Assembly: GCA_031396445.1 (NCBI GenBank)
Contig: JANNKU010000028.1
Span: forward strand, 20,651 to 84,650
Length of the DNA stretch: 64,000 bases
Source of the DNA: Deltaproteobacteria bacterium
GTDB lineage: Bacteria; Myxococcota_A; UBA9160; PR03
Reading direction: 5' to 3'
Shown here: in pieces, positions 1 to 64,000 of the stretch
Layout of the letters: each line of letters begins with the position of its first letter
Numbering within the stretch: position 1 is the first letter of the stretch
The notes under the pieces: generated by a model
What the model saw: only the letters and a program-made list of their open reading frames with translations
Told to the model about the DNA's origin: nothing
Databases searched by the model: none
Made by a program: the position numbers and the translations under genes

Positions 1-367
1 CATCGGCATCGAGCGCCCGCGCGATCGTCGGCAGCAGCTGCGCCTCGATGCAGAACGGGTACTCGAGAAAGTGCAGCGCGCCGGAGCGACCCGCGCGGAA
101 CACCACCTCGGCCGCGGCGCCCGCGCTGTACAAAATGAACGGCACCTCGCGGATGCGTCGTACCGCGCGCAGCAAGCCGAGCCCATCGAGGCGCGGCATG
201 CCGTGATCCGACAGCACGACGTCGATCGGCTGCGCCGAGAACTGCGACAGCGCGTCGATGCCGTCCGCCGCCGTCAGCACGCTGAAACCAGAAGCCCGCA
301 GCGCTGCGCCGAGCCGCTCGCGCGTTGCGCTTTGATCCTCGGCGAGCAGGATGCGCGCGCGCGTCAC
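1..367 (-). CDS. Response regulator, CheY-like receiver domain (3' end runs off the window)
   Basis: Absent from the ORF track because there is no stop in the window. My reverse-complement translation from GTG at 367 reads VTRARILLAEDQSATRERLGAALRASGFSVLTAADGIDALSQFSAQPIDVVLSDHGMPRLDGLGLLRAVRRIREVPFILYSA... This is a REC fold with an acidic pair (ED) and a phospho-acceptor Asp context (VVLSDHGMP). GTGA start/stop overlap with the upstream kinase gene. Confidence 0.8.
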   Translation of the reverse strand, partial: MTRARILLAEDQSATRERLGAALRASGFSVLTAADGIDALSQFSAQPIDVVLSDHGMPRLDGLGLLRAVRRIREVPFILYSAGAAAEVVFRAGRSGALHFLEYPFCIEAQLLPTIARALDAD

Positions 368-3093
368 GCGTTTCCCTCGCTCGGCCCGAGTTGGGGCAGC
401 AGCATCCGGAACACCGTGCGACCCGGCGCCGACTCGGCTGCGAGCGAGCCCTCGTGCGCCGACACGACATCGCGACAGAGCGCGAGCCCGAGTCCGAAGC
501 CGCTGCGAAAGCGGCCGACGCCGGGCTCGAAGATGTCGGCGCCGAGTTCGGGCGGAATGCCGACGCCGTCGTCCTCGACTTCGATCGCCACCCACGGACC
601 CGGCGCGGCGCCGCGTGTCGCGAGCGCCGTCCGCACTTCCACGGCGCCGCCACGCGCGGTCGCCTTCACCGCATTGTCGAGCAGGTTCTCGAGCAGCGAC
701 GCGATTCGCACCGGATCGCCGAGCAGCGGCAGCCGCGCGAGCGCGTGCGAAACCGTGAAGCGTCGCTCGGAGCGCAGCCGCGCGACGCGCGCCGTCGCAT
801 CATCGACGAGGCGCACCAGATCGATACGCCGCAGGTCGAGCCGGCGCCCGCCACGCGAGAGCAGGCAATCGAGGCGGCGACCGAGTTCGTGCGTGATCGC
901 CTCGATGCGCTGCAGCGCGGGCCGCGACGCTGCGTCTGCCGCGCCCTCGATCGAGCGCGCGAGATGGCGGATCTCTTCGTTGGGCTTGCGCAGCTCGTGC
1001 GCGACGCCGCGGACGAACTCCGCGCAGCGCTGCCCCGATGCGATGCGCGCCAATTCGCGCGCCTGCTGCGCCACCTCTTGCTTCAGGGAGCTGAGCAGGT
1101 GGATGCGCTCGAGCGCCACGTTCGCGAGCGCACTCACCGCGTCGGCCTGCGGCTGCAAGTCAGCGGCGCGCTCCGGCGCGAGCGCGCCGATCGCGAGCCA
1201 GATCGAGCGCGTGGGCTCGACGTCGAGTCCGAGTCGCACGCTCTGTGGATCATGCGGCGCCGTCGCGCGTTCGAGTGGGCGACGCCCGGTGCAGCGGGCG
1301 AGAAACGTCGCCGCCGCCGCGCGCACCTGCGCCGCGCGCGCCGCTTCTTGCACGCGCGCCGCCGCTTCGAGCACCGCGCTGCGATCGTCGAGCGCGCACG
1401 AGAGCGCCGCCGTGCGCGCCGCGACGCACGACTCGAGTTGCGCAGAGGCAGCGGCGTCGCCGAGCGCGAGCGTCGCGAGCAGCGCGACGTCTTCGATCGC
1501 GCGCAGCTCTTCGGGCGCATACGGCAAGCCGTCGCGCCGCGGCGCGATCACCACCAGCGCCGGCTCGCTTGCGCGCGGTGTCAACGCAACGACGAGTTCC
1601 GGCCGCAGCATGTCGGGATCTTCCGTGCGCGACGGGCGCACGATGCCGTGGCTCGGCTCCGGCTTGGCGTCGCGCCAGACCTCGATGCCGCGTTCGGCGA
1701 GTGCGCCGTGGTGCGCGCCGTCACGAACGAAGAAGGCGAGGGCCGTGCCCGCGCGCAGTTCCTGACCGAGCAGCAGCGCGAGGCGCGCGAGCACATCGCC
1801 CGGGTTCGACGCGCCGGCCAACTCACGCGCGGCACGCGCGAGCAGCGCCTCGGGCGCCGCCGATGCGACGAGTCGCCCTGCGGCAAGGCGCGTCGCGAGC
1901 GAGTGGAAGCCCTGGTAGATCAGCGCGGTGGCGAGCGCGAGCGCGGCGCCATGAACGGGCGCGAAGTCGCGCGATGCGCCGGCCGCCTGCCATGCGGCGC
2001 CCGTTGTAATTGCCGCGAGCAGCAGTGCGATGCCAGCCGCCGCGACCGACACCACTCCGTGACGCAGCCACGCGGGCGGATCGAGCAGCCGATAGCGCAC
2101 GACGGCCCAGCCGAGTGCGAGCGGCAGCGCGAGCCCGCCGAGCGCGAGCAGTGCCGACACCGCAGGCGGTGGCTGCACCCCCGCGACGAACACGACGAGC
2201 GGCGCTGCACCCGCCAGCACGAACGCCGCCATCGCGGCGTGCGCTCGCGCCCGCTCGACCGGTGACAAGCGGCGCCCGGGAAACGCGCACGCCGCCACCA
2301 GGATCGCGCCCGCGAGAAAGCTCGCCGCCAGCGCGACGCGCTCCACGCCATCCACCGTCGCTGGCTCGCCGAAGCGCAACTGCGCGACCAGCGCGGGCAC
2401 CGTCCACAGTGCGTACGGAAGCATCGCGAGCGCGGGCCGCCGAAAGCGCGGCACGACGACCGGGAAGCGCGCCGCGAGATGCAGCAGTGCCGCCGGCAGC
2501 GCACACCACGCGAGCAGCCCGAGACGCGCGCGGAGGCCCGGCGCGTTCATGAGTCCCGCGTCACCCGGCATCGCCAACTCGATCGACGCGCCGAGCGCGG
2601 CGCCGAGGCAGAGCGACACAGAGAAGAGCGGCGTCGCAACCGGGTGTCGTCCGCCGAGCACGCAGGTGAGTGCGAAGAGCAGCAGCGCGCTCGCGGACAG
2701 CAGCGCCGGCCACTGCTCGACGAGCGCGTGCGCCGCGCGACTCCGGGCGACGCGCAGCTCCACGCTCCGCGAGCCGCGCGGCCCGCGCACGTTGGCGAGC
2801 ACGCTGTCGCCTACCCGCAGCTTCGCGACGCTGCGCAACAGCTCACCGCGATCGCGGGGCGCGACGACGCCGGTGTCGCCCGGCAGGCGCAGATCGAGCA
2901 CGCGCTCGCCGGGACGCAGTACGGCGTCAGGTGCGCCGAGCAGCACCGCCGCGAACGGCACCCGCAGCGAGGGGTCGAGCAGTTCCGCGAAGCCAAGTGC
3001 CGTCGCCGAAGCGAACCCGCGCGGATCCGGCAGCAGCGCCACGAACACGATCGCGACGAGCGCGCAGCCGGTGCAAGCGCGCGGCGAGCGCAT
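364..3093 (-). CDS. Sensor histidine kinase with a multi-TM N-terminal half (PDZ-like segment, at least 7 predicted TM helices), central GAF-like region, HisKA + HATPase_c
   Basis: Frame of track ORF 364..3576. I start it at the internal ATG at 3093 (MRSPRACTG...), which forms an ATGA overlap with the stop of the upstream exporter gene; the sequence further upstream in this frame is Arg-rich and overlaps that gene. H-box VRGVAHELRKPNEEI. ATPase motifs LLENLLDNAVKAT, EVEDDGVGIP, GFGLGLALCRD. Confidence 0.85.
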   Translation of the reverse strand: MRSPRACTGCALVAIVFVALLPDPRGFASATALGFAELLDPSLRVPFAAVLLGAPDAVLRPGERVLDLRLPGDTGVVAPRDRGELLRSVAKLRVGDSVLANVRGPRGSRSVELRVARSRAAHALVEQWPALLSASALLLFALTCVLGGRHPVATPLFSVSLCLGAALGASIELAMPGDAGLMNAPGLRARLGLLAWCALPAALLHLAARFPVVVPRFRRPALAMLPYALWTVPALVAQLRFGEPATVDGVERVALAASFLAGAILVAACAFPGRRLSPVERARAHAAMAAFVLAGAAPLVVFVAGVQPPPAVSALLALGGLALPLALGWAVVRYRLLDPPAWLRHGVVSVAAAGIALLLAAITTGAAWQAAGASRDFAPVHGAALALATALIYQGFHSLATRLAAGRLVASAAPEALLARAARELAGASNPGDVLARLALLLGQELRAGTALAFFVRDGAHHGALAERGIEVWRDAKPEPSHGIVRPSRTEDPDMLRPELVVALTPRASEPALVVIAPRRDGLPYAPEELRAIEDVALLATLALGDAAASAQLESCVAARTAALSCALDDRSAVLEAAARVQEAARAAQVRAAAATFLARCTGRRPLERATAPHDPQSVRLGLDVEPTRSIWLAIGALAPERAADLQPQADAVSALANVALERIHLLSSLKQEVAQQARELARIASGQRCAEFVRGVAHELRKPNEEIRHLARSIEGAADAASRPALQRIEAITHELGRRLDCLLSRGGRRLDLRRIDLVRLVDDATARVARLRSERRFTVSHALARLPLLGDPVRIASLLENLLDNAVKATARGGAVEVRTALATRGAAPGPWVAIEVEDDGVGIPPELGADIFEPGVGRFRSGFGLGLALCRDVVSAHEGSLAAESAPGRTVFRMLLPQLGPSEGNA

Positions 3094-5414
3094 CAGCGGA
3101 GCACGCGGTCGCGCGCGCCGACGAGCAGTGCGGCGGGCAACAAGAGCAGATTGCCCGCCAGCAGCAGGCCGACGCCAAGACTCGCGAGCAGCCCGAAGCC
3201 GACGAGCCCGCCCCACTGCGAGAAGAGCAGCACCGAGAAACCGAGCGCGAGTACGCCACTCGAAACGAGCACCGGCTCGCCAGCGCTGCGGAGCGCGCGG
3301 TCGATCGCATCGGCGGTGCGCAGGCCGTCGCGTCGCGCGTCGGCGTAGCGCAGCGAGAGATGGATCGTGTCGTCGACGCCGATCCCGATCAGGATCGCGC
3401 CGACCATCGCGTTGGCGGGATCGAGGCCGATCCCCGCCCAACCCATCAGACCGAGCAGCGCGACGACGGGCAGCGTGCTCGCGACGATGGCCCACGGCGC
3501 CAGCGCGCCGCAGCCGCGAAAGAGCACGATCAGCGTCACGGCCACCACCGCGAAAGCCGATGCGAAGCTCTTCCACTGCGTGTCGCGCAACTGTGTGACG
3601 AAGCGATCGGCGAGCACGAGGCCGCCTTCGAACGCGATCTGCGTACCGGGCGCCGCCGCGTGTTCGAGCGCCGCGAGGGAAGCGCGAACGCGGGTCACGT
3701 AGGGCGCCTGCGCTGCATCATCGAGCCACGCGCGATCGACCTGCACGCGCGCGCGCTCGTGACCACCCTCGTGCACCGCTTCCTTCCAGAACCAGCGCGC
3801 GGTTTCGCTCGACGCCACCAGCGCCACCGTGCGCGGCGCATCCGCGACGAGTTCGTCGAAGCTCGCCGGCGGTCGCCCGCGATCGACGCGGTGCGCGTCT
3901 TCGAGAAGATCGAGAAAGCTCCAGGTATCGCCGGTGGTCGGCTCGTTCGCGAAGAGCGACTCGATGCGCGCGAGCAGCCCGAGCGACGCCGCGTCGTAGA
4001 CATGCGCGCCGCTCGGCAGCGTCACGACCACCTCGGTCGTCATCGGCTTCCGGAAGTTTGCCTCGATCGCGCGCAGCGAACGCACCACGAACGACTGCTC
4101 GCCGAAGCCGAAGTCGCTGGCGTAGTGCAAGCGCGGCGCACCGGTGGCGAGCAGCGCAAAACCGCCGAGACACGCGGTCAGCACGAAGCGCGGGTAGCGC
4201 GTTACGGTGTCGCGAATCGCCGCGAGAATCTCGTCGGGCAGCGCGGAGCTGCGCACGCGCGAGCGCGCCGTGGTGCGCCGCAGATGCAGGTAGAGCAGCG
4301 CCGGCAGCACCGTGAAGGTCACGACGAACGAGAGCAACACGCCGATCGCAGCGAGGCCGCCGAAGTGGCGGAAGCTGGCGAGATCGCTCCACAGAAACGA
4401 GTCGAAGCCGACGGCCGTCGTCGCCGTCGTCCAAAAGCATCCGGGCCCGACTTCGCGCGCTGCGGCGACGAGCCGCGCCGCCGGATCGCGCTCCTCCGCG
4501 CGCGCCACCGCCGTCAGCAGATGGATCGACGTCGCGACGGCGATCACCACCAACAGCGGCGGCAACGCGGAGAGCAGCGACGTCATCGGCAACCCCGCGA
4601 GCGCCGCGATGCCCTGAACCGCTGCGGTGACGGAGCCCACCGCGAGCACCGGCAGCAGCGCGAACCAGACGTCGCGGAACCACAGCCACAACAGGGCGCC
4701 CATCACCGCGAACATCAGAACCGTCAGCACCAACGCGTCGCGCTCGAGCGTGTCCGCCGAAACCACCGTCCACACCGGATCGCCTGCGACATGCAGCTCC
4801 GCGCCCAGCTCGCGCTCGAACGCCGGCAAGAGCGCGAGCACGGCGCGCACCGCCTCGCGCATCGGCTGACTCTCGATCGATTGCAGCTCGACGACGATCC
4901 CAGCCGAGCGACCGTCTGCGGCGAGCACGGTTCCGCCGAAGAAACGCTGCTCGCGCGCTCGAGCGAGCAGCGGCTGCCAATCGCTCGCGAGCGTGAGCGC
5001 GTCGCCGTTGTGCTCGGCGAGCGTGCGCGTCTCGAGCGGGCCTACCACGATCGGTGTATTCAGCGCGCTCCAGGTGCGGCGCACGTTCGGCACCGCGTCG
5101 AGCTTCGCTTGCAGCCGGCCGAGAAACGCGAGCGCCCACGGTTCGGCAATCTGCTCGCAGCGCGTCGTCTCGCGACACCCGAATACGACGAGCAGATGCA
5201 CGCCGCTCTCGAACTCGTCGAGGAACGCGGCGAGCCGCATCACCTCGGGCGAGCGCGGCCCGAAGTAGGCCGCGTAGCCGACCTCACTCGGCAGACGCAA
5301 TGCGGCGAGGCCGAGCAGCGCCGTCGCGATGACAGCGATGGCGACCGTCGTGTGGGGGCGCCGCACGCTCGCGGCGCTGAGACCGGCGGCGAGCTGTGCG
5401 AGAGGCTGCTGCAA
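3093..5414 (-). CDS. MMPL/RND-superfamily exporter (HpnN-like, two 6-TM bundles with large loops)
   Basis: 773-aa ORF. It has two hydrophobic blocks, each preceded by a soluble loop. Motifs typical of MMPL/SSD transporters: GIGVDDTIHLSLRY and ALPPLLVVIAVATSIHLL. First gene of the exporter-HK-RR operon. Confidence 0.8.
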   Translation of the reverse strand: MQQPLAQLAAGLSAASVRRPHTTVAIAVIATALLGLAALRLPSEVGYAAYFGPRSPEVMRLAAFLDEFESGVHLLVVFGCRETTRCEQIAEPWALAFLGRLQAKLDAVPNVRRTWSALNTPIVVGPLETRTLAEHNGDALTLASDWQPLLARAREQRFFGGTVLAADGRSAGIVVELQSIESQPMREAVRAVLALLPAFERELGAELHVAGDPVWTVVSADTLERDALVLTVLMFAVMGALLWLWFRDVWFALLPVLAVGSVTAAVQGIAALAGLPMTSLLSALPPLLVVIAVATSIHLLTAVARAEERDPAARLVAAAREVGPGCFWTTATTAVGFDSFLWSDLASFRHFGGLAAIGVLLSFVVTFTVLPALLYLHLRRTTARSRVRSSALPDEILAAIRDTVTRYPRFVLTACLGGFALLATGAPRLHYASDFGFGEQSFVVRSLRAIEANFRKPMTTEVVVTLPSGAHVYDAASLGLLARIESLFANEPTTGDTWSFLDLLEDAHRVDRGRPPASFDELVADAPRTVALVASSETARWFWKEAVHEGGHERARVQVDRAWLDDAAQAPYVTRVRASLAALEHAAAPGTQIAFEGGLVLADRFVTQLRDTQWKSFASAFAVVAVTLIVLFRGCGALAPWAIVASTLPVVALLGLMGWAGIGLDPANAMVGAILIGIGVDDTIHLSLRYADARRDGLRTADAIDRALRSAGEPVLVSSGVLALGFSVLLFSQWGGLVGFGLLASLGVGLLLAGNLLLLPAALLVGARDRVLR

Positions 5415-5638
5415 CGTGAATCCGGCTAGGTTTCAGGGGCTGGGAAAAGCCTACGCGAGGGCGTGTCGAAGCCGAGCTAGGAAACCCCAAGGAATGCGGA
5501 AGTGCCTGAACCAACTAAGGTTTTCGGTTCTGGTCGTTGGTTGTTCCTGGTGGCTGCTGCGCGACCCGACGCGACCGTGTGTCCACGCATGGACGCCTTC
5601 TAACGCCGCCTGCCGTCCGTTGACGCCCGCACTTGCGG

Positions 5639-5653
5639 TGGCACATGACTTGC
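5639..5653 (+). promoter_or_regulatory. Sigma-54 (-24/-12) promoter TGGCAC-N5-TTGC
   Basis: The sequence tggcacatgacttgc matches the TGGCAC-N5-TTGC consensus exactly. It lies about 35 nt upstream of the ATG at 5689, in the divergent intergenic region. Confidence 0.6.
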
Positions 5654-5688
5654 CTCAGCGCGTCTACCGATCACGAGAGGGCGACTCG

Positions 5689-6708
5689 ATGAGCAGCCAG
5701 GCGGCATTTCATTTCGGCGCGCGCGCGGCGGCGGATCCCTTCCTGCGGCTCGCGGGCGACTCGCGCGCGATGGCAACGCTGCGCCACTCGCTGCGCCGCG
5801 TCGCATGTGCCGACGCAACGGTGCTGCTGGGCGGCGAGACGGGCACCGGGAAGGGCCTCGTCGCGCGATTGCTGCACGACGCCTCGGCGCGCGCCGCGGC
5901 GCCGTTCGCGCACGTCGATTGCGCCGCACTCGCGCCGAGCGTGATCGAGAGCGAACTCTTCGGCCACGAACGCGGCGCCTTCACCGGCGCCGATGCGTGT
6001 CGCCCAGGCCGCCTCGAAGCCGCCGCTCGCGGCACGCTCTTCCTCGACGAGATCGCCGAACTCGAGCCGCGCCTGCAATCGAAACTATTGCGCGCGCTGC
6101 AAGATCGCAGCTTCGAGCGCGTCGGCGGCACGCGCACGCTCAGCTTGACGGCGCGCGTCGTCGCCGCGACGCATCGCGATCTGCGCCGCGCCGTCGCCGA
6201 CGGCAGCTTCCGCGCCGATCTCTATTTCCGCCTGCAAGTCTTCGAAGTGACGCTGCCGCCGCTGCGCGAACGCCTCGACGATCTGCCCGCACTCGTCGCG
6301 CGCGGCCTCGCTGCGATCGCAGAGCGCATCGGTCGCGCCGCGCCGCGCTGCACCGACGCATTCCTCACCTCGCTCGCGCGCCACCGCTGGCCCGGCAACG
6401 TGCGCGAACTCTGGAACCTGCTCGAACGCCTCGTCGTGCACGACGAGGATGGCGTGCTCGATGCCGTCGATGCGGAGGCGGCGCTCGATGCGTCACTCGT
6501 CGATCTCGGCGCGATCGCGCTGACGCCTTCACCGATGCGAATCGCGGAGGCGCCGGAATCGAGCGACGACCGCACGCGCGTCGCCGCCGCGCTCGTCGCC
6601 GCGGGCGGCAACGTCGCGCGCGCGGCACGAAGGCTCGGCCTCGCGCGCACGACACTGCGGCATCGCGTCGATCGCTATGGGCTGCGCGAACTGATTCCGC
6701 GGGATTGA
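5689..6708 (+). CDS. Sigma-54-dependent transcriptional activator without an N-terminal sensory domain (PspF/HrpS-like architecture)
   Basis: Frame of track ORF 5329..6708, started at MSSQAAF (ATG 5689). Walker A GETGTGKG, intact GAFTGA loop (ERGAFTGA), Walker B FLDEI, WPGNVREL, C-terminal Fis-type HTH (VARAARRLGLARTTLRHRVDRYGL). Only about 25 residues precede the AAA+ core. Confidence 0.9.
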   Translation: MSSQAAFHFGARAAADPFLRLAGDSRAMATLRHSLRRVACADATVLLGGETGTGKGLVARLLHDASARAAAPFAHVDCAALAPSVIESELFGHERGAFTGADACRPGRLEAAARGTLFLDEIAELEPRLQSKLLRALQDRSFERVGGTRTLSLTARVVAATHRDLRRAVADGSFRADLYFRLQVFEVTLPPLRERLDDLPALVARGLAAIAERIGRAAPRCTDAFLTSLARHRWPGNVRELWNLLERLVVHDEDGVLDAVDAEAALDASLVDLGAIALTPSPMRIAEAPESSDDRTRVAAALVAAGGNVARAARRLGLARTTLRHRVDRYGLRELIPRD

Positions 6709-6779
6709 TTGGCCGACGAGCCGCCATCCACCGAACGACGCATCGGCAACGAGCGCAATACTGGGGAGTGGCGAAGCCT

Positions 6780-7433
6780 CTAGCGTTCCCGGGTTCCGGA
6801 TTGCATCGGCACGAGCCCCGCCTCGCCAAGTACCTCAGCGATTTGCTCCGCGTCACGACGCGATGCAGCCCAGCGAATCATGCCGCCCGTGGGTCTGCCG
6901 TGTTCGTCGCAGCGCCGTACCAGAAACCACAGTCCAGGCTCCGCCCCTCGCGGGGTCTGCTCGATCGTTCCGGCTTCCTCGACGCAGTAGGCGAGACCCT
7001 TCTTCCACGAAAGCCCGTCGCGCGATTCCCATCCCGGCATATGCGGGGCGAGACGCGCGATCGCGGAGTGCACCAGGAACTCCGAGCGCGACATGCCCGA
7101 GGTGCGCGCCCCGATGTCGATCTTGCGCAGACTCCTGGCAGGCGTCGTTATGTTGATCCGCGTCATCTTCTCCGGCTTCAGCGCCAGGTCCACGAGCACG
7201 ATGGCGGCGTCTTTCGCTTCTGCCGCCTCGCGCACTTCGTCGAGCGTGCTCGGATCGGGGAGCGGAGCTCCGTCTTCGAGCATGCCGCGCGCGTGAAACT
7301 CGAGCGCGTCGGACGCGAGCTTGCGCGCCTCTTCGAGCGTCGCGCCGGCGGTCACGCATCCCGGGAAATCGGGGAAGCTGACGCCGTAGTCGCTGCCCAC
7401 TTCCTTGTGGATGAGAGCGATGTTGGTCGCCAC
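6780..7433 (-). CDS. HicB-family antitoxin-like protein (HicB fold + RHH) with an extra C-terminal domain of roughly 85 aa of unknown function
   Basis: GTG at 7433 is preceded by GGAGGA 7 nt upstream. HicB-like core: IALIHKEVGSDYGVSFPDFPGCVTAGATLEEARKLASDALEFHARGMLEDGAPLP. RHH-like segment: INITTPARSLRKIDIGARTSGMSRSEFLVHSA. An unrecognised tail follows (PGWESRDGLSWKKGLAYCVEEAG...WFLVRRCDEHGRP...). Confidence 0.7.
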   Translation of the reverse strand: MATNIALIHKEVGSDYGVSFPDFPGCVTAGATLEEARKLASDALEFHARGMLEDGAPLPDPSTLDEVREAAEAKDAAIVLVDLALKPEKMTRINITTPARSLRKIDIGARTSGMSRSEFLVHSAIARLAPHMPGWESRDGLSWKKGLAYCVEEAGTIEQTPRGAEPGLWFLVRRCDEHGRPTGGMIRWAASRRDAEQIAEVLGEAGLVPMQSGTRER

Positions 7434-7722
7434 GCGCCGTCCTCCCCAGGCTCTTTCCGGTGATTCCGGCCCGCTTCGCGATGCTCGGAAGTCAGCGGAC
7501 GTGTAGAAGCGGAGCGGTGAAATTCTCTCCGAGCGCCCGCCGACCGTCACCATCCAACGCACGATTATGCTGGTCATGCTGCCGCCCAGATAGGCGTCGG
7601 CATAGTGGATTCTGATCGCGTGAGCCCCAGCCGGCCCGCGGGAGGGTGCCCGGGACCGTCCTCGCGTCAATTCCACTTCAATCCCCAACCAAACGCTCGG
7701 TAAATCCCCTTATCATCGGCGA

Positions 7723-10233
7723 ATGCGCCGCACGCTCCGTTCCACTCTCCTGCTGCTCCCCTACCTCGTCGGTCTCGGTTGCGACGATCCCCGCGTCGCC
7801 GACTTTGGCCTGCCGATCGCCGGCGGCGGTCTCCCGGTGACCGTCTTCGTGCGTGCAGGCGTGGCTCCCGCCGACGTCCAGATCGTCCTCGACGGCCAGG
7901 ACGTGGGGCCGCTCTTCACGGCCGGGCCGCAGGGTCTCAGCGCCACGCTTTCGCTGCCGACTCCTGGCACACATGAGCTCGCCGTGACGCAGCCCGGAAC
8001 GCTCGGCGTGCCGGTGCTGCAGAAGAAATTCTTCGAGGTGCCCGCACCTACGCCTACTCTTTCAAGCGTCACGCCCGCGGCGGGATCGATTCCCGTCACG
8101 TCCTGGTTTCGCTTCGAGTTCCAGCAGGATGTGAACGCCGCGATGTTCTCGGGCTTCGGCTTTGCGCTCTCTTGCGGCGGACAGCAGATCCCTCGTTTCG
8201 CCTACACCGTCGAGAACCGGAGCGTCGTGCTCGATCCGTTGCTCGCGCTCCCGGCGGGCGCTTGTCGTGTGGTCTGGCGCGATGCGAGCGGCGCGGTGGA
8301 ACGAAACTTCAGCGTTGCAGCGAAGGCGACCACTGCGCTCGCATCGGCGATCTACGACCGCGAGAGCCCGCTGGCGTTCGCACCCTTCCCGGACGATTGG
8401 TGGACCGCGGGCGGCGTCGACACACCGACCGGTTTGCAGCTCGCCTTCTACGGGCCGGCCTTCGGCGATCTGCGCGACGGCGTGGTCGGCGGCATCGCGG
8501 CTTCGATGGCAGAGCTGGATGGGTGGAGCCCGATCGGACCGATCGTGCTCTCCTTCTCGCACGCGGTCGAACGATCGCTGCTTCCCGCGGATGAGTTCGC
8601 GGCGCAGAGTCCGTTCTCACCGATCGCGATCGTCGATGTCGATCCCGCCAGCCCTGAATACGGGGCGCGAATTCCTTTCCTGGTCGAAGCGCGCGACGAC
8701 CGGGCGCCGAACGGGAGCATCGATCACACGCTCATCTTGTTTCCATCGATCACGCTACGGCCGCATGGGCGCTACGCCGTGGTCGTCACGCAGCGGCTGA
8801 TCGCGGCCGGCGATGCCACGCGCCCGATCGGTCGCTCGGGATTTTTCCATCGCGCGGCGAGCGATCCGACGCTCGCGTCGACACCGGAAGAGGATTTCAT
8901 CCGCGAGACCATCGCCCCGCTGCTGGAGATCCTCGAAACCGCGCCGTCGGTTCCGATCTACCGGAACGACGTCGCGCTGGTGCTCAGCGTGTCCACGCGT
9001 TCGACGCTGCGGGATCCGTCGGACATGGTCGCGATCAAGGAAAATGCGCTGGTCGCGCCGCCGCCGGTGCTGACCGTCACGAGCATCAGCACCTCGGCGC
9101 AGCGGCGTCTGATCGTGCGCGGCACGCTCGCGATTCCGAGCTATCTGCCGCCGGACGACATGAGCGATCTCACGCGCGACGCGCAGAGCGGTCGCCCGCT
9201 CTCCGAGACCACCGAGGCCGTGCCCTTCACGATGACGCTTCCGAACCAGGCGCTCGCTGGACCAGTTCCGATCGCGATCTTCCAGCACGGAAGTCCGGGT
9301 ACACAGGAAGACGTTCTCAGCGTCAACAACGAATTCCTCGACGATGCCGGCTACGCGATCGTCGGGATCCAGGACACGGCGAACCGTCGCTTCGGCGACG
9401 ACTCCACGCTGCAGACCGTGGGCGTCTTGTTGCATCTGGTGGAGTTCGGGCACATCCCGCTACTCGAGTTGCAGACACACGCCGACTTGCAGTCGCTCGT
9501 GCGTGCCCTCGAGGGGATCGCCGCGAGCGACTGGTTGCCGAACGGTGCACCCAATGGCGTGCCCGAGCTCGACACTTCGAAGATCGTCTACCGCGGTGTC
9601 AGCTTCGGCGCGCATCACTCGCTCGGCTTCCTGCCCTTCGCACCCGAGGTGCGCGCGGCGGCGAGCATCGTGGGCGCCGGGCGATTCTTCGAGAATTCGA
9701 TCCACCAGATCGACCACTACGGTGTGTTGGGCCAGATCCAGCAAGTGATCCCCGCGCTCCGTCCGATCGAATTGCTCGTGGGTCTCGCGGCGCTGCAGAA
9801 CGACGAAGATCGCCAGGATCCGCATCTGCTGGCGCGATACTTGTACCGGGAGCGACTGCCGATCGCGGGGATCTCGCCGTCGGCGCAGCCGCCGAGCCTG
9901 CTGTGGACCGAGGGCATCGGCGACACCGTCGTCTCGAACAACGCCACGCGCGCGGCGGCCCGAGAACTGGGCATCCCGCAGGTGCAGCGCGTGAAGCGCG
10001 CTTCGCCTGGGCTCGAGCAGGTGCCCGCGCCGCTTGCGGGCAACATCGGCCCCACGCGCACGGCGGGTCATTTCCAGTACGTGCCTTCGCAAACACCGAG
10101 TTGCGTCGCTGTGGGCTTGACGCAAGGCCATCACTGCCCGCAGCGCGCGACGGAGGCCCGGCAGCAGATCCTCACCTTCTTCTCGACCGCGCTCGCGGGC
10201 GGAGCGCCGCAGATCATCGATCCGTTGCCTTAG
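7723..10233 (+). CDS. Secreted lipoprotein: N-terminal Ig-like (SbsA_Ig-type) domains + C-terminal alpha/beta-hydrolase (lipase/esterase-like)
   Basis: Signal/lipobox-like N-terminus MRRTLRSTLLLLPYLVGLGC. Nucleophile elbow GVSFG (YRGVSFGAHHSLGF). IAIFQHGSPG oxyanion-like segment. 836-aa intact ORF. Confidence 0.7.
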   Translation: MRRTLRSTLLLLPYLVGLGCDDPRVADFGLPIAGGGLPVTVFVRAGVAPADVQIVLDGQDVGPLFTAGPQGLSATLSLPTPGTHELAVTQPGTLGVPVLQKKFFEVPAPTPTLSSVTPAAGSIPVTSWFRFEFQQDVNAAMFSGFGFALSCGGQQIPRFAYTVENRSVVLDPLLALPAGACRVVWRDASGAVERNFSVAAKATTALASAIYDRESPLAFAPFPDDWWTAGGVDTPTGLQLAFYGPAFGDLRDGVVGGIAASMAELDGWSPIGPIVLSFSHAVERSLLPADEFAAQSPFSPIAIVDVDPASPEYGARIPFLVEARDDRAPNGSIDHTLILFPSITLRPHGRYAVVVTQRLIAAGDATRPIGRSGFFHRAASDPTLASTPEEDFIRETIAPLLEILETAPSVPIYRNDVALVLSVSTRSTLRDPSDMVAIKENALVAPPPVLTVTSISTSAQRRLIVRGTLAIPSYLPPDDMSDLTRDAQSGRPLSETTEAVPFTMTLPNQALAGPVPIAIFQHGSPGTQEDVLSVNNEFLDDAGYAIVGIQDTANRRFGDDSTLQTVGVLLHLVEFGHIPLLELQTHADLQSLVRALEGIAASDWLPNGAPNGVPELDTSKIVYRGVSFGAHHSLGFLPFAPEVRAAASIVGAGRFFENSIHQIDHYGVLGQIQQVIPALRPIELLVGLAALQNDEDRQDPHLLARYLYRERLPIAGISPSAQPPSLLWTEGIGDTVVSNNATRAAARELGIPQVQRVKRASPGLEQVPAPLAGNIGPTRTAGHFQYVPSQTPSCVAVGLTQGHHCPQRATEARQQILTFFSTALAGGAPQIIDPLP

Positions 10234-10426
10234 CGGCGTCGCTCGAAACTTCTGGTCGAAAACTTCGCACGACGTGACCGAAGCTGTCACGCGGCCGTGG
10301 TCTCCTGCTCTTCGAGCCAGGCGCCGACCAATCTGTCCCCCTCGAATCGACCCTCGGTCGACGGCGCCTGGCTCGAAACCTCTTGCCGCTCACGGCAACG
10401 AAGTAGAGAGATGGAGGTTCGCAGCC

Positions 10427-10663
10427 ATGGCTCGATCTCAGACGACCGCACGGCGCCTCACGGCCCGCGCGCTCACCCCCGAAGCTTGTGGAGTATGCAG
10501 CGGCGCCGACGTCGCGATCGATGAGGTCTTCGAGCGCGGCCTGTGGCTGCTCTCGGAGTGCCGGCGTTGCCAACATCAATGGACCGAAGGCCCGCTCGCG
10601 AGCCCGCGCGGGCCGGTGGTTCGCGCGGTTGCGGCGGCGGTGGATCAGCAAGCGGCCGCGTAG
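10427..10663 (+). CDS. Small CxxC...CxxC zinc-ribbon protein
   Basis: ATG at 10427 is preceded by GGAGG. Translation: MARSQTTARRL...EACGVCSGADVAIDEVFERGLWLLSECRRCQHQW. It sits 46 nt upstream of the ArsA-like genes on the same strand. Confidence 0.55.
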   Translation: MARSQTTARRLTARALTPEACGVCSGADVAIDEVFERGLWLLSECRRCQHQWTEGPLASPRGPVVRAVAAAVDQQAAA

Positions 10664-10709
10664 CGACGAGCGCGAACTCGCAGTGCTCGTCAGGTGATAG
10701 CCTGCGCGC

Positions 10710-13076
10710 GTGAGATTGGTTTTCTACACGGGCAAGGGCGGCGTCGGCAAGACGACGACGGCGGCGGCCAGCGCCGCGCACGCGGCAACGCTCGGCCACC
10801 GCACGCTGGTGCTCTCCGCCGATCCGGCGCACAGCCTCGGCGATGTGCTCGGTGTCGCGCTCGATACGAAGACGACGACGCCCGTCGATGTGGCGCGCCG
10901 ACTCCGCGCGCTCGAAGTCGATGCGCGCGCGACGCTCGATCCGCACTGGGGCGCGATTCGCGACTACCTCATCTCGCTCTTTCGCCATCAGGGCATCGAG
11001 GACGTGATCGCCGACGAGCTGGCGCTCTTGCCCGGCGCCGAGGAAGTCGCCGCGCTGCTCGCCGTCGAAGAGGCCGCGCGTTCGGGCGACTACGACCTCT
11101 GCATCGTCGATTGCGCGCCCACCGGCTCGACGCTGCGCCTGGTGACACTGCCGGAAGTCGCGAGTCGCACGCTGCGGCTGCTGCTGCGCGTGCAGCGCGC
11201 CGTCGCGGCGCTGGTGTCGCCGGTGGCGCGCGCCGTCGTCCCCGTGCCGCTGCCTGGCCCGGAAGTGTTTCGCGATCTCGATCAGCTTCTCTACAAGCGA
11301 CTCGTCACGCTGCGCGAGATGCTGCTCTCGGCAGACACGAGCGTGCGTATCGTCGTGACGCCCGAGCGCATGGTGATCGACGAGGCGCTGCGCGCGCACA
11401 CCGATCTCGCGCTCTTCGAATTGCGCTGCGATGCGGTCGTGATGAACCGGCTCTTCCCGCCCGAGGCCGCGGCGGAGGCGTTCTTCGAGGGCTGGGGCCG
11501 TTGGCAGGAAGAGCGACTTGCCGAAGTGAACGAAGTGTTTGCGCCGCTGCCGGTGCTGCGCGCTCCGCTCGCGCAGGATGAAGTGGTGGGCGCGGCGGCG
11601 CTCGCCGCACACGGCGCGCTGATCTTCGCGGGCGCCGATCCCCACGCGGTGCTCTGCGTTGCACCGCGACTGCGTTTCCCGCGCGACAAACGCGGCTATC
11701 GCGTCGAGCTGCCGCTGCCGCACGCGCGCAGCGACGCGCTCGATGTCGCGAAGCTCGACGACACGCTGGTGGTGCGCGCTGGTGGTGCGCACTGGCAACC
11801 GCCGTCGCGCGATTCCGCTGCCGCGCAAACTCGCGCAACTCTCGCTGGTGTCTGCGAAGCTCGAGGCCGGCATGTTGATCGTGCGGCTCGCGCCGGCTGC
11901 GGAGGGCGCGGGCTGATGCGCGTGGTGTTGCTCACCGGCAAGGGCGGCGTCGGCAAGACGACGCTCTCGGCCGCGACGGCACTCGGCGCGGCGGAACACG
12001 CGCATCGCGTGTTCCTGCTCTCGACCGATCCCGCGCACAGTGTCGGCGACGCGCTCGGCATGCCGGTCGGCGCGCGACCGGTCGAAGTGGCGCCGAACGT
12101 CGTCGCGCAGGAAGTCGCCGTGCTCGACGAACTCGATCGCTCGTGGTCGGCGATCCAGGACTGGCTGCGCCAACTGCTGCGAGAAGGCGCCGACGAGCTG
12201 CTCGCAGAAGAAGTGCTGGTGTTCCCGGGACTCGAGGAACTCGTCGCATTGCGCGCGATTCGCGAAGTCGAGGCGCTCGGCGATTTCGATGTGTGCGTCG
12301 TCGATTGCGCGCCCACCGGCTCGACGCTGCGCATGCTGCGTTTCCCCGACGCGCTCGCGGTGTTCATGGGCGGCCTCTTCGATCTCGAACGCCGCGCCGC
12401 GCGCGCGCTGCGACCGATCCTCGGCGCGATCGGCATGCGCGGCCTCGTGCCGAGCGACGAAGTCTTCGCCGCCTTCGAGCGACTGGTGCGCGACGTGGAC
12501 GACGTCCGCCAGATCCTGCTCGATGGCGATCGCACCAGCGCGCGGCTCGTCACGAACGCGGCGCGCGTGGTGGTGGACGAGACGCGACGCTCGTTCGCGT
12601 ACTTGTGCCTCTACGGCGTCGCGACCGACGCGGTGCTGGTGAACAGGCTGCTGCCCGAGGTCGCGCGCGACGGCTTCTTCGCGAAGTGGGTCGCGCGCGA
12701 ACACGAAGAGATGCTCTCGCTCGAAGCCAGCTTCGGCGTGCCGCTGCTGCGCGCCCAATTGCGCGCCGCCGAGCCGATCGGTGTCGAAGCGCTGCGCGCG
12801 CTGTCGCGCGAGATCTACGGCGATCGCGACCCCGCCGCGATCCTGCACCGCGGCCGCCCGCTGCGCTGGCGCAGAGTCGGCGCCGCCACGCTGCTCGAAA
12901 TCGATCTCCCCAACGTCTCGAAGGAAGAGATCGAAGTGACCGTACACGGCGAAGACCTCCACCTCCGCGTCCGCGACGCCCGCCGCGTGATCGCGCTCCC
13001 GGCGTCCCTGGTCGGCCGCCCCCTCACCAGCGCCACCCTCCGCAACTCCCTCCTCGAAATCCGCTTCGCCCGGTGA
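10710..13076 (+). CDS. Two tandem ArsA/GET3-family P-loop ATPase modules, each with an HSP20-like C-terminal domain. They read as one 788-aa ORF because of a 13-bp duplication (see findings).
   Basis: Module 1: MRLVFYTGKGGVGKTTTAAA...SADPAHSLGD...DCAPTG. Module 2 from ATG 11916: MRVVLLTGKGGVGKTTLSAA...STDPAHSVGD...DCAPTG. C-terminal LLEIDLPNVSKEEIEVTVHGEDLHLRVRDARRVIALP = ArsA HSP20-like domain. Confidence 0.85.
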   Translation: MRLVFYTGKGGVGKTTTAAASAAHAATLGHRTLVLSADPAHSLGDVLGVALDTKTTTPVDVARRLRALEVDARATLDPHWGAIRDYLISLFRHQGIEDVIADELALLPGAEEVAALLAVEEAARSGDYDLCIVDCAPTGSTLRLVTLPEVASRTLRLLLRVQRAVAALVSPVARAVVPVPLPGPEVFRDLDQLLYKRLVTLREMLLSADTSVRIVVTPERMVIDEALRAHTDLALFELRCDAVVMNRLFPPEAAAEAFFEGWGRWQEERLAEVNEVFAPLPVLRAPLAQDEVVGAAALAAHGALIFAGADPHAVLCVAPRLRFPRDKRGYRVELPLPHARSDALDVAKLDDTLVVRAGGAHWQPPSRDSAAAQTRATLAGVCEARGRHVDRAARAGCGGRGLMRVVLLTGKGGVGKTTLSAATALGAAEHAHRVFLLSTDPAHSVGDALGMPVGARPVEVAPNVVAQEVAVLDELDRSWSAIQDWLRQLLREGADELLAEEVLVFPGLEELVALRAIREVEALGDFDVCVVDCAPTGSTLRMLRFPDALAVFMGGLFDLERRAARALRPILGAIGMRGLVPSDEVFAAFERLVRDVDDVRQILLDGDRTSARLVTNAARVVVDETRRSFAYLCLYGVATDAVLVNRLLPEVARDGFFAKWVAREHEEMLSLEASFGVPLLRAQLRAAEPIGVEALRALSREIYGDRDPAAILHRGRPLRWRRVGAATLLEIDLPNVSKEEIEVTVHGEDLHLRVRDARRVIALPASLVGRPLTSATLRNSLLEIRFAR
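11764..11790 (+). repeat. Exact tandem duplication, period 13 bp (gctggtggtgcgc x2)
   Basis: 11765-11777 and 11778-11790 are identical. Removing one copy joins frame 0 to the frame of track ORF 11659..11916. Confidence 0.95.
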
Positions 13077-13217
13077 GAAAGGGGACGGTCCTCGAAGTGA
13101 CTGGCTGTCGACTGGAGGGACAGACTTGGGTGAAGCATGTCCCTGTAGTCATCAGCCAGTCACTTCGAGGACCGTCCCTAAAGTGACTCCAAAGTGACTG
13201 GGTGATGACTACAGGGA
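13072..13217. repeat. Foldback (MITE/REP-like) element, family A, copy 1
   Basis: 26-bp perfect inverted repeat: gggacggtcctcgaagtgactggctg (13082-13107) against 13153-13178. Nested inverted pairs: gggaca...tgtccc and ccctgtagtcat...atgactacaggg. It shares GGTGAGAAAGGGGACGGTCCTCGAAGTGACTGG with 61604.. and 48709... The TGA stop of the ArsA gene (13074-13076) lies inside it. Confidence 0.9.
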
Positions 13218-13248
13218 CGGGCTTTGAGGGATGAGCGGGGTTTTGTGA

Positions 13249-14010
13249 ATGCCGGAGCGGATCGTGTCGCTGGTGCCGAGCCTTACCGAGGCGCTCTTTG
13301 AGCTCGGGCTCGGCGATCGCGTGGTGGGTGTGACGGATTGGTGCGTGCACCCGGCCGATGGGGTCCTGGCGCTGCCCAAGGTTGGGGGCACGAAGGATGC
13401 GAGCGCGGCGGCGATCGTTGCGCTGGCGCCCGATCTCGTGATTGCGAACCACGAGGAGAACACGCGGCGCGTGGTCGAGCAGCTGCGCGCGGCGGGTCTC
13501 GCCGTCTGGGTGACTTACCCCCGCACGGTTCGCGAGGGCGCGACGTTGTTGCGCGAACTCGCCGCGCTCGGCGCGACGCCGGCCGCGATCGCCGCGATCG
13601 TCGAGCCGGTCGAGGCCGCCGTTATCGAGGCCGAAGCGGCCCGGCCCACGCTACCCGTGCGCGTCTTCTGCCCGATCTGGCGTGACCCGTGGATGGCGGT
13701 CGCCCGCGACACCTACATCCATTCGATGCTCGAGCTCTGCGGTGGCACCAACGTTTTCGCCGACCGTGGCGACCGCCGCTACCCGATCGTCACCCTCGAC
13801 GACGTCATCGCCGCCGCGCCCGAAGTGATCCTGCTGCCCGACGAGCCCTACGCTTTTGGAGTTCGCGATGCCCAGGACTTGGCGCGCCTCGACCTTCCCG
13901 CGAGCCATTCGGGACGAATCCATTGCGTAGACGGCACTTGGGTGTCGTGGTACGGTCCGCGCATTCGACCGGCCGTGACGGCACTCCGCTCGCTACTCCA
14001 GCCGAGCTGA
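13249..14010 (+). CDS. Periplasmic-binding-protein-fold (BtuF/TroA-like, cobalamin/siderophore-type) substrate-binding protein
   Basis: 253-aa ORF. Motifs: MPERIVSLVPSLTEALFELGLGDRVVGVTDWC...LPKVGG...PDLVIAN...EVILLPDEPY, a pattern typical of BtuF-like helical-backbone binding proteins. Confidence 0.75.
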   Translation: MPERIVSLVPSLTEALFELGLGDRVVGVTDWCVHPADGVLALPKVGGTKDASAAAIVALAPDLVIANHEENTRRVVEQLRAAGLAVWVTYPRTVREGATLLRELAALGATPAAIAAIVEPVEAAVIEAEAARPTLPVRVFCPIWRDPWMAVARDTYIHSMLELCGGTNVFADRGDRRYPIVTLDDVIAAAPEVILLPDEPYAFGVRDAQDLARLDLPASHSGRIHCVDGTWVSWYGPRIRPAVTALRSLLQPS

Positions 14011-14314
14011 GCCAACTCGCGGACCTCCCTCCCCGGCCGACTCTCGCCCCCCCCGTCCTGTTGAGTTCGGATGAGATCTGGAAGAGAACCCGGAGTGGCA
14101 AAGTGCCTCCGGGTCTTCGGCAACCGGCGCGGATGCACGCGAGCTGCGTGGTCACGAGTAAGAAAGCACTCGCGTAATCCGCCCGTCCTGCCGAGGAGAT
14201 TTGCCAAAACCGCGAGCGACCGGCGTTCGAGGCGAACGCTGGCGCCCCGCAGACAAGGAGCTCCGCGTCGGCGATCTGCCGCGCGAGGGCTCGAAGGCAG
14301 GGGGAACGCGTCCC

Positions 14315-15886
14315 ATGGTGCGGCGGAACACGAATCGGCAGACGGAGTTCGCTGTCTCGCGGTCGAGCGCTGGGACGCGCGCGATCGTCGCGGCAGCCAT
14401 CGCGGCGCTGAGCTTCAACGCAACCGGCGCAGGCGCCGCGACCGTCTCGGAAGTGCGCGTCGGTACCCACGACGACGGGCATACCCGCATCGTCGTCGAG
14501 CTCGACTCGGCCGCGGGCTATCGCCTGCAAGCGCCGAGCGAAGGGAAGGCGCCCGAGCTGATCGTCGATCTCGACGCCACCAGCATCGAGCGCGACGTCC
14601 CCTCGAAGAGCCGCGTCGTGAAGAAGGTCCACGTCGAGCCGACCGCCAATGGTTCGACCGTGCGCATCTCGCTCGCAACGGGCGACGTTGCGGTGAAAGA
14701 GATGTTGCTCGCGAACCCGCCGCGGATCGTGCTCGATCTGAAGGCGCGCGGTCCGATCCCGAAGAGCGATGCCGTGGCCGACGCGGCCGCCGAGACTTCT
14801 GTTGCCGCGGCGAGCCCCGAGAAGGTGGCTCTCGTGCCGCCGACACCGGCGAAGGTCGAAGCGCCGAAGAGCGAGCCGGTCGTCGTCGCGGCTGCCGAGC
14901 CCACGCCGGTCGTCGAGAAGCGCGAAGCGCCGCTCCAGCTCGAAGCGCCGCCGTCCGCAGTGGCGAAGCCGTCGAACTCCGCTGCGCCGTCGCAAGCGAA
15001 GCGCGACGCGATGCCGCCGCCGCCCACCGATCCGCAGCCCGAGTTCGAATCGACTGCCACGGAACCGGCGGCTGCAAAGCCCACCTTGATTCCGCCCGTC
15101 GATCGCGAGAAGAGCAGCGCGCAGCAGACGTCGCCCGCGACCTCGATCGCCGCCGCCGCCGAAGCGCGTCGCAAGGCGATCGCCGAGAAGGCGCAGAGTT
15201 CGAGCAGCGAATCGCTGATGGATCTCGCGATGAGTCCCATCGGACTTGGCGCGATTGGCGCCGTCGTGCTGCTGCTCGCGATCGTGGTGATGCGCCGCCG
15301 CCGCAGCGCGGAAGACGAGGATCCGCTCTACACCGTGATGTCGGCCGACGATGCCGGCGTGGGTGTCTCGATGGACGCCGCCTATCCGGTCACTGACGAG
15401 GCGGAGTTCCGCACTCCGGTGCTCGCGAACCTCGGCCCCTTCGATCCCGATGCGTTCGAAGAAGCGTCCGAACCGGCGATCCGCGACAACGGACCGCGTC
15501 AGCTCGCACTCGGCAGTGCGCCGATCGTGAGCGAGCCGGAAGCGAGCGTGATGCTCGGCGACGACTCCGACGCGGACTCGATCTTCGCGGCGGAGCCCGA
15601 AGTGATCGCATCGGCCGTGCCGGTGATGGCGCCGGCCTTCGAGCCGACGCCGGTCGCGCCGCATGTCGCGCAGATTTCCGCCGAGGTCGAGCGCCGCGTA
15701 TCGGAGCTCGAACGCCGCCTCGAACAACTCACCGAAGCGCGCGAGCGACTCGAACGACAGGTCGCAGCGCAGACCGAAGAGCTGCGCGTTCAGCGCGCGG
15801 CGATCGCTCGCACACAGCGCGTCGTGCGCACGATCGCAAAGACGGAAGACATGGCGACCGAGCCGGTGCCGCGGGCCAACGCATGA
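14315..15886 (+). CDS. AMIN-domain protein with Pro/Ala/Glu-rich linker, one TM helix and a C-terminal coiled coil
   Basis: Frame of track ORF 14201..15886; I prefer ATG 14315 (MVRRNTNRQ...). AMIN signature: VSEVRVGTHDDGHTRIVVELD...PELIVDLD and NGSTVRISLA...PPRIVLDLKA. TM: IGLGAIGAVVLLLAIVVMRRRRS. Heptad-rich tail: VERRVSELERRLEQLTEARERLERQV. Confidence 0.75.
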   Translation: MVRRNTNRQTEFAVSRSSAGTRAIVAAAIAALSFNATGAGAATVSEVRVGTHDDGHTRIVVELDSAAGYRLQAPSEGKAPELIVDLDATSIERDVPSKSRVVKKVHVEPTANGSTVRISLATGDVAVKEMLLANPPRIVLDLKARGPIPKSDAVADAAAETSVAAASPEKVALVPPTPAKVEAPKSEPVVVAAAEPTPVVEKREAPLQLEAPPSAVAKPSNSAAPSQAKRDAMPPPPTDPQPEFESTATEPAAAKPTLIPPVDREKSSAQQTSPATSIAAAAEARRKAIAEKAQSSSSESLMDLAMSPIGLGAIGAVVLLLAIVVMRRRRSAEDEDPLYTVMSADDAGVGVSMDAAYPVTDEAEFRTPVLANLGPFDPDAFEEASEPAIRDNGPRQLALGSAPIVSEPEASVMLGDDSDADSIFAAEPEVIASAVPVMAPAFEPTPVAPHVAQISAEVERRVSELERRLEQLTEARERLERQVAAQTEELRVQRAAIARTQRVVRTIAKTEDMATEPVPRANA

Positions 15887-15943
15887 TTTTCGCACCACGG
15901 CCGCAGACGGCCGCGCGCTACTAAACCGAAATAGGATCAGGGG
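15882..15943 (-). repeat. Hairpin repeat, family B, copy 1 (diverged)
   Basis: The reverse complement reads cccctgatcctatttcggtttagtagcgcgcggccgtctgcggccgtggtgcgaaaatcatg, which aligns with the copies at 42.26, 46.47-46.63 and 47.35-47.49 kb. The TGA stop of the AMIN gene (15884-15886) lies in its TCATGA-like end. Confidence 0.75.
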
Positions 15944-15978
15944 TCCGGCCCTGCCGGCCCCGCATGGACGGCGCGCGC

Positions 15979-16284
15979 TCAAATCTCGATGCGCCCGCCT
16001 GCGTCACAACGCGCTTCGATCGGCGGCGCGTAGGTCTCGGTGCTGGGAAGCAGCTCCTGGTAGATGACGGAACCCGAAGCGGCGCAGATCGGGACCGTCT
16101 GACCTTCCGTGAGCGACCCTTCGTACAACCACGTCGTACATTCCGCAGGCGCGCTCGCTTCGCAGACACGAACCTGCGTCGAAGACGGGTCGGCATCGAT
16201 CTTCGTGAGCTGGCAACAGACCGCCTGCGCCGAACCCGATTGCATCGCAAAGAAAAGCGCAACCATCACTCTCGAAATCTTCAT
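15979..16284 (-). CDS. Small secreted Cys-rich protein (101 aa, 6 Cys in the mature part)
   Basis: Internal ATG at 16284 of track ORF 15979..16596 is preceded by GGAGGA 5 nt upstream. Signal peptide MKISRVMVALFFAMQSGSAQA. Mature part: VCCQLTKIDADPSSTQVRVCEASAPAEC.... Divergent from the giant-protein operon. Confidence 0.7.
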   Translation of the reverse strand: MKISRVMVALFFAMQSGSAQAVCCQLTKIDADPSSTQVRVCEASAPAECTTWLYEGSLTEGQTVPICAASGSVIYQELLPSTETYAPPIEARCDAGGRIEI

Positions 16285-16363
16285 CGTTTCCTCCGATTCT
16301 TGATCGTCGAATCTACGCGCTGCGCGTTGACACAGAATCCATTCACCGTAGCATGCGCGCCGC

Positions 16364-16723
16364 ATGAGCAAGTTCACCGCGCATCGGATCGCCGCAGCGT
16401 TCGCCGCGCTGCTGTCGTCGATGGCGTTTGCCGGATCGGTCAGTGCCGTGACGCTCGTCTCGAGCTGGCCGATCGGTGGCGACTCCGTGCCGGTCACGAT
16501 GACGTTCACCGACTTGCCGAGCGGCAACGGCGTCGAGATCACCGTCTCGATTCCAGAAGGAACCGGCGATCTGCTCGGCCTCTTCGGAAATGTCACCGAC
16601 GAGAGCCTCGTCCCGCAGCTCGATACAGTCGGGTCGCTCGTGTACCAAGAACAGTTCGCGGCGAATCTCGTCTACAAGGTCGGTGGCGGCAACGAAGTCG
16701 CTCCGGTGCAGCAATGGGATTAG
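16364..16723 (+). CDS. Signal-peptide-bearing N-terminal fragment, in frame with the following giant ORF (separated by one TAG)
   Basis: MSKFTAHRIAAAFAALLSSMAFAGSVSA|VTLV... is a Sec signal with an AxA site. The ORF ends at TAG 16721-16723, and the next 20 codons remain open in the same frame up to the track start of ORF 16784. Confidence 0.65.
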   Translation: MSKFTAHRIAAAFAALLSSMAFAGSVSAVTLVSSWPIGGDSVPVTMTFTDLPSGNGVEITVSIPEGTGDLLGLFGNVTDESLVPQLDTVGSLVYQEQFAANLVYKVGGGNEVAPVQQWD

Positions 16724-16783
16724 GGGCTGCGCTTCGAGAGTTCCACCTGGCAGAGCGAAGACATCCACACCGTCACGTTTCAG

Positions 16784-19700
16784 TTGACCGCTCCGGGTTT
16801 GACGAGCGTTCATCTGCTCAACGCCGCCAACCAGGGCTGGTACTTCGGCGTCCGGATCCGCCACACCCTCGGCCCCAAAACAAAAGCGAGCATTGGCTTT
16901 CCGGTGAGCCCGCCGCCCGCCGGTATCGCGGCCACGATTGCAATCTCGACACCCGCCGAAGCAGCGCTCTTTGTGCAGAGCGACGTTCCTGTTGCTGGAA
17001 CCCTGACCGGGACGACGCCCATCGCCGTCACCGTGAATGGCATCTGGGCCTACCTCAGTTCGGGATCCGTCGGCTTTCAACGCACCCTCACGCTGACCGA
17101 CGGCACGCACACGATTCGCGCGCTTGCGGGCAACTCTTGGGGGCACATGGGCGATGAGGTCACGGTCACAGTCGATACGGTCGCGCCCGTCATCTCCATC
17201 GCGGCGCCAGCCGCCGGAACGCTCACGACTGGCGACTCGATCATCGTCTCGGGAACAGCGACCGACGCAACGAGCGGCATCGCGAGTGTCGTCGTAAACG
17301 GCGTCTCGGCGACACTCGTTGGGAGCGCCTTCAACGCATTGGTCCCGCTCGCGCTCGGCGCGAACTCGATCACGGCGACGGCGACGGATGTGGCGGGCAA
17401 CACTGCGGCTGCGTCCAGGAGCGTCACGCGCGGGATCACGCCGACCGTTGTCATCACCGCGCCTGCTGCAGGACTTCTCACGAACCAGACTCCGATCGCG
17501 GTCACCGGAACTGTGAGTGGCACCGTCCCCGTCACGGTGACAGTCAACGGCGTTGCGGCGACCGTCACGGGCGAAACGTGGACCGCGAGTGTCGCGCTCG
17601 GGGAAGGGAGCAACACGCTCAGCGCGAGCGCGGTGAATGCGTTTGGCAATGGCAGCAGCTCGGTGGCGGTGACGCTCGACTCGACTCCGCCGCTCGTCTC
17701 GATCGCCGCGCCCGCAAACGGGACGACAGTGACGAGCCAACCGATTGCAGTGAGCGGAACGGTCGCCGACGCGAGCGCGATCGCATCGCTCCACGTCAAC
17801 GGCGACCCCATCGCCGCGAGCAACTCGTTCGCGACGACTGCCGCTCTCGCAACCGGCTCGAACACGATCGTCGTCGAAGCTACTGACGCTGCGGGCAACG
17901 CCGGCTCTGCCTCGGTCGCTGTGACCTACCAGCCGGCGACGTCGCTCTCAATCGAAATTGAAACGCCTCCCGCTGGCGCCCTCTTCTCGAAGGCCGAGGT
18001 CGAGGTCGCGGGCGCCGTGAGCGATCCGGTCGCGTCGGTGCGCGTGAACGGTGTACTCGCGACTGTCACGGGCGAGCGGTGGGTCGCATCCCGCGTGCCG
18101 CTCGCGGAAGGCCCCAACACGCTCACGGCTACGGCGACACGCGGAAACGACAGTGCAGCGGCAGCCGTCGCCGTCACGTACAACGCGCCGCCGCAGGTGG
18201 TGATCACGTCGCCCGCCGCGGGTGCGCTCTTTCGAACCGATGCGACCGATGTCGAGGGCGTCGTCGATGATCTCGCGGCGTTCGTCGATGTGAACGGCGT
18301 CATCTCAAGCGTCGGCGCGGGTGGTCGCTTCGTCGCGAGCGGAGTCGCGCTCGCACCCGGCGACAACACAATCATCGCGCGCGCCATCGACACGCTCGGT
18401 GCGAAGGGCACCGACTCGGTCGCCGTCCTGCGCGACGACGCCGCGGCTGGTCGCACGCGCCTCGTGATCCGCGAGAGCAACAGGTGGGTGGAGCCCTTGG
18501 AGGTAGTCTTCGCGAGCCTCGGTGATTGGGATGAGAGCCTTCGCGTCGGCAACGATCTAGGAACCTTTCCGCGGCCCTACGACATCGGCCGCGAGCGATT
18601 CCAACCGGTACCCGACGTCCCAACGGTTTATCCCGGGGAGCAGGTCTTCCTGCTCTCGGAGGAAGCTGGAGATGTCGACTTCGTGTCATTCCTCGGCCAC
18701 GAGACGGCAGCGCATCTCTCCCAAGCGGGAGTGTCGACGTTCCCGATGGAAGACCTCGGTATCTACCTCCCGCTCGAGATGCTCGCGTTGCCGGAGGTTC
18801 TCGAGCCGGGCGACTTCGAGCCGCGCTTCTTCGCGGTCGGCGACTCGCTCCTTGTCGCTTGCATAGTCGACAGTTGCCCGCCCGGCTCCATCGAGGGTGG
18901 ACGCGTGCGGCTGCGGGCAACCCAAGACGGTGTGCAGCGCGAGATCGCTCTCGCTGTCGATGCGAGACGCCCCGAGTTCGAGTTCTTCTCGCCGGGCGGC
19001 AGCTCCGTGATCGCCGGTGGTCTGGTCACGGTGACGGGCGTCGTCCGCGACGCGGGTCCGCTGCTCGACACGGTGTCCTACACGGTGTCCGATGAGTTCG
19101 GCATCGTCGTGTACGAGGGGCTCGTTCCGCTCCTCGTCGATTTGATCGATGGACCGAGCCCGGCGTTCCGCGGCCGCTTCGCGATCCCTGATCTCGTGCT
19201 CGCCAATGGACTCCATTTCGTCGAGGTGACGGCCTGGGATTCGCTCGGCAATCGGCGGATCTCGGGCACCGAGTTCACGATCGACGCCGATGCGCCAGCC
19301 GCCTCGCTCTACTCGCCTCTCGACGGCTCGGCATTCGTTGAGAGCGAAGTCCAGGCATCGCTCAACTTCGGAGCGCCGACGACAATCGTTTCCGTGAACG
19401 AAGTCCCCGACGGCCGGAGTTTCCCTGCCGGGATAGCCGCCAACGTCCTCACGCTGCCGCTCACACTCGGCCCGAATCTCGTCGAAGTCGAAGTACAGAA
19501 CAGCGCCGGCGTCTTCCTACTCTCGTTCACGCTGCACCGCGTGAGCGAGCAGCGCGAGGTCCGCATCATCGCGCCCGTCGCCGGCAATCTCGTGAACACG
19601 CACACCCTCACCGTCATGGGCACCGTGCCCCTCGGCGCCCCCGCCGTACTCGTGAACGGCGTCCTCGGCGCGATCGCGCCCGACCGCGTGTCGTTCACGG

Positions 19701-22534
19701 CGACGATTCCGGTTCCCTCGACGGAGAACATCGTGATCGATGGCGACGTGGCGAGGAAGCCATTCGCGATCACCGCCGAAGCGCTTCCACTCGGCGGGAG
19801 CGCCACGGTCGAGGTGACGCCCGACTTCCAGTTGCCACAGTTCCGCGTCGTGCTGCCCGAGGACGGCGCGTTCACGAGCGAAGCCGCCGTGGCGCTCACG
19901 GGCTTCCTCTCCGAAGCCGCGACCGTATCAATCGAAACGCTCGATGGGCCGCTCGTGGTTTCGACCGTCCGCGACCGCGCGCGCGAGGACGCGGAGCCCT
20001 TCAATCCCTTCAACGCAAAGCAGTTCCATCGCTTCGAGCTGCCAGAGATTGCGCTCGCGACGGGCGCGAACGCGCTGACGCTCCGCGCGCGGGACCGGGC
20101 GGGGAACGAAGGCGCTCGCACCCTCACGCTGACACGGGGCGACACGAGCCTCGCGCTGGTGAGTCCTGTGTCCGGCAGCACCGTCGCCGAGCGCGTGACG
20201 GGCGTCATGGTGCGCGCGGCGGCGGACCTGACGATCGACGCATGCTTCGTCGCAGGCCGCCAGATTCCTTCGCTCGGCGGAGCCACCATCGGGGCAGGAG
20301 TCGATACGCCGATCAACGGCCTGCCGCTCGTGCCCGGTGCGAACGACGTGCGCATCGTCCATCACCGCGCGGGCGGCGCGAGCGAAGTGCTTCGCTTCCA
20401 GCTCACTTCGACGGCCGCCGACTACGCGACGGTCTCCGGCCACGTGACCGACGTGCGCACCGGCGAAGCCGTTGCCGGCGCGCTCGTCTCGATCACCGCG
20501 GGCGGCGTGAGCTTCACCGTCGCTACGGACGCCAATGGGAACTATCTCGCGCAGGTGGCGCCGGGTTCGATTGCGGTAGCGACCGTCGCCGAGGGCTACG
20601 CCGCGGCGAGCGCATCGGGCAGCGCCGCGGCAGGCGCGACGCTCGTCGCCGACGTCGGCCTCGCTTCGACCGGCGTTCCCGCAGTGGCGAATGAAGTGCG
20701 TATCCTCGTACCGCCCGCAGGAGCCGTGACCGACTTCGCGATGCTGACGGTCGTCGGCACGGTGCTCAATCCTACTTCTACTGTCACGGTGAACGGGATC
20801 GCGGCGCAGGTCGTGGGCAATCGCTTCACAGCCAAGCATGTGCCGCTCGCGATGGGGGCGAACACGATCGCGGCGAGCGCGATGGTGCTCGGGTTGCCGA
20901 ACGCGACGCGAAGTGTCGGCGTCGCGCGGTCGGATGAGCCGGTGTTGCAGGTGAAGCTGTTCTCGCCGCCGGATGGCGCGACGGTGCCGGGCGGCGGGAT
21001 CGTCGTGCGCGGCTTTGCGAGTGCGGAGACTGTGCTCGTTCAAGTCTCGGGCGGAGGAGTAGCGGTACCCGTGGAGGGGGTATTCGAGGCCGCGGACGTC
21101 GCGCTGCCGATGGACGCAACGGAGATTGACGTCTCGGTTCGAACGATCGACGGTGCCCAAACCGCCCTCGCGTCGAGTGGAGTCACCGTGGACCGCGTCG
21201 GGTCTGCCCTCGTGCTCGGCGCCGATCCCGTCAATGGGAATGTTCCGCTCGAGACCGAACTCCAGCTCACCGCCACGCTGCCGCTCATTGCCGTCGCGCG
21301 CATCGACTTCGATCTCGACGGCAACGGAGTCCTGGACGTGCTGGCAAGCGCCAGCGCGACTGCGAGTCTGACGATCTCGGAGCCGACGCTCAGGCTGGCG
21401 CGTGCCTATGCGACGACGCACTCGGGCGTGGAGCTTTCCGCGCCGGTCGCTCTGCACGCGCATCTGCCCGCGACCCCGCTCCGGAGCTTTGCCGCGGGCA
21501 ATCCCGTCGATCTAGCGCCCGGCGCGGGCAACGATCTCTACGTCCTCGACGCGACGGCTGGGCGGGTTACTCGCTATGACCAGGACGGAACGGAACTCGA
21601 TGGCTTCGGCAGCTCCGGCGCCGGTCCCGACCAACTTGCGAGTCCACAGGCGTTCGCCGTCGGCGCCGACGGTCGCTTCTATGTCGCGGATACGGGGAAC
21701 GACCGAGTCCAGGTATTCACTCCGGCCGGTACGTTCGAGCGCAGCATCGGGGCGGGAGATCTGAGCGGACCATCGGGCGTCGCGGTCGACGGAGATCTCC
21801 TGATCGTGTCGGACACCGGAGCAGGCCGGCTTCGGATCTTCCGGCTCGACGGAGCGCCAGTCGCATCGGTTCCGATCGCGAATCCTCGTGGCATTGCGAC
21901 GACGGCCGCCGGCGGCGTTCTCGTCGCGAGTCCGAGCCAGGGGCTCCGTACTTTCTCGGACGGAGTGCTCACGACGATCGCGGCGATCGAGTCGCTGCCG
22001 CCCGAGCAACAGCCCGCATCACCGGTGGATGTCGTGGAAGGATCGGACTCGACGCTCGTAGCGGGCGCGTCGACTGGATCGGTCGTGCAGTTCTGGCCGA
22101 GTCTTCGGCTGCGACGGGTGATCTCCGACGTGGCGGGCGCGAAGGCTGTGCTCACCGGCCAGCGGCGGGAGATCGAGTCGATCTATGTCGCCGATGGAAA
22201 GCGGGTCACCGAAGTCGGTCTACCCGTTCCTTCGCCGCTGCCCACGCTGACGGCGCTGAAGGCGCGACTGCTCGCGCTGGACATCGAGGGCGCGCTCGAG
22301 TGGATCTCGCCGGAGCGACGAGCGTATTTCCGCGACGTCTACGAACGGAGCGGCGCAACGTTGGCAACCGAGGCCGCTGCGATGGGCCAACTCGACATCG
22401 ATCTCTTGCGGGAAGGTCGCGCAATCGCGCTGATCCATCGCGAAGTGCAGGAACCCACGGGCCCGGTGGATCGTCAGTATCCCGTGTATCTCGTGCGGTC
22501 GGCGGACGGAAGATGGCTCGTTCTCGACTACTGA
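16784..22534 (+). CDS. Giant surface/secreted protein: at least 11 Ig-like modules, a CarboxypepD_reg-like domain, an NHL-repeat beta-propeller and an NTF2-like C-terminal domain
   Basis: 1916-aa ORF. Recurrent module: ..P..G......I.VSG.V.D.....V.VNGV.A...G..F.A.V.L..G.N.I.A.A.D.AGN.....V.VT. CarboxypepD_reg segment: TVSGHVTDVRTGEAVAGALVSITAGGVSFTVATDANGNY. NHL repeats: FYVADTGNDRVQVFTPAGTF, LLIVSDTGAGRLRIF. The track start is a TTG with no signal peptide. Confidence 0.8.
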   Translation: MTAPGLTSVHLLNAANQGWYFGVRIRHTLGPKTKASIGFPVSPPPAGIAATIAISTPAEAALFVQSDVPVAGTLTGTTPIAVTVNGIWAYLSSGSVGFQRTLTLTDGTHTIRALAGNSWGHMGDEVTVTVDTVAPVISIAAPAAGTLTTGDSIIVSGTATDATSGIASVVVNGVSATLVGSAFNALVPLALGANSITATATDVAGNTAAASRSVTRGITPTVVITAPAAGLLTNQTPIAVTGTVSGTVPVTVTVNGVAATVTGETWTASVALGEGSNTLSASAVNAFGNGSSSVAVTLDSTPPLVSIAAPANGTTVTSQPIAVSGTVADASAIASLHVNGDPIAASNSFATTAALATGSNTIVVEATDAAGNAGSASVAVTYQPATSLSIEIETPPAGALFSKAEVEVAGAVSDPVASVRVNGVLATVTGERWVASRVPLAEGPNTLTATATRGNDSAAAAVAVTYNAPPQVVITSPAAGALFRTDATDVEGVVDDLAAFVDVNGVISSVGAGGRFVASGVALAPGDNTIIARAIDTLGAKGTDSVAVLRDDAAAGRTRLVIRESNRWVEPLEVVFASLGDWDESLRVGNDLGTFPRPYDIGRERFQPVPDVPTVYPGEQVFLLSEEAGDVDFVSFLGHETAAHLSQAGVSTFPMEDLGIYLPLEMLALPEVLEPGDFEPRFFAVGDSLLVACIVDSCPPGSIEGGRVRLRATQDGVQREIALAVDARRPEFEFFSPGGSSVIAGGLVTVTGVVRDAGPLLDTVSYTVSDEFGIVVYEGLVPLLVDLIDGPSPAFRGRFAIPDLVLANGLHFVEVTAWDSLGNRRISGTEFTIDADAPAASLYSPLDGSAFVESEVQASLNFGAPTTIVSVNEVPDGRSFPAGIAANVLTLPLTLGPNLVEVEVQNSAGVFLLSFTLHRVSEQREVRIIAPVAGNLVNTHTLTVMGTVPLGAPAVLVNGVLGAIAPDRVSFTATIPVPSTENIVIDGDVARKPFAITAEALPLGGSATVEVTPDFQLPQFRVVLPEDGAFTSEAAVALTGFLSEAATVSIETLDGPLVVSTVRDRAREDAEPFNPFNAKQFHRFELPEIALATGANALTLRARDRAGNEGARTLTLTRGDTSLALVSPVSGSTVAERVTGVMVRAAADLTIDACFVAGRQIPSLGGATIGAGVDTPINGLPLVPGANDVRIVHHRAGGASEVLRFQLTSTAADYATVSGHVTDVRTGEAVAGALVSITAGGVSFTVATDANGNYLAQVAPGSIAVATVAEGYAAASASGSAAAGATLVADVGLASTGVPAVANEVRILVPPAGAVTDFAMLTVVGTVLNPTSTVTVNGIAAQVVGNRFTAKHVPLAMGANTIAASAMVLGLPNATRSVGVARSDEPVLQVKLFSPPDGATVPGGGIVVRGFASAETVLVQVSGGGVAVPVEGVFEAADVALPMDATEIDVSVRTIDGAQTALASSGVTVDRVGSALVLGADPVNGNVPLETELQLTATLPLIAVARIDFDLDGNGVLDVLASASATASLTISEPTLRLARAYATTHSGVELSAPVALHAHLPATPLRSFAAGNPVDLAPGAGNDLYVLDATAGRVTRYDQDGTELDGFGSSGAGPDQLASPQAFAVGADGRFYVADTGNDRVQVFTPAGTFERSIGAGDLSGPSGVAVDGDLLIVSDTGAGRLRIFRLDGAPVASVPIANPRGIATTAAGGVLVASPSQGLRTFSDGVLTTIAAIESLPPEQQPASPVDVVEGSDSTLVAGASTGSVVQFWPSLRLRRVISDVAGAKAVLTGQRREIESIYVADGKRVTEVGLPVPSPLPTLTALKARLLALDIEGALEWISPERRAYFRDVYERSGATLATEAAAMGQLDIDLLREGRAIALIHREVQEPTGPVDRQYPVYLVRSADGRWLVLDY

Positions 22535-23082
22535 TCCTCGGGTTGGCCGTCACGGTCTTCCTGATCTTCTGGCTGCCGCTCTACAACTGCGGACCGATCT
22601 GGGCACGCCAACTCGAAGGCCAAGTGATCGACAAGGCGACGGGTAAACCGGTTCCCGAGGCGGAGGTCTTCGCGCTCTATCAGATGCGGCTCGGAGGTAC
22701 GATCGATTGGCGTTGGACGACGACGGACGCAGAAGGGCGGTTCGTCATCCCGGGCCATCTCGCGATCTTCTACTTCGGAAGGAGAGGCATCTTCGACCAG
22801 ACGGACAAGTACCCGCTCATCGAGGTCTTGCATCCGGCGTATGGGAGGTTCTGGTGGGGTGGCGGCAACTACGAGCCGGACTGGAGCTGGCGGAACGTTC
22901 GCATCGAGATCGAACGCGATGCGATCTGGTTGAAGGGCCTCGAACGAGATCGAAAGCGCGAAGACGCAGGCTTGTGTAACTACATGCCGTCAACGGCCCG
23001 CATACGTTGTTGCGAGTTGCTGTTCGGTAGCGACGCGGCTCGGATCTGCGCGCCCCCACGGCCAGGGACACTTCCGCGATGA
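22513..23082 (+). CDS. Membrane-anchored CarboxypepD_reg-like domain protein
   Basis: ATG 22513 (MARSRLLILGLAVTVFLIFWLPLY = N-terminal TM) overlaps the giant gene's 3' end by 22 nt. Domain segment: GQVIDKATGKPVPEAEVFA...TTTDAEGRFVIPG. ATGA overlap with the next gene. Confidence 0.6.
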   Translation: MARSRLLILGLAVTVFLIFWLPLYNCGPIWARQLEGQVIDKATGKPVPEAEVFALYQMRLGGTIDWRWTTTDAEGRFVIPGHLAIFYFGRRGIFDQTDKYPLIEVLHPAYGRFWWGGGNYEPDWSWRNVRIEIERDAIWLKGLERDRKREDAGLCNYMPSTARIRCCELLFGSDAARICAPPRPGTLPR

Positions 23083-26000
23083 ATAGATTGATGCGCTTGA
23101 TGATTCTCTCGTGGCTGGCAATGCCACAGTCGGCCCTCGCTTGGGGGAATCTGGAGGCTCATCCAGAGCTGACCAAGAGCGCCGTACTGCGCGACGAGCG
23201 GATCGCCCAACACCTTCGCGATGTCTACGGACTGGCACAAGGACTCGACGCCGAGCTCGCAGTGCAGGTTGGCTTCGACGACAGCACGGATCTCGACATC
23301 TTGGGCGGCGGCCCCGACAGTCAATCTCGGTTCGCGCAGAGCTGGAACAGCGGGATATTCCAAGACGCGGTCGAGACGCCGCCCTTCGATACACAGATAT
23401 TGCTGAATGCCGCGTGTCGAGCCCCGTCGTGTCTCGACGATCTGGCGCGGCGCAGTGTTCTCACCCTCCTTCGCTCGGGCTCGTTCGGCGAAGACAACCC
23501 GAACATCAGAGCGAGCCACCACTTCCACGACCCGGTGAAGCATCACGATGAGCCCGAGGTCACGGTTCCTGGGCAGTCTGTACCGCCCGGGAACAAGGGT
23601 CTGGACAACACGCAAGAGTATGTAACCGGAGAGCTCAAGGCGCTGGCTGCGAGCTTCGCCACGCTTTGGCTGCGCGGTGGGGGTGGAGACTTCCGATTCT
23701 TCGGGCGATCCGCCTTGGATCGCGCGTTGAACGAGCCCATCGGGAATCCGGCGTCTTCGGCCGCACCCGAGAACTTCTTCGCGCTCACGGACGCAGAGCA
23801 CTATCTGTTCGAGTCCGCCATGGCGTCATTGGCCGGCGAACGTGAGCACTACCTGGCGCTGCACTTCCTTGCCGTCGGGAGCGTGCTTCATCTGCTCCAG
23901 GACATGAGCAGCGTCGCCCACACACGAAACGATTTCCTTGCGGATCACCTCTATCCCGAGCTCGTTCCGTTCTCCGGTCTCACTCTCGAGGGCGCGGGTG
24001 AGCAAAGCGCGCTGTTGGGGTTTGTTGGACAGTTCGGTAAGTCCGAGACGGATGTCCTGGCGGCGTCTCCCGCTATCGCTCTGGCAAACCTCGATCCGAC
24101 CCGGTTTACCGGCTTGTACGCGTCGAGACTGCCGTTCTTCGACCCATCGGGAGCCGCATTCGCGGACTTCTGGGATTCGCCCAGCCGGCTCGGCCTCGCC
24201 GAGTTCACCAATGCGCACTTCTTCAGCCGCGCCACGGTCGACGACCGCTACGTCGCGGGGAACCCGAGCGCCACCTCCGAGACCGGCTACCCGTCGCCAC
24301 GTGTTGCCGGCTGCCAACTCGGTGCGGAAGCGGGCACCGGGAGTGCAAGAACCTTCGTGACGCTGCTGCCCCGGCGCGATCTCGACACCGGCCGGTTCCT
24401 CGGGCCGGAATCCGAGATTCCGTTTCTCTCGAGCGAGACCGTTCCGCACCTCGCGAAATGCGGTTGGCATGCGGCGGCAGCACCGAGCGTCATCGACGAC
24501 AGCGTGATGCGCGACTACTTGGAGATGCTGCTGCCGCTCGCCGTCGACTACAGCGCGAAGTTCCTGGAGCGATACTTCGCGCCGCGGATCGCCGTTCGCG
24601 CCGTCGGCGAGCGAGAGTTCCGCATCGAGAACGTGTCCGATCTCCCGATCCGCATTCGCGCCTCCGAGCTGCGCGCGGCCTACGACGACGACGACGGGAA
24701 CCGGTGGTCGATCGAACTGGACTGCGGAAGCGGCGCCTCGGAGATCGAGATCGAGCCCAGCGAGACGTCGGAGGCAACGTGCACGCTTCCGACCTCGCTG
24801 CCCTCCGCCAACGAACCACCCGCGGTGAGCGCCGACTTCTGGGTCGTGGCGCGTGGCGCGCACGGAACGCGTGGGAGCGCCGACCCGAGCGAGTTCGAGA
24901 CCCGCGGATTCGTGACGCTCGTCGCGCACATCCAGCCGCAGCTCCTCGTGCACGGCGCGATCACGAACGAAGCCTTCACCGATGACGACCCGCGCTACCC
25001 GATCGACATCTTCGCGATCCCGCTCGACCTCGGTCGCGAGGTGGCGGAGAACGACGTCCCCCCGACGCGCACCAATCTGACCGCTGCCCTGCGCGCGTCG
25101 ATCGGCAGCGCCTCGCTCGATCTCACGTCACCGAACGGCGAGCCGGGAGGAGTACGGATCGCGCTGCGCTCGGACAAGGACGCAACGGAGGCGGACGGAT
25201 TCTTCCTCGATGTCGCGGCTCCGCAGAAGGCGTACCTATTCGATCCAACCGCTCCGCCTTCATCGCCGGATGCGCTCACGCTGATTCCCGAATCGCAGAT
25301 CCACCTGCCGAACGGCCGACCTCACCTCGCGCCGCTCTTCAGTGGCGACGGCGCCGCGATCTTCTACTACGAGGACACCTCATTTGCCTCACAAGCGGAG
25401 AGAAGCTCGAAGGACGCATTGCTTCGCTATCGCATCGCAGACGAGCAGCACACGCGCTTCACGGATCGCATCGCCCTCGCGGCGTCGGACCCCGATGAAA
25501 CTCCCGACGATCGCGACCTCGGAGATCGGCGCGACGTCTGTGAGGGCCTAGAGAACGTGTCCGCTCGCTTGGAGTCGGTCATTGCGGGGCAGGTGAGCTG
25601 CCACCCCGAAGTGGTGCAAGCGCTTCCGAACGGGCAGAAGTTCTGGAGTGCGACGGGTCCATTTCGCCGAGAGATCCGCATCGCAACCGTCGAGCCGGCG
25701 GTCGACGAGCCGGGCAAGCTCGAAGCCCGCTATACGGATCGAATCGACGTCGTCGCGGGTGCAGCAATCCAGTGTGGCGGGAGCCCGAACCAATGCTGGC
25801 AGCGAGGCGGCGAACCGAGCGGCGGAGCGGTTGCACACGACGACGGCGTCGCTTGGTCGCCCGATGGAACTCGAATCGCATTCCTCCGGACACCGACGAG
25901 CAACCCGCTCGAATTCGAACAGGAGATCTGGGTCGCCGATCTGGTCACCCGCGAGGTCCGGCGCGTGATGACGGACGAGCACGGTGACCCGGGGGTCCCG

Positions 26001-26222
26001 CAGTGGTCGCCCGATGGAGACTGGCTGGTCTTCGGGATGAGTGTCGGAGCGCAAGCCGTCGTTACGCCCAATGGCTTGATCACCGAGAGCGAAGGCGACA
26101 TCGATGTTTACGCGATTCGCGCGGATGCCGCTTCGCCGCAGCCTCCGCAACGACTGACGCGCGGCCTCGAGCCGTTCTCGATCGGGATCTACGCGCCGCT
26201 TACGTTGCCGAGTACCCCGTGA
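23079..26222 (+). CDS. Secreted fusion protein: N-terminal zinc-dependent phospholipase C / P1-nuclease-like domain + long middle region + C-terminal TolB-like (PD40) beta-propeller repeats
   Basis: Signal peptide MNRLMRLMILSWLAMPQSALA followed directly by WGNLEAH (mature-N-terminal Trp + His, as in Zn-PLC/P1 nuclease). Further motifs: HHFHDP and VGSVLHLLQDMSSVAHTRND (H..D...H). C-terminus: GVAWSPDGTRIAFLR...EIWVADL...PQWSPDGDWLVF. Confidence 0.7.
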   Translation: MNRLMRLMILSWLAMPQSALAWGNLEAHPELTKSAVLRDERIAQHLRDVYGLAQGLDAELAVQVGFDDSTDLDILGGGPDSQSRFAQSWNSGIFQDAVETPPFDTQILLNAACRAPSCLDDLARRSVLTLLRSGSFGEDNPNIRASHHFHDPVKHHDEPEVTVPGQSVPPGNKGLDNTQEYVTGELKALAASFATLWLRGGGGDFRFFGRSALDRALNEPIGNPASSAAPENFFALTDAEHYLFESAMASLAGEREHYLALHFLAVGSVLHLLQDMSSVAHTRNDFLADHLYPELVPFSGLTLEGAGEQSALLGFVGQFGKSETDVLAASPAIALANLDPTRFTGLYASRLPFFDPSGAAFADFWDSPSRLGLAEFTNAHFFSRATVDDRYVAGNPSATSETGYPSPRVAGCQLGAEAGTGSARTFVTLLPRRDLDTGRFLGPESEIPFLSSETVPHLAKCGWHAAAAPSVIDDSVMRDYLEMLLPLAVDYSAKFLERYFAPRIAVRAVGEREFRIENVSDLPIRIRASELRAAYDDDDGNRWSIELDCGSGASEIEIEPSETSEATCTLPTSLPSANEPPAVSADFWVVARGAHGTRGSADPSEFETRGFVTLVAHIQPQLLVHGAITNEAFTDDDPRYPIDIFAIPLDLGREVAENDVPPTRTNLTAALRASIGSASLDLTSPNGEPGGVRIALRSDKDATEADGFFLDVAAPQKAYLFDPTAPPSSPDALTLIPESQIHLPNGRPHLAPLFSGDGAAIFYYEDTSFASQAERSSKDALLRYRIADEQHTRFTDRIALAASDPDETPDDRDLGDRRDVCEGLENVSARLESVIAGQVSCHPEVVQALPNGQKFWSATGPFRREIRIATVEPAVDEPGKLEARYTDRIDVVAGAAIQCGGSPNQCWQRGGEPSGGAVAHDDGVAWSPDGTRIAFLRTPTSNPLEFEQEIWVADLVTREVRRVMTDEHGDPGVPQWSPDGDWLVFGMSVGAQAVVTPNGLITESEGDIDVYAIRADAASPQPPQRLTRGLEPFSIGIYAPLTLPSTP

Positions 26223-26223
26223 G

Positions 26224-27072
26224 ATGCGGCTAACGGCGGTCGCGATCCTGTTCTCGATGGCCGCGCTGGCTTCGGTCGGATGCACGCAACAACAAGATCG
26301 CGCGCCGAAGCCTGCGACGTCCATCGCACCCCGCGGCATCGCGAGCGTCGACGGATCCACCATCGACGCATCCGAGTTGGCGTCCGGCAAGGACGAGCCG
26401 CGCCGTGATCCGAAGCGTCAACTCGACGTCGCGATCGCGCGCAAGCTCGCGACCGCCGAAGCTCGGTTTCGGAATCTCACCGAGCGTTCCGACGTCGCGG
26501 CGAAACTCGACGCGATCCGCCGCAACGCCGTGCGAGCCGAAGAAGAAGCGCTGCGCGACGCGCTCTTCGCATCCGTCCGCGACGCGGTCGCGCTCACCGA
26601 CGAAGATCTGCGCGCGCACTACGAGAAGACGAAGCTCCGCTTTGCCGAACGCCAGTGGCGTTTCCTGCGCCAACGCTTCGCATCCGAAGCGGAAGCGCGT
26701 GCAGCGGATGCGAAGCTCGGCGCAGACGGGCGACTCGATGCCGCGCACGCCGAGGCGATCGGCCCCGCTGCCGCAGCGGAGGTCGCAACGGCGACGAGCC
26801 CCGAAGTGCTGCGGCTCCAGCAACCCGGCGAGCGCGCCACCGTCGCGCACGACGGCGGCTACCAACTCGTCGAGCTGGTCGAGATCCTGCCCGCGGAATC
26901 AAAGCCGTTCGAAGCCGTGCGCCCGCAGGTCGAAGCGAGTCTTCGCACGCTGCGCGCGCAGGCGGCGTTCCGAGCGGAGATCGAGCGGCTGCGTGCGAGT
27001 GCGAAGATCGAGGTCGACGGGGACGCGCTCGAAGCGTTGGAGGCGGCCCCGCAGGCGAGCGCCTCGGAGTGA
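26224..27072 (+). CDS. Lipoprotein, SurA/PpiD-like chaperone with a degenerate parvulin-type PPIase domain
   Basis: MRLTAVAILFSMAALASVGC (lipobox-like). EDLRAHYEKTKLRFAE... and a C-terminal ...FRAEIERLRASAKIEVD pattern, as in SurA/PrsA-type proteins. It starts 1 nt after the stop of the upstream gene. Confidence 0.55.
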   Translation: MRLTAVAILFSMAALASVGCTQQQDRAPKPATSIAPRGIASVDGSTIDASELASGKDEPRRDPKRQLDVAIARKLATAEARFRNLTERSDVAAKLDAIRRNAVRAEEEALRDALFASVRDAVALTDEDLRAHYEKTKLRFAERQWRFLRQRFASEAEARAADAKLGADGRLDAAHAEAIGPAAAAEVATATSPEVLRLQQPGERATVAHDGGYQLVELVEILPAESKPFEAVRPQVEASLRTLRAQAAFRAEIERLRASAKIEVDGDALEALEAAPQASASE

Positions 27073-27121
27073 TCGTCAGCCCGGAGTCGCCAGGCGCTCC
27101 GACTCATTGTGGAACGCGACT

Positions 27122-27994
27122 TCAAGCCGCGCGTTCTCTGCTCGCGATGCGCAGCGCGCCGAGTGCGCCCGCGAACTCGCCGTTCGGCAGGAACACCGGA
27201 TCGCGTCCATGGCCGCGCAGGAAGTTTCCGAGCATCTCGGCGAGCGCCGGGTTGGAGCGCAGCGTAGAACCGCCGAACACGATGCGCTGCACCTGTGTCG
27301 CAGCGCTGAGCGCCGTGCAGACGAGCGAGATGTTCTCCGCGATCAGCCCCATGATCGCGTGCGCGACGTCGGCGCGTTCGATCGCTTCGCCGTCGCGCAG
27401 GCGCCGCGCGTACTTTCCGAAGTTCGCCGCGGTGAGATCGCCCGCGAGGTGGATGCCGCCAGCCGGGTAGATGTCGGAGACGAGCAGATCGATGGACTTG
27501 CGGGAGCCGTTCTGCGCAAGTGCCGCGATCGCGTCGAAGTCGCTGATGCCGAGCAATCCCGCGGCGAGACCGAGCAACGTGCCGCCACCGAGAGCCGTGC
27601 CGCCGATGCGTGTCACCGACGCGCCATCGACCAGCAGGATCGACGTGCCGGTGCCGACCGATACGAGCAGGTAGCGAGCGACGCCTACTTCATCGCGTTC
27701 GGCGAGCAATGCGGCGGCGCCCGCGCCCCACGCCGCGAACTCGTTCACCTGCACCAACTCGCCGGGCAATGCGCGCGCCAGCATCGTCGCGCCGCCGCCC
27801 GTGAGGCCCACGCGCGCCGCTCCGATGGCGACGAGCGCGGCGCGACTTGTGTCCGCGTCCTCGGTTGGAAGCAACCGGAACTCGACCTCGCCCTCCGGCG
27901 TACGGACGGCGAGCTTCGCCAACGTCGCGCCCCAATCGACGCCGATCGCCACGTTGGGAGAGTTGGTTGCGCGTTGCAGCGTCGCGGTTCCCAT
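27122..27994 (-). CDS. coaW: Type II pantothenate kinase (CoaW-like, ASKHA fold)
   Basis: Frame of track ORF 27122..28081, started at ATG 27994. Motifs match staphylococcal CoaW: IGVDWGATLAK, SVGTGTSI, GGTALGGGTLLGL, IDLLVSDIY, GDLTAANFG, NGEFAGALGAL. Confidence 0.8.
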   Translation of the reverse strand: MGTATLQRATNSPNVAIGVDWGATLAKLAVRTPEGEVEFRLLPTEDADTSRAALVAIGAARVGLTGGGATMLARALPGELVQVNEFAAWGAGAAALLAERDEVGVARYLLVSVGTGTSILLVDGASVTRIGGTALGGGTLLGLAAGLLGISDFDAIAALAQNGSRKSIDLLVSDIYPAGGIHLAGDLTAANFGKYARRLRDGEAIERADVAHAIMGLIAENISLVCTALSAATQVQRIVFGGSTLRSNPALAEMLGNFLRGHGRDPVFLPNGEFAGALGALRIASRERAA

Positions 27995-28038
27995 GGCCCG
28001 AGTCGGGTGATAGCCTTGGCGATCCAACAGGTTGGCCG

Positions 28039-29820
28039 ATGTATACCGCGTTCTTCGGGCTCCGCGAAAAGCCCTTTGCACTGAGCCCCGACCCGCGCTT
28101 CCTCTATTTGTCGGAGGCGCATCGCGAAGCGCTTGCCCATCTGTTGTACGGCATCGAGCAGGGCGAGGGCTTCATCGCCGTCACCGGCGAAGTCGGTACC
28201 GGCAAGACGACGCTCTGCCGCACGCTGCTGCGACGACTCGGCGGTGAAGTCGAAGTCGCGTTCCTCTTCAACCCGAAATTGTCCGCGCGCGAGTTGCTCG
28301 AGTCGATCCTGGTCGAGCTCGGCGCGGAGAAGTCGCGCACTCCGGGCCAGCAGAGCGCTCGCGAGTTGGTCGATGCGCTGAACCACTTCCTGCTCGAGAA
28401 GCACGCGGCCGGCAAGCGCGTGTTGCTGATCGTCGATGAAGCGCAGGGTCTGTTGCCCGAGACGCTCGAGCAGATCCGCTTGCTCTCCAATCTCGAGACC
28501 GAGAGCTCCAAGCTGATCCAGATCCTGCTGCTCGGGCAGCCGGAACTCGACGTGATGCTCGAGTCGCCCGAGTTGCGCCAACTGCGCCAACGCATCGGCG
28601 TGCGCTGGCGACTCGCGCCGCTCTCGCGCGACGAGACGTCCAACTACGTTCGCCATCGGCTGCGCGTTTCCGCCGACGCGGAACGCGATCATGTGTTCAG
28701 CGATGGCGCGCTCGGCGAAGTCTTCCGCTTCTCGGGCGGCATCCCGCGGCTGGTGAATCTCGTCTGCGATCGCGCGCTGTTGGCGGCCTATGGCGATGGC
28801 GCACCGCAGATCGGCGCCGACGTCGTGAAACATGCTGCCGTCGAGTTGCGCGGCGACAACGGCGCGGCGCAGCAGCGCTCCACGTCTGCGTGGCCGGCGC
28901 TCGCCGCGATGACGCTCGCCGCCGCGGTGGCCTTGCTCTTCGCGTTCGGCGGCCCGCGCGAGGTTGGCGAGCGACTCGGCATCATCCCGCGCGCGCCGGC
29001 GCCGATCGCAGCAGCGGTCGAGCTCGCGACTACACCGGAGGCGGTCGCCGACGCGACCCCCGATGTCGCGACGGCGCCACCCGCGAGCGCGTTGATCGCG
29101 GATTCCGCCACCACGCCCGCAGCACCTCCTGTCGAGGTGCCAGCCGTGCCGCGCGTCGACGACCTCGCTCACGCGCTCGCGCTGCGCTCGCCGGGCGCGA
29201 CGGTCGCGTCGTCGTATGCGGCGATTCTGCGCGCATGGTCAGAGCCGGCCACTGATCCAGCGCCGGATCTGCTCTCGTTCCCGGAACTCATCGGTGAACT
29301 CGATGTCCGTGGCCTCGCGGTGTTCACGTTCTCCGCGCCCGATCTCGAGGTGCTGCGCGTGCTCGATCATCCGGTGCTGCTCGGCATCGATGCGTCCGAC
29401 GGCGTGCGCCGCGTCGTTGCGCTGCGTCACTTGAGCGACGGCGAAGCCGAACTCGACGGCGTCATCGCGTCGGGTCCGGTGCGCGTGTCGATCGACGAAT
29501 TGATGAACGCGTGGCTCGGCGACGCCCATCTGGTGTGGCGCGACTTCGAGCCGCTGCCCGAGTTGATGCGCGCCGGTGACGCGGGCGATGACGTGGCGTG
29601 GTTGCAACAAGCACTGACCGATGCGGGCTTCTCGCCTGGCTCCGCGTCGGGACACTTCGATGCGGCAACCGAAGAGGCCGTGCGCGCATTCCAGGAAGAT
29701 CGCCGTCTCGACGTCGATGGCGCCGTCGGGCCGCTCACCAAGATGGCGCTCTATCGCGCGTCGGGTCGCTACGCGGTGCCGCACGTCGCGCTCGCCGCGC
29801 GCGTCGGAGACGCCGGATGA
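28039..29820 (+). CDS. ExeA/GspA-like AAA ATPase with C-terminal peptidoglycan-binding domain
   Basis: Started at ATG 28039. N-terminus: MYTAFFGLREKPFALSPDPRFLYLSEAHREALAHLLYGI. Walker A GEVGTGKTT, Walker B LLIVDEAQ, LLGQPEL. PG_binding_1-like tail: VAWLQQALTDAGFSPGSASGHFDAATEEAVRAFQEDRRLDVDGAVGPLT. Confidence 0.9.
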   Translation: MYTAFFGLREKPFALSPDPRFLYLSEAHREALAHLLYGIEQGEGFIAVTGEVGTGKTTLCRTLLRRLGGEVEVAFLFNPKLSARELLESILVELGAEKSRTPGQQSARELVDALNHFLLEKHAAGKRVLLIVDEAQGLLPETLEQIRLLSNLETESSKLIQILLLGQPELDVMLESPELRQLRQRIGVRWRLAPLSRDETSNYVRHRLRVSADAERDHVFSDGALGEVFRFSGGIPRLVNLVCDRALLAAYGDGAPQIGADVVKHAAVELRGDNGAAQQRSTSAWPALAAMTLAAAVALLFAFGGPREVGERLGIIPRAPAPIAAAVELATTPEAVADATPDVATAPPASALIADSATTPAAPPVEVPAVPRVDDLAHALALRSPGATVASSYAAILRAWSEPATDPAPDLLSFPELIGELDVRGLAVFTFSAPDLEVLRVLDHPVLLGIDASDGVRRVVALRHLSDGEAELDGVIASGPVRVSIDELMNAWLGDAHLVWRDFEPLPELMRAGDAGDDVAWLQQALTDAGFSPGSASGHFDAATEEAVRAFQEDRRLDVDGAVGPLTKMALYRASGRYAVPHVALAARVGDAG

Positions 29821-30578
29821 GCACGATCCTAAAAGCACTTCGACGGCTCGAAGAGCAGAAGTCCAGCGCAACGCCGCGCCCGCTGCGCGACGAAGTGGTG
29901 CTGGTGCCCGCGCGACGGCGTTCCCGCAACGGTGTCGTCGTCGCATTGGTCGCAGCGTTCGCGTTTGCGGTGTTGGGCGGTGCGCTGGTGTGGCTGCTCG
30001 ATCGCGCGCCCGGCACGACCGAGGCGCCCATCGCAGCGATCGCGCCCGCGATCGATGTCGCGGCGCCGCCCGCGAGCGCGCCGATCGCTGCCGAGCAGCA
30101 CGAGCGCACGAGCGAGGTGACGGTTGCAGCGCCCGATCCGATCGCGACGGCCACGCAGGCGCCCACCGTGCCGATTCCGACCGCGCCACCGGACTTCGCG
30201 ATCGTGCGTCCGCGCACGGAAACACGCATTGCGCCGGCCGCGTCTGCCGCTGAACCCGAAGTCGAGGAGTACGACGAGGTCGCCGTCGCTCGCCCGAGCG
30301 CCGCGCCGCGCTTGCCCGATACCGAGCGCGGATTCGTGGACGAGTCGATTCCAGCGGCGCGCGTCACGCGCCCGCGATCCCCCGTTCGTGTCGAGCGCAC
30401 GCAGTGGCACCCGAGCCCCGAGCGCCGCATCGCGTGGGTCGAAGTCGAAGGCGTGACGGCGCTGCGCGAAGTGCGCGAAGGCGAGCGCATCGGCTCGTAC
30501 ACCGTGCGCGAGATCGAACCCGCCGCCGTGTTGTTCGCCGACGGCAGCGTGGAGCTCCGGACCGAAGTCGGCCGATAG
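29817..30578 (+). CDS. GspB/ExeB-like bitopic membrane protein
   Basis: ATGA overlap with the exeA-like stop. N-terminus MSTILKALRRLEEQK resembles the GspB hallmark MSYILDALRK.E. One TM (VVVALVAAFAFAVLGGALVWLL). C-terminus: RIAWVEVEGVTALREVREGERIGSYTVREIEPAAVLF. Confidence 0.8.
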   Translation: MSTILKALRRLEEQKSSATPRPLRDEVVLVPARRRSRNGVVVALVAAFAFAVLGGALVWLLDRAPGTTEAPIAAIAPAIDVAAPPASAPIAAEQHERTSEVTVAAPDPIATATQAPTVPIPTAPPDFAIVRPRTETRIAPAASAAEPEVEEYDEVAVARPSAAPRLPDTERGFVDESIPAARVTRPRSPVRVERTQWHPSPERRIAWVEVEGVTALREVREGERIGSYTVREIEPAAVLFADGSVELRTEVGR

Positions 30579-30640
30579 GCTGCGCGCCCGTTCGATCGGC
30601 GCGCCGAACGCGAACTCTGAAGCCAAGCGGGAGAGCTCTC

Positions 30641-31993
30641 ATGCATCGAGCGGTCGCTGTCGCTGCGTTTGCCTTCGGATTGTTGCTCGCGGGATCGGCT
30701 TCGGCGCAGGGCGTGTGGAGTGATGGATCGCCGTCGCGACTCGAACACCGTTGTGTGCTCGGCATCGATCTCGTGGACACGATCGAAGATCTGGCGTGGA
30801 CGTGGGTCGGCTTCTTTGGATTGCCGCAGGTAGGGCAGGTCTACTACGCGCGCATCGCCGTCGGCGGTGTCGGCTGCAGCGGCGCCTGGGGAATCCCCGA
30901 GGTGAAGCTGCCGCGCGGAACCAGCTTCGCGATCACGCAGCAGAATCCCGTGCGTTGTTATCTGCGGGGCGCGAATCAGTCGGCGCCGGTTCAATTGACG
31001 GATGGTTCGTGTCCGCCCGCGCCGTTCTTCGGGCTCTATCCCGACTCGAACTCTTCGTTTCCCAACCCCGGTGGCAGCCCCTACTCCAATCAATTCTTTT
31101 CGTTCCCGCCGGTGACGCAGCCCTACTGGCCGCTGCCCCCCGGCGCGATCTTGACGATCGAGTTCCCGCTCGTGTCGAGTCAATCGCTCTCCGGTTTCGC
31201 GAGCAACGACTATCTGCTCGGCGCGGCAAACGTGCTCGACAACAATCCCGGCGGGCCGACTCTGCAATGGGACGGACACCCATCCTTCTACGCGGGCTCG
31301 GGAATTCCGTCGAGCGGCGCGTGGCAGGGTGTCTTCGTCACGCAGGGTCCGTACTCCGGGCCGCGCATCGTCTACCCGGAGCCGTCCACGCAGAACGTCA
31401 CGCAGACGACGGGGAACACGCTCGTTCATGTCTACAACACATCGTGTCTGAGCCAGAACAGCGTCGGCTTCGAGATCTTTCCGGCAGACAACGGAGTGCC
31501 GGACAACACTGTGTTCGTGGGCGGCTCTTGCACGACGCTCGGTGATGGCGGCTCCAGTTGCTACGCGAGTTGGAGCGGCTTCGACGCCGACACGCTCTAC
31601 AAGTGGCGCGCGTACTTCCTGCCCGGAACGCTGAACGCCTGCACCAACGTCGTCGAGGACGCCAACTTCAAGTTCTTCCAGACGCCGCCGCTGCCGGGCG
31701 CGCTTCGCTACACGCTGCTCGCGACGGCGGACGGCGACGGCTCCATCTCGCTGCAGCCCGCGGGCGGATCGTATGCGGCGAACACGGCGGTCACGGCGAC
31801 AGCGGTGCCCGCGCAAGGCGCGTCGTTCGTGCGCTGGCGCTTCAACGGCGGGAGCACCGCCACCACGAACCCGGTCGGTGTCACGATGAATCAGTCGCGC
31901 ACGCTCGTCGCGGAGTTCGCGCCCGAGGCGGGTGCGATGCTGCAATTCGTCGCGGCGATTGCGACGCTCGCTGCGGTCGCGCGGCGGCGCTGA
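30641..31993 (+). CDS. Secreted protein with InlB-B-repeat-like domain and PEP-CTERM-like C-terminal anchor (EFAPEA-TM-RRR)
   Basis: ATG 30641. Signal peptide MHRAVAVAAFAFGLLLAGSASA. The protein ends ...LVAEFAPEAGAMLQFVAAIATLAAVARRR*. Confidence 0.75.
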   Translation: MHRAVAVAAFAFGLLLAGSASAQGVWSDGSPSRLEHRCVLGIDLVDTIEDLAWTWVGFFGLPQVGQVYYARIAVGGVGCSGAWGIPEVKLPRGTSFAITQQNPVRCYLRGANQSAPVQLTDGSCPPAPFFGLYPDSNSSFPNPGGSPYSNQFFSFPPVTQPYWPLPPGAILTIEFPLVSSQSLSGFASNDYLLGAANVLDNNPGGPTLQWDGHPSFYAGSGIPSSGAWQGVFVTQGPYSGPRIVYPEPSTQNVTQTTGNTLVHVYNTSCLSQNSVGFEIFPADNGVPDNTVFVGGSCTTLGDGGSSCYASWSGFDADTLYKWRAYFLPGTLNACTNVVEDANFKFFQTPPLPGALRYTLLATADGDGSISLQPAGGSYAANTAVTATAVPAQGASFVRWRFNGGSTATTNPVGVTMNQSRTLVAEFAPEAGAMLQFVAAIATLAAVARRR

Positions 31994-32006
31994 CGCGTGA
32001 GCCGTT

Positions 32007-33461
32007 CTACGCCTCGACGTCGCGGTGCAGGCGGCGCAATGCCCACAGCGACAGCGGCGCCACCATCACGACTGCGACGCCAGCGGACCAGGCCGCCAGC
32101 GCGGGGCCCATCGACACGCCCGAGAGCAGCCGCGGCAAACCCGCCGCAAGCAGGCCGAGCACGAGGCCGAACGCGCTGAAGGCGAGATCGCTGCGCAGGA
32201 TGTGCACGCCGTGGCCGGCGAGCTGCCAGACGGCGAGCAAGTAGGTGGCGATCGCCGAAGCTGCGGCGCCGAGAATCAAGCCCGGCAGACCGCCGAGCCA
32301 GAACCCCGCCAGACAGCCGAGCGTCGTTGAGACGGCCTTGAATGCGGTGGTGACCGCCCAGCTTCGGGAATCGCCGACCGCGAGCAGGGCGCTGCCACTC
32401 ATGTCGCACAAATACGAGAACCAGACGCCGAGCATCGAGAGCTGGGCGATCCAACCGGCGTCGTGATAACGCGCGTCGTAGAGACCATCGAAGAGCACCG
32501 GGGCGAGTGCCACGGCGGCGACGGTGCCGGCGAGTGCGGCGGGCAGGATGTTGTTCCGCACGCGACCGATCACGCGCGGCAGCGCCTCCGGGCCGGAGCG
32601 CAGTGCAGTCGAGAAGGTCGGCAGCACGATCAGCCGGTTTACCTGCGCCAAGACTTCGCGCACGACGTTCGAGAGCATCACGGCAATGCTGTACACGCCG
32701 ACGACGTCTACCGGAACCAGCAACGCGACCAGCGCCAGATCGATGCGGAACGCGATGAAGTTGAAGGTCGTGCTGAGCGAGACCCAGCGCCCGAACTCGA
32801 ACATCTCGCGCACCGCAGCGCGATCCCAGCCGAAGCGATCGCGACGGCCGGGGATCGCCACGTGACTCGCGATCGCGCGCAACAGCGATGCGAAGAGTCC
32901 GCCGACTACCAGAGCCCATACGCTCCGCTTCCAATACGCGATCGCGACGATCGCGACGACCGACGCCACTTGCGTGCCGATCTCGATCATGACGATGCGG
33001 CCCGGAAGAATCTTGCGAGCGAGCGTGATCAGCTTCGTCGAGGAGACGCCGAACAACACCGCGCTGAAGCTCGCGACCGGAACCAGCTTGATGAGTTCGG
33101 GCTCTCCGTAGAGATGCGCCATCGGCACGGCCAGCGCGGTCCCGATGATCCAGAGCGCGAAGCCGCGCAGCACCTGCACGGTGAAGGCGGTGTCGAGGAA
33201 GCGGGGTTCGTCGCCGCGCTCGTGGCGGATGATCGCCGCCGCGAGGCCGACGTCCGAAACCGACTGCAGCGTCCACATCAGCAGGTTCACCAGCGCCATC
33301 AGACCGAAGGCTTCCGGGAAGAGCAGACGGGCGAGCACCAGGTTCGAGCCGAGGCGCAGGACCTGCGAGACAACCTGGCCGGCGATGCTGGTGATCGTGC
33401 CGCTCGCCATGCGGCTACTGAGCGCTTTGCGCTCGGTAGCGGCGTCGGCGTGTTCACTCAT
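32007..33461 (-). CDS. Wzx-type oligosaccharide flippase (MOP superfamily polysaccharide biosynthesis protein)
   Basis: 484-aa ORF, polytopic with about 12-14 TM helices. The N-terminus SGTITSIAGQVVSQVLRLGSNLVLARLL is typical of Wzx/RfbX proteins. Confidence 0.8.
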   Translation of the reverse strand: MSEHADAATERKALSSRMASGTITSIAGQVVSQVLRLGSNLVLARLLFPEAFGLMALVNLLMWTLQSVSDVGLAAAIIRHERGDEPRFLDTAFTVQVLRGFALWIIGTALAVPMAHLYGEPELIKLVPVASFSAVLFGVSSTKLITLARKILPGRIVMIEIGTQVASVVAIVAIAYWKRSVWALVVGGLFASLLRAIASHVAIPGRRDRFGWDRAAVREMFEFGRWVSLSTTFNFIAFRIDLALVALLVPVDVVGVYSIAVMLSNVVREVLAQVNRLIVLPTFSTALRSGPEALPRVIGRVRNNILPAALAGTVAAVALAPVLFDGLYDARYHDAGWIAQLSMLGVWFSYLCDMSGSALLAVGDSRSWAVTTAFKAVSTTLGCLAGFWLGGLPGLILGAAASAIATYLLAVWQLAGHGVHILRSDLAFSAFGLVLGLLAAGLPRLLSGVSMGPALAAWSAGVAVVMVAPLSLWALRRLHRDVEA

Positions 33462-33739
33462 GCGGGAGGCAACCTAGTAGTGGCGCGAGATCGCTGCCAT
33501 TTCGCGTCGCTGCGAGCGGCGCGGCGGGGACCCGTTGCCTACCGTGCCGCCGATTTCGAGCCGACCCGCTCAAGCCCCCCAGGAGGAGCCTCCGAAGGGT
33601 TCTCGTGGGCACCCCCAACCTCTCCTCATTTTTCGCAATGTCTCTGCTCGCGCCGTCGGCGCTGGCTGGCTCCCGGATTCTTGGCGCGCCGATGCTGGCC
33701 TCTGCGCGCTCGGTGCTCGGTCACCCGAGGTAAGCGGTA

Positions 33740-34639
33740 GTGAAGCAGCGCTACGTGGTCGTGACGCCCGCTCGCGACGAGGAGCGAACCATCGAGCTGA
33801 CCATGCGCTCGATGCTGGCGCAGACGATCCCGCCGCTGCGCTGGGTGATCGTCGATGACGGCTCCACCGACGGGACGCGCGAGCTCCTCGCGCGCCACAG
33901 CGCGAGCGCGCCGTGGATCGAAGTCGCCCAGCGCGGCGATCGCGGCTTTCGTGCTCTCGGTGGCGGCGTGATCGACGCGTTCAACGAGGGATTCGCGCGG
34001 GTTCGCGAGCTGCCCTTCGACTTCGTCGTGAAGCTCGACGCGGATCTGTCGTTCGAGCCGACGTACTTCGAGAATCTTCTGCGGCGCTTCGACGCGGATC
34101 CGAAGCTGGGCATGGCGAGCGGCAAGACCTTCCTCGTCGAGGATGGCGTGCGGAAGATCGAGTGGTGTCCGGACGAGCACGTGCGCGGCCCGGCGAAGAT
34201 GTATCGCCGCGAATGCTTCGAAGCGATCGGCGGTCTCGAAGCGCGGCGCGGCTGGGACATGATCGACGAGACACGCGCCCAGATGCTCGGCTGGACCACG
34301 CGCTCCTTCCTCTCAGAGCCACTGATCCATCACCGCCCGATCGACGGTAGACAAGCCAACGCATTGCGGAGTCGCTTCGAGATGGGCGCGCTCTACCACT
34401 TCCTTGGCTACCACTGGCTCTACCTGTTGGTGCGGAGCATGCGCAGCGCGGTGCAGGATTTTCCGCGCGGGACCGGCGGCGTTGCGCTGCTGCTCGGTTA
34501 CCTGCGCGCCGCGCTGCGCCGCACGCCGCGCTTCGACGCCGACTACGTCGCGTGGGTGCGCAAGCAGCAGCTCGCGCGCTTCAACCTGAGCCACTTGCGC
34601 GGCTATTTGAGCGCCACGCGAGATCGTCGCGATGCCTGA
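33740..34639 (+). CDS. Family 2 glycosyltransferase
   Basis: GTG start. VVVTPARDEERTI...VIVDDGSTDGT...VKLDADL (DxD-type) and a C-terminal membrane-associated segment. First gene of a translationally coupled five-gene operon. Confidence 0.85.
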   Translation: MKQRYVVVTPARDEERTIELTMRSMLAQTIPPLRWVIVDDGSTDGTRELLARHSASAPWIEVAQRGDRGFRALGGGVIDAFNEGFARVRELPFDFVVKLDADLSFEPTYFENLLRRFDADPKLGMASGKTFLVEDGVRKIEWCPDEHVRGPAKMYRRECFEAIGGLEARRGWDMIDETRAQMLGWTTRSFLSEPLIHHRPIDGRQANALRSRFEMGALYHFLGYHWLYLLVRSMRSAVQDFPRGTGGVALLLGYLRAALRRTPRFDADYVAWVRKQQLARFNLSHLRGYLSATRDRRDA

Positions 34640-36041
34640 GCGCGAGCGCAGCCACGGCGGCATCGCGCTGCGTGTGATCTCGCTCGTGATCGCGGCACTG
34701 CTCGGCTACGCGGCGCTGACCGATCGCGCGTGGCTCGGCGGGGATCCGGGAATCGGCGGTGTCGAAGCGGTGGCGCTCGGTGTCGCGGTGCTGCTCGCAG
34801 CGAGTGCGTTGCTGCGCCAGAGCTGGAACGGCGCGGTGCTGGCGATCGTGATTTCGACCGGCGCGACGCTGCTGCTGGCCGAAGTGGTGGCGCGCCCGCT
34901 GCTCGGTGCGCGCTACATGACACCGTTTCGGCTCGATGAACGCCGGCTCTACACACCCGTGCCGGGTGCGCGTCGCGAGTATCATCGGCCGGCCGCCAAC
35001 GGTGGCGACCGGATCGATTACGCGTTCAACGGGGACGCGTTTCGCGGCGCGCCGCTCGCGCGTCCCAAGTCCTCGCTGCGCGTCGTCGTCTATGGCGATT
35101 CGTTCATCCAGGCCGAGTACTCGAGCCTCGAGAACACCTTCACGGAGCAACTCGGCCGCGCTCTCGCCGCGAAGCTCGGGGTTGCGGTCGAAGCGGTGAA
35201 TGCCGGCGTCGCTGGCTACGGGCCCGATCAGAGTCTGCGCCGCATGCAGGACGAGCTCGGCTGGCTCGAGCCCGATCTGGTCGTCGTGTCGATCTACGGC
35301 GGCAACGACTTCGGCGATCTGGCGCGGAACAAGCTCTATCGGCTCGGGCCGGACGACGCGTTGGTCGAGAATGCCTTCACGCTCGACGACGATTTGCGGC
35401 TGCGCATGGAACTCGCGCGCCAGGAACCGGTGCTGCGCCGCGCGCTGCGCGAAGGCGTTCGCACCTTCCGCGCGATGCGCGCGCCTGCTCCCGTGGCGGA
35501 CGCGAAAGCGCGCGAGCAAAAAATCGATCGCTATCTGCGCCAGTCCGTCGCAGAGTACCAGGAGTTCGCCGAGCAGAACAACGACGTCGTTCATGAGCTG
35601 CTGTCGGATCCGTACAACGCGGATGTCACGCTGCTGCCCGAGAGCGACTCGGCGCGCTACAAGGTGCGGATGATGGCTGCGGTGATGAAAGAGATGGCGG
35701 CGCTCGCCGACGCGCACCACCTGCCGTTGCTCTTCGTCTTCATCCCGCATGCGATCGACGCGACGGGGCAGCACGCGAGCGGCGTCGTCGACGTCGCACG
35801 CTACCCGGAATACCACCCGAGTCGCGCGACCGACACGCTGGTCTCGATCGCGCAAAAACTCGGGCGCGCGCACGTCGATCTCTTTGCGCCGTTCCGCGCG
35901 CGCGGCGCCGATGCGCTCTATTTCCAGGATGTGGACGATCACTGGAACGACGCCGGCCAGGCCTACGCTGCGCACCTCGCTGCGGATGCGATCGTCGCCG
36001 GCGCGCTGCTGCCGCCCGCTGCTGCCGGGACGAGTCGATGA
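34632..36041 (+). CDS. Membrane-anchored SGNH/GDSL-fold hydrolase or O-acyltransferase (AlgX/AlgJ-like motifs)
   Basis: N-terminal TM helices. Block I VVVYGDSF. Catalytic DxxH block FQDVDDHWNDAG (the DxHW motif seen in polysaccharide O-acetyl-transfer proteins). 8-nt overlap with the GT2 gene. Confidence 0.7.
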   Translation: MPERERSHGGIALRVISLVIAALLGYAALTDRAWLGGDPGIGGVEAVALGVAVLLAASALLRQSWNGAVLAIVISTGATLLLAEVVARPLLGARYMTPFRLDERRLYTPVPGARREYHRPAANGGDRIDYAFNGDAFRGAPLARPKSSLRVVVYGDSFIQAEYSSLENTFTEQLGRALAAKLGVAVEAVNAGVAGYGPDQSLRRMQDELGWLEPDLVVVSIYGGNDFGDLARNKLYRLGPDDALVENAFTLDDDLRLRMELARQEPVLRRALREGVRTFRAMRAPAPVADAKAREQKIDRYLRQSVAEYQEFAEQNNDVVHELLSDPYNADVTLLPESDSARYKVRMMAAVMKEMAALADAHHLPLLFVFIPHAIDATGQHASGVVDVARYPEYHPSRATDTLVSIAQKLGRAHVDLFAPFRARGADALYFQDVDDHWNDAGQAYAAHLAADAIVAGALLPPAAAGTSR

Positions 36042-37654
36042 GCGCGACCGACTCGATTCCCGCGCAGCCCGACGCCGAAATGTGGGACGTCGTGGTCGTC
36101 GGCGCGGGCATGGGTGGCGCCACGCTCGGCTATGAACTCGCCCGGCGCGGTCGCCGCGTGCTCTTCCTCGAGAAGGGCAAGCTGCTGCACCGCGACCCGA
36201 GCACCGACTACTCACCGATTGGAGTCGGCCCGCAGCGCAGCGTGCCGGAAGAGCGCCTGCGCCGCGGCTGGTGGCCAACGCCGCTCTCGGGCGACACGAA
36301 TTTCGGTTCACTCGAGTTCTACGCGCCGCTCGGTTGTGGAACCGGCGGCTCGACGGCGATCTACGCCGCCGCGCTCGAGCGCTTTCACCCGATCGATTTC
36401 CGCCCGCGCGCGAATTTTCCGGGCGTCGCCGACACGACGCTGCCCGAGGCGTGGCCGATCTCGTACGAGGAACTCGCACCGTTCTATCAGCAGGCCGAAG
36501 AATTGTTTCATGTTCGCGGTACGCGCGATCCGCTGCACCCGGCGGGTGACACCGGATTGGCAGCACCGCCGCCGGCGAGCCCGCGCGACGAAGCGCTGCT
36601 CGAATCCTTCGAGTCGGCGGGGCTGCATCCGTATCGACTGCATTCCGGTCGGCGCTACGTACCCGGTTGCGACGAGTGCCCGGCCGGCGCGTGCGCGCGC
36701 GATTGCAAAGCCGATGCGGGCTGGGTCTGCGTGCTGCCGGCGCTCGAGCGCTTCGGCGCCGCGGTGTTGCCCGAGTGCGAAGTGGTGGCGCTCGAATCCG
36801 AGGGTGCGTCGGTAAACGCTGTCCAGTGTCGTTGGCAGGGCCGCGAGCTGCGCATCCGCGCGAAGATCGTGGTGCTCGCGGCAGGCGCTTTCATGACGCC
36901 GGTGTTGCTGCAGAACTCGCGCTCGTCCGCTGCGCCAAACGGGATCGCGAACGGCTCCGGGCTGGTCGGTCGCAACTTGATGCTGCACGCGAGTGACTTC
37001 ATCGCGGTGCGGCCGCCGCTGCGGCGCGCAACGACTGGTGCGAGCAAGTCGATCGCGCTGAACGACTTCTACGTCGCCGAAGGGCGCAAGCTCGGCACCT
37101 TCCAATCGGTGGGTGTGGATCTCACTCCGTGGCGGATCCGGTCTTTTCTGGGCGATCAGTGGGAGCGCGCGCCGGAGGCGTGGCACCGCTTCGTGCGGCC
37201 GCTGCTGAAGCCGGTGTCGCACGCGTCGATGCTCTATTTCAACAACGCGGCGATCTTCGCGTCGATCGTCGAAGATCTGCCGTATCTCGACAATCGAGTG
37301 GTTCCGGATGCGAGCACGCCGAGCGGGATGCGCTTCACCTATCGCTACACCGGCGAGTTGCGCGAGCGCGTGCGCTGGTTCCGGCGCCATCTCGAAGCAT
37401 CACTTGGACCGATCCAGACTTTCGTGCTGTCGAGCGACAACAACATCAACTATGGACACGTGTGCGGGACTTGCCGTTTCGGCGACGACCCGGCCACCAG
37501 CGTGCTCGATCGGAACAATCGCGCCCACGAGGTGGACAACCTCTACGTCGTGGACGCATCGTTCTTCCCGTCGAGCAGCGGCACGAACCCGAGCCTCACG
37601 ATCAGCGCCAATGCGCTGCGCGTGGCCGGCGAGATCGATCGGCGCTTCGCGTAG
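36038..37654 (+). CDS. GMC-family FAD-dependent oxidoreductase
   Basis: ATGA overlap with the upstream gene. FAD fingerprint DVVVVGAGMGGATLGYELARRGRRVLFLEKG. C-terminal GMC motifs GTCRFGDDP...NLYVVDASFFPSS. Confidence 0.85.
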   Translation: MSATDSIPAQPDAEMWDVVVVGAGMGGATLGYELARRGRRVLFLEKGKLLHRDPSTDYSPIGVGPQRSVPEERLRRGWWPTPLSGDTNFGSLEFYAPLGCGTGGSTAIYAAALERFHPIDFRPRANFPGVADTTLPEAWPISYEELAPFYQQAEELFHVRGTRDPLHPAGDTGLAAPPPASPRDEALLESFESAGLHPYRLHSGRRYVPGCDECPAGACARDCKADAGWVCVLPALERFGAAVLPECEVVALESEGASVNAVQCRWQGRELRIRAKIVVLAAGAFMTPVLLQNSRSSAAPNGIANGSGLVGRNLMLHASDFIAVRPPLRRATTGASKSIALNDFYVAEGRKLGTFQSVGVDLTPWRIRSFLGDQWERAPEAWHRFVRPLLKPVSHASMLYFNNAAIFASIVEDLPYLDNRVVPDASTPSGMRFTYRYTGELRERVRWFRRHLEASLGPIQTFVLSSDNNINYGHVCGTCRFGDDPATSVLDRNNRAHEVDNLYVVDASFFPSSSGTNPSLTISANALRVAGEIDRRFA

Positions 37655-37675
37655 CGAGCGCGAGAAGGAGCAGCG

Positions 37676-38428
37676 GTGAGCGGCATCTTCGAGGGCAAGA
37701 CGGTGGTGGTGACGGGCGCGGGTTCCGGCGTGGGACGCGGACTCGCGATCGGCTTCGCGCGCGATGGCGCCAATGTGGTCGGAATCGGGCGCACCGAGCG
37801 CGATCTCGCGGAGACCGCCGCGCAATGCGGCGGTGCAATGGCGTTCGTGGTCGGCGACGTGCGGCTCGAAGCCGATGTCGAGCGCCTCTTCGCGGAGGCG
37901 GAGCGGCTCCACGGTCGCGTGGACATCCTGGTGAACAACGCGGCCGTGTATCCGAAGCGCAGTGTTCTCGAGTGCCCGGTCGAAGAGTGGTCGCGCACCC
38001 TCGAGATCAACGTGGTCGGCATGTATCTGTGCTGCCGGCGCGCGCTGCCCGGCATGCTCGAGCGCGGCTACGGGCGGATCCTGAATCTCGGTTCGTTCGC
38101 GTGGCGCCAACCGATTCCGCACAGCTCGGCGTATGCGGCGTCGAAGGGCGCCGTGCGCGCGCTCAGCCGCGCGATCGCCTCCGAGGTCGATCGCTCTCGC
38201 TACCCCGATGTGCTGGTGAACGAGCTGATCGCGGGCGTCTTTCGTACACGCATGAGCGACACCGGCGCCGATCCGATGGAGGGATACCAGCACGCGCGCA
38301 CCGTGGCGTCGCTGCCGGCCGGCGGTCCGCACGGCGAAACCTTCGCGCGTTCCGAGGTCTTCGTGGAGGATCCGCCGGGGCTGCGCGAGCGGCTTCGCAA
38401 TCTTGTGACGGGTCGCAAGCGCTCGTGA
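37676..38428 (+). CDS. Short-chain dehydrogenase/reductase (SDR)
   Basis: AAGGAG RBS + GTG. TGAGSGVGRG cofactor motif, NNAA, catalytic YAASKGAV. Confidence 0.85.
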   Translation: MSGIFEGKTVVVTGAGSGVGRGLAIGFARDGANVVGIGRTERDLAETAAQCGGAMAFVVGDVRLEADVERLFAEAERLHGRVDILVNNAAVYPKRSVLECPVEEWSRTLEINVVGMYLCCRRALPGMLERGYGRILNLGSFAWRQPIPHSSAYAASKGAVRALSRAIASEVDRSRYPDVLVNELIAGVFRTRMSDTGADPMEGYQHARTVASLPAGGPHGETFARSEVFVEDPPGLRERLRNLVTGRKRS

Positions 38429-39396
38429 GCGATGCCGCGTCGATGCTGATCCACGTCGGTTACCCGAAGACGGGATCGACGTGGCTTCAGGAAGACCTCT
38501 TCGCCAACGCGAGCTCAGGCTTCTGGTCGCCGTGGACGCTCGATGTGAAAGAGCAGTACCTGCTAGCGAATCCGTATCGCTTCTCGGCCGAGCGCGTGCG
38601 CCAGGTGTTCCGGACGGGCTGCGATCACGCCGCAGCGCGCGGTCTCGTGCCGGTGATCACAGACGAGTGGTTGATCGGCAACCAGGTGTCGGGCGACTAC
38701 CGCGGCAAGCAGATCGCGGAGCAATTGCACGCGACGTTTCCGACGGCCGTCGTGTTGATCGTGATTCGCGAACAGCAATCGATGCTGCTGTCGTCCTACC
38801 GCGAATACGTGCAGGCGGGCGGCGGCGAGACGCTCGAGGAATTCATCGGCGCCGAGTCCGCGCTGCCCGGTTTCGTGCCGCAGTGTCGACTCGATCACCT
38901 CGAGTACGACTTGTCGATCGCGCACTACCACGCGCTCTTCGGCGCGGCGCATGTGTTGGTCGAGCCATTCGAGCGGATGGTGGCCGATCCGATTGCGTTT
39001 CACGCGCGGCTCGTCGCGTTCACCGGTGCGCGCGGGAGCTACCAGCATCCGCAGCAAGCGCGCAATGTCGGTCTGCGCGGCGCGACGCTGACGATGCGTC
39101 GCGCGCTCAACAACCTGGTGCATCCGTTCGGCCTGAACTTCAGGCGCGGCGCCCGGCGGCGGCGCTGGATCGCGCGCTCTGCGGAACGCATTGGCCGCGT
39201 GCTCTGCGGAACGCATTGGCCGCGTGCTGCCGGCGGGTCTGCACGCGCGCTGCGAAGCCGATTTGCGAGTGCGGCTGCAGCGGCAAACCGACGGCTACTA
39301 CGCGGCCAGCAACCAGCGGACCAGCAAGTCGATCGACATCGATCTCGCCGCGCTCGGCTATCCGTGTTGAGTGCGGAGCGTGCTCCTTGCTCCTGA
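38425..39396 (+). CDS. Sulfotransferase-family protein; C-terminus frameshifted by a 25-bp tandem duplication (the restored reading ends at 39369)
   Basis: GTGA overlap with the SDR stop (alternative ATG at 38443). PAPS 5'-phosphosulfate-binding-type motif HVGYPKTGSTWLQ. After 39200 the current frame gives LCGTHWPRAAGGSARAL.... Deleting one repeat unit gives ...RIGRVLPAGLHARCEADLRVRLQRQTDGYYAASNQRTSKSIDIDLAALGYPC*. Confidence 0.7.
   Translation: MSDAASMLIHVGYPKTGSTWLQEDLFANASSGFWSPWTLDVKEQYLLANPYRFSAERVRQVFRTGCDHAAARGLVPVITDEWLIGNQVSGDYRGKQIAEQLHATFPTAVVLIVIREQQSMLLSSYREYVQAGGGETLEEFIGAESALPGFVPQCRLDHLEYDLSIAHYHALFGAAHVLVEPFERMVADPIAFHARLVAFTGARGSYQHPQQARNVGLRGATLTMRRALNNLVHPFGLNFRRGARRRRWIARSAERIGRVLCGTHWPRAAGGSARALRSRFASAAAAANRRLLRGQQPADQQVDRHRSRRARLSVLSAERAPCS
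39176..39225 (+). repeat. Exact tandem duplication, period 25 bp (gctctgcggaacgcattggccgcgt x2)
   Basis: 39176-39200 and 39201-39225 are identical, and the next 3 nt (gct) also match the unit start. Confidence 0.95.
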
Positions 39397-39485
39397 GCCC
39401 GCGAATCAGCTCGCCCTGTCACCTGTACCGCCGCCAGAGGCACTCACCTGGGAGCGTCCCCATTGCGTCGCTGGAGTCGGCACCG

Positions 39486-40796
39486 ATGAGCCCCCACAAC
39501 CATCTGATTGGGCGGCTCGGCGTGCGCTTGGCGCTACTCGCGTTCGTGTCAGTGCTGGCGGGAGCCGCGTCGGCCGCGACGTCCTACGCGGTCGCCGCAG
39601 AGGATGATCCCGGATCCTCCACCGGCGCCGACACGGTGGCGATCGGCGTACCCGACTACCAATTCGTGAATGACATCGGCTTCGGCGGCGCCAACGCCGA
39701 CATCTTCGGTCCCGGCGAATCGACGGTGCTGAGCTTTCCGGTTGCGATCCGCAACATCGCGGACCAGCCAGATCTCTTGATCTCCGCGTTCGTCGGCGGC
39801 GCGGGTGCAACCGACGGCGCCGAAGTGCAGGTCGATGTGTCGAGCGACGGCATCGACTTCACGGAAGTTGCGACCTTCGACACCACAGACGGTCGCAACG
39901 TCGCGCTCTATCCATTCCCCGAAGTCGCGTTCGAGTCGGTCAAGCACTTCGCGATCGAGCTCGGCAGCGCAAGCGCTGCGACCCACGTGCGGCTCACCAA
40001 TCTCGCGAGTACCGCGGAGGGTCTGCGCCTCGACGCCGTCGAAGGCTTGCAGCCGGCGACCGCGTCGTCGCACGCGTTCGAGATCCGCTTCGAGAAGTAT
40101 CGCGGCGACGAGGTCGGGCGCTTTCTCGTGCGCATCAAGAACACCGCGCGTCCGAATGGTGTCGCGATCCGCGAGCTGCGGATCGACAAATCCACGACGC
40201 CCGGCGTGACGCTCGAGGACACCGTGACCTCCTTGTGCGAGCAACGGGAGCAGGTATTCACACCGCTCACCACTTGCCCAGAGCCCGGGAGCTTCGTGTG
40301 TGTCGAGAATTGCATCCTCGACAATGGGCCGAGCATTCCGTTCAGCCGTCACGTCTGGTCGATCGATGGCGAGAACGAGGCGCCCGCTGGAACAGGCCTC
40401 GAACCAGGCCGCCAGGCGATGCACCTGCGCAACGAGAACTTCGACACCGATGGAACGCTGCTGACGTTCCTCGGCGGTTTCGCGTTCACCGTCACCTTCG
40501 CGGACGGCTTCGAACACTCCTTTACGTTCAGTGACGACGTCCTCGATCAAGCGACGACAGGCTCCCTGTTCCAGAAGTATCTCTACTTCTCGAACACACC
40601 CACCGTGTTCGGACCGCGGCCGGTCTACTACTACGAGTTCGTGCCGGAGCCCGAAGGCGCGGGCGCTGCGATCGCAGCGGTTGCCGCTCTGCTGGCGTTG
40701 ACGCGCCGGCGCGCATCGATGCTCCACCGCGAAGCCAGAAGCACCCCCGAAACCACGACGCAGCTCCACGCGAACCAATTGCCCCACACGACGTAA
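39486..40796 (+). CDS. Secreted protein with PEP-CTERM-like anchor (EFVPEPE-TM-RRR) followed by an atypical 27-aa tail
   Basis: ATG 39486. Signal peptide MSPHNHLIGRLGVRLALLAFVSVLAGAASA. C-terminal YYYEFVPEPEGAGAAIAAVAALLALTRRRA. The body has no motif I recognise. Confidence 0.7.
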   Translation: MSPHNHLIGRLGVRLALLAFVSVLAGAASAATSYAVAAEDDPGSSTGADTVAIGVPDYQFVNDIGFGGANADIFGPGESTVLSFPVAIRNIADQPDLLISAFVGGAGATDGAEVQVDVSSDGIDFTEVATFDTTDGRNVALYPFPEVAFESVKHFAIELGSASAATHVRLTNLASTAEGLRLDAVEGLQPATASSHAFEIRFEKYRGDEVGRFLVRIKNTARPNGVAIRELRIDKSTTPGVTLEDTVTSLCEQREQVFTPLTTCPEPGSFVCVENCILDNGPSIPFSRHVWSIDGENEAPAGTGLEPGRQAMHLRNENFDTDGTLLTFLGGFAFTVTFADGFEHSFTFSDDVLDQATTGSLFQKYLYFSNTPTVFGPRPVYYYEFVPEPEGAGAAIAAVAALLALTRRRASMLHREARSTPETTTQLHANQLPHTT

Positions 40797-42232
40797 AGCC
40801 CCGGCACAAGCAGCGGCGTGACGTCGCCCACCAGCGCGACGCGTTCGAAGAGCTGCGTGTGCGCGACGATCTGGCCGCGCGCGTCGATCAGCGCGCTGAT
40901 GCCGGTGGTGGTCGAGCGGATCACCGGGACACCGAGTTGTGCCGCTTGCGTCGCGACGAGCATCAGATGTTGCGCGGGCTCCGCGGTGTCGCCGAACCAG
41001 CCGTCGTAGGTGAGGTTCACGAGCAGGTTTGCGCCGCGTTGCACGGGCTCGCGCACGTAGCGCGGCAGGATCGCCTCGTAGCAGATCAGGAATGCGAAGC
41101 GCGCGCCGTCTGCTTCGTAGAGCGGCATTTCGCTGCCGGCGAGGAACGGTGAGCGACCGATCCATTTCGTGAGCCACGGGAGTCGTTCGCCGAACGGCAC
41201 GTACTCGCCGAACGGAACCAGCACGTTCTTGTCGTAGCGCGGGTCGATCGCGCCGTCGGCGCGCAATCGATACGCGGAGTTGAAGTGGCGTGGATGCTCG
41301 CGATCCGTGGTGTCCGAGGAACTCGCGCCGGTCCAGATCTCGACGCGGCGATTCGTCGCGAGTTCGCGCACCGCGCGATTCCAGCGCTTCGTCGGTCCCC
41401 ACTCGAGCGACTTCTCCGGCAGCACGAGTACGGCGATCGAGGGATCCGCATCGAGGGTCTCGCTCGCGAGTGCGGCGAGTTTCTCGACGACGCGCTCGGC
41501 CTCCTCGGTGCTCTTCGCGCGCGGCGCGGTGGGATCGCCGCCCGGTTGGATCAGCGCGACGCGTAGCGAACGCGCATCTCGTGCGGCGGCGGCGATGCGA
41601 GCATCTTGTCGATGCGCGGCGAGGAGCGCCGCTGCGACGAGCAGCGCCAACACGAACGCGTTTAGCGCGAGTGCGCGCACACCGCGCCGCGCGCGCAATG
41701 TCTCGATCGCTTGCAGCGCCACCGCGTTCGCGAGCAGCACCAGGAACGTGATTCCCGCGACGCCGGTCGTCGCGCTCGCGAGGAACACGTTCGGCGTCTG
41801 GTACCACGCGACGCCCTGGAAGTAGGGGAAGAATTGCGGGCTCGCGAACTCGCAAGCGGTGAACCACGCGGCGATCGCGAGCGGCCACGCGGAACCCGCA
41901 GCGCTGCGGATCGCCGCAAAGCCCCACGCGAAGACGCCCGCGTAGAGGCCGAACGTTGCCGCGAACAACGCGAGTGCGAGCACGCCGACGGCGGGACCGA
42001 GCGCGGTGAAGACGTCGATCGTCGGGACGAGCCACGCGAAGATCGCCGCGTTCGCAGACGAGCCCACGAGCCAACCTGCGAAGAAGGCGCGTCGCCCACG
42101 CAATCTCGAAATCACGAAGCACGCGGGAACCCAGGCGAGGGGATGCAGCGCGATCCATGAGAACGGCGGCGCAATCGCGGCTTGGATCGCGCCAGAAAAT
42201 AAAAGAGCGAGAACAGGGAAGGCGCGAGGCAT
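40631..42232 (-). CDS. lnt: Apolipoprotein N-acyltransferase
   Basis: 533-aa ORF. N-terminal polytopic domain (PPFSWIALHPLAWV). CN-hydrolase domain (RVALIQPG..., FLICYEAILP, NLTYDGWFG). Terminal TM helix. Confidence 0.9.
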   Translation of the reverse strand: MPRAFPVLALLFSGAIQAAIAPPFSWIALHPLAWVPACFVISRLRGRRAFFAGWLVGSSANAAIFAWLVPTIDVFTALGPAVGVLALALFAATFGLYAGVFAWGFAAIRSAAGSAWPLAIAAWFTACEFASPQFFPYFQGVAWYQTPNVFLASATTGVAGITFLVLLANAVALQAIETLRARRGVRALALNAFVLALLVAAALLAAHRQDARIAAAARDARSLRVALIQPGGDPTAPRAKSTEEAERVVEKLAALASETLDADPSIAVLVLPEKSLEWGPTKRWNRAVRELATNRRVEIWTGASSSDTTDREHPRHFNSAYRLRADGAIDPRYDKNVLVPFGEYVPFGERLPWLTKWIGRSPFLAGSEMPLYEADGARFAFLICYEAILPRYVREPVQRGANLLVNLTYDGWFGDTAEPAQHLMLVATQAAQLGVPVIRSTTTGISALIDARGQIVAHTQLFERVALVGDVTPLLVPGLYVVWGNWFAWSCVVVSGVLLASRWSIDARRRVNASRAATAAIAAPAPSGSGTNS

Positions 42233-42256
42233 CGGGCCGACTCTAGTTCACGATTT

Positions 42257-42312
42257 CAACTCATGATTTCCGCACCGGCCGCAGGAAGCGGCCGCGCCAA
42301 CACGAGTCAGGG
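42257..42312 (-). repeat. Hairpin repeat, family B, copy 2
   Basis: The reverse complement reads ccctgactcgtgttggcgcggccgcttcctgcggccggtgcggaaatcatgagttg. Located between the DUF4097 gene stop and the lnt start. Confidence 0.85.
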
Positions 42313-42323
42313 TGCGCTTTGGG

Positions 42324-43211
42324 TCAGCGGACGGAGACGGAGCCGTTCGAGGTGCGGAGTTTGATCAGCACGCCGCCGAGGCCGAGGGCGCCAGCGAGGC
42401 GGCCGCCCGTCGAGTGGGTGCAGCGCGAGAGTGAGCGCTGGCTGCGGATGATGCCGTTGTCGACGCGCACATCGACGTCGGCGTCCACCGATTCGGGCAG
42501 CGAGAGGGCGATGCGGCCGTTGCTGGTGGCGAGCACCACCGGGCCGCTCACTTCGCGGATCTGTGCGTCGATGACGCCGTTCGAGGTCGCGGCGTCGATC
42601 GCGCCGCTGTGCTGCGATACTTCGATCTTGCCATTGCTGGTGCGCGCGATGAGTCGGCCGCTAACGCAAGCGCAACGCACCTTGGCGTTCGATGACTGGA
42701 TCTCGACGTCGCCCTCGATGTTCTCGACCGAGACGGCGCCGTTGCTGGAACGCGCCTTCACCGAAGCGTGGATCGACGAGATGCAGACCTTGCCGTTCGA
42801 TGCGGTGATGTCGATGCGCACACCGCGCGGCACGCGCAGCTCCATGTTCACCACGCCGCGCCGGTTCCACTTGCGCGGAATCGTGACTTCGAGATCGAGC
42901 GAGGTGTCGGTCTCGCTCGCGGCGAGACGCGTCGCATCGGCGAGCGCGCGGGCCGCCGTCTCGCTCTCGGCGCGCGCGATCTTCTGCAAACGCACTTCGA
43001 TGTCGCTGCGATCCTCGCCGATCACGCGCGTCTTGCCGTTGGCGTTCTCGATGTGCAGCAAGCCCGAGCGCGGCGCCGCGAAGTGCACGATCTCCTGCAC
43101 TTCGGCGCGATCGCTCCACGGGATGCCGGCGAGCAGGCTGTGCAGGAACTCGGCGAAGCCGCCGTGCTCGTGATCGCAGGGAGCGCCGTTGCGTGAGCTG
43201 CGCCGCTTCAT
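42324..43211 (-). CDS. DUF4097-type beta-helical repeat protein (putative adhesin fold)
   Basis: Internal ATG 43211 of track ORF 42324..44201 (MKRRSSRNG...). Repeated strands TASNGKVCI / RSSNGAVSV / QSSNAKVRC / RTSNGKIEV / ATSNGVIDA / ATSNGRIAL / RTSNGSVSV. ATGA overlap with the sirtuin stop. Confidence 0.75.
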   Translation of the reverse strand: MKRRSSRNGAPCDHEHGGFAEFLHSLLAGIPWSDRAEVQEIVHFAAPRSGLLHIENANGKTRVIGEDRSDIEVRLQKIARAESETAARALADATRLAASETDTSLDLEVTIPRKWNRRGVVNMELRVPRGVRIDITASNGKVCISSIHASVKARSSNGAVSVENIEGDVEIQSSNAKVRCACVSGRLIARTSNGKIEVSQHSGAIDAATSNGVIDAQIREVSGPVVLATSNGRIALSLPESVDADVDVRVDNGIIRSQRSLSRCTHSTGGRLAGALGLGGVLIKLRTSNGSVSVR

Positions 43212-44020
43212 CTGCGCACCAACGCGATGTGATCGAGCAGGCGCGTCAGCACCGCTGCGCCGGGACCGCGCAACGAGAGCGTCGCGTCGGGCGTGAGCTC
43301 GCTCGGCTCGGGGTTCACTTCGATCACGACACCGCCCTGACGCAGCACCGTGTGCGGAAACTCGGCGGCGGGAAACACCGTGGCCGACGTGCCGACGACG
43401 AGCATCAGGTCGGCGCGCGCGACGGTGTCGAAGCAGGCGCGCAGCACCGTCCGCGGAATCGGTTCGCCGAAGTGGACGACGTCGCCCTTCAGCACACCGG
43501 CGCACTCCGGGCAAAGCGGCGGCAGTTGCTGCGGATCGATGGCGATCGCTTCCGGCTCGAAGCGCGCGTGACATTCGCTGCAGCGAATCTGTCGATGATT
43601 GCCGTGGATCTCGAGCACCTGCTGATGGCCGGCCTGGCGGTGCAACTCGTCGATGTTCTGCGTGATCAGCGTGGCGAGCAGGCCGCGGCGTTCGAGCTCG
43701 GCGAGCGCTTTGTGGCCGGCGTTCGGCTTCGCGGTCCGCACCGCGTCGCCGAGTACGCGCATCCAGTCTTGTTTGGGCGCCAGCCGCTCTTCCCAGTACC
43801 CGCGCGGGTTGCGCAGGAAGCGCTGGTAGCCGTCCATCGGCGGCTCGCCGTATTTCGTCCAGATGCCGCCGGGGCCGCGGAACGGCGGGATCCCGCTCTC
43901 GACCGACAACCCCGCGCCGGTGAGCGCCACCCGATGCGTCGCCCGCACGACGAGCGCCGCGGCGCGCGCAATCGCGGCGTCGGTGGCTTCGTCGAGGGTG
44001 AACGTGGCGGGATCGCTCAA
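43208..44020 (-). CDS. cobB: NAD-dependent protein deacylase (Sir2/CobB family)
   Basis: GAGLSVESGIPPFRG, TQNIDELH, catalytic HG, Zn ribbon CSECH...CPECAG, GTSATVFPA. Start placed at TTG 44020 (GGAGAG upstream), 15 nt after the rhomboid stop. The start is uncertain. Confidence 0.8.
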   Translation of the reverse strand: MSDPATFTLDEATDAAIARAAALVVRATHRVALTGAGLSVESGIPPFRGPGGIWTKYGEPPMDGYQRFLRNPRGYWEERLAPKQDWMRVLGDAVRTAKPNAGHKALAELERRGLLATLITQNIDELHRQAGHQQVLEIHGNHRQIRCSECHARFEPEAIAIDPQQLPPLCPECAGVLKGDVVHFGEPIPRTVLRACFDTVARADLMLVVGTSATVFPAAEFPHTVLRQGGVVIEVNPEPSELTPDATLSLRGPGAAVLTRLLDHIALVRR

Positions 44021-44034
44021 AGAGGACTCTCCGG

Positions 44035-44760
44035 TCAGTGGTACGAAGGTCGGTCGTTCGAGGGGCGCGATTGATCGTTCTGCACCGCGCGCAAGCGTTT
44101 GCGCATCTGCCAGCGCTTGAAACGCCAGCGGATCTGTTCGAGCGAGAGCAGCCCGCGCGTGTTGCCTTCGCTGCGCAGCAAGAGCCAGCCGACGAGCACA
44201 CCGCCGAGGTGGCCAGCGTGGCTGATGTTCGCTGGGCCGAAGGAGGCTTCCATGAAGAAGAGCAGGGGAATCAGCCAGATCGCGCGGAACGCGACGGGCG
44301 GGAAGATCAGCATGATGGTGCGATCGGGCCAGGTGAGCGAGTAGGCGAGCAACACGCCGAAGATCGCGCCCGAAGCGCCGAGTGTCGGGTACTGCAGACT
44401 CGCGCCATCCGAGACGCCCAGTAGAACCGGGATCCACGGGTACGAGACGATGATCAAACCCGCGCCGACACCGCAGAGCAGGTAGTAGCGGAGGAAGCGC
44501 TGCGCGCCCCAGACCAGCGCCACCTGCGAGCCGAACATCCACAGACTGAACATGTTGGCGAGGATGTGGCCGAGGCCAGCGTGCATCCACATGTAGGTGA
44601 AGGGCTGCCAGAGGAAACCGCGCCGCCAGAAATCCCAGGGCGACGCGGTGAAGAGATCGAAGATCGACATCTGGAACGCGGCTTGCGCAAAATAGACGGC
44701 GACGTTCGCGATGATCAGCTGCTTGATGACGGGCGGTGTTACCGGCGGACCGAAGCCCAT
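44035..44760 (-). CDS. Rhomboid-family intramembrane serine protease
   Basis: WQPFTYMWMHAG..HILANM, catalytic GASGAIFG and HLGG. Minimal start at ATG 44760 (MGFGPPVTPP...). An upstream in-frame TTG (LRGDDLYGRGYSGGG) is possible. Confidence 0.8.
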   Translation of the reverse strand: MGFGPPVTPPVIKQLIIANVAVYFAQAAFQMSIFDLFTASPWDFWRRGFLWQPFTYMWMHAGLGHILANMFSLWMFGSQVALVWGAQRFLRYYLLCGVGAGLIIVSYPWIPVLLGVSDGASLQYPTLGASGAIFGVLLAYSLTWPDRTIMLIFPPVAFRAIWLIPLLFFMEASFGPANISHAGHLGGVLVGWLLLRSEGNTRGLLSLEQIRWRFKRWQMRKRLRAVQNDQSRPSNDRPSYH

Positions 44761-44963
44761 GCCGCCACCCGAGTACCCGCGTCCGTACAAATCGTCTCCT
44801 CGCAAACCCCCAAAGCGCGCGTTGGACGGGGGGGCGTCTCGCTTCTCTTCGGCCGACTCACCGTTCGGAGAGTCGAGCAGCGTGCGTGAGTGGCACGCAG
44901 AGCTTCGTTCTTGAATCAGGAAGGCGGCCGCGAGTCGGGCGCGAGACCCCGCAGCGGGAGCGA

Positions 44964-44992
44964 GCGTAAGCGCGTCAACCCTGCCGGTCAAC
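44964..44992 (-). promoter_or_regulatory. Candidate sigma-70-type promoter (TTGACC-17 nt-TACGCT) for the rhomboid operon
   Basis: The reverse complement of 44964-44992 reads ttgaccggcagggttgacgcgcttacgct, in the only sizeable gap upstream of the operon. Pattern match only. Confidence 0.25.
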
Positions 44993-45010
44993 AAGGCTTT
45001 CAGGTGGCTT

Positions 45011-45937
45011 TCATGCGCCAGCGAGAGCTTCGAGCGCGGCCTCGGCCTCGGGCTGCGAGAGACCTGCGAGGTCGAGCACCGGCAAGTCGATGCCGAGATC
45101 GCCGCGGATCGACGCGATTCGATCGCGACAGCGCGCGGCCGGGCCCGCGAGGATCGCTTCGCCCAACTCAGCGTCGGGCAGGGCGCGGAACCACGGGTGC
45201 CAGCGGCGGAACTCGATGGCGAGCGCTGCGTCATCGATCGCTCGACCGGGTCGCGCGAAGATCCAGATCGAGCGCCCGATCGAAGCCGGGTCGCGGCCGA
45301 TCGCGTCGCATGCGCGTTCGAGCCGGCCGGTCGCTTCGCGCACGAGTCGCGCGACGGGCGGGACGTTCAGGTCCCAGCGATCCGCGCGACGCGCCACCAC
45401 GGCGAGCAGCCGCGCGCCGGCGCCGGCCACCTCGATCGGCATCGAGCCGCCGCGCGGCAGTGGTCGCACCAGCGCATCGTCGAGCGTGACGAAGCGGCCC
45501 GCCATCGTGACGCGCTCGCCGGCCCACAGGCGCCGCAGCGCATCGAGCAATTCGTCGAGCCACGCGATGCGATCGCTCGCGGGCGGGAGCGCGAAACCGA
45601 AGCGTCGATCCGCGGGCTGTCCGCCGATCGACGCGAGAAAGCGCAGCCGGCCCGGCGCGACGCATTCCGCTGTCGCGACCGCTTGCGCGAGTCGCGCCGC
45701 GTTCCAGTGGTGCACGAGGCGGATCGAACCGATCTCGATGCGCGTCGTGCTCGCCAGCAGCGCAACCGTCGCGGTCCAGCCGTCGAGCACCGCGCCGTCC
45801 CCGCGCGACGGCACGATCGACACATCGCCGTCCACATAGGCAGCGCGGTAGCCGAGCGCTTCTGCGCGCAACACCAGCGCGAGCACTTCGCCGAAGTCGC
45901 GGTGATGCCCGCCGAGATGCACCGCGAGATCGGCCAC
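45011..45937 (-). CDS. Luciferase-like (LLM-class, flavin/F420-dependent) oxidoreductase
   Basis: Frame of track ORF 45011..46036, started at GTG 45937, which lies 1 nt after the Nudix stop. Motifs: VADLAVHLGGHHRDFGEVLALVLRAEALGYRAAYVDGD...IEIGSIRL...GGSMPIEVAG. Confidence 0.75.
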   Translation of the reverse strand: MADLAVHLGGHHRDFGEVLALVLRAEALGYRAAYVDGDVSIVPSRGDGAVLDGWTATVALLASTTRIEIGSIRLVHHWNAARLAQAVATAECVAPGRLRFLASIGGQPADRRFGFALPPASDRIAWLDELLDALRRLWAGERVTMAGRFVTLDDALVRPLPRGGSMPIEVAGAGARLLAVVARRADRWDLNVPPVARLVREATGRLERACDAIGRDPASIGRSIWIFARPGRAIDDAALAIEFRRWHPWFRALPDAELGEAILAGPAARCRDRIASIRGDLGIDLPVLDLAGLSQPEAEAALEALAGA

Positions 45938-45938
45938 G

Positions 45939-46460
45939 TCAGCGCAGCCGGCCGAGATGGCGCGCGGCATGCAACAACGCGAGGGCGCTCTTCGCGTCGG
46001 CGAGCTCGCCGCTCCACACCAGCGCGAGCGCGTCATCGAGCGACATCCGCACCAACTCGATCACCTCGTCCGCCTCGCGCCGATGCGGCACCACCTCGAG
46101 ATCGAACGCGGCAAAGAGGTGGATGCGCTCATCGGTGAAACCGGGCGTCGTCCAGATCGTCGCGAGCGAAACCAACCGCCCCGCGCGCCGTCCCGCCTCT
46201 TCTTCCAACTCGCGCGCTGCACACAATTCGGGAGCATCGCCATCGAGCTTGCCCGCAGGAACTTCCCAGATCGTGCCGCCCGCCGCATGGCGATACTGGC
46301 GAAGGAGCAGCACATCGCTCTCACTCTCGAACGGCACCACCGCCGACGCACCCGGGTGTCGCACGATGTCGAGCGGAACCGTGAGCCCATTCGGCAGCAC
46401 CGCCTCCTCGACCCAAACCGAAATGGACCGCCCCGCGTACGCCAGCTCCCGCTTACCCAA
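45939..46460 (-). CDS. Nudix hydrolase (ADP-ribose pyrophosphatase-like)
   Basis: Nudix box GKLDGDAPELCAARELEEEAG. TTG start per the track. Confidence 0.85.
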   Translation of the reverse strand: MGKRELAYAGRSISVWVEEAVLPNGLTVPLDIVRHPGASAVVPFESESDVLLLRQYRHAAGGTIWEVPAGKLDGDAPELCAARELEEEAGRRAGRLVSLATIWTTPGFTDERIHLFAAFDLEVVPHRREADEVIELVRMSLDDALALVWSGELADAKSALALLHAARHLGRLR

Positions 46461-46465
46461 AGCGC

Positions 46466-46632
46466 CCCCTTGCCCGTGTTGGCGCGGCCGCTTCCAGCGG
46501 CCGGCGCAGAATCATCAGTTGAACCCGCACACCTGCCAACTCCCCTGACCCGTTTTGGCGCGCGGCCGTCCGGCCGTAGTGCGGAACCATGAACTGGGCC
46601 GTGGTGCGGAAATCATGAGTTGGGGAATCATG
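46466..46632 (+). repeat. Hairpin repeats, family B, copies 3 and 4 plus a duplicated 3' motif
   Basis: 46466-46523: cccccttgcccgtgttggcgcggccgcttccagcggccggcgcagaatcatcagttgaa. 46541-46598: tcccctgacccgttttggcgcgcggccgtccggccgtagtgcggaaccatgaactggg. 46599-46632: partial ccgtggtgcggaaatcatgagttggggaatcatg. Confidence 0.9.
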
Positions 46633-46659
46633 CGCAGCCTACAGAACCGGAGATGATGA

Positions 46660-47298
46660 ATGGCGCGGGGCGAGGAGCGTGCGGTGACGATCCTGCTCGA
46701 GGGCGACGAGGCCGTCGCGCTCGACGGTCTCTACATGGCGGGCAGCGATCCCGACGCAGGCGGCGTCGTGATCGCGCCGCCACATCCGCTCTACGGCGGC
46801 AGCATGGATTCGCCGGTCGTCTCGGAGATCGCTTGGGCGTGCGCGCGCGCGGGACTCGCGTCGCTGCGCTTCAACTGGCGCGGCGTCGGCGCGAGCGGCG
46901 GCACATCGAGCGGCGACGCGGAACACGCACGCGCCGACTACGCCGCCGCGCTCGCACAACTCGCGAGCACGGTCGAAGGCCGAGTGCTCGCCGCCGGCTA
47001 CTCCTTCGGCGCCGCCGCGGCCGTGCGCGCCGCCGCCACCGACCCGCGCGTGCGCGGCTTGCTGCTCGTAGCGCCGCCGCCCTCGTTGCTCGATCTCAGC
47101 GCGCTCGAAGCGTGCCCTCGCGACGCGCTGATCCTCACCGGCGAACACGACGCGATCGCCCCGCCCGCCGCGCTCGAAGCAATCGCAGCATCCCTACCGC
47201 GCGCCCGCTTCGTGAAGATCGACGACGCAGACCACTTCTTCGGCGCCGGTCTCACCGACGTCGGCGCCGCAATCACGAAATGGCTGGATCGCGACTGA
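46660..47298 (+). CDS. Alpha/beta-fold hydrolase (small, single domain)
   Basis: 212-aa ORF. Nucleophile elbow GYSFGA. Motifs GGVVIAPPHPLYGGSMDSP and C-terminal DDADHFF (Asp/His). Confidence 0.75.
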   Translation: MARGEERAVTILLEGDEAVALDGLYMAGSDPDAGGVVIAPPHPLYGGSMDSPVVSEIAWACARAGLASLRFNWRGVGASGGTSSGDAEHARADYAAALAQLASTVEGRVLAAGYSFGAAAAVRAAATDPRVRGLLLVAPPPSLLDLSALEACPRDALILTGEHDAIAPPAALEAIAASLPRARFVKIDDADHFFGAGLTDVGAAITKWLDRD

Positions 47299-47345
47299 CG
47301 AAGACCCCGAGAAGCGCCGAAACACTTCGGTGCCTCCAACAACCA

Positions 47346-47494
47346 CGCCCCTTGACCCGTGTTGGCGCGGGCCCGTCCGGGCCCGGCGCGGAAATCATCA
47401 AGACGCGGTCGCAAACCTCGCAGTGCCCTGACCCGTGTTGGCGCGCGGCCTTCGGCCGCGGCGCGGAATCATGAGCTGGGAATCATGAGTTCGG
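47346..47494 (+). repeat. Hairpin repeats, family B, copies 5 and 6 plus a duplicated 3' motif
   Basis: 47346-47402: cgccccttgacccgtgttggcgcgggcccgtccgggcccggcgcggaaatcatcaag. 47423-47494: gtgccctgacccgtgttggcgcgcggccttcggccgcggcgcggaatcatgagctgggaatcatgagttcgg. The minus-strand TGA stop of the kinase gene (47483-47485) is inside the last TCATGA. Confidence 0.9.
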
Positions 47495-48760
47495 AAGACG
47501 GATCCGGAATCGACTCCCACCGCCGTTGCGATCGCTGATCACGAGCGTGCCGGACGCTTCGCCGATGATGCGCAACGAGATCGCGAGGCCGAGGCCGCCC
47601 GGACGTTCGGACTTGGTCGAGAAGAACGGTTCGAAGAGGCGACGGCGCAGCGCGCGCGGAATCCCCGGCCCGCGATCCTCGATATCGATCTGCACGACGT
47701 GGCCGAGCGAGCGCGCGGAGATGCGCACGTCGCCATTCGCGGGCGTCGCATCGAGCGCGTTGAGCGTCACATTCAGCAGCACCTGACGGAGCGCGTCGGG
47801 CGCGAGTCTGCAGGCGGGCAACGCCGGCGCGACATCGGTCGCGAGTTCTACGCCGGCGGCCGCAGCGCGATGCGCGACCAGCCGCAGCACTGCCGCGACG
47901 CCTTCCGCAATGCTGCAACCGCCGTCCTGCGCCGGTGTAGGAAGGCGCGGGCTCGCGTGATCGAGCACCAGATCGAGCAGGCGTTCGATGCGCACCAACT
48001 CGTCGCCGGCGATGTCGAGGAAGCTCTGCAAGAACTCGGGGTCGTCGCGGCGTTCGGGCAGCAGTTGCAGGAAGGTCTTCACCGAGACGAGGGGATTGCG
48101 CACTTCGTGCACGATCTCGGCGACCAGCCCGCCGAGTGCGGCGAGTCGGTCGAGGTGTCGCACATCGGCGTCGATGCGCGAGAGCCGTGCCTCCGCGATC
48201 GCGCCGAGCAGCGGCGCTTCGATGCGTCGCGCGGCAGCGTCGAGCGCGGCGAGCGTGCGCGGTCGCACCGGGGTGGCGTCGGTGCTTGCGCTGCCGAGCA
48301 GCAACACGGCGGCCGGCGTGCCCGCGGTGATCGCGACCGGAACCGCAGCGGTGTAGCCGTCGTGCAGGATCGCGGCACGCGCGGGATCGGGCGGCGCCGC
48401 GTCACACAGGTCGGTGGCACGAGTCAGCGCCGCGAGCGAGGCGTACGCGGCGGCGCTCGGCGCGCGCGCCGGTGGCTCCGCGCCGATGGCCGCGACGACG
48501 CGCGCTGCGCTGCCCGGCGCGGCCGACCACGCCGCAGCGCGCGTAGCACCGGTCGCCGTGACGAGTCGTTGCAGCGCGCTCGCGAGCAGGCTCTGGAAGT
48601 CGTCGTCGTCGCGGGTTGATGCGGCGGAGCTGCGTTCGTGCGCGCCGCGTCCGCGCGCCGTGGCGGTAGAACGTCGAGCGGGGCGAGGTGTGTCCCTCGA
48701 GTCAACCGCCAGTCCTCGAGGAGGACCGTCCCCTTTCTCACCTTTCTCGACGCGCTCCAC
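47483..48760 (-). CDS. Cytoplasmic histidine kinase (GAF-like N-terminal region, HisKA, HATPase_c); start uncertain
   Basis: H-box VAEIVHEVRNPLVSV. LLNVTLNALDAT, IEDRGPGIP, GGLGLAISLRI. No ATG lies upstream of the sensor region. The only canonical in-frame start is GTG 48760, 2 nt after the PBP1A stop. Confidence 0.75.
   Translation of the reverse strand: MERVEKGEKGDGPPRGLAVDSRDTPRPARRSTATARGRGAHERSSAASTRDDDDFQSLLASALQRLVTATGATRAAAWSAAPGSAARVVAAIGAEPPARAPSAAAYASLAALTRATDLCDAAPPDPARAAILHDGYTAAVPVAITAGTPAAVLLLGSASTDATPVRPRTLAALDAAARRIEAPLLGAIAEARLSRIDADVRHLDRLAALGGLVAEIVHEVRNPLVSVKTFLQLLPERRDDPEFLQSFLDIAGDELVRIERLLDLVLDHASPRLPTPAQDGGCSIAEGVAAVLRLVAHRAAAAGVELATDVAPALPACRLAPDALRQVLLNVTLNALDATPANGDVRISARSLGHVVQIDIEDRGPGIPRALRRRLFEPFFSTKSERPGGLGLAISLRIIGEASGTLVISDRNGGGSRFRIRLPNS
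48709..48742. repeat. Family A element, partial/degenerate single arm (copy 2)
   Basis: ccagtcctcgaggaggaccgtcccctttctcacc versus the family arm ccagtcacttcgaggaccgtcccctttctcacc. Contains the local palindrome gtcctcgaggaggac. Confidence 0.7.
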
Positions 48761-48762
48761 CG

Positions 48763-51321
48763 CTAGAAGTCCATGCGCAGGATTTTGCGTTCTTCGCCTT
48801 CGCTGAGGCCGCCTGCGCCGGGGGCTTCGGTGGGTTCGTGGCCGGCCGGGAATGCCTGCAGATACGAGTTCGAGGATTCGTCGCTGGCGAGTTTGCCCGT
48901 TGCAGGATCGACGCGCGCGTACGAGACGCCTTCGGGGATCGGGAACTCGCGCACCGGTTTGTCCAGATGCGCCTCGCGCATGAAGTCGATCCAGATCGGC
49001 AGCGCGGCGCGGCCGCCCGTCTCGCCCTTGCCGAGATTGCGGCGCTCGTCGAAGCCGACCCAGGCGCCCGCGGCGATGTCGGCCGAGAAGCCGATGAACC
49101 AGCAATCACCGTGATCGTCGGTGGTGCCCGTCTTGCCAGCGAGCGGTCGGCCGAGCGCGCGCGCCTTGGCTGCCGTGCCGCCCGGATGATCGATCGGCGC
49201 GCGCATCAGGTCCGTCACCAAGAAGGCGTCGCGCGGCGACATCACCTGATTGGGGCCCATCGGCACGCCATCGGCGAGAATCTGAGGCGCCTGCTTCGCG
49301 CTCTCCCAGGTGGGCGGCGATTCGTCGCTCGGGCGATCGAGCGCGAGATTTTCGAGCAGCACCTTGCCATCGCGGTCGAGCACGCGGCGAATGAAGATTG
49401 GCTCGACGCGCTGACCGCCGGCCGGGAACGCCGCGTACGCCGAGGTGATCTCGACCAGGGTCACGGCGTTGGCGCCGAGCGCGAGCGACGGATAGGGCGC
49501 GAGGTGCGACTGGATGCCGAGCTGATGCGACAGGTTCACGATCGGCCGGATGCCGACGCGAAAGAGCAGGTTCACCGTCGCGAGGTTGAGCGAACGCGCC
49601 AGCGCTTCGCGCAGCGAGACGACGCCCCGGTATTTGTGGTCGTAGTTCTGCGGCGACCAGGCCGCACCGCTGGTGGGATCGGTGTACGAAATCGGCGCGT
49701 CGTTGAGGGTCGACACCGCCGTGAGTCCCTTGGTGAGCGCCGTCGCGTAGACGAAGGGCTTGAACGCGGAGCCTGGCTGGCGGCGCGCCTGCACGGCGCG
49801 ATCGAACTGGGAGCGCGCGTAGTCGTAGCCGCCGACCAGCGCGAGCACCTCGCCGGTCGCGATGTCGAGCGCGAGGAACGCGCCTTCGACGACGGGAGAT
49901 TGGTAGAGCTTGACGCTCATCGCCGTGGGCGGCGGCGGCGGGGCCGCGGCGTCCGCAACGAGCGGCTCTGCGTCGGACTCGGGATCGGGCGCGCCGCTCT
50001 CGGTCTCTGCCTCGGGCGGCGTTGCCGCCGGAGGTGACACGCGGAAGCGTGCGACGTCGCCGACCGAGAGCGCCGGCCCGCTCTTCGCGTTCGGCGCGGA
50101 GGCGCGCTCGATGTTGCGCGCGCGCGCCCATGCCACGTCGCCGAGATGCACCTCGGCGCTGAGATTCGGTGCGAACGCGACGTGCGCGATCTTCTTGCCG
50201 TCGTCGTTGGCGGTGACGACGCCGAGCCACGTCTTCGCCGGATCGAGCGAAGCGAGCGTCAGCAGCGCAGTGGGATCGAGCTTGTTCTCCACCGCGACGC
50301 GCTGCACCTCGGCTTCCACTTGCGCGCGCGGCACACGACGCACTGGTCCGCGCCAGCCCTGCCGATGATCGAGCGCCTCGACGCCCGCGCGCAGCGCCGT
50401 TTCTGCAGAGCGTTGCAGATGCAAGTCGAGCGTGGTCTCGATGCGCAGGCCGCCCTTCAAAACGGTGTCGCCGCCGAGCCGTTGGAACAGATGGCGGCGC
50501 ACCTCCTCGGCGAACCAGGTCGCGGCGACGTAGTCGGCGCGTTCCGGCGAGACGCGGAGCACGGGCAGCGCCGCGAGCTCGGCCTGATATGTCTCGTCGT
50601 CGAGGAAGCCGACGGCGAACATGCGGCCCAACACATATCGGCGCCGGTTGTCGGCGGCCTCGTAGTTGCCGAGCGGCGAGAAGCGCGACGGCGCCTTCGG
50701 CAAGCCCGCCAGCATCGCGCCCTCGGATATGGTCAGCTCGCCAATCGGCTTGCCGAAGTAGGTGCGCGCTGCTTCGCCGATGCCCCACGCGCCGCCGCCG
50801 AAATAGATCTGGTTCAGATAGAGCGTGAGAATCTCGTCCTTGGTCAGGTGCTGCTCGAGGCGCCGGGCGAGAATCAATTCCTTGATCTTGCGATCGAAGC
50901 GGCGTTCGGGCGTCAGCAGCAGGCTCTTCACCGTCTGCTGCGTGATCGTCGAGCCGCCTTGCACGATCTCGCCGGCCGTGAAGTCGACCCACGCTGCACG
51001 CAAGATCGAGCGGAAGTCGATCCCGCTGTGCTCGAAGAACGAATCGTCTTCGCCCGCGACGAAGGCGAGGATCACGTGCTCGGGGATCTCGTCGAGGTGT
51101 ACGAGGCGGCGGCGCTCGTCGAAGAACTCGCCGATCGGCTTGCCGTCGCGGTCGTAGACGGTGCTGACCAGCGGCGGGTGGTAGTCGTCGATCCCGCGCA
51201 TGTCGGGGAGATCGCTGACGATCGCGAGATAGAGCGCGATCGCCGTGCCGGCAGCCCCCGCCACTGCGAGGATGAAGAGGCCCACGAGCGCGAGCGCGAT
51301 CCGCCTGAAGAAGGACCTCAT
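48763..51321 (-). CDS. mrcA: Class A penicillin-binding protein (PBP1A-type glycosyltransferase + transpeptidase)
   Basis: 852-aa ORF. N-terminal TM. GT51 motifs EDDSFFEHSGID, GGSTITQQ, RKIKE. Transpeptidase motifs SAFKP, SLN, KTGTT. Confidence 0.9.
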   Translation of the reverse strand: MRSFFRRIALALVGLFILAVAGAAGTAIALYLAIVSDLPDMRGIDDYHPPLVSTVYDRDGKPIGEFFDERRRLVHLDEIPEHVILAFVAGEDDSFFEHSGIDFRSILRAAWVDFTAGEIVQGGSTITQQTVKSLLLTPERRFDRKIKELILARRLEQHLTKDEILTLYLNQIYFGGGAWGIGEAARTYFGKPIGELTISEGAMLAGLPKAPSRFSPLGNYEAADNRRRYVLGRMFAVGFLDDETYQAELAALPVLRVSPERADYVAATWFAEEVRRHLFQRLGGDTVLKGGLRIETTLDLHLQRSAETALRAGVEALDHRQGWRGPVRRVPRAQVEAEVQRVAVENKLDPTALLTLASLDPAKTWLGVVTANDDGKKIAHVAFAPNLSAEVHLGDVAWARARNIERASAPNAKSGPALSVGDVARFRVSPPAATPPEAETESGAPDPESDAEPLVADAAAPPPPPTAMSVKLYQSPVVEGAFLALDIATGEVLALVGGYDYARSQFDRAVQARRQPGSAFKPFVYATALTKGLTAVSTLNDAPISYTDPTSGAAWSPQNYDHKYRGVVSLREALARSLNLATVNLLFRVGIRPIVNLSHQLGIQSHLAPYPSLALGANAVTLVEITSAYAAFPAGGQRVEPIFIRRVLDRDGKVLLENLALDRPSDESPPTWESAKQAPQILADGVPMGPNQVMSPRDAFLVTDLMRAPIDHPGGTAAKARALGRPLAGKTGTTDDHGDCWFIGFSADIAAGAWVGFDERRNLGKGETGGRAALPIWIDFMREAHLDKPVREFPIPEGVSYARVDPATGKLASDESSNSYLQAFPAGHEPTEAPGAGGLSEGEERKILRMDF

Positions 51322-51434
51322 CGATGACTCCGGGGGAGGGGTCGCAGGCTAGCCGACGGCTTCAAGGCTGCGCTACCGAACGGCGTCGCCTGCGCGCGGC
51401 CCGGAGCCCCGAATTGTCGAACGTTGCGCTTTCG

Positions 51435-52397
51435 ATGCTCTTTGTGATGGACCCCATCGGGTCGATCGACATCGATAAGGACACGACCTTCGTGTTGATG
51501 CTCGCGGCGCAGCAGCGCGGGCACCGCGTCTTCTATTGCGAGCCGACGACGCTCTCGGTCGAAGAGGGCAAGCCCATCGCGCACGCGCAAGCCGTCACGC
51601 TGCGCCGCGAAGTGGGCCGTCACGCGGATCTCGCCGCGCCGCGCACGCTCTCGCTCGACGACGACATCGATGTCGTGTTCCAACGCAAAGACCCCCCGGT
51701 CGATCTCGATTATGTCACCGCAACGCAGATCCTTTCGCTGTGCCGGCGCGCCCTCGTGCTGAATCGCCCCGACACGGTGATCTGGGCCAATGAGAAGCTC
51801 TACGCCGTGCAATTCGCGGACTTGATGCCCGAGACTCGCGTCTCGCGGCGCATCCCCGAGTTCATCGATTTCCTCGCGAAACTCGGCGGCGAGATGATCG
51901 TGAAGCCGCTCGGCGGCAAGGGCGGCGAAGGTGTCTTTCATCTGCGTCACGACGATCGCAACCTCTTCTCGATCCTCGAGCAGGTGACTGGCTTCGGCAC
52001 CCGTTGGGCGATGGCGCAGCGCTACGTCCCCGAAGTGCGACAGGGCGACAAGCGCATCCTGCTCGTCGATGGCGATGCGATCGGCGCCGTGCTGCGCGTC
52101 CCCGCGAAGGGCGAGACGCGCGCCAATCTCCATGTCGGTGGCACCGCTGCGCGTGCCGCGCTGAGCGAGGCGGACCGTCGCATCGTCGATCGCCTGCGCC
52201 CCCATCTGCTGCGCGACGGCCTCTTCTTCGTCGGCATCGACGTCATCGGCGGCTGCCTCACCGAGGTGAACGTCACCAGCCCCACCGGCATCCAGGAGAT
52301 CAACGCACTCGAAGGTGTGCGCCTGGAACTCCAGGTCATCGAAGCCGCGGAGATCCGCGCCGCCCAACACAAAAGATCGTCCAGCGGCGTGGCCTAG
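51435..52397 (+). CDS. gshB: Glutathione synthetase (ATP-grasp)
   Basis: Started at ATG 51435. MLFVMDPIGSIDIDKDTTFVLMLAAQQRGH, VFQRKDPP, IVKPLGGKGGEGVF, GDKRILLVDG, GIDVIGGCLTEVNVTSPTG. Confidence 0.9.
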   Translation: MLFVMDPIGSIDIDKDTTFVLMLAAQQRGHRVFYCEPTTLSVEEGKPIAHAQAVTLRREVGRHADLAAPRTLSLDDDIDVVFQRKDPPVDLDYVTATQILSLCRRALVLNRPDTVIWANEKLYAVQFADLMPETRVSRRIPEFIDFLAKLGGEMIVKPLGGKGGEGVFHLRHDDRNLFSILEQVTGFGTRWAMAQRYVPEVRQGDKRILLVDGDAIGAVLRVPAKGETRANLHVGGTAARAALSEADRRIVDRLRPHLLRDGLFFVGIDVIGGCLTEVNVTSPTGIQEINALEGVRLELQVIEAAEIRAAQHKRSSSGVA

Positions 52398-52432
52398 CCT
52401 CGCAGCTTCCGCCATAACCCCTTGAAAAATCA

Positions 52433-52449
52433 TTGACACCCTGGTGTCA
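52433..52449 (+). promoter_or_regulatory. TTGACA box overlapping a perfect palindrome TGACACC-CT-GGTGTCA (candidate promoter/operator)
   Basis: The sequence cattgacaccctggtgtcacaaggccatctt lies about 110 nt upstream of the ATG at 52559. TTGACA is at 52433-52438 and the palindrome at 52434-52449. A possible weak -10 (catctt) follows 17 nt later. Confidence 0.35.
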
Positions 52450-52558
52450 CAAGGCCATCTTGCGCCCGACACCGCGTCCCTGAACCCGATGCGATGTCGT
52501 CTCCTCCACGTTCCCGCAAGCCGCATCCCCGGCACTGCACAACGAAGGAGGCGGCCCC

Positions 52559-52882
52559 ATGGCCACGAAGATCGCAAAGACCGGTATCACCCGTGAACGC
52601 GGGTGGCTCTATTACCTCGACAAGAACGGCGACGTGAGTCGCACCAAGATGGCGCGCGGCTCTGCGCCCACGCAGAAGAGCAAGCCGCAGCGGATCGCCA
52701 AAGTGGGCGTGAAGCGCGAGAGCGGCTTCCTCTATTTCGTCGACAAAGACGGTGACGTCGCGAAGGCGAAAATGGCGAAGCCCGGTTCGCGCCGAAAGAG
52801 CGTGCGCCGCGCAACGCCGCGCACACCGCGCCGCAAAGTGGCGGCGACGCGGACGAAGACCAAGCGCAGCGCTCGGCGCTAG
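52559..52882 (+). CDS. Small basic protein with two tandem ~30-aa repeats and a Lys/Arg-rich tail (function unknown; nucleic-acid binding plausible)
   Basis: AGGAGG RBS. Repeat 1: KTGITRERGWLYYLDKNGDVSRTKMAR. Repeat 2: KVGVKRESGFLYFVDKDGDVAKAKMAK. Tail: RRKSVRRATPRTPRRKVAATRTKTKRSARR. Confidence 0.7.
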   Translation: MATKIAKTGITRERGWLYYLDKNGDVSRTKMARGSAPTQKSKPQRIAKVGVKRESGFLYFVDKDGDVAKAKMAKPGSRRKSVRRATPRTPRRKVAATRTKTKRSARR

Positions 52883-52961
52883 GAGGCCGACTCGCAGTCG
52901 GCTGACGCGCAGCGAGCCGCAGGCGAGCGAAGTCCATGTGTTGCGCTGGGTTCGATCGAAG

Positions 52962-52993
52962 CGGCAGGCCGAACACACGCGCTCGGCCTGCCG
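52962..52993 (+). terminator. Strong GC hairpin (11-bp stem) followed by a T-containing tract; a second 7-bp hairpin lies at 52886-52902
   Basis: cggcaggccga-acacacgcgc-tcggcctgccg followed by tcgttcgttg. Earlier hairpin: gccgact-cgc-agtcggc, immediately after the stop codon. Confidence 0.5.
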
Positions 52994-53024
52994 TCGTTCG
53001 TTGCGATAGCGGTATGCTGGCCGC

Positions 53025-54494
53025 GTGACTTCCCCCGCCGGTCCCAGCGGCACTCCCTACGCGATCCTCATCGTCGATGATGAAGAAGGCATTCGCGAAA
53101 GCCTCGAGCTGACGCTCGCGGACGAGTACCGCGTCTTCACCGCGAAAAACGCACAAGAGGGTCTCGCGATCATCGAGCGCGAGAACATCGCGCTGGTGAT
53201 CGCCGATCAGGTGCTGCCCGGCATGACCGGCGTCGAGTTTCTCGAGAAAGTGATCGAGCACAATCCGAACGCGATCCGGATGATGCTCACCGGCTATGCG
53301 GACGTCGCGTCGATCGTGCGCGCCGTCAACGAAGGCCGAATCTATCGCTACATCCCGAAGCCGTGGGAGCCCGAGGAGCTGCGCGTCAACGTGCGTCGCG
53401 CCCTCGAGTCGTACTCGCTGGCGACGGAGAACGCGACGCTCGCCGCCGCGCTGCGCGACGCCAACGACCGGCTGCGCCAGGAAAATCTCTATCTGCGCCG
53501 CGAAGTGCAGCGGCGCTACGCCTTCGACAACTTGATCGGCTCGAGCCCGCCGATCCTGCGCGTCTTCGAGGTGATGGAGAAGGTCGCGACCACCGACGCC
53601 ACGGTGCTGCTCACCGGCGAGACGGGTACCGGCAAGGATCTCGTCGCGCGCGCGATCCACTACGCCGGCGTGCGCAAGAGCGGTCGCTTCGTGGCACAGA
53701 ACTGTGGCGCGCTGCCGGACACGCTGCTCGAGAGCGAACTCTTCGGCCACAAGCGCGGCGCCTTCACCGGCGCGCACGAAGACAAGAAGGGCCTCTTCGA
53801 GCTGGCCCACAACGGCACGATCTTTCTCGACGAGATCGGCGAGACGAATCTGAGCATGCAGGTACGGCTGCTGCGCGTGTTGCAAGACGGCGAGGTGCGC
53901 CCGCTCGGCGCCTCCGAAACGCGCAAGGTCGATGTGCGCGTGATCGCCGCGACCAATCGCGATTTGCGCAAGATGGTGCAAGAAGGCGCGTTCCGCGAAG
54001 ACCTCTACTACCGGCTGCGCGTCGTCGAGATCACGATCCCGCCGCTGCGCGATCGCCGCGAAGACATCCCCGTGCTCGCGCATCACTTCCTCGAGGACGC
54101 CAACAAGCGCATGAGCCGCGGCATCAAGGGTTTCACCAACGCGGTGATGGATCGCCTCGTCGCGCAGCAGTGGAGCGGCAACGTGCGCGAACTCCACAAC
54201 GAGATCGAGCGCATCGTCGCGCTGGCTGGCGACGCCGACACCATCACCGTCGAGATGCTCTCCGAACACGTGCGCGGCCGTCCCGCGAAGGACGACAGCA
54301 GCGCCGGCGGCGACGAGAGCGTCGATCTCTCCGACATGAATCTCGCCGTCGATGAACTCAAGCGAAAGCTGATCCGCCAGGCGCTCGAGGAAACCGGCTC
54401 GAAGAGCAAGGCCTCCGAGAAACTCGGGATCCCGCGGCAATCGCTGCAGAAGATGATGAAGCGGCTGGGGATGAAGGACGCGGGCGCGGACTGA
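53025..54494 (+). CDS. NtrC-family sigma-54-dependent response regulator (REC + AAA+ + Fis HTH)
   Basis: REC: ILIVDDEEGIRE...LVIADQVLPGMTG...KPW. AAA+: GETGTGKD, GAFTGA, FLDEIGE, WSGNVREL. HTH: ASEKLGIPRQSLQKMMKRLG. Confidence 0.9.
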   Translation: MTSPAGPSGTPYAILIVDDEEGIRESLELTLADEYRVFTAKNAQEGLAIIERENIALVIADQVLPGMTGVEFLEKVIEHNPNAIRMMLTGYADVASIVRAVNEGRIYRYIPKPWEPEELRVNVRRALESYSLATENATLAAALRDANDRLRQENLYLRREVQRRYAFDNLIGSSPPILRVFEVMEKVATTDATVLLTGETGTGKDLVARAIHYAGVRKSGRFVAQNCGALPDTLLESELFGHKRGAFTGAHEDKKGLFELAHNGTIFLDEIGETNLSMQVRLLRVLQDGEVRPLGASETRKVDVRVIAATNRDLRKMVQEGAFREDLYYRLRVVEITIPPLRDRREDIPVLAHHFLEDANKRMSRGIKGFTNAVMDRLVAQQWSGNVRELHNEIERIVALAGDADTITVEMLSEHVRGRPAKDDSSAGGDESVDLSDMNLAVDELKRKLIRQALEETGSKSKASEKLGIPRQSLQKMMKRLGMKDAGAD

Positions 54495-54512
54495 TTCGCG
54501 CCGCTGTGGGCG

Positions 54513-55463
54513 CTACGGCGCCTTGCGCTGTCGCTCGAGGAACGACCAGATCAGGTCGGTCGCGTTCACGCCCGACGGCTCTGGATCGAGATTGCCGCCG
54601 GGCCAGCTGTGCTGCTCGGCGAGCGCGACATCGAGTTCGACTTCGGTGCCGCCCGCTCCGCCGCCGCTTCGGATTCGGTAGATGAGTCCGTCCGCCGTGA
54701 GCGCGGCTTCCGGCGGCTGCGTCGCGCCATCGACTGCGACGAAATGAAAGTAGGAATCGAGTGTCGGCACGTGAACCGCATCGGTGACGCCCGAGGCGCC
54801 CAGGCCACCCCAGAACGGAACGTTCTCATCGCGCCAACCCTGGATGATTTTCACCGACACGGGCGCCACGGGCGGCGGCGGCACGATGAACGGCGCGTCG
54901 GGCGACGCCTGTCCGGTGACGGCGCCCGCGACGACGGCGATCGCAGCGATCGCATCGCCGTGCTCGATCGCCATCCGATACGCCATGATCGCTCCGTTCG
55001 AGTGACCCGCGACGTAGATCCGCGCGCGCTCCACTTTCAGCGCTTCGGCGAAGAGCTCGATCAGGAGGCGCAGGAAGCCCGCATCATCCACGCCCGATGC
55101 GAGGGCTGGCCCACAGCAGTGGTAGCCGTTCCACGTGCGCACGACGCCAGTACCGTCGGGATACACCGAGAGGAAGCCCTCGGCGTCGGCCTTCGCCGAC
55201 ATCGCTGCGGTGTTCGCGGCTTGCTGGCCGCTGCCGAAGCCGCCGTGCAAGAGCAGCAGCAGCGGAAGCGCAGCGGCGCTGTCGTATTGCGGCGGAACAT
55301 GGAGGATGAAGGTTCGCTCGATTCCGTCCCACGGCAGCGATAATGCGTAGTCGCCGGCATCGAGTTGCTCGATCTTCTGGGCCTGCGCCGTCGGCGGATG
55401 CGCCAGCAGTACCAAGGCGCAGGAAATCGCGATGCTCGCGAGGTACCGACGCGTTCGTCTCAT
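54513..55463 (-). CDS. Secreted esterase of the PHB-depolymerase/LpqC family
   Basis: ATG 55463 (MRRTRRYLASIAISCALVLLAHPPTAQA signal). LLLLLHGGFGSG, nucleophile GHSNGAIMAY. ATGA overlap with the upstream methyltransferase gene. Confidence 0.75.
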   Translation of the reverse strand: MRRTRRYLASIAISCALVLLAHPPTAQAQKIEQLDAGDYALSLPWDGIERTFILHVPPQYDSAAALPLLLLLHGGFGSGQQAANTAAMSAKADAEGFLSVYPDGTGVVRTWNGYHCCGPALASGVDDAGFLRLLIELFAEALKVERARIYVAGHSNGAIMAYRMAIEHGDAIAAIAVVAGAVTGQASPDAPFIVPPPPVAPVSVKIIQGWRDENVPFWGGLGASGVTDAVHVPTLDSYFHFVAVDGATQPPEAALTADGLIYRIRSGGGAGGTEVELDVALAEQHSWPGGNLDPEPSGVNATDLIWSFLERQRKAP

Positions 55464-56086
55464 CACTCGCTCCTCCGCCACACACTCGCGAGCCACGGCT
55501 GCTGCTCGCGTGGCAACCCATCCGGCCGGTAGTAGTGCTCGACTTCGACGAAGCCGGCACCGGACACAAAGGTGCGCCACGCATCGAGATCGTGGTACGC
55601 GGCGTAGCGGTCCTGGTTCCAGCCTTCCTCGTTCGCGCCGCGTGGGTTGGAGGCGAAGAGGACGCCGCCGCGCTTCAGCGTCGATCGCAACTGGCGCAGC
55701 ACGCGCGGAAGTTCGCGCGACGGGACGTGGAAGAGCGAGGCGTTGGCGAACACGCCGTCGAAGCGTTCGTCCGGTAGATCGAGCGCCAGGAAGTCCTGCT
55801 GCCAGACCTCGCAACCGCTGTCCGCGCGCGCCATCGCGACGAAGCGACCGGCGCCGTCGAGGCCGATCGCCGTGTGACCGCGGCGCGTGAACGTCTGCAG
55901 ATCGCGGCCCGGCCCGCAGCCGAAGTCGAGGATCGCGAACGGCGGCGTTGCCTCGATGTGACGCAGCATCGCGTCAATGTTCTGGCTGACGTCGTGGTCG
56001 CGCGTGCCGTCGCGAAAATCCTCGGCGCGCTGCTCGTAGTGGGCGAGCGTCGCGGCGGAGACATCGCGAGGCGTTTCTCTCGTCAT
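55463..56086 (-). CDS. Class I SAM-dependent methyltransferase
   Basis: SAM motif I ILDFGCGPGRD, FDGVFANASLFH, LKRGGVLF. Confidence 0.8.
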   Translation of the reverse strand: MTRETPRDVSAATLAHYEQRAEDFRDGTRDHDVSQNIDAMLRHIEATPPFAILDFGCGPGRDLQTFTRRGHTAIGLDGAGRFVAMARADSGCEVWQQDFLALDLPDERFDGVFANASLFHVPSRELPRVLRQLRSTLKRGGVLFASNPRGANEEGWNQDRYAAYHDLDAWRTFVSGAGFVEVEHYYRPDGLPREQQPWLASVWRRSE

Positions 56087-56142
56087 GCTTCCCCTGCGCC
56101 GACGCTGGCACTCAGAAGCCTCAGCTTACCTCCGCCGGAGAC

Positions 56143-56922
56143 TCACACTACGCCCGGGTACGAGCCCCCGTCGATCTGCAGGTTCTGTCCGGAGACGAAG
56201 CCCGCCTGCGCGCCGCAGAGGAACGCGCACGCGGCGCCGAACTCTTCCGGGGTGCCGAGCCGCCTGGCCGCGATCGTGGACGCCATCTCCTTGTATGCCT
56301 CTTCGAGCGTTACGCCGCCGCTCTTCGCGCGGAGCTCCGCCATGAAGCGCTGCCGATCGGTGTCGATGCGCTCGGGCAGCAGGTTGTTGATCGTCACGTT
56401 GTCGCGCGCGACTTCTCGCGAGAGGCCCTTACACACCGCGGTGAGTCCGCTGCGCGCGGCCGTCGAGAGGCCCATCGCAACATGCGGCGCCTTCACCATC
56501 GCCGACGTGATGTTGACGATGCGACCGAAGCGGCGCGCGCGCATGCCGCCGATCACGCCACGGATCAGCAGCACGGGCGCCAGCAGGTTGGCCTCGAGCG
56601 CTTCGAGCCAGCGCGCGTGATCCCAATCCTCGAAGCGGCCGGGCGCCGGCCCACCGTTGTTGTTGACGAGGATGTCGGGATCGGGGCAAGCGTCGAGAAA
56701 TCTTTGGCGGCCCGCGTCGGTGCAGAGATCGGCCACGACTGCGGTGATGCTTGCGCCGGTCGCCGCGCGCAGTTCTTCGGCGGTTGCTTCGAGTCGCGCT
56801 GCATCGCGCCCGTTCACGACGACGATCGCGCCCTCGGCGGCGAGCGCGTGTGCGCAGGCTTTGCCCAATCCTCGACTCGACGCACAGACCAGCGCACGAC
56901 GCCCCGCAATGCCCAGATCCAT
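56143..56922 (-). CDS. SDR-family oxidoreductase
   Basis: ATG 56922 preceded by AGGAGG. ALVCASSRGLGKA, NNNGGP. C-terminal VSGQNLQIDGG. Confidence 0.8.
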   Translation of the reverse strand: MDLGIAGRRALVCASSRGLGKACAHALAAEGAIVVVNGRDAARLEATAEELRAATGASITAVVADLCTDAGRQRFLDACPDPDILVNNNGGPAPGRFEDWDHARWLEALEANLLAPVLLIRGVIGGMRARRFGRIVNITSAMVKAPHVAMGLSTAARSGLTAVCKGLSREVARDNVTINNLLPERIDTDRQRFMAELRAKSGGVTLEEAYKEMASTIAARRLGTPEEFGAACAFLCGAQAGFVSGQNLQIDGGSYPGVV

Positions 56923-56935
56923 CCTGTGTACCTCC

Positions 56936-58582
56936 TCAGCTCCCGAGAATGTGATCGAGCGCGGCGCGCAGAGCGTCGCGCGGATTCTCGACGCCGCGCG
57001 CGGATCGCCATGCGACGTGCTGGTCGGGTCGCACCAGCAGCGCTCCGTCCGCACCGATGCCGAGCGCGTGCGCCCAGCTTTGATCGACGTCGGCGACATC
57101 GTCGCCGATCGCGACACAGTGCAGCGGCGGCGTAGCGATCTCCGCCGCCGCCGTCGCCCAACGTTTCCCCGCACGGCCGGTGATCAGCGTGAAGCGGTCG
57201 TGCGCAACGAGGTCGAGCGTCGAGCGATGCGGGGAACCGTGATCGAGCCAGGCATGCGGCAGCCTCGCACCCGGCCGACCGCTCGGCACGTACTCGCGCA
57301 CGGGATTTTCGACCGCCGGTGCATCGCTGCCGTCCGGCACCAGTGCGCCCGCGTCGTAACAGAAGCCGAGCTGAAGCCCGAGCATGTCAAAGTGCTCGGC
57401 TTGATTCGCGATCGCGGCGCGCACCTCTTCGCGTGCGCCATCGCCGTTCGGGCCGAGCGCTTGAAACACCTCGACAAGCTTCGCAGCATTGCGCGCGCTG
57501 GCCTGCGCGTTCGCATGCGCCACCGGACGCCGTTCGGTGTCGTAGCTGTCGAGCAACGTCACGGGCGCCCAGCCGGATTCGATCGCAGCGATCTTCCAGA
57601 CGAGGTTGTGCGCGTCCTGCACGCCGGTGTTGAGGCCGAGGCCGCCGGTCGGCGGGAAGCGGTGCGCGGCGTCGCCGATCAGGAAGCATCGTTCGGCGCG
57701 ATAGCGCGCGGCGATCTGCAAACTCATGTGCCAGGTGCGGATCGTGCGGATGGGAACCGCGAACTTCGTCGTCCCTAGCGCGCGGCGCACGATCTCGGCG
57801 CACACCGGCTCGCTGTATGCCTCGGCCGATTCCTGCTCGGGATCCCAAGCGTGCATGAAGACCCACGTCGAGTCGATGTCGTGCGCGATGAAGGTGCCGG
57901 TCCCGCCTGGCGCCGTGGTCCAGTAGAGCACGGCCGGGCGCTGTCCGACGAGGCCGCGCAGATTCGCCTCGAAGTGAATCATCACGAACGAACGCAGCCG
58001 CGCCGGGCCGGCCATTTCGATACCCAACGCTTTACGCACGCGGCTGCCGGCGCCGTCCGCCGCGAGCAGGTAGCGAGAGCGGACGGAGAGAATGCGATCG
58101 GTCTCGACGTTGCGGATCTGCGACGTGACGCCGTCTGCATCCTGCTCCGCCGACACCCACTCGTGACGGCGCCAGAGCGACGCGGCGGAGCGTTTCTCGA
58201 GATCGTCCAGCAGGATCGGCTCGAGTTTGTGTTGGGAGAGGTTGCGGAGCGGTGTTGGCGTGAGCGCGCGCGTGTCGTCGCCCTGGCGTTCGAAGGGGAG
58301 ACAACCGATCTCGTCGCCCGCGAGTGTCGTCATCCAACGCACGAAGCCCGCGTCCGCGGGATCCTTGCACGCCGCATCGAGCGCGGATGCATCGACGCCG
58401 GCCGCGCGGAGGATCTCGAAGGTGCGCGCATTCACGACGTGCGCAGCGGGCGCCGACTCCGGCTCGCTGCGTCGTTCGACGACGAGACTCTCGATGCCTT
58501 GTTGCGCGAGCAGGATCGCCGCCGCGAGCCCGACGGGCCCGCCGCCCACGATCAATACGGGCACTTCGATTTGCTCGCTCAT
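56936..58582 (-). CDS. FAD-dependent aromatic-ring monooxygenase (PheA/TfdB/MhpA class)
   Basis: VLIVGGGPVGLAAAILLAQQG dinucleotide fold. CFLIGDAAHRFPPTGGLGLNTGVQDAHNL (DG/GD motifs). C-terminal thioredoxin-like extension typical of phenol-hydroxylase-type enzymes. Confidence 0.8.
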   Translation of the reverse strand: MSEQIEVPVLIVGGGPVGLAAAILLAQQGIESLVVERRSEPESAPAAHVVNARTFEILRAAGVDASALDAACKDPADAGFVRWMTTLAGDEIGCLPFERQGDDTRALTPTPLRNLSQHKLEPILLDDLEKRSAASLWRRHEWVSAEQDADGVTSQIRNVETDRILSVRSRYLLAADGAGSRVRKALGIEMAGPARLRSFVMIHFEANLRGLVGQRPAVLYWTTAPGGTGTFIAHDIDSTWVFMHAWDPEQESAEAYSEPVCAEIVRRALGTTKFAVPIRTIRTWHMSLQIAARYRAERCFLIGDAAHRFPPTGGLGLNTGVQDAHNLVWKIAAIESGWAPVTLLDSYDTERRPVAHANAQASARNAAKLVEVFQALGPNGDGAREEVRAAIANQAEHFDMLGLQLGFCYDAGALVPDGSDAPAVENPVREYVPSGRPGARLPHAWLDHGSPHRSTLDLVAHDRFTLITGRAGKRWATAAAEIATPPLHCVAIGDDVADVDQSWAHALGIGADGALLVRPDQHVAWRSARGVENPRDALRAALDHILGS

Positions 58583-58593
58583 CCGCGCGCTCC

Positions 58594-59523
58594 CTAGGCG
58601 CCGAACGGAGTCGGCGCCGGCGGGCCCCAGTGTGACTCGGCGCCGGACGGCGTGATCGCAACACCGCCGGTGGCGGTCGATGCGTTGAAGAGATCGCCAT
58701 CGGTCCAGTGCTCGACGACGTTGCCGAAGGGGTCGCGCCAGTAGTCGTAGATCTGCGAGCCGACGACGTGGCGACCGACGCCCCAGTGATGCGCGTAGTT
58801 GCGGCCGCGCAGGTGTTCGTGCCCCGCCATCAAGTCGTCGAGGTCCTGCACCTCGAACGAGACGTGATTCAGCTCGACGCGGCCCGCGCCGACCGCGAGG
58901 AATGTGTGGTGGTCCACGTAGTCGTCGCCGCGATCGAGGCGCATGAAGGCGGCGAGCACCGTCTCGCGGTCGCCGAGATACACCTCGTCGGAGTTCCGGA
59001 AGCCGAAGTGGGAGCGATAGAACGCCTCGGTCTCGCGGAAGTCGTTCACGAGCAGCACGAAGTGGCCGAGCCGCTTCACGTGCGCGGGCCCGCGCTCGAC
59101 GGACTGGCGCTCCCCCAGCCGCGCGCGACAGGATTCCGTGTTGAGCGGCCGTCGCGTGGGCAGCGGCAGTGCTTCGACGGAGTGGATGCCGTGGACGACT
59201 TCGATCTCGATCCCGTTCGGATCGCGCAGGCGCACGCGTGACCCGCCGCCCGGTTCATCGATTGCTTCGATCGCGCTGGCTCCGGGCACACGCGCAATCG
59301 AAGCGAGGTCGGCGGCGCTGGCCGCCTCGAATCCAACGCCGACAAAAGCGGGCTCTCCCAGCTCCGTCACATGGATGTGATGGTGCGTGTCGGCGCCGCG
59401 CATGTAGAGCGCCGTGTCGGTGCGCGCCGAACGGACCAGACCGAAGTCCGTCAGGAACGATTCCATCCGGTCGAGGTCGGGGGCGCGAAACCGGATGTGG
59501 GCGAGATCGTTGATGCGGATCAC
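58594..59523 (-). CDS. Two-domain VOC-superfamily extradiol ring-cleavage dioxygenase
   Basis: 309 aa with two glyoxalase/bleomycin-type modules: LAHIRFRAPDL... and RLGHFVLLVNDF.... Metal ligand contexts HHTFL, NHVSFEV, DPFGNVVEH. Confidence 0.75.
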   Translation of the reverse strand: MIRINDLAHIRFRAPDLDRMESFLTDFGLVRSARTDTALYMRGADTHHHIHVTELGEPAFVGVGFEAASAADLASIARVPGASAIEAIDEPGGGSRVRLRDPNGIEIEVVHGIHSVEALPLPTRRPLNTESCRARLGERQSVERGPAHVKRLGHFVLLVNDFRETEAFYRSHFGFRNSDEVYLGDRETVLAAFMRLDRGDDYVDHHTFLAVGAGRVELNHVSFEVQDLDDLMAGHEHLRGRNYAHHWGVGRHVVGSQIYDYWRDPFGNVVEHWTDGDLFNASTATGGVAITPSGAESHWGPPAPTPFGA

Positions 59524-59641
59524 GGGGCTCTCCTCGGGTCGTCAGGCGCTTACTCGGGCGTATAATCCCCTCGATAACGGTATTGGTCAAGTGAGTAATT
59601 CGAAGATTTCGCTGCTAGCCTGGATCGCCGGGGAGAACGCG

Positions 59642-60346
59642 ATGACGGCAAAGCCGAAACGACGAGTCGTGCGCCGCGCCGCGACCCGCGCGCGCAAGAG
59701 CAGGGCGCTGGCCGTCGCAGCGCCGCGCGAAGCGGAGCCGGGCGCGCGTGTGCGGATTCTCGTCGCGGCGCTGCAGGTCTTCGCCGAGCACGGCTTCGAT
59801 GGCGCTCGCACCCGCGAGATCGCCGAGCGAGCCGACGCCAACCTCGGACTCATCAAATACTACTTCGGCTCCAAAGCGAAGCTGTGGGAGGCGGCGATCT
59901 CGCTCGCGTTTCTCGATCTCCAGAACGAGCTCGGCGACGCGATCGCTCCGCCTGCGGGCGAAGGCGCCGACGAGCGCGTGCGACTCGAGCGATTCTTGCG
60001 CCGCTTCGTGAACTTCGTCGCGCGACGTCCCGAGTTCATGCGCATGATGAACGACGAGGGAAAGCGCGATGGCCCGCGCATGCGCTGGCTCGCCGATCAC
60101 TACGTGAGGCCGATGAATGAAGCGGTGCGCGCGATGTTGGAGCGCGCCGCGGCCCAGGGGATCACGCCGGCGATCTCGCCAGCAATCCTCCACTACATCG
60201 CGCTCGGCGCCGCGGGTCTCGTGTTCAGCCAGGCGCCCGAATGCAAGTACGTGACGGGCGTCGATCCGACCAGCGACGCCTTCGCCGCTGCGCATGCCGA
60301 CGCGCTCGTGCGGCTGCTGCTTCCGGTGAGCCCAGCCACCGCTTGA
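59642..60346 (+). CDS. TetR-family transcriptional regulator
   Basis: ATG 59642. HTH: ILVAALQVFAEHGFDGARTREIAERADANLGLIKYYFGSKAKLW. Divergent from the ring-cleavage cluster. The intergenic region contains TATAAT (59561-59566) and is conspicuously AT-rich for this sequence. Confidence 0.85.
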   Translation: MTAKPKRRVVRRAATRARKSRALAVAAPREAEPGARVRILVAALQVFAEHGFDGARTREIAERADANLGLIKYYFGSKAKLWEAAISLAFLDLQNELGDAIAPPAGEGADERVRLERFLRRFVNFVARRPEFMRMMNDEGKRDGPRMRWLADHYVRPMNEAVRAMLERAAAQGITPAISPAILHYIALGAAGLVFSQAPECKYVTGVDPTSDAFAAAHADALVRLLLPVSPATA

Positions 60347-60358
60347 GCGGCGCTCTCG

Positions 60359-61561
60359 TCAGGGCTTCGCGACGAAAACTTCCGCGCGCGTGAACGCCGG
60401 CGCGTCATCGCGCCGATACGGCCACATTTCGGTGTCGATCGACGCGAGCATCGCGCGCACGAAAGCGTCTTGTCGCTTGCGCGCGACATCGATCGCGACC
60501 TTGTGATTCAGGATCGCGAAGTAGACGACGCCGTGATCACGCGTGCGCAGCGCGCCGGCCAGCGCGCAAGCGCCGTAGTCGCCGTAGGTGCCGGTCTTGC
60601 CGACCACATGGCCGAGCTGTCCGGGGCCATCGAGGCGATGGCGAAGCGTGCCTTCGTCGATCCCCGCGACGGGAAGTACGTCGGCGAGCGAGTGCTGGCT
60701 CTTCGCGAGTTCGTCGTTCAGTGCGCGCAGCAGCGCGACGGCGGCGCGCGGGCTCAGCCGGTTGCGCGGGTTCGCGCCAGCCCCATCGCCGAGCGTGATC
60801 TCATCGCGCATCGCAGCGGGAACGCTTTCGCGCGCGATCGATTGCACCGCCGCGATGCCGCCCGCGGCGCCCGCGAAATCCGCAAAGATGTTGTTCGAGT
60901 AGTCGTTGAGCGCCTTCACGAGCGGAACCAGCGGCTGCGAGCGATGCGTCACGAGCAGCGTCCGCGCGGTCGCGCCCGCAGCCTTCGCGTTGCCAAATGC
61001 GATCGCCGGCTGCTTGGCGGGAACTGCGCTGCGAGACGCTTCGGCCGCGCGCACGATCGACCAGGTCGGCGCCGGGATCTTGCCGGACAACGCTTGTTGG
61101 AGTCGCCCCGCGGCGCCCGCCCGCGTCCAGTTGAAAAGGAACGGCGTGGGTGATGTGACGTTGCCCGCGACGCGGCGCAGCCCGAGATCGTGCAGCGCGA
61201 GCATCACGAGCAGCGCGTTCTCATCGACAAAGAACGGATCACCCGAGCCCTCGACGACGAGATCTCCCGCGATTGCACCCTCGCGCAGCGGGCCGCTCGC
61301 CGAGAAGCGCGTCGCGAAGCGGTAGTCGGCGCCGAGCTCGCGCAGCAGCGCCAGCGTCGTCGGCACCTTCGACACCGAAGCGGGATGCACCGCGCGCTCC
61401 GCCGCCTGCGCAACGAGCACCGTGCCATCCTCCGCCTCGACGTAAACACCCTGGTCCGCGCCCACCAACGCCCGCGCCTGCCCCGCGAGATCGCCCGCCG
61501 CCAACGCCTCCGCACCCAACGCCATCGCAACAACGACAACCGCGAACCAACGCAACATCAC
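60359..61561 (-). CDS. dacB: D-alanyl-D-alanine carboxypeptidase/endopeptidase (PBP4, peptidase S13)
   Basis: Signal peptide MMLRWFAVVVVAMALGAEALA. SxxK PASVSKV, YSNN (SxN), KTGT (VVGKTGTYGD). Confidence 0.8.
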   Translation of the reverse strand: MMLRWFAVVVVAMALGAEALAAGDLAGQARALVGADQGVYVEAEDGTVLVAQAAERAVHPASVSKVPTTLALLRELGADYRFATRFSASGPLREGAIAGDLVVEGSGDPFFVDENALLVMLALHDLGLRRVAGNVTSPTPFLFNWTRAGAAGRLQQALSGKIPAPTWSIVRAAEASRSAVPAKQPAIAFGNAKAAGATARTLLVTHRSQPLVPLVKALNDYSNNIFADFAGAAGGIAAVQSIARESVPAAMRDEITLGDGAGANPRNRLSPRAAVALLRALNDELAKSQHSLADVLPVAGIDEGTLRHRLDGPGQLGHVVGKTGTYGDYGACALAGALRTRDHGVVYFAILNHKVAIDVARKRQDAFVRAMLASIDTEMWPYRRDDAPAFTRAEVFVAKP

Positions 61562-61602
61562 CCCGCCCCCCCAAATAAATCAAAACAATGTGCCCCGTCT
61601 CG

Positions 61603-61725
61603 AACCGGTGAGAAAGGGGACGGTCCTCGAAGTGACTGGCTGATGACTAGAGGGACACCCTTCATCGAGGCCCGTCCCTTTTCTCACCAGCCCGTCACTT
61701 CGAGGACCGTCCCCTTTCTCACCGG
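61603..61725. repeat. Foldback (MITE/REP-like) element, family A, copy 3
   Basis: 33-bp perfect terminal inverted repeat: accggtgagaaaggggacggtcctcgaagtgac (61603-61635) against 61693-61725. Internal partial arm gtcccttttctcacc (61673-61687). Located in the divergent dacB/ogt intergenic region. Confidence 0.9.
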
Positions 61726-61742
61726 TGGTATTGTGGTCGACC

Positions 61743-62267
61743 ATGGAGACGGTGCATTCGGCGAACTTCGAGTCTCCGATTGGTGTGCTGCGGATTGCGT
61801 CCACTGCGGAGGGCGTTGCCTATCTCGGGCTTCCGCGCGCGGGTGGACGCGGATTTGCGGGGTGGCTCGCTCGATCGGCGCGCGGTGCGCGACACGAGCA
61901 GGCTTATGCGCCGAATCGCGATGCGATTCGTCAGGTGGTCGAGTATCTCGACGGCAAGCGCAGCGACTTCGAGCTGGAACTCGATCTGCGTGGCACACCG
62001 TTCCAGCTCTCGGTGTGGAACGCATTGCGCGAGATTCCGTACGGCGTGACGCGAAGCTACGCCGACGTGGCGCGCGCGGTGCGCAATCCGAATGCGGTGC
62101 GCGCGGTCGGAACGGCCAACGGCGCGAACCCGGTCGCGCTCATCGTTCCGTGTCACCGCGTGATCGCGGCGGGCGGCAAGCTCGGCGGCTACGGCGGCGG
62201 TCTCGACCTGAAGCGACGACTGCTCGCGATGGAGCAAGCGTCGCGCGGGCCGGGAACGTTGCTATAG
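61743..62267 (+). CDS. ogt: Methylated-DNA--protein-cysteine methyltransferase
   Basis: TPFQLSVWNALREIPYGVTRSYADVA and active site IVPCHRVI. Confidence 0.9.
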   Translation: METVHSANFESPIGVLRIASTAEGVAYLGLPRAGGRGFAGWLARSARGARHEQAYAPNRDAIRQVVEYLDGKRSDFELELDLRGTPFQLSVWNALREIPYGVTRSYADVARAVRNPNAVRAVGTANGANPVALIVPCHRVIAAGGKLGGYGGGLDLKRRLLAMEQASRGPGTLL

Positions 62268-63473
62268 CGTCGCGAGCGCCTGCTCGAGATCGGCGACGAG
62301 GTCGTCGCCGTCCTCGACGCCGAGCGACAGCCGCACCAGCGAGTCCGTGATGCCGAGCGCGTAGCGCTCATCGCGCGACAAATCCCAGTACGACATCGTC
62401 GCGGGCATTTCGATCAGCGACTCGACACCGCCGAGGCTCGGGCCGATGTACGGGATGCGCACGCCGTCGATGAAGCGGCAGGTGGCGTCGAAGTCGGCTT
62501 CCAGCTCGAAGGTCACGACGCCGCCGAAGCCGCGCATCGTGCGCACCGCGACTGCGTGATCGGGATGACTCGCGAGTCCGGGGAACCAGACGCGCCGCAC
62601 CTTCGGGTGATCTTCGAGCCACTGCGCGATGCGCAGGCCGTTCGCGTTGTGGCGCTCCATGCGCAGCCCGAGCGTCTTCATGCCGCGCAGCAGAAGCCAT
62701 GCTGCGTGTGCATCGAGCACGCCGCCGAGAATGCCGACCGCCTCGCGCAGCGCGCCGATGATCGGCGCCGGCCCGATCGCCGCGCCGGCGAGCAGATCGT
62801 TGTGACCGCCGAGATATTTCGTCGCACTGTGGATCACGAGATCGGCGCCGTCGCCCAGCGCGCGGTGATTCACCGGCGACGCGAAGGTCGAGTCGATGAT
62901 CACCTTGACGCCGCGCGCATGGCAGACCTTGGCCGCCTCCGCGACATCGGTCACGCGCAGATACGGATTGGTGGGGCTCTCGGTGAAGAAGAGCTTCGTC
63001 TCGGGACGGATCGCCTCGGCCAGCTTCTGCGTGTTCGCCGGTTCGATCACCGTCGTCTCGACACCGAGCTTCGTCAGGTACTGACGGATGAACTGGCGCG
63101 TGCGCCGGTAGCAATCGCTCGTCACTACCATGTGTGAGCCCTGCGGCAGCATCGCCAAGAAGGTAGTCGTCGCGGCGCACATGCCCGATGCGAAGAGCAC
63201 CGCGTCGGCGCCGCCTTCGAGCTCCGCGAGTTTGCGCTCGACCGCGCGCCACGTCGGGTTGCCGTAGCGACCGTATTCGTCGCGCGCGCTGCGCCCTTCC
63301 TGGTACGCGCGCACTTCTTCCGAATCGCGGAACGTGTAGGTCGAAGTCTGGTGGATCGGGACGGTGATCGAGTGGCTCTCGCGCGATTCGCGCTCACCGC
63401 CGTGCACCGCGTTCGTGGAATCACCGCGACGCGGAATGGACGAGTCGCCCCCATCGGGTCGGCGTTCGCTCAT
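62262..63473 (-). CDS. Cys/Met-metabolism PLP-dependent enzyme (cystathionine gamma-synthase/beta-lyase family)
   Basis: 403 aa. PIHQTSTY, GRYGNPT, TESPTNP. PLP-lysine context IHSATKYLGGH. Confidence 0.85.
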   Translation of the reverse strand: MSERRPDGGDSSIPRRGDSTNAVHGGERESRESHSITVPIHQTSTYTFRDSEEVRAYQEGRSARDEYGRYGNPTWRAVERKLAELEGGADAVLFASGMCAATTTFLAMLPQGSHMVVTSDCYRRTRQFIRQYLTKLGVETTVIEPANTQKLAEAIRPETKLFFTESPTNPYLRVTDVAEAAKVCHARGVKVIIDSTFASPVNHRALGDGADLVIHSATKYLGGHNDLLAGAAIGPAPIIGALREAVGILGGVLDAHAAWLLLRGMKTLGLRMERHNANGLRIAQWLEDHPKVRRVWFPGLASHPDHAVAVRTMRGFGGVVTFELEADFDATCRFIDGVRIPYIGPSLGGVESLIEMPATMSYWDLSRDERYALGITDSLVRLSLGVEDGDDLVADLEQALATL

Positions 63474-63674
63474 GGTGCTGCTCTTCTCGAATGGCGCTTA
63501 GCAGTGGCGGGGGCTCCGAGGAACGCTCCTCGGGGGGCCTGCAAGCGTCAGAAATCGCCCCGCAGATCGCGACGAGTCGGTGGGAGCCGGCCAGCCGCAT
63601 CGATCAATTTGCAGATTAGGCGTGCCCCGGGGCCAGCGTCAACCGAGCACGCCCCGTCCCAAGCCTTGCCAATT

Positions 63675-63701
63675 CGAACAGATGATTGAAACATCCGTTC
63701 G
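63675..63701 (+). promoter_or_regulatory. Imperfect inverted repeat abutting the TetR start codon (candidate autoregulatory operator)
   Basis: cgaacagatg-attgaaa-catccgttcg: 10-bp arms, 1 mismatch, 7-nt spacer. It ends 1 nt before ATG 63702. Confidence 0.35.
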
Positions 63702-64000
63702 ATGTCTGCCAAAGCGCGCGCACTCCAGCGCACCCCGAGACCGGTGACCCGCGATCGCCTGATCGATGCGGCCGGCGCCGTCTTCGCCGAGCGTGGCTAT
63801 CGCGGCGCGACGATGCGAGAGATCGCCGACCGCTCCGGCGCGAACCTGGCCGCGGCGCACTACCACTTCGGTTCGAAGCAGGATCTCTATCGCGAAGTGG
63901 CGCGCGCCCACTTCGAGCGGCTCGAACGACGCCTCGCAGAAAGCGGCGGCGCGATCGACGCGAAGGCCACCGCGAAACTCTCGCGTCCCGAACTCGTCGC
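63702..64000 (+). CDS. TetR-family transcriptional regulator (3' end beyond the window)
   Basis: Not in the track (no stop). My translation: MSAKARALQRTPRPVTRDRLIDAAGAVFAERGYRGATMREIADRSGANLAAAHYHFGSKQDLYREV..., a TetR N-terminal HTH. Confidence 0.85.
   Translation, partial: MSAKARALQRTPRPVTRDRLIDAAGAVFAERGYRGATMREIADRSGANLAAAHYHFGSKQDLYREVARAHFERLERRLAESGGAIDAKATAKLSRPELV

Follow-up and report, generated by a model that had tools for sequence, protein, structure and literature searches.

Does a 788-amino-acid open reading frame (ORF) with two ArsA-like ATPase domains encode a naturally fused protein, or does it consist of two genes joined by a lesion? The ORF lies in the window, by which we mean the whole 64-kb stretch of DNA analysed here. 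An earlier note had proposed that an exact 13-bp tandem duplication at 11764-11790 shifts the frame of one ArsA-like gene (m1) and fuses it to its neighbour (m2). We conclude, with a probability of roughly 0.88, that the duplication is a derived lesion in m1 that is private to one record and that the ORF is not an evolved fusion protein. The features that define the ORF and the duplication are as follows.

10710..13076, plus strand: fused ORF of 788 aa (from the ORF list), comprising m1 residues 1-356, 46 out-of-frame residues and m2 (386 aa)
10710..11777, plus strand: m1 in its original frame; residues 1-300 form a GET3/ArsA-family ATPase domain, and an alpha-crystallin/HSP20-like domain follows as far as its midpoint
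11764..11776, plus strand: copy 1 of the 13-bp unit CGCTGGTGGTGCG, the copy found in all relatives
11777..11789, plus strand: copy 2 of the unit, the extra copy, with a net +1 frameshift
11916..13076, plus strand: m2, intact and 386 aa long, a GET3/ArsA-family ATPase that ends in an alpha-crystallin/HSP20-like domain

The proposed duplication is indeed exact. The unit CGCTGGTGGTGCG is doubled head to tail at 11764-11789, both copies are perfect, and the context reads ...GACGACA CGCTGGTGGTGCG CGCTGGTGGTGCG CACTGG.... Base 11790 (C) extends the 13-bp period, which gives 1 nt of microhomology at the junction and a periodic stretch of 27 nt (11764-11790), the interval to which the proposed coordinates correspond. 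The repeat can also be read in the register GCTGGTGGTGCGC, with copies at 11765-11777 and 11778-11790, and TRF returned a period of 13, 2.5 copies and 94% matches. There is no further occurrence of the unit on either strand of the window, and this is the window's sole perfect 13-bp tandem duplication, compared with 0.0046 expected by chance in 64 kb (per-base match probability 0.282). When units of 10-30 bp were taken together, perfect duplications began at six positions against a mean of 0.36 in 300 triplet shuffles, and all six positions fall either in the 13-bp repeat or in a 25-bp repeat at 39176. The duplication creates the novel junction GGTGCGCGCTGGTG, across which GCTGGTGGTGCGCGCTGGTGGTGCGCAC is an example k-mer, and the single-copy allele is GACACGCTGGTGGTGCGCACTGGCAAC; in that reconstructed ancestral sequence the site is flanked by CGCTGG and CACTGG, an imperfect direct repeat with a spacing of 13 bp. 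The unit starts with the E. coli Chi octamer GCTGGTGG, which occurs five times per strand in the window and which we treated here as a coincidence of the Leu-Val-Val codons.

We then followed the reading frame across the site, for which the following features are needed.

11791..11916, plus strand: displaced m1 3' end (codons starting at positions with remainder 1 on division by three), coding for TGNRRRAIPLPRKLAQLSLVSAKLEAGMLIVRLAPAAEGAG and then a stop, the second half of the alpha-crystallin domain
11901..11905, plus strand: GGAGG, resembling a Shine-Dalgarno motif and lying 10 nt before the m2 ATG, read from the sequence
11914..11918, plus strand: TGATG, the ancestral m1 stop overlapping the m2 start, a putative translational coupling junction, read from the sequence and shared with orthologues

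From its GTG start codon at 10710, the original frame of m1 ends in ...DDTLVVR at residue 356, and the extra 13 nt impose a net +1 frameshift after that codon. As sequenced, the ORF leaves the C-terminal HSP20/alpha-crystallin domain of m1 halfway, at roughly profile position 30, continues through 46 out-of-frame codons (the earlier note had spoken of a linker of 40-odd residues) and enters m2 at the ATG at 11916. A profile search of the 788-aa ORF accordingly found two ArsA_ATPase stretches, and the only strong ArsA_HSP20 stretch was at residues 728-786. The displaced 3' end of m1 encodes a tail that orthologues conserve and runs to a stop TGA at 11914-11916. Its GC content by codon position (11791-11915, shifted frame) is 0.74/0.57/0.83 compared with 0.78/0.47/0.85 in m1 proper, a pattern showing that this segment codes in the restored frame and not in that of the fused ORF; together with the orthologues described below, it supports the proposed frameshift of m1. 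Removal of one copy in silico, as the earlier note had suggested, yielded a 397-aa m1 from the GTG at 10710 with a complete ArsA_HSP20 domain (profile positions 3-62 of 63, 59.6 bits); m2 itself scores 229.6 bits for ArsA_ATPase and 51.3 bits for ArsA_HSP20 (profile 5-63). Restored m1 and m2 align end to end at 39% identity, and the m1 tail (residues 359-390) pairs gaplessly with residues 354-385 of m2, in agreement with the m2-like C terminus that had been predicted. The predicted length of 402 aa was incorrect.

Comparison with relatives identifies the single-copy state as ancestral. We collected orthologous loci from genome and metagenome collections (58-93% amino acid identity), and all 33 that cover the site carry a single 13-bp copy and a separate, intact m1; none has the doubled 26 bp with a conserved fusion, which the earlier note had named as the observation that would overturn its reading. 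The m1 orthologues are 393-400 aa long, match m1 residues 1-362 in one frame and then cease to match. The closest (L003, 93% amino acid identity) has an identical single-copy CGCTGGTGGTGCG. At the m1/m2 junction, TGATG is present in 19 loci, as it is at 11914-11918 in the window once the frame of m1 is restored, and TAGATG is present in 4 more. These observations support an ancestral state of two separate genes, as had been proposed, and their overlap predicts that they were coupled. The pair is preceded by one further conserved gene.

10427..10663, plus strand: small upstream gene of 78 aa with two CxxC pairs, conserved directly upstream of m1

Its product had no Pfam match. It is probably the first gene of the operon: a 79-aa counterpart precedes the m1 orthologue in L002, the DNA upstream of m1 is conserved in L003-L006 and L008, and the exact product is encoded on Logan contigs L059 and L060. 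In the approximately 13 kb common to the window and its relatives, we found no further gene-breaking frame change. A chimeric origin of the window, with the join at the duplication, was also considered and is unsupported, as identity to L003 and L005 is equal on both sides.

The earlier note had attributed the run into m2 to a coincidence of frame, and here our analysis departs from it. A net +1 insertion leads here into a frame with only 7 stops in 2,592 codons, so that a 42-codon stretch is free of stops 89% of the time; the 42 codons that remain after the duplication contain none, and the ORF joins m2. The other shifted frame reaches a stop after 37 codons. The source bacterium, uncultured and Myxococcota-like ('Deltaproteobacteria'), has a genomic GC content of 68%. 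As the TGATG overlap places m2 in the 3n+1 frame and this frame is nearly stop-free, fusion is the default outcome. If the duplication is real, it would have arisen by slipped-strand mispairing between the imperfect direct repeats CGCTGG and CACTGG. The fused product, if translated, would be a first ATPase with a broken alpha-crystallin domain tethered to an intact m2 by about 100 residues, partly nonsense, and m2 could still be initiated alone from the putative Shine-Dalgarno sequence (GGAGG-N10-ATG). We infer that the frameshifted m1 is a pseudogene or an accidental ORF fusion and not an evolved two-domain protein.

Within this reading of a derived lesion, we give roughly equal weight to two possibilities: a mutation that is real, recent and at the level of the strain, and an error of assembly or consensus or a minority variant that has not been fixed. 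In the technical version, the contig was joined or polished at the site and a short overlap was repeated, and the true genome carries two separate coupled genes. The second perfect tandem duplication in the window bears directly on this point. It is 25 bp long, begins at 39176 (around 39201 the sequence reads ...GGCCGCGTGCTCTGCGGAACGC...), also causes a +1 frameshift and breaks another gene. Both duplications are thus perfect, not a multiple of three in length and gene-breaking, and two such lesions in 64 kb exceed a normal pseudogene load, which points to a technical origin or to strain-level variation of an unusual kind. The extra 25-bp copy is absent from Logan contig L057 (run SRR20217202), an independent assembly of a near-identical population that, apart from this copy, differs from the window by three single-nucleotide polymorphisms (SNPs) over 12.9 kb (29362-42297). 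SRR20217202 is the only run in which the 25-bp site was assembled. The frameshifted 317-aa product of the broken gene is confined to the NCBI record, and Logan has the 300-aa form. Since the as-sequenced product in that public record (P0191, on a contig of 99,942 bp) carries the frameshifted form, the duplications were not introduced after deposition.

Against an artefact, the 25-bp duplication was the only indel in the 17.7 kb of the window that were compared to independent contigs, so this is not an assembly of generally poor quality. The two duplications differ in length, which does not fit a fixed k-mer overlap, and both lie between short imperfect direct repeats (CGCGCGCT/CGCGTGCT for the 25-bp duplication), as real slippage would leave them. 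The population in SRR20217202 differs by SNPs, and its lack of the extra 25-bp copy may reflect genuine divergence between strains. At the 13-bp site itself, Logan contigs from the same population end at 10758 or 10762 or start at 13079, short of 11764-11790. The missing stretch is likely to reflect a 35-mer common to m1 and m2, which exceeds the Logan k-mer size (which we take to be 31). Exact look-ups of m2, restored m1 and an 836-aa upstream gene returned no match to a contig across the site, and searches of the literature for the run and assembly accessions found neither. A search for other frameshifts with a six-frame GC Viterbi model lacked resolution and passed over even the 125-nt shifted segment. 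The 788-aa product itself is absent from the protein collection, which speaks for an artefact and would fit annotation as a frameshifted pseudogene. On balance, we place an assembly, gap-closing or consensus artefact, with the duplication absent or present in a minority of cells, slightly below even odds, as a sub-case of the best explanation.

A real and adaptive fusion is unlikely. In this case the frameshift would have made a selected, functional single-chain pseudo-dimer, repeating the origin of the fused A1-A2 ArsA, and the alpha-crystallin domain of m1 would be dispensable. Both ATPase domains and their P-loops are intact, single-chain pseudo-dimers of the ArsA/Get3 type occur in nature (1f48, 9nbl and 5zme were among the matches), and the alpha-crystallin domain is a peripheral add-on in Get3d (PMC10248533). 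There is also a second, independent fusion of the same gene pair: in L001 (GCA_026387695.1, contig JAPLLD010000786.1), a 176-bp deletion in the same m1 domain joins m1 to m2 through a 25-aa linker, a possible sign that fusion is tolerated or even favoured. We examined the L001 deletion as a two-strain chimera and found no clear signal, with L003 closest on both sides (91% and 93%); its breakpoints showed no microhomology. Yet each fusion is known from a single record, and as any 3n+1 shift here leads almost automatically to fusion, seeing it in both of two cases is not remarkable (chance probability about 0.25). The linker in the window is out-of-frame nonsense in which the GC periodicity of the old frame is intact, so the event must be very recent, and the intact domain and separate genes in all 33 other lineages indicate purifying selection on the part that was lost. 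Four homologues of 720-790 aa (P0004, P0012, P0014 and P0024) were rejected as natural fusions because they are full of out-of-frame junk, and public 'fusions' of 770-790 aa such as P0004, P0014 and P0024 are visible products of frame errors. It is only marginally easier to believe that the window and L001 are both real, that is, independent conversions of a two-gene Get3/ArsA-like heterodimer to a single-chain pseudo-dimer with the loss of one alpha-crystallin domain.

Phase variation, in which a copy is gained or lost by slippage and m1 toggles between intact and split or fused forms, is very improbable. Tandem duplications can revert precisely by slippage, and a near-identical population lacks the window's other duplication, both of which would suit such a switch. 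But the copy number at the site is constant (one) in the 33 relatives, a two-copy 13-bp unit is atypical of a contingency repeat, and there is neither a multi-unit tract nor conservation of repeat-prone sequence beyond codon needs. Programmed ribosomal frameshifting or recoding, which would produce an intact m1 from the duplicated DNA or a fusion by design, is barely credible, with nothing in its favour except the existence of two overlapping open frames, and with a site that is not conserved, an unshifted single frame in all 33 relatives, no slippery heptamer seen on reading the sequence by eye and no family found by an Rfam scan of the whole window.

Taken as a derived lesion, the duplication has consequences mainly for annotation: the 788-aa 'ArsA' ORF is not a natural fusion protein but stems from a frameshift in the first member of a conserved coupled pair. 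Wherever genes are TGATG-coupled in a GC-rich genome, a plausible long fused ORF results from any 3n+1 insertion or 3n+2 deletion close to the 3' end of the upstream gene, and several such frame-error fusions of the GET3/ArsA-type family are already in public protein sets. Two perfect frameshifting duplications, one of them absent from an independent assembly, are also a warning about the source record. Should the fusions in the window and L001 both be real, they would be of modest evolutionary interest as heterodimer gene fusion in progress, a live snapshot of the route to the fused A1-A2 ArsA, eased by TGATG coupling and a stop-free shifted frame in GC-rich genomes.

To place the two proteins among known systems, we compared them with family profiles and solved structures. 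Restored m1 and m2 both exceeded the 135-bit cut-off of TIGR00345 (TRC40/GET3/ArsA family; 209.2 and 204.3 bits), scored 238 and 229.6 bits, respectively, against PF02374 (ArsA_ATPase), matched the 63-position profile PF17886 (ArsA_HSP20) over its full length at their C termini and carry the deviant Walker A motif GKGGVGKT. The equivalog profiles scored below their cut-offs: 90 and 100.6 bits for the two proteins against TIGR04291 (ArsA; cut-off of 650), 126.6 and 109.8 bits against NF050088 (Get3d/NosAFP; cut-off of 325) and 35-55 bits against NF053622 and NF053621 (BagA and BagB; cut-offs of 400 and 521). The best solved relative of m2 was the archaeal Get3/ArsA 3zq6 (E = 1.5e-37); phmmer matches of the two proteins to 3igf (E = 1.6e-14 and 2.4e-22) were weaker than those to 3zq6 (about 1e-38).

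In domain composition, both proteins resemble Get3d/NosAFP (Nostoc All4481, 3IGF/8EGK; Arabidopsis, 8ELF), which combines a Get3/ArsA fold with a C-terminal alpha-crystallin domain (PF17886) that sits as an add-on at the dimer interface and contacts both monomers (Barlow et al. 2023, PMC10248533). In cyanobacteria and plants, one gene supplies both subunits of the Get3d homodimer, whereas here the genes are diverged coupled paralogues in a Myxococcota-like lineage. The fused ORF resembles E. coli R773 ArsA (1F48; TIGR04291) in that a single polypeptide contains two homologous ATPase halves of the ArsA fold, connected by a linker. ArsA, however, is an old, conserved, in-frame fusion without alpha-crystallin domains and has the signature DTAPTGH where m1 and m2 have DCAPTGS, and the linker here is frameshifted nonsense. 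Mycobacterium tuberculosis BagA/BagB (Rv3679/Rv3680; 6BS3) are likewise two Get3/ArsA-like ATPases, with both chains in one PDB entry, but are only distantly similar to m1 and m2 (BagB, E = 1e-11 to 1e-12; BagA, E of about 1e-6). BagA and BagB are encoded by neighbouring genes and function as a heterodimer. As an event, the lesion is most like the slipped-strand tandem-duplication frameshifts of GC-rich bacteria, sharing with them perfect adjacent copies, a unit that is not a multiple of three, a single copy in relatives, a short flanking direct repeat and read-through in a stop-poor alternative frame. What is particular to m1 and m2 is that the TGATG overlap sets the downstream gene in the very frame that is entered, such that the two ORFs merge.

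Two perfect copies of the 13-bp unit CGCTGGTGGTGCG lie back to back within m1, the first of two adjoining GET3/ArsA-type ATPase genes (m1 from GTG 10710, m2 from ATG 11916), as an earlier note on this DNA had claimed. Read directly, the window runs ...AAGCTCGACGACA CGCTGGTGGTGCG CGCTGGTGGTGCG CACTGGCAAC..., and base 11790 extends the period to a 27-nt periodic stretch; in the register of the earlier note (GCTGGTGGTGCGC), the copies begin at 11765 and 11778. Tandem Repeats Finder reported the same repeat (11764-11795, period 13, 2.5 copies, 94% matches), and the unit had no further occurrence elsewhere in the window. The window base composition predicts 0.0046 perfect 13-bp duplications in 64 kb. 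For units of 10-30 bp, 6 start positions of duplications were observed against a mean of 0.36 in triplet shuffles (all lengths pooled), and all six fall in the 13-bp repeat or in a 25-bp repeat at 39176, which is the sole other perfect tandem duplication in the window. The 13-bp duplication is present in the sequence, beyond a chance pattern. The E. coli Chi octamer, GCTGGTGG, opens the duplicated unit (11765-11772 and 11778-11785); it occurs five times per strand in the window, and we treat its presence here as a coincidence of Leu-Val-Val codons.

Features of the window
10427-10663: gene for a conserved small CxxC protein, one flank of m1-m2
10710..13076: fused ORF, 788 aa
Fused ORF, part 1: m1 residues 1-356, ending ...DDTLVVR
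Fused ORF, part 2: 46 low-complexity residues, AGGAHWQPPSRDSAAAQTRATLAGVCEARGRHVDRAARAGCGGRGL
Fused ORF, part 3: from ATG 11916, complete m2 module, 386 aa
11764-11776: copy 1 of CGCTGGTGGTGCG, perfect
11777-11789: copy 2 of CGCTGGTGGTGCG, perfect
13249-14010: Peripla_BP_2 gene, other flank of m1-m2
39176-39225 (39176-39228 with 3 nt of microhomology): 25-bp duplication, unit GCTCTGCGGAACGCATTGGCCGCGT, inside gene 38443..39396, + strand

As sequenced, the frameshifted m1 runs into m2 as one 788-aa ORF, in which Pfam detects two ArsA_ATPase stretches and only one good ArsA_HSP20 stretch (residues 728-786). We restored m1 in silico by removing 11778-11790. The product has 397 aa, not the 402 aa previously stated, ends in ...TGNRRRAIPLPRKLAQLSLVSAKLEAGMLIVRLAPAAEGAG* and now matches ArsA_HSP20 in full (profile positions 3-62 of 63, 59.6 bits). 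It aligns end to end with m2 (39% identity, E 2e-74), and the C-termini pair without gaps (359-390 with 354-385), as the earlier note had described; the stop/start overlap that it reported is also found, TGA (11914-11916) overlapping the m2 ATG (11916-11918). GC content at codon positions 1/2/3 is about 0.78/0.47/0.86 in m1 and m2, and bases 11791-11915 show the coding pattern (0.74/0.57/0.83) in the shifted frame and not in that of the fused ORF. These 125 bases past the duplication still bear the codon pattern of the original frame, which is independent evidence for the frameshift, and the event is therefore recent, or non-biological.

Related loci were gathered with restored m1 from one-genome-per-species contigs and metagenome contigs, with L002 added through a protein match; all come from MAGs of uncultured Myxococcota or 'Deltaproteobacteria', or from environmental contigs. 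In all 33 loci covering the duplication site (57-93% amino acid identity, with a few sequences present in two collections), m1 stays in a single continuous frame across that position. In an alignment of the DNA, only the window shows the 13-base insertion; its nearest relative, L003, carries exactly CGCTGGTGGTGCG, once. None of the 33 pairs the duplicated 26 bp with a conserved fused protein. The m1 gene ends in TGATG in 19 loci and TAGATG in 4, and an m2 of about 386 aa then follows. The unbroken frame and these junctions point to two separate, overlapping-coupled genes as the ancestral and prevailing state, in agreement with the earlier note. Separately, the m1 orthologue of L002 (4388-5773; P0002), and those of L027, L032 and L040, carry a repetitive low-complexity insertion of 50-120 aa after about residue 51, which holds two copies of SMFRRSERQRAGREAP in P0002; the position is apparently a surface loop that accepts variable insertions.

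Seen in this record alone, the 13-bp duplication is either a recent frameshift mutation in m1, the leading gene of a conserved coupled pair, or an error of assembly there, and we give the two origins about even odds. Same-population contigs from Logan, independent assemblies of sequencing runs, match the window at 99.8-100% (L058, L059 and L060, from SRR20217199, SRR20217202 and SRR20217201, respectively), and they end at 10758/10762 or start at 13079, short of the 13-bp site. The interval between them yielded no contig, and look-ups by exact product found no match there. An exact 35-mer, TCGTCGATTGCGCGCCCACCGGCTCGACGCTGCGC (VDCAPTGSTLR motif), is common to m1 and m2 (11104-11138 and 12298-12332) despite an overall DNA identity of only about 68%; either a local gene conversion or strong constraint on codons may explain it. 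Because the 35-mer exceeds the Logan assembly k, which we take to be 31, it is likely part of the reason that contigs stop around m1-m2.

The 25-bp duplication could be checked. It lies in a sulfotransferase-like gene, whose product has 317 aa as it stands and 300 aa once restored, and causes a +1 frameshift, confirmed by codon-position GC, that shifts the C-terminal 50 residues. With one copy removed, the product equals P0121 (100% identity), a protein encoded on Logan contig SRR20217202_76342 (L057; 12,911 bp, run SRR20217202), which differs from window 29362-42297 by three mismatches and one gap that is exactly the 25-bp copy. The frameshifted form is P0191, in the same cluster, from an NCBI record (99,942-bp contig); the window thus stems from a deposited assembly that has the 25-bp duplication, in contrast to the independent assembly of a near-identical population. 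This absence argues for a technical origin, as does the number of perfect duplications that break genes: two in 64 kb, far above a normal pseudogene load. A real mutation is favoured by the lack of any other indel over the 17.7 kb compared, by the unequal units (13 versus 25 bp) and by short imperfect direct repeats flanking both duplications, as in slippage events; moreover, SNPs separate the SRR20217202 population from the window, which leaves room for a genuine difference between strains.

The fused ORF itself follows mechanically from the gene overlap and from codon statistics at high GC, and is not a 'coincidence of frame' as had been proposed. The TGATG overlap places m2 in the -1 frame relative to m1, the frame entered after a net +1 insertion, which holds 7 stops in 2592 codons of six well-supported window genes; a 42-codon stretch in it is stop-free 89% of the time, and the other shifted frame reaches a stop after 37 codons. 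Any late-m1 insertion of 3n+1 or deletion of 3n+2 therefore yields a fused ORF, which explains several 720-790 aa 'fusions' of this family with obvious mid-protein frame errors in public protein sets (P0004, P0012, P0014, P0024). It also explains a close relative, L001 (positions 1-1796, GCA_026387695.1, JAPLLD010000786.1; P0001, annotated by NCBI as 'ArsA family ATPase, partial'), in which, compared with L003, 176 bp (3n+2) are missing from the alpha-crystallin domain of the m1 orthologue and the frame continues over a 25-residue junk linker into m2. This deletion is an event independent of the window duplication; we found no microhomology at its breakpoints and no clear sign of chimerism. 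Two independent fusions make an adaptive single-chain m1-m2 protein worth mention, but the linker is nonsense, both cases are singletons and the lost domain is conserved in all other lineages, which argues against it. Programmed frameshifting at the site and phase variation via the 13-bp copy are contradicted by the comparative data. Whether mutation or assembly error, the 13-bp copy is ordinary.

Around the pair, a near-perfect hairpin of ~100 nt directly follows the m2 stop (13081-13178; RNA fold -87.6 kcal/mol, z = -12). It recurs at 61610-61720 and 48684-48739, stands at the same place in L001, L003, L004 and L006, has no Rfam match and resembles either a palindromic element of REP/MITE type or a strong terminator. 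About 11.2 kb (15877-27111), encoding a 1916-aa Glucodextran_B/Ig-like/NHL repeat protein, a 1047-aa PD40 beta-propeller protein and a PPIase, is absent from all relatives (L001, L003-L005, L008, L010), whose flanks abut, and is probably an accessory block. About 3.5 kb (6708-10251), including an 836-aa ORF (7723..10233) without a Pfam match, is absent from L003 and present in L059 and L060.

Among NCBIfam models, m2 (204 bits) and restored m1 (209 bits) pass only the broad TIGR00345, 'TRC40/GET3/ArsA family transport-energizing ATPase', which has a cut-off of 135 bits. Both fall below the cut-offs of the equivalog models: arsenical pump ArsA (TIGR04291, 90-100 bits, cut-off 650), Get3d-type NosAFP (NF050088, 110-127 bits, cut-off 325) and mycobacterial BagA/BagB (NF053622/NF053621, 35-55 bits, cut-offs 400-521). 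Among solved structures, archaeal Get3/ArsA homologues match them best (3zq6, E about 1e-38). Both have the architecture of Get3d, a Get3/ArsA fold with a C-terminal alpha-crystallin domain, which in Get3d is a seven-stranded beta-sandwich at the dimer interface touching both monomers (PMC10248533). By analogy, m1 and m2 may form a heterodimer with two alpha-crystallin domains, one of which the lesion would destroy at about its midpoint.

What the first reader, a model, noticed from the sequence alone, without database searches (positions are those of the whole stretch)
16364..27072. Translationally coupled operon: giant Ig/NHL protein, CarboxypepD_reg anchor, PLC-like::TolB-propeller fusion, parvulin-like lipoprotein
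The ORFs are chained by start/stop overlaps: a 22-nt overlap at 22513, ATGA at 23079, and a 1-nt gap at 26224. This argues for co-expression of four products:
- a ~1900-aa multi-Ig/NHL surface protein;
- a small membrane protein with a CarboxypepD_reg domain;
- a secreted zinc-PLC/P1-nuclease-fold enzyme fused to PD40 repeats;
- a SurA-like lipoprotein.

A 6-Cys secreted miniprotein is transcribed divergently (15979..16284). I know of no described system with this composition. By inference, an adhesin delivering or positioning a lipolytic/nucleolytic enzyme with a dedicated periplasmic chaperone would suit a predatory or contact-dependent lifestyle. The 22.5-24 kb part looks visibly richer in A/T at third codon positions than its surroundings (qualitative impression only), hinting at foreign origin.
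Basis: partly seen in the sequence, partly recalled or inferred. Interest (0 to 1): 0.65.

Follow-up and report, generated by a model that had tools for sequence, protein, structure and literature searches.

The report
Conserved secreted PLC-like enzyme operon
This is a real, tightly packed operon of exported proteins built around an uncharacterised zinc-phospholipase-C-like enzyme and its obligate partner domain. The core of the module recurs in at least six bacterial phyla, but in this genome the giant partner gene carries a premature stop codon.

Summary
The domain calls mostly hold.

- **Giant protein:** Ig-like and NHL domains.
- **Small protein:** a membrane anchor and a sub-threshold CarboxypepD_reg match.
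- **1047-aa protein:** a signal peptide, an N-terminal domain that is a remote relative of Zn-dependent phospholipase C, and a TolB-like PD40 propeller.
- **Lipoprotein:** an HP0175/PrsA-like parvulin fold whose catalytic histidines are replaced.
- **Miniprotein:** the divergent 6-Cys gene is conserved with the cassette.

It lies where intact homologues have Trp or Phe, so the giant gene is interrupted here or mis-sequenced.

The five-gene cassette is conserved in Myxococcota at 25-79% identity despite different flanks. Its core is much wider. It consists of a partner protein ending in a ~95-aa C-terminal domain, usually a small membrane protein, and then the PLC-like protein. This core appears in 34 of 35 distinct loci across Myxococcota, Planctomycetota, Nitrospirota, Desulfobacterota, Zixibacteria and Rokubacteria. 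It also appears in 7 of 7 loci found through the partner domain alone.

The GC3 dip is real but small, and I see no sign of foreign origin. The function is inferred: a surface-tethered phosphodiesterase. A predatory role is not supported.

The parts
15979..16284 (-). Secreted 6-Cys miniprotein (101 aa), transcribed divergently from the operon
   Evidence: ORF and signal-peptide-like N-terminus. Homologues sit next to the giant gene in L003, L004, L005 and L016, with six invariant Cys. No Pfam or NCBIfam match.
16327..16354 (+). Promoter-like site TTGACA-16-TAGCAT, ending 9 nt before ATG 16364
   Evidence: Consensus scan, 10 of 12 matches. A consensus match only; it would imply a leaderless or very short-leader mRNA.
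16364..16723 (+). N-terminal fragment of the giant protein (119 aa with signal peptide), ended by the in-frame TAG at 16721-16723
   Evidence: Translation and sequence. It aligns with residues 1-~120 of the intact homologues, and the TAG falls where they have W or F in the motif WD[W/F]GL.
16724..22534 (+). Remainder of the giant protein (1936 codons in the same frame). It contains an Ig-like array, a CarboxypepD_reg-like domain (~20432-20617), an NHL propeller (~21497-22084) and the C-terminal partner domain.
   Evidence: Pfam: Glucodextran_B x6, Big_13, CarbopepD_reg_2, NHL, SGL/Vgb_lyase-like. Internal DNA repeats mark the Ig units. It is 100% identical in two independent Logan assemblies from 17293 onward.
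22160..22531 (+). 'Cdom': the conserved C-terminal partner domain of the giant protein (core ~22235-22531, ~95 aa). No Pfam or PDB match.
   Evidence: Alignment A8 across phyla. It lies directly upstream, on the same strand, of the PLC-like domain in 34 of 35 distinct loci. It also does so in 7 of 7 loci found through Cdom alone. No significant Pfam or PDB sequence match.
22513..23082 (+). Small single-pass membrane protein (189 aa): N-terminal hydrophobic anchor, sub-threshold CarboxypepD_reg-like beta-sandwich, Cys-containing tail
   Evidence: Overlaps the giant gene by 22 nt. Pfam PF13620 E 6.9e-6, 26.8 bits, below the 32.3 cut-off. Conserved in cassette homologues. Weaker relatives lie between Cdom and the PLC-like gene in L019, L022, L027, L030, L031 and L045.
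23079..26222 (+). 1047-aa secreted protein: signal peptide (23079-23141), PLC-like N-domain (23142-~24593), beta-rich region with a TolB-like PD40 propeller (~24594-26219)
   Evidence: AlphaFold model with pLDDT 78 and pTM 0.83. Foldseek on the whole model hits TolB and S9-peptidase propellers at E 3e-9. PDB profile hits to TolB at E 4e-17. PD40 Pfam match.
23490..23534 (+). Motif EDNPNIRASHHFHDP (residues 138-152). D139 and H148 correspond to the D55 and H69 zinc ligands of B. cereus PLC.
   Evidence: D139, H148, F149, D151 and P152 are invariant; E138, N140, P141, H147 and H150 are >=90% conserved. hhalign places the block on PLC residues 41-75. Ligand numbering is from established knowledge of 1AH7.
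23889..23933 (+). Motif HLLQDMSSVAHTRND (residues 271-285). H271-x3-D275-x5-H281 has the same spacing as H118/D122/H128 of PLC and H116/D120/H126 of P1 nuclease.
   Evidence: H271, D275 and H281 are invariant in 22 close and 89 distant members. hhalign aligns the block to P1 nuclease 115-127 and to the corresponding PLC block.
26224..27072 (+). Parvulin-type chaperone-like lipoprotein (282 aa), HP0175/PrsA-like, catalytic His pair replaced
   Evidence: Rotamase_2, 42.1 bits against a cut-off of 27. Near-full-length profile match to H. pylori HP0175 (6bhf), E 7e-7, where the two His positions align to non-His residues. Candidate lipobox LASVGC read from the sequence. Present in cassette loci L003, L004, L005, L007, L011, L016 and L017, but absent from L009/L010.

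Best explanation
The region is one operon of five exported proteins, with the miniprotein divergently transcribed. It is built around a conserved, uncharacterised extracytoplasmic module.

**Shown**
1. Four co-directional genes have overlapping or abutting stop and start codons. This geometry and the gene order are conserved in relatives.
2. The 1047-aa product has a signal peptide whose predicted cleavage exposes Trp22. Next comes a ~480-aa mostly helical domain, a distant branch of the Zn-dependent phospholipase C / S1-P1 nuclease superfamily with the ligand-equivalent residues invariant. Last comes a TolB-like PD40 beta-propeller.
3. The last ~95 residues of the giant Ig/NHL protein form a domain ('Cdom'). 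Across at least six phyla it is encoded immediately upstream of a PLC-like gene, usually with a small membrane protein between them.
4. Myxococcota add a parvulin-fold lipoprotein lacking the catalytic histidines, and a 6-Cys miniprotein.

**Inferred**
1. Cdom is the cognate binding partner of the PLC-like enzyme, for docking or regulation.
2. The partner protein, here a giant Ig/NHL scaffold, tethers a trinuclear-zinc phosphodiesterase at the cell envelope or surface.
3. The small membrane protein anchors or assembles the pair.
4. The parvulin-like lipoprotein acts as a folding chaperone for these large beta-rich secreted proteins.
5. The enzyme cleaves a phosphodiester substrate (phospholipid head group, nucleic acid or a phosphorylated polymer) that cannot be named from sequence.

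In this particular genome the giant gene carries a TGG>TAG nonsense codon after residue 119. Unless that is a sequencing error, the scaffold lacks its signal peptide and the module is probably crippled.
For: **Operon**
- Junctions.
- No consensus promoter or terminator at the junctions.
- Conserved order and overlaps in L003, L004, L005, L007, L011, L015, L016 and L017.
- Flanking genes differ between genomes, so the cassette is the conserved unit.

**PLC-like domain**
- W22 is >=90% conserved directly after the signal peptide. H28 is invariant in A5 and >=90% conserved in A1. D139, H148, H271, D275 and H281 are invariant.
- hhalign to the verified 1AH7 sequence gives E 0.0022. It aligns both ligand blocks in the same order. 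The HxxxDxxxxxH block aligns to P1 nuclease.
- Foldseek on the N-domain model returns Zn-PLCs as nine of the ten best PDB hits.
- Zn_dep_PLPC is the commonest Pfam family among 75 distant members (14 members, best E 0.0039).
- Family member P0229 (E 1e-47 to the family profile) matches PF00882 over profile positions 1-155 of 167, at 21.5 bits against a cut-off of 26.8.

**Propeller:**

**Cdom linkage**
- Found in 34 of 35 distinct loci. More than 20 of these did not contribute to the Cdom model.
- Reverse test 7 of 7.
- Tandem duplicated Cdom-PLC pairs occur in Pirellulales.

**Chaperone:**

**Nonsense codon:**
Against: - No member, including the window protein, reaches the Pfam gathering score for PF00882 or PF02265.
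- The Foldseek matches are not significant: E 0.4-10, TM <= 0.25.
- The PDB sequence profile search finds nothing for the N-domain.
- The last ligand pair of the canonical site, H-x3-E/D, is not present with that spacing. H290 and E304 are conserved but spaced differently.
- Binding between Cdom and the enzyme, the tethering role, the chaperone role and the substrate are all inference from gene neighbourhood. No complex model or experiment supports them.
- In L009/L010 the small protein and the parvulin-like gene are absent, so they are not essential to the core.
- The in-frame TAG means that in this genome the system may not function at all.
Confidence: 0.55

Rival explanations
1. Toxin/inhibitor logic. 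The PLC-like protein is an antibacterial or anti-prey effector. Cdom is a covalently carried inhibitor or immunity-like domain, or a delivery adaptor on an adhesin, so the operon would be a contact-dependent weapon.
For: Zn-PLCs include membrane-damaging toxins, and the top fold hits are alpha-toxins. The pairing of an enzyme with a small cognate domain is strict. Tandem diversified pairs in Pirellulales resemble effector/immunity arrays. The window organism is probably a myxobacterium.
Against: Cdom is encoded upstream and is itself exported, at the end of a signal-peptide protein. It is not a cytoplasmic or periplasmic immunity protein encoded downstream. No secretion-system, Rhs, CDI or T6SS marker appeared in the flanks that were scanned. 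The module is common in phyla with no known predatory habit. In L004 and L005 the cassette sits between housekeeping genes, hisA/F and rpsU-dnaG-rpoD.
Confidence: 0.15
2. Nutrient scavenging. The enzyme is a secreted or surface phosphodiesterase or nuclease that releases phosphate or nucleotides from environmental DNA, RNA or phospholipids. The Ig/NHL/dockerin-type partner holds it on the cell or on particles.
For: The S1/P1 nuclease branch of the same superfamily degrades nucleic acids, and the HxxxDxxxxxH block aligns to P1. Partner proteins in other phyla carry dockerin-like, Ig, PKD and CarboxypepD_reg domains typical of surface-attached hydrolase systems. The module is spread widely through environmental phyla.
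Against: No phosphate-regulon or transporter genes are linked in any locus examined. Nothing in the sequence distinguishes a nuclease from a lipase. This overlaps the best explanation and differs only in naming the substrate and purpose.
Confidence: 0.2
3. Structural envelope complex. The PLC-like domain is a non-catalytic binding module and the TolB-like propeller contacts peptidoglycan-associated partners. The operon would then build or anchor a surface fibre (the giant protein) and not an enzyme system.
For: TolB-like propeller. A giant repetitive Ig/NHL protein typical of surface fibres. The canonical last ligand pair is not conserved in spacing. The parvulin-like protein is non-catalytic.
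Against: Seven of the nine ligand-equivalent positions of the trinuclear site are invariant or nearly so across ~110 aligned sequences of 25-80% identity. That is hard to explain without a metal site. There is no tol-pal context, and the TIGR02800 score is 28 against 343. In other phyla the partner is only 240-370 aa, not a fibre.
Confidence: 0.1

Closest known systems
Zinc-dependent phospholipase C (B. cereus PC-PLC 1AH7, C. perfringens alpha-toxin, Listeria PlcB; Pfam PF00882) and S1/P1 nucleases (PF02265)
   Same: Both are secreted, and signal-peptide cleavage exposes an N-terminal Trp. Both have a helical domain. The D...H and H-x3-D-x5-H ligand blocks occur in the same order and spacing. 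These are the best, though weak, fold and profile matches.
   Different: About twice the size (~480 aa against ~245 aa), with large insertions. Below every curated threshold. The terminal H-x3-E/D pair is not conserved in that form. Fused to a ~540-aa beta-rich/propeller region. Always paired with an upstream Cdom-bearing protein. Substrate and activity are unknown.
TolB (Tol-Pal system) and the propellers of S9 peptidases
   Same: PD40-repeat beta-propeller. These are the best structural and sequence matches for the C-terminal half.
   Different: Not a TolB equivalog: 28 bits against 343. No tolQRA-pal context. No S9 catalytic domain. Only the last two PD40 blades are recognisable by sequence.
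HP0175 / PrsA / SurA-type parvulin chaperones
   Same: A helical chaperone region surrounds a parvulin domain. The profile match to HP0175 is near full-length. A lipoprotein-type signal is present, as in PrsA.
   Different: Both catalytic histidine positions are replaced. It is dedicated to one operon. It is absent from the module outside Myxococcota.
Operons of giant repetitive Ig-like adhesins with accessory genes (for example large Big/NHL surface proteins)
   Same: A signal peptide, tandem Ig-like (Glucodextran_B/Big_13) domains and an NHL propeller in a ~2000-aa protein.
   Different: No T1SS, T5SS, sortase or PEP-CTERM sorting signal was seen in this protein. Its defining conserved part is the C-terminal Cdom. 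In other phyla Cdom is carried by proteins of only 128-370 aa.

Membership tests
Zn-dependent PLC / S1-P1 nuclease superfamily (Pfam PF00882, PF02265) | Scores at or above the Pfam gathering threshold | tested here: not met
   The window protein has no hit even at E<=10. The best relative, P0229, scores 21.5 bits against a cut-off of 26.8. 14 of 75 distant members hit PF00882 below threshold.
Zn-dependent PLC / S1-P1 nuclease superfamily (Pfam PF00882, PF02265) | The mature N-terminus is Trp, whose backbone ligates zinc, directly after the signal peptide | tested here: met
   ALA|W22 in the window. W is >=90% conserved in 22 homologues, and is W, F or Y in distant members. The cleavage site is predicted by eye, not by a tool.
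Zn-dependent PLC / S1-P1 nuclease superfamily (Pfam PF00882, PF02265) | Ligand blocks D...H and H-x3-D-x5-H in canonical order and spacing | tested here: met
   D139, H148, H271, D275 and H281 are invariant. They are aligned by hhalign to D55/H69 and H118/D122/H128 of 1AH7 and to H116/D120/H126 of 1AK0. The template sequences were verified against the PDB.
Zn-dependent PLC / S1-P1 nuclease superfamily (Pfam PF00882, PF02265) | Final H-x3-E/D ligand pair (H142/E146 in PLC; H149/D153 in P1) | tested here: inconclusive
   No H-x3-[ED] follows H281. D285 is invariant, and H290 and E304 are nearly invariant, but the spacing differs.
Zn-dependent PLC / S1-P1 nuclease superfamily (Pfam PF00882, PF02265) | All-alpha PLC/P1 fold with the ligands clustered in three dimensions | tested here: inconclusive
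Zn-dependent PLC / S1-P1 nuclease superfamily (Pfam PF00882, PF02265) | Zinc-dependent phosphodiesterase activity | not testable with these tools
   Needs purified protein.
TolB (Tol-Pal) | PD40 beta-propeller | tested here: met
   PD40 E 1.5e-6. TolB chains at E ~5e-17 with the profile. Foldseek hit to TolB at E 3e-9.
TolB (Tol-Pal) | Equivalog-level match and tolQRA-tolB-pal gene context | tested here: not met
   TIGR02800 scores 28.4 bits against a cut-off of 343. The neighbours are unrelated.
Parvulin-type PPIase chaperones (SurA/PrsA/HP0175) | PPIC-type domain above the Pfam threshold, flanked by a helical chaperone region | tested here: met
   Rotamase_2 scores 42.1 bits against a cut-off of 27. 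The profile aligns to HP0175 residues 12-298, E 7e-7.
Parvulin-type PPIase chaperones (SurA/PrsA/HP0175) | Conserved catalytic histidine pair of active parvulins | tested here: not met
   HP0175 'ARHILV' and 'GYHIIY' align to 'LRQRFA' and 'GYQLVE' in this family. Which residues are catalytic is taken from established knowledge of parvulins.
Translationally coupled operon | Stop and start codons overlap or abut, conserved in relatives, on the same strand | tested here: met
Translationally coupled operon | A single transcript and coupled translation | not testable with these tools
   Only a consensus scan was possible. It found no junction promoter or terminator.
Horizontally acquired island | Deviant composition together with tRNA, integrase or flanking repeats | tested here: not met
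   GC3 is 0.75-0.80 for the cassette against 0.817 +/- 0.041 elsewhere, with the lowest stretch at 0.735. No tRNA in the window. No flanking direct repeats. No mobility genes next to the cassette.

The most novel reading that the evidence does not exclude
Three genes form a previously unrecognised, phylum-spanning extracytoplasmic enzyme system: a Cdom-bearing partner, a small membrane protein, and the PLC-like/propeller protein. In this reading Cdom is an obligate cognate subunit of a new, large clade of trinuclear-metal phosphodiesterases (about 4,600 clusters at 50% identity). It would act as a docking, activating or inhibitory subunit. The partner's variable N-terminal part (giant Ig/NHL scaffold, dockerin or PKD array) would set where the enzyme acts.
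Probability: 0.4. Interest if true: 0.65.

Novelty: new variant of a known kind. Interest (0 to 1): 0.5.

Why it matters
The window is one instance of a large family that is, as far as I could find, unannotated.

- **Size of the family.** About 4,644 clusters at 50% identity match the N-domain profile at E <= 1e-3. Every source name seen was 'hypothetical protein' or 'PD40 domain-containing protein'.
- **A defined experiment.** The strict two-way genomic coupling to a second unannotated domain suggests co-expressing Cdom with the PLC-like protein, testing binding, zinc content and phosphodiesterase activity, and then looking for the substrate.
- **What it would add.** If the enzyme is active, it adds a widespread surface hydrolase type in Planctomycetota, Myxococcota, Nitrospirota and others.
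- **Practical point for this genome.** The giant gene should be annotated as interrupted (pseudogene or sequencing error), not as a 1916-aa protein starting at TTG.

Tried and rejected
- **PDB sequence searches.** The N-domain profile found nothing. The Cdom profile found only noise, E > 0.3.
- **Pfam on Cdom.** Single faint DUF4440 and DUF4878 (NTF2-like) hits in one member each. These are not evidence, so I do not claim the NTF2-like fold I suspected from the sequence pattern.
- **Whole-model Foldseek.** It was dominated by propellers and said nothing about the N-domain. A separate N-domain model was needed.
- **Independent check of the TAG.** An exact-protein lookup of the 119-aa fragment found no record. 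The two Logan contigs start 570 nt downstream of the TAG. A real mutation therefore cannot be told from an assembly error.
- **TAG recoding.** Rejected, because TAG ends 9 other putative genes in the window.
- **RNA and mobility features.** No Rfam family in the window. No tRNA. No island-type flanking repeats.
- **Literature.** Two full-text searches found nothing on this gene combination.
- **Metagenome scan with Cdom.** The cross-phylum Cdom alignment was too divergent for the scan. The reverse test therefore used Planctomycetota-type Cdoms only.
- **Synteny.** There is none beyond the miniprotein with the 79%-identical relative.

Full report
**1. What is in the sequence**

The window is ~68% G+C. 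The region holds, on the + strand:

| Coordinates | Product |
|---|---|
| 16364-16723 | 119 aa |
| 16724-22534 | Same frame as above; longest start-to-stop ORF is TTG 16784, 1916 aa |
| 22513-23082 | 189 aa |
| 23079-26222 | 1047 aa |
| 26224-27072 | 282 aa |

On the - strand lies 15979-16284 (101 aa).

There is a 22-nt overlap (ATG 22513, TGA 22532-22534), ATGA at 23079-23082, and TGA-g-ATG at 26220-26226. A consensus scan finds no promoter-like or terminator-like site at any junction. The one good promoter-like site (TTGACA-16-TAGCAT, 16327-16354) lies just upstream of ATG 16364.

**2.

Reading from 16364, the frame contains TAG at 16721-16723. The 119-aa piece carries the signal peptide. 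The 1936 codons after the TAG continue the same protein.

The closest homologue, L003, is a single intact protein of 2056 aa. In alignment the TAG falls on W/F of the conserved motif WD[W/F]GL. The codon is TGG in L004 and L005 and TTC in L003, so a single G>A change explains it.

TAG also ends nine other putative genes in the window, so recoding is unlikely. I could not find an independent assembly covering the site. The choices are therefore a recent nonsense mutation or a consensus error. The absence of any further stop in 5.8 kb fits either.

**3. Domain content**

- **Giant protein.** Six Glucodextran_B Ig-like stretches (E 1.6e-69), Big_13, a CarboxypepD_reg-like domain, and NHL repeats above threshold.
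- **189-aa protein.** A hydrophobic N-terminal anchor and a sub-threshold CarboxypepD_reg match, 26.8 bits against 32.3.
- **282-aa protein.** It passes Rotamase_2. As a family profile it aligns nearly end to end with H. pylori HP0175, E 7e-7. Both histidines of the parvulin active site are replaced. I read it as a chaperone and not an isomerase. That step is inferred.
- **Miniprotein.** A signal peptide and six invariant cysteines.

**4. The 1047-aa protein**

Pfam and NCBIfam see only PD40/TolB-type repeats near the C-terminus.

An AlphaFold model built on 22 homologues has pLDDT 78 and pTM 0.83. It shows a mostly helical N-terminal ~480 residues followed by beta structure. The whole model matches TolB and S9-peptidase propellers, as does the sequence profile.

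The evidence that the N-domain is a PLC relative is convergent, but each line is individually weak:

- The first residue after the predicted cleavage site ALA|W is Trp22, >=90% conserved. H28 is invariant or nearly so. D139, H148, H271, D275 and H281 are invariant. The spacing H-x3-D-x5-H is that of the zinc ligands of B. cereus PLC and of P1 nuclease. The ligand identities come from established knowledge of 1AH7 and 1AK0.
- hhalign against the 1AH7 sequence, which I verified against the PDB, aligns both ligand blocks in the same order, E 0.0022. The second block aligns to P1 nuclease.
- A separate N-domain model returns Zn-PLCs as nine of its ten best Foldseek PDB hits, with an S1/P1 nuclease lower in the list. 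E is 0.4-10 and TM <= 0.25, so this is not significant.
- Zn_dep_PLPC is by far the commonest Pfam family among 75 distant relatives: 14 members, all below threshold.
- One relative, at E 1e-47 to the family profile, matches PF00882 over positions 1-155 of 167, at 21.5 bits against a cut-off of 26.8.

I conclude that the domain is a distant branch of the PLC/P1-nuclease superfamily and not a member of either Pfam family. The last canonical ligand pair is not conserved in its usual spacing. I could not inspect model coordinates.

**5. Conservation**

Lookups of homologues of 25-79% identity show the same cassette: miniprotein, giant, small, PLC-like and parvulin-like genes. The 22-nt overlap is often retained.

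The flanks differ between genomes. In L004 and L005 they are hisA/F and rpsU-dnaG-rpoD. In L003 they are PilZ and NADH dehydrogenase genes. In the window they are an AMIN-domain ORF, a pantothenate kinase and an ExeA-like gene. The cassette is therefore the conserved unit.

The N-domain family is large, with 4,644 clusters at E <= 1e-3. A scan of one genome per species finds it in Myxococcota, Planctomycetota, Nitrospirota, Desulfobacterota, Zixibacteria and Rokubacteria, with weak motif-only hits in CPR lineages.

**6. The main new result**

The last ~95 residues of the giant protein ('Cdom', ~22235-22531) are recognisable just upstream of the PLC-like gene in distant phyla.

- With HMMs of each cassette protein run over all fetched loci, Cdom lies on the same strand, directly upstream of a PLC-like domain, in 34 of 35 distinct loci with a solid N-domain match. 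More than 20 of these loci did not contribute to the Cdom model. Several Pirellulales loci hold two or three tandem Cdom-PLC pairs.
- In those phyla the Cdom carrier is short (128-370 aa) and has a signal peptide, sometimes with a dockerin-like segment. In Rokubacteria it is 857 aa with NHL and Ig domains. In Desulfurivibrio it is 1991 aa with PKD, fn3 and CarboxypepD_reg domains. A small membrane protein usually sits between the two genes.
- In the reverse test, seven metagenome loci were retrieved only by Planctomycetota-type Cdom. All seven have a PLC-like domain 0.4-1.3 kb downstream.
- Cdom has no Pfam or PDB match.

**7. Interpretation**

Shown: an operon of exported proteins; a conserved core of Cdom carrier, small membrane protein and PLC-like/propeller protein; and Myxococcota-specific additions.

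Inferred: Cdom is the cognate partner of the enzyme. The variable part of the carrier, here a giant Ig/NHL scaffold, places a zinc phosphodiesterase at the envelope or surface. The parvulin-like lipoprotein helps these large beta-rich proteins fold.

The rivals are an effector/inhibitor weapon, phosphate or nucleotide scavenging, and a non-catalytic envelope structure. They are scored in the rival-explanations section.

**8. Foreign origin**

GC3 falls to 0.735-0.75 between 22.5 and 24 kb, against 0.817 +/- 0.041 for other genes. That is the lowest ~6.5% of windows. There is no tRNA, flanking repeat or mobility gene. The cassette has relatives throughout the lineage.

**9. Verdict**

This is a real and well-conserved operon.

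The novelty lies in an unannotated, widespread PLC-like family and its strict pairing with an unannotated partner domain. The function remains inferred. Two literature searches found no description of this combination.

Noticed in passing
window 13082-13224: Three copies of a ~33-46-nt element form long, near-perfect inverted repeats (46-nt arms at 87% complementarity, 33-nt arms at 91%) in an apparently intergenic stretch upstream of the cassette.
   Followed up: no
L013 10001-14349 (Desulfurivibrio sp. D14AmB, JBIPKH010000007.1): The PLC-like gene (586 aa) is separated from a 332-aa PD40 protein by an ISL3-family transposase. This looks like an IS insertion that split the fusion.
   Followed up: partly
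L019, L022, L024, L026, L036 (Pirellulales MAGs): Two or three consecutive Cdom-carrier / PLC-like gene pairs sit in tandem, and several separate loci occur per genome. The module has expanded as paralogues in Planctomycetota.
   Followed up: partly
window 26190-26219 (C-terminus of the 1047-aa protein): The family ends in a conserved L-x-L-P-x-x-P motif at the very C-terminus; L1041 is invariant, and L1043 and P1044 are >=90% conserved. It could be the closing strand of the propeller or a sorting signal.
   Followed up: no
window 16327-16363: The -10-like hexamer ends only 9 nt before ATG 16364, and no Shine-Dalgarno sequence lies between them. The operon mRNA would be leaderless or nearly so.
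   Followed up: no
window 27122-29820: Downstream neighbours are a Fumble/type II pantothenate kinase on the - strand (27122-27994) and an ExeA-like AAA_22 + PG_binding_1 protein (28039-29820).
   Followed up: partly
window 32007-38428: A polysaccharide-synthesis cluster lies further on. Polysacc_synt_3 (32007-33461) and Glycos_transf_2 (33740-34636) were scanned with Pfam; the later ORFs were not.
   Followed up: partly
window 13805-15982: Two long overlapping ORFs lie on opposite strands: 725 aa on - and 561 aa on +. Only the + ORF has a Pfam hit, a weak AMIN match. The true gene here is unresolved.
   Followed up: partly
L018 8445-8831 (Nitrospirae MAG): A stand-alone 128-aa protein consists only of a signal peptide and Cdom. 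It sits right after a 581-aa protein that also ends in Cdom and right before the PLC-like gene. Cdom can therefore work as a separate polypeptide.
   Followed up: partly

Follow-up and report, generated by a model that had tools for sequence, protein, structure and literature searches.

The window analysed here, a stretch of 64,000 nucleotides, holds a short ORF with a signal peptide that is followed, in the same frame, by a giant Ig/NHL ORF of 1916 residues that has none. A single TAG stands between the two, and this layout raises the question of whether the locus encodes two proteins, one protein made by reading through the stop, one gene broken by mutation, or one intact gene misread during sequencing or assembly. 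A previous sequence-only reading of the window had proposed a single ancestral gene at 16364..22534 and had listed all four explanations for its interruption; we addressed them by comparison with homologs.

Layout of the interrupted gene and its intact ortholog

The shorter ORF begins at ATG 16364 and terminates at TAG 16721-16723 after 119 codons, as read directly from the window. Its N-terminus (MSKFTAHRIAAAFAALLSSMAFAGSVSA, followed by VTL...) displays a Sec-type pattern of n-, h- and c-regions in a by-eye call, and homologs carry comparable hydrophobic N-termini, with A-x-A directly before a conserved V/I-T-[YF]. Positions 16364 and 16784, the latter being the start of the 1916-aa ORF, lie in one frame, and the 20 intervening codons (GLRFESSTWQSEDIHTVTFQ) contain no stop. 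The frame that opens at 16364 therefore reaches TGA 22532-22534, spanning 2056 codons with codon 120 as its sole internal stop. Two observations of the sequence-only reading, namely a signal-peptide ORF of this extent (signal plus about 90 residues, here 91) and a frame that stays open past the TAG as far as 22534, are hence confirmed. The features of the locus are as follows.

16327..16354, + strand: sigma-70-like promoter, predicted (TTGACA, 16 nt, TAGCAT; consensus match 10/12, with 0.3 sites expected in shuffles)
16364..22534, + strand: ancestral single gene, now interrupted (collinear with the intact 6171-nt ORF of L002, with 10 gap columns in 2063)
16364..16447, + strand: predicted signal-peptide coding region, residues 1-28 (by-eye call)
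16364..16723, + strand: truncated product, a 119-aa precursor (91 aa after signal cleavage) that ends mid-domain, from the ORF translation
16448..16906, + strand: conserved N-terminal domain of ~150-160 aa, defined by homolog alignment and interrupted by the TAG
16721..16723, + strand: in-frame TAG in place of a conserved Trp codon (TGG>TAG, G>A transition at 16722)
16724..22534, + strand: stranded gene body without a separate start or signal peptide (Pfam, start scan, dN/dS versus L002 of 0.28)
16784..16786, + strand: TTG, the first start-type codon past the stop and the mechanical start of the 1916-aa ORF

The gene body includes the rest of the N-terminal domain (its second half) and a C-terminal region; in Pfam terms, the part downstream of the stop also has nine Glucodextran_B/Big_13 Ig-like stretches, one CarboxypepD_reg-like domain and the NHL repeats. 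The 119-aa ORF corresponds to an NCBI protein record (P0002, from a contig of 99,942 bp). The C-terminal 257 residues, used as a protein query, returned relatives at 43-45% only, with no record of the downstream ORF or of a closer strain.

The best ortholog, L002 (CAWDFQ010000014.1), comes from a deltaproteobacterial/Myxococcota-type MAG and consists of one intact ORF that runs from GTG 7974 to TGA 14144. At 6171 nt it has the exact length of window 16364-22534, it carries a predicted signal peptide, and its product is 70.9% identical to the window protein across 2050 aligned residues. The gene 3' of this ORF is 76% identical to the window gene at 23079-26222, which matches the two neighbourhoods and identifies the loci as syntenic orthologs. 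The alignment of the window with L002 has 10 gap columns in 2063 positions, plus the single stop. Downstream of the stop, dN is 0.194 and dS 0.69 (dN/dS = 0.28), indicating that purifying selection has acted on the gene body during essentially the whole divergence of the two. A single lesion in a gene with this dN/dS implies that the stop is either recent or not real. Thus, the intact ortholog of equal length, together with the continuity of other orthologs across the site described below, identifies 16364..22534 as the ancestral gene, and the proposal made from the window alone is borne out by the length of the L002 ORF, its signal peptide and synteny.

As a start, the TTG at 16784 is not homologous, and it lies within a beta strand (TFQL) that is conserved. 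None of the post-stop in-frame starts considered (16784, 16799, 16904, 16973, 17033 and 17147) precedes a signal-peptide-like sequence, so that the reported absence of a signal peptide from the TTG-started ORF holds for the later candidate starts as well. The same reading had pointed to the lack of a visible ribosome-binding site at the TTG. Indeed, no clear SD motif was found upstream of any of these six candidate starts; as an argument this carries little weight, since SD-like motifs are scarce ahead of most predicted genes in the window (~68% GC), and ATG 16364 is also without one. The non-homologous start and the absent signal peptide are the stronger points.

The predicted -10 hexamer of the promoter-like site, TAGCAT, ends 9 nt ahead of ATG 16364, and this spacing suggests that the mRNA of the 16364 gene may be leaderless or near-leaderless. 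In L002 (7959-7976), the corresponding arrangement is TAGAGT, 9 nt and the GTG start, with non-canonical -35 spacing and no SD motif. No promoter-like site was found for the downstream piece.

The codon and the domain at the site of the stop

A protein search with the junction region identified P0001 (72% identical), which is uninterrupted across the site (...PVRNWDWGLRFESLNWQSEDIHTVTFQL...), and P0003-P0005, which carry WDWG or WDFG at this position and are also uninterrupted. In the DNA alignment, GAT TAG GGG of the window faces GAC TGG GGT in L001, the contig that encodes P0001 (72% identical), and the presence of TGG there defines the change as TGG>TAG, a single G>A transition. The altered base, 16722, was the leading G in what was ancestrally a TGGGGG run. 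Scans of genomes and metagenomes yielded 21 more loci, from deltaproteobacterial/Myxococcota-labelled MAGs and environmental contigs, and among the loci the site codon is TGG in most, TTC in five and CTC in one. An exhaustive profile search provided 37 motif-bearing proteins with W (28), F (4), Y (2), L (2) or I (1) at the site, nearly all of which have the domain at the extreme N-terminus with bodies of 800-2500 aa behind it.

Continuity across the site hence extends to ~25 loci and 37 proteins, and a stop at this codon occurs in none of the 22 loci and 37 proteins compared. The alignment that the sequence-only reading had called for thus returned a sense codon throughout, TGG or another specifying a hydrophobic or aromatic residue. 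The finding that it had named as contrary to its view, a stop shared by orthologs together with an independent start for the downstream gene, was seen in no ortholog, for either element. The codon found in the closest and most other orthologs, TGG, is one transition away from TAG.

The N-terminal domain is characterised by the motifs PIxGDSVPVT, GDLLGLFGN, KVGGGN, WD[W/F]G and QGWxFGVRIQ. No Pfam or NCBIfam model matches this region (the first ~190 residues), and comparison with PDB gave no significant fold match, no solved structure matching the domain. The TAG sits mid-domain, within the WD[W/F]G motif, and the Asp and Gly that flank the stop site are more than 90% conserved in the homolog alignment. 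In an AlphaFold model of the ortholog P0001, beta strands lie on either side of the site, in blocks with pLDDT of up to 95, and the Trp stands at the start of strand 129-133; this model was built from a shallow alignment of 16 rows and has a mean pLDDT of 66, with high values within the domain. The suggestion that both sides of the stop would form one continuous beta-sandwich draws on their co-conservation. In every homolog examined, the sequences that flank the stop are the two halves of one conserved domain, a layout that goes beyond what chance would produce.

The domain heads dozens of protein clusters at 50% identity, with proteins of 800-2500 aa, and is occasionally internal in proteins of 5000-7000 aa (P0047, P0080, P0107).

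Origin of the stop codon

We consider it probable that the TAG reflects a real and recent nonsense mutation, TGG (Trp120)>TAG, and that the locus is a null allele or young pseudogene. Such an event is an ordinary, textbook phenomenon. The type of mutation is the expected one: 59% of single-base nonsense changes in the codon usage of this gene lead to TAG, and bacterial mutation is dominated by GC>AT changes (PMC2936535). The gene of a giant secreted Ig-repeat/NHL protein would have been struck by one recent G>A at 16722. Ribosomes that initiate at ATG 16364 would then terminate at codon 120 and release the 119-aa precursor, and signal cleavage would leave an exported half-domain of 91 residues that is probably unstable. 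The remaining 1936 codons would go untranslated, save for basal near-cognate read-through or chance internal initiation, and any trace product arising from this body would be devoid of an export signal. In the sampled population the null allele could be fixed or polymorphic. For annotation, 16364..22534 would be entered as one disrupted gene, and both the TTG-started 1916-aa cytoplasmic Ig/NHL protein and the 119-aa secreted protein would be discarded; homologs alone can decide between a split and a broken gene without reads.

Giant adhesin genes have been inactivated in host-restricted Salmonella and in Yersinia pestis. Nonsense-mutation pseudogenes of large bacterial surface or adhesin genes are the nearest known kind (cf. 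PMC3102037, PMC11078800). The window locus is like them in that one premature stop interrupts a long gene whose product is an exported repeat protein, the remainder is open, orthologs are intact and a GC>AT transition made the stop. It differs in that its host is an uncultured high-GC (~68%) bacterium known only from an assembly, where the mutation is inseparable from an assembly error. Phase variation through length change of a homopolymer or short tandem repeat was also considered and does not fit, the lesion being a base substitution, although one that hits the first G of the TGGGGG run.

That the organism in fact has TGG and an intact 2056-aa gene, the A at 16722 being a consensus error or minor variant, appears unlikely to us. 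Apart from one lesion the gene is perfect (10 gap columns, dN/dS of 0.28), which is the state that one erroneous base would leave, and the relatives found are metagenome-assembled genomes, so that the source genome may be of this type as well. Internal-stop pseudogenes often turn out to be assembly errors, especially at low coverage (Cooley & Wright 2024, PMC11017572). The window locus resembles these spurious cases in its internal stop, its otherwise perfectly conserved gene and its draft or metagenome-type assembly; it departs from them in that the window has no excess of lesions and that homologs from other, independent samples carry reproducible lesions in the gene. In a composition scan of the 64-kb window, no further in-frame stop was detected within coding sequence and no gene was seen to be split, and the assembly therefore does not look error-prone; ten other window genes have full-length Pfam domains. 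It also counts against this explanation that single-base substitution is the least common type of assembly error. Overlapping ORF pairs elsewhere in the window were inspected as candidate further frameshifts and rejected, as they are distinct genes with complete domains.

Amber read-through or recoding (by a suppressor tRNA, by pyrrolysine or in programmed form) that yields useful amounts of full-length exported protein is very improbable. The frame downstream is intact, two other family members (L008 and the L025-L027 group) have an in-frame TAG rather than TGA or TAA, and bacteria show basal UAG read-through by near-cognate tRNAs. However, the stop is not conserved, orthologs having Trp, Phe or Leu codons in its place, and the other TAGs of the family fall at different codons (Gln, Ser). 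The L025 copy, moreover, also has a large deletion and is plainly decaying. The choice of TAG in all family stops was rejected as a signal, since 59% TAG is expected and three of three would arise from codon usage ~20% of the time (p ~0.2). TAG is also an ordinary terminator in the window, where composition-based calling places it at the end of 13 of the 39 predicted ORFs, 12 of these being other genes. Folding of the RNA past the stop gives no greater stability than that of shuffled sequences (z = +0.86), no Rfam motif matches after the stop, and the 64-kb window contains no tRNA genes. Programmed recoding (pyrrolysine UAG, selenocysteine UGA or read-through) has in common with the locus an in-frame stop and an open homologous frame downstream; in the window, by contrast, the stop is unconserved, no recoding element accompanies it and TAG terminates ordinary genes. 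Reassignment of TAG, Pyl and a suppressor were set aside on these same grounds, and amber read-through, one of the four options of the sequence-only reading, is left without support as a designed feature.

A genuine two-protein arrangement, in which the 119-aa protein is secreted, the 1916-aa protein is initiated separately and both function, is harder still to credit and we regard it as next to negligible. Both ORFs are open, the shorter one has its own protein record, and natural splits do exist within the family: in L003 (~10380), L011 (~10440) and L014 (~4780), two consecutive ORFs meet at the equivalent of window residue ~830-845 (~18850-18900), and the second gene opens with its own signal peptide (MGKRVRYLAAALVATGLSVAAPAA..., MRTRLRCLVVGLALAGLSAAP...). 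The fused single-ORF form is found in the window, L002, L006 and L013. In the natural two-gene forms the break lies between genes, at ~residue 830, whereas in the window it interrupts a conserved motif and domain, and the second part has no homologous start, signal peptide or promoter-like site. No ortholog is split at this position; with neither a stop here nor an independent start in any of them, the split arrangement raised earlier is refuted.

Lesions in related loci

What has happened to this gene elsewhere also bears on the case for a real nonsense mutation. Independent disabling lesions are present in ~5 of the 20 lineages ascertained at the DNA level, and also in lineages that came from short protein hits; they include in-frame TAGs of three kinds, frameshifts of at least five, and large deletions. 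Word-index protein matches were left out of this count: such searches are biased toward short ORFs, and by favouring truncated proteins they would overstate the breakage of the family. An exhaustive protein search indeed recovers many intact family proteins of 800-2500 aa.

In L008 (WBZY01017899.1), the triplet at 329-331 has changed from CAG to TAG with respect to the sister contig L006 (VVTQW, stop, AAPNQVWKVGGGN), in the same N-terminal domain and 21 codons upstream of the window's site. In L025 (5380-5382), L026 and L027 (ENA ERZ27258568/ERZ27258509, Logan SRR30303794), a TCG>TAG change affects the conserved EGSAKIG motif, and a large deletion after the TAG brings the N-terminal domain region next to the NHL/C-terminal part. 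The product of this lineage, P0009 (169 aa), is present on 13 contigs, so that its broken state is reproducible. L005 (CAADGG010000040.1; 8351-8372) has lost 1 nt right after TGGGACTGGGG, at most 3 nt away from the codon altered in the window, and L019 and L020 carry a +1 insertion frameshift.

In-frame deletion has also occurred. L023 (584-3092) and L024 (Logan SRR7051044/45) are syntenic with the window, at 74-79% nucleotide identity, and in both the signal peptide MSKRRTGARWLAMAVASVAFAPSA is fused to LEQWDWGLRFES (...EQWDWGLRFES), with ~3.5 kb of Ig repeats gone (the equivalent of window 16860-20360); an intact 720-aa NHL-containing ORF without signal peptide is present in these loci. L003 and L009, two unrelated loci, each have a frameshift at one shared Ig-repeat boundary (window residues ~521-528), the two separated by ~25 nt and caused by an extra C in a C8 run (L003, ~9520-9540) and by the loss of 1 nt (L009, ~9455-9470), respectively; the related L011 is intact there.

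A frameshift at ~residue 245 (L001, ~1385-1395) is common to P0001 and P0006, which come from two JGI samples; that of P0007, which comes from a third, is different and lies at ~residue 178. The closest N-terminal homologs, at 72% identity, are thus themselves frameshifted.

The independent lesions in relatives indicate that the gene is commonly subject to real inactivation, and they thereby make a real mutation at the window site more probable a priori. The further proposal that the window stop is one case of recurrent, possibly selected, inactivation in wild Myxococcota-like populations is doubtful. If it were correct, the gene might be an often-lost surface target, such as a receptor for phages or predators or a costly public good; a mutational hot spot in the TGG-GGN G-run may be the alternative. 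The existence of a conserved, uncharacterised N-terminal domain family that is often degraded in environmental genomes offers a modest lead on the turnover of surface proteins in uncultured Myxococcota.

Three lesions, namely the window TAG, the -1 frameshift of L005 and the end-point of the L023 deletion, lie within ~15 nt of the WDWG codons (p ~0.06 in a rough, post-hoc scan statistic). A trivial cause of this clustering is plausible, as a single transition turns a Trp codon into a stop and TGG-GGN makes up a G-run. Homopolymer indels do occur in the family, in the G-run of L005 and in the C8 run of L003.
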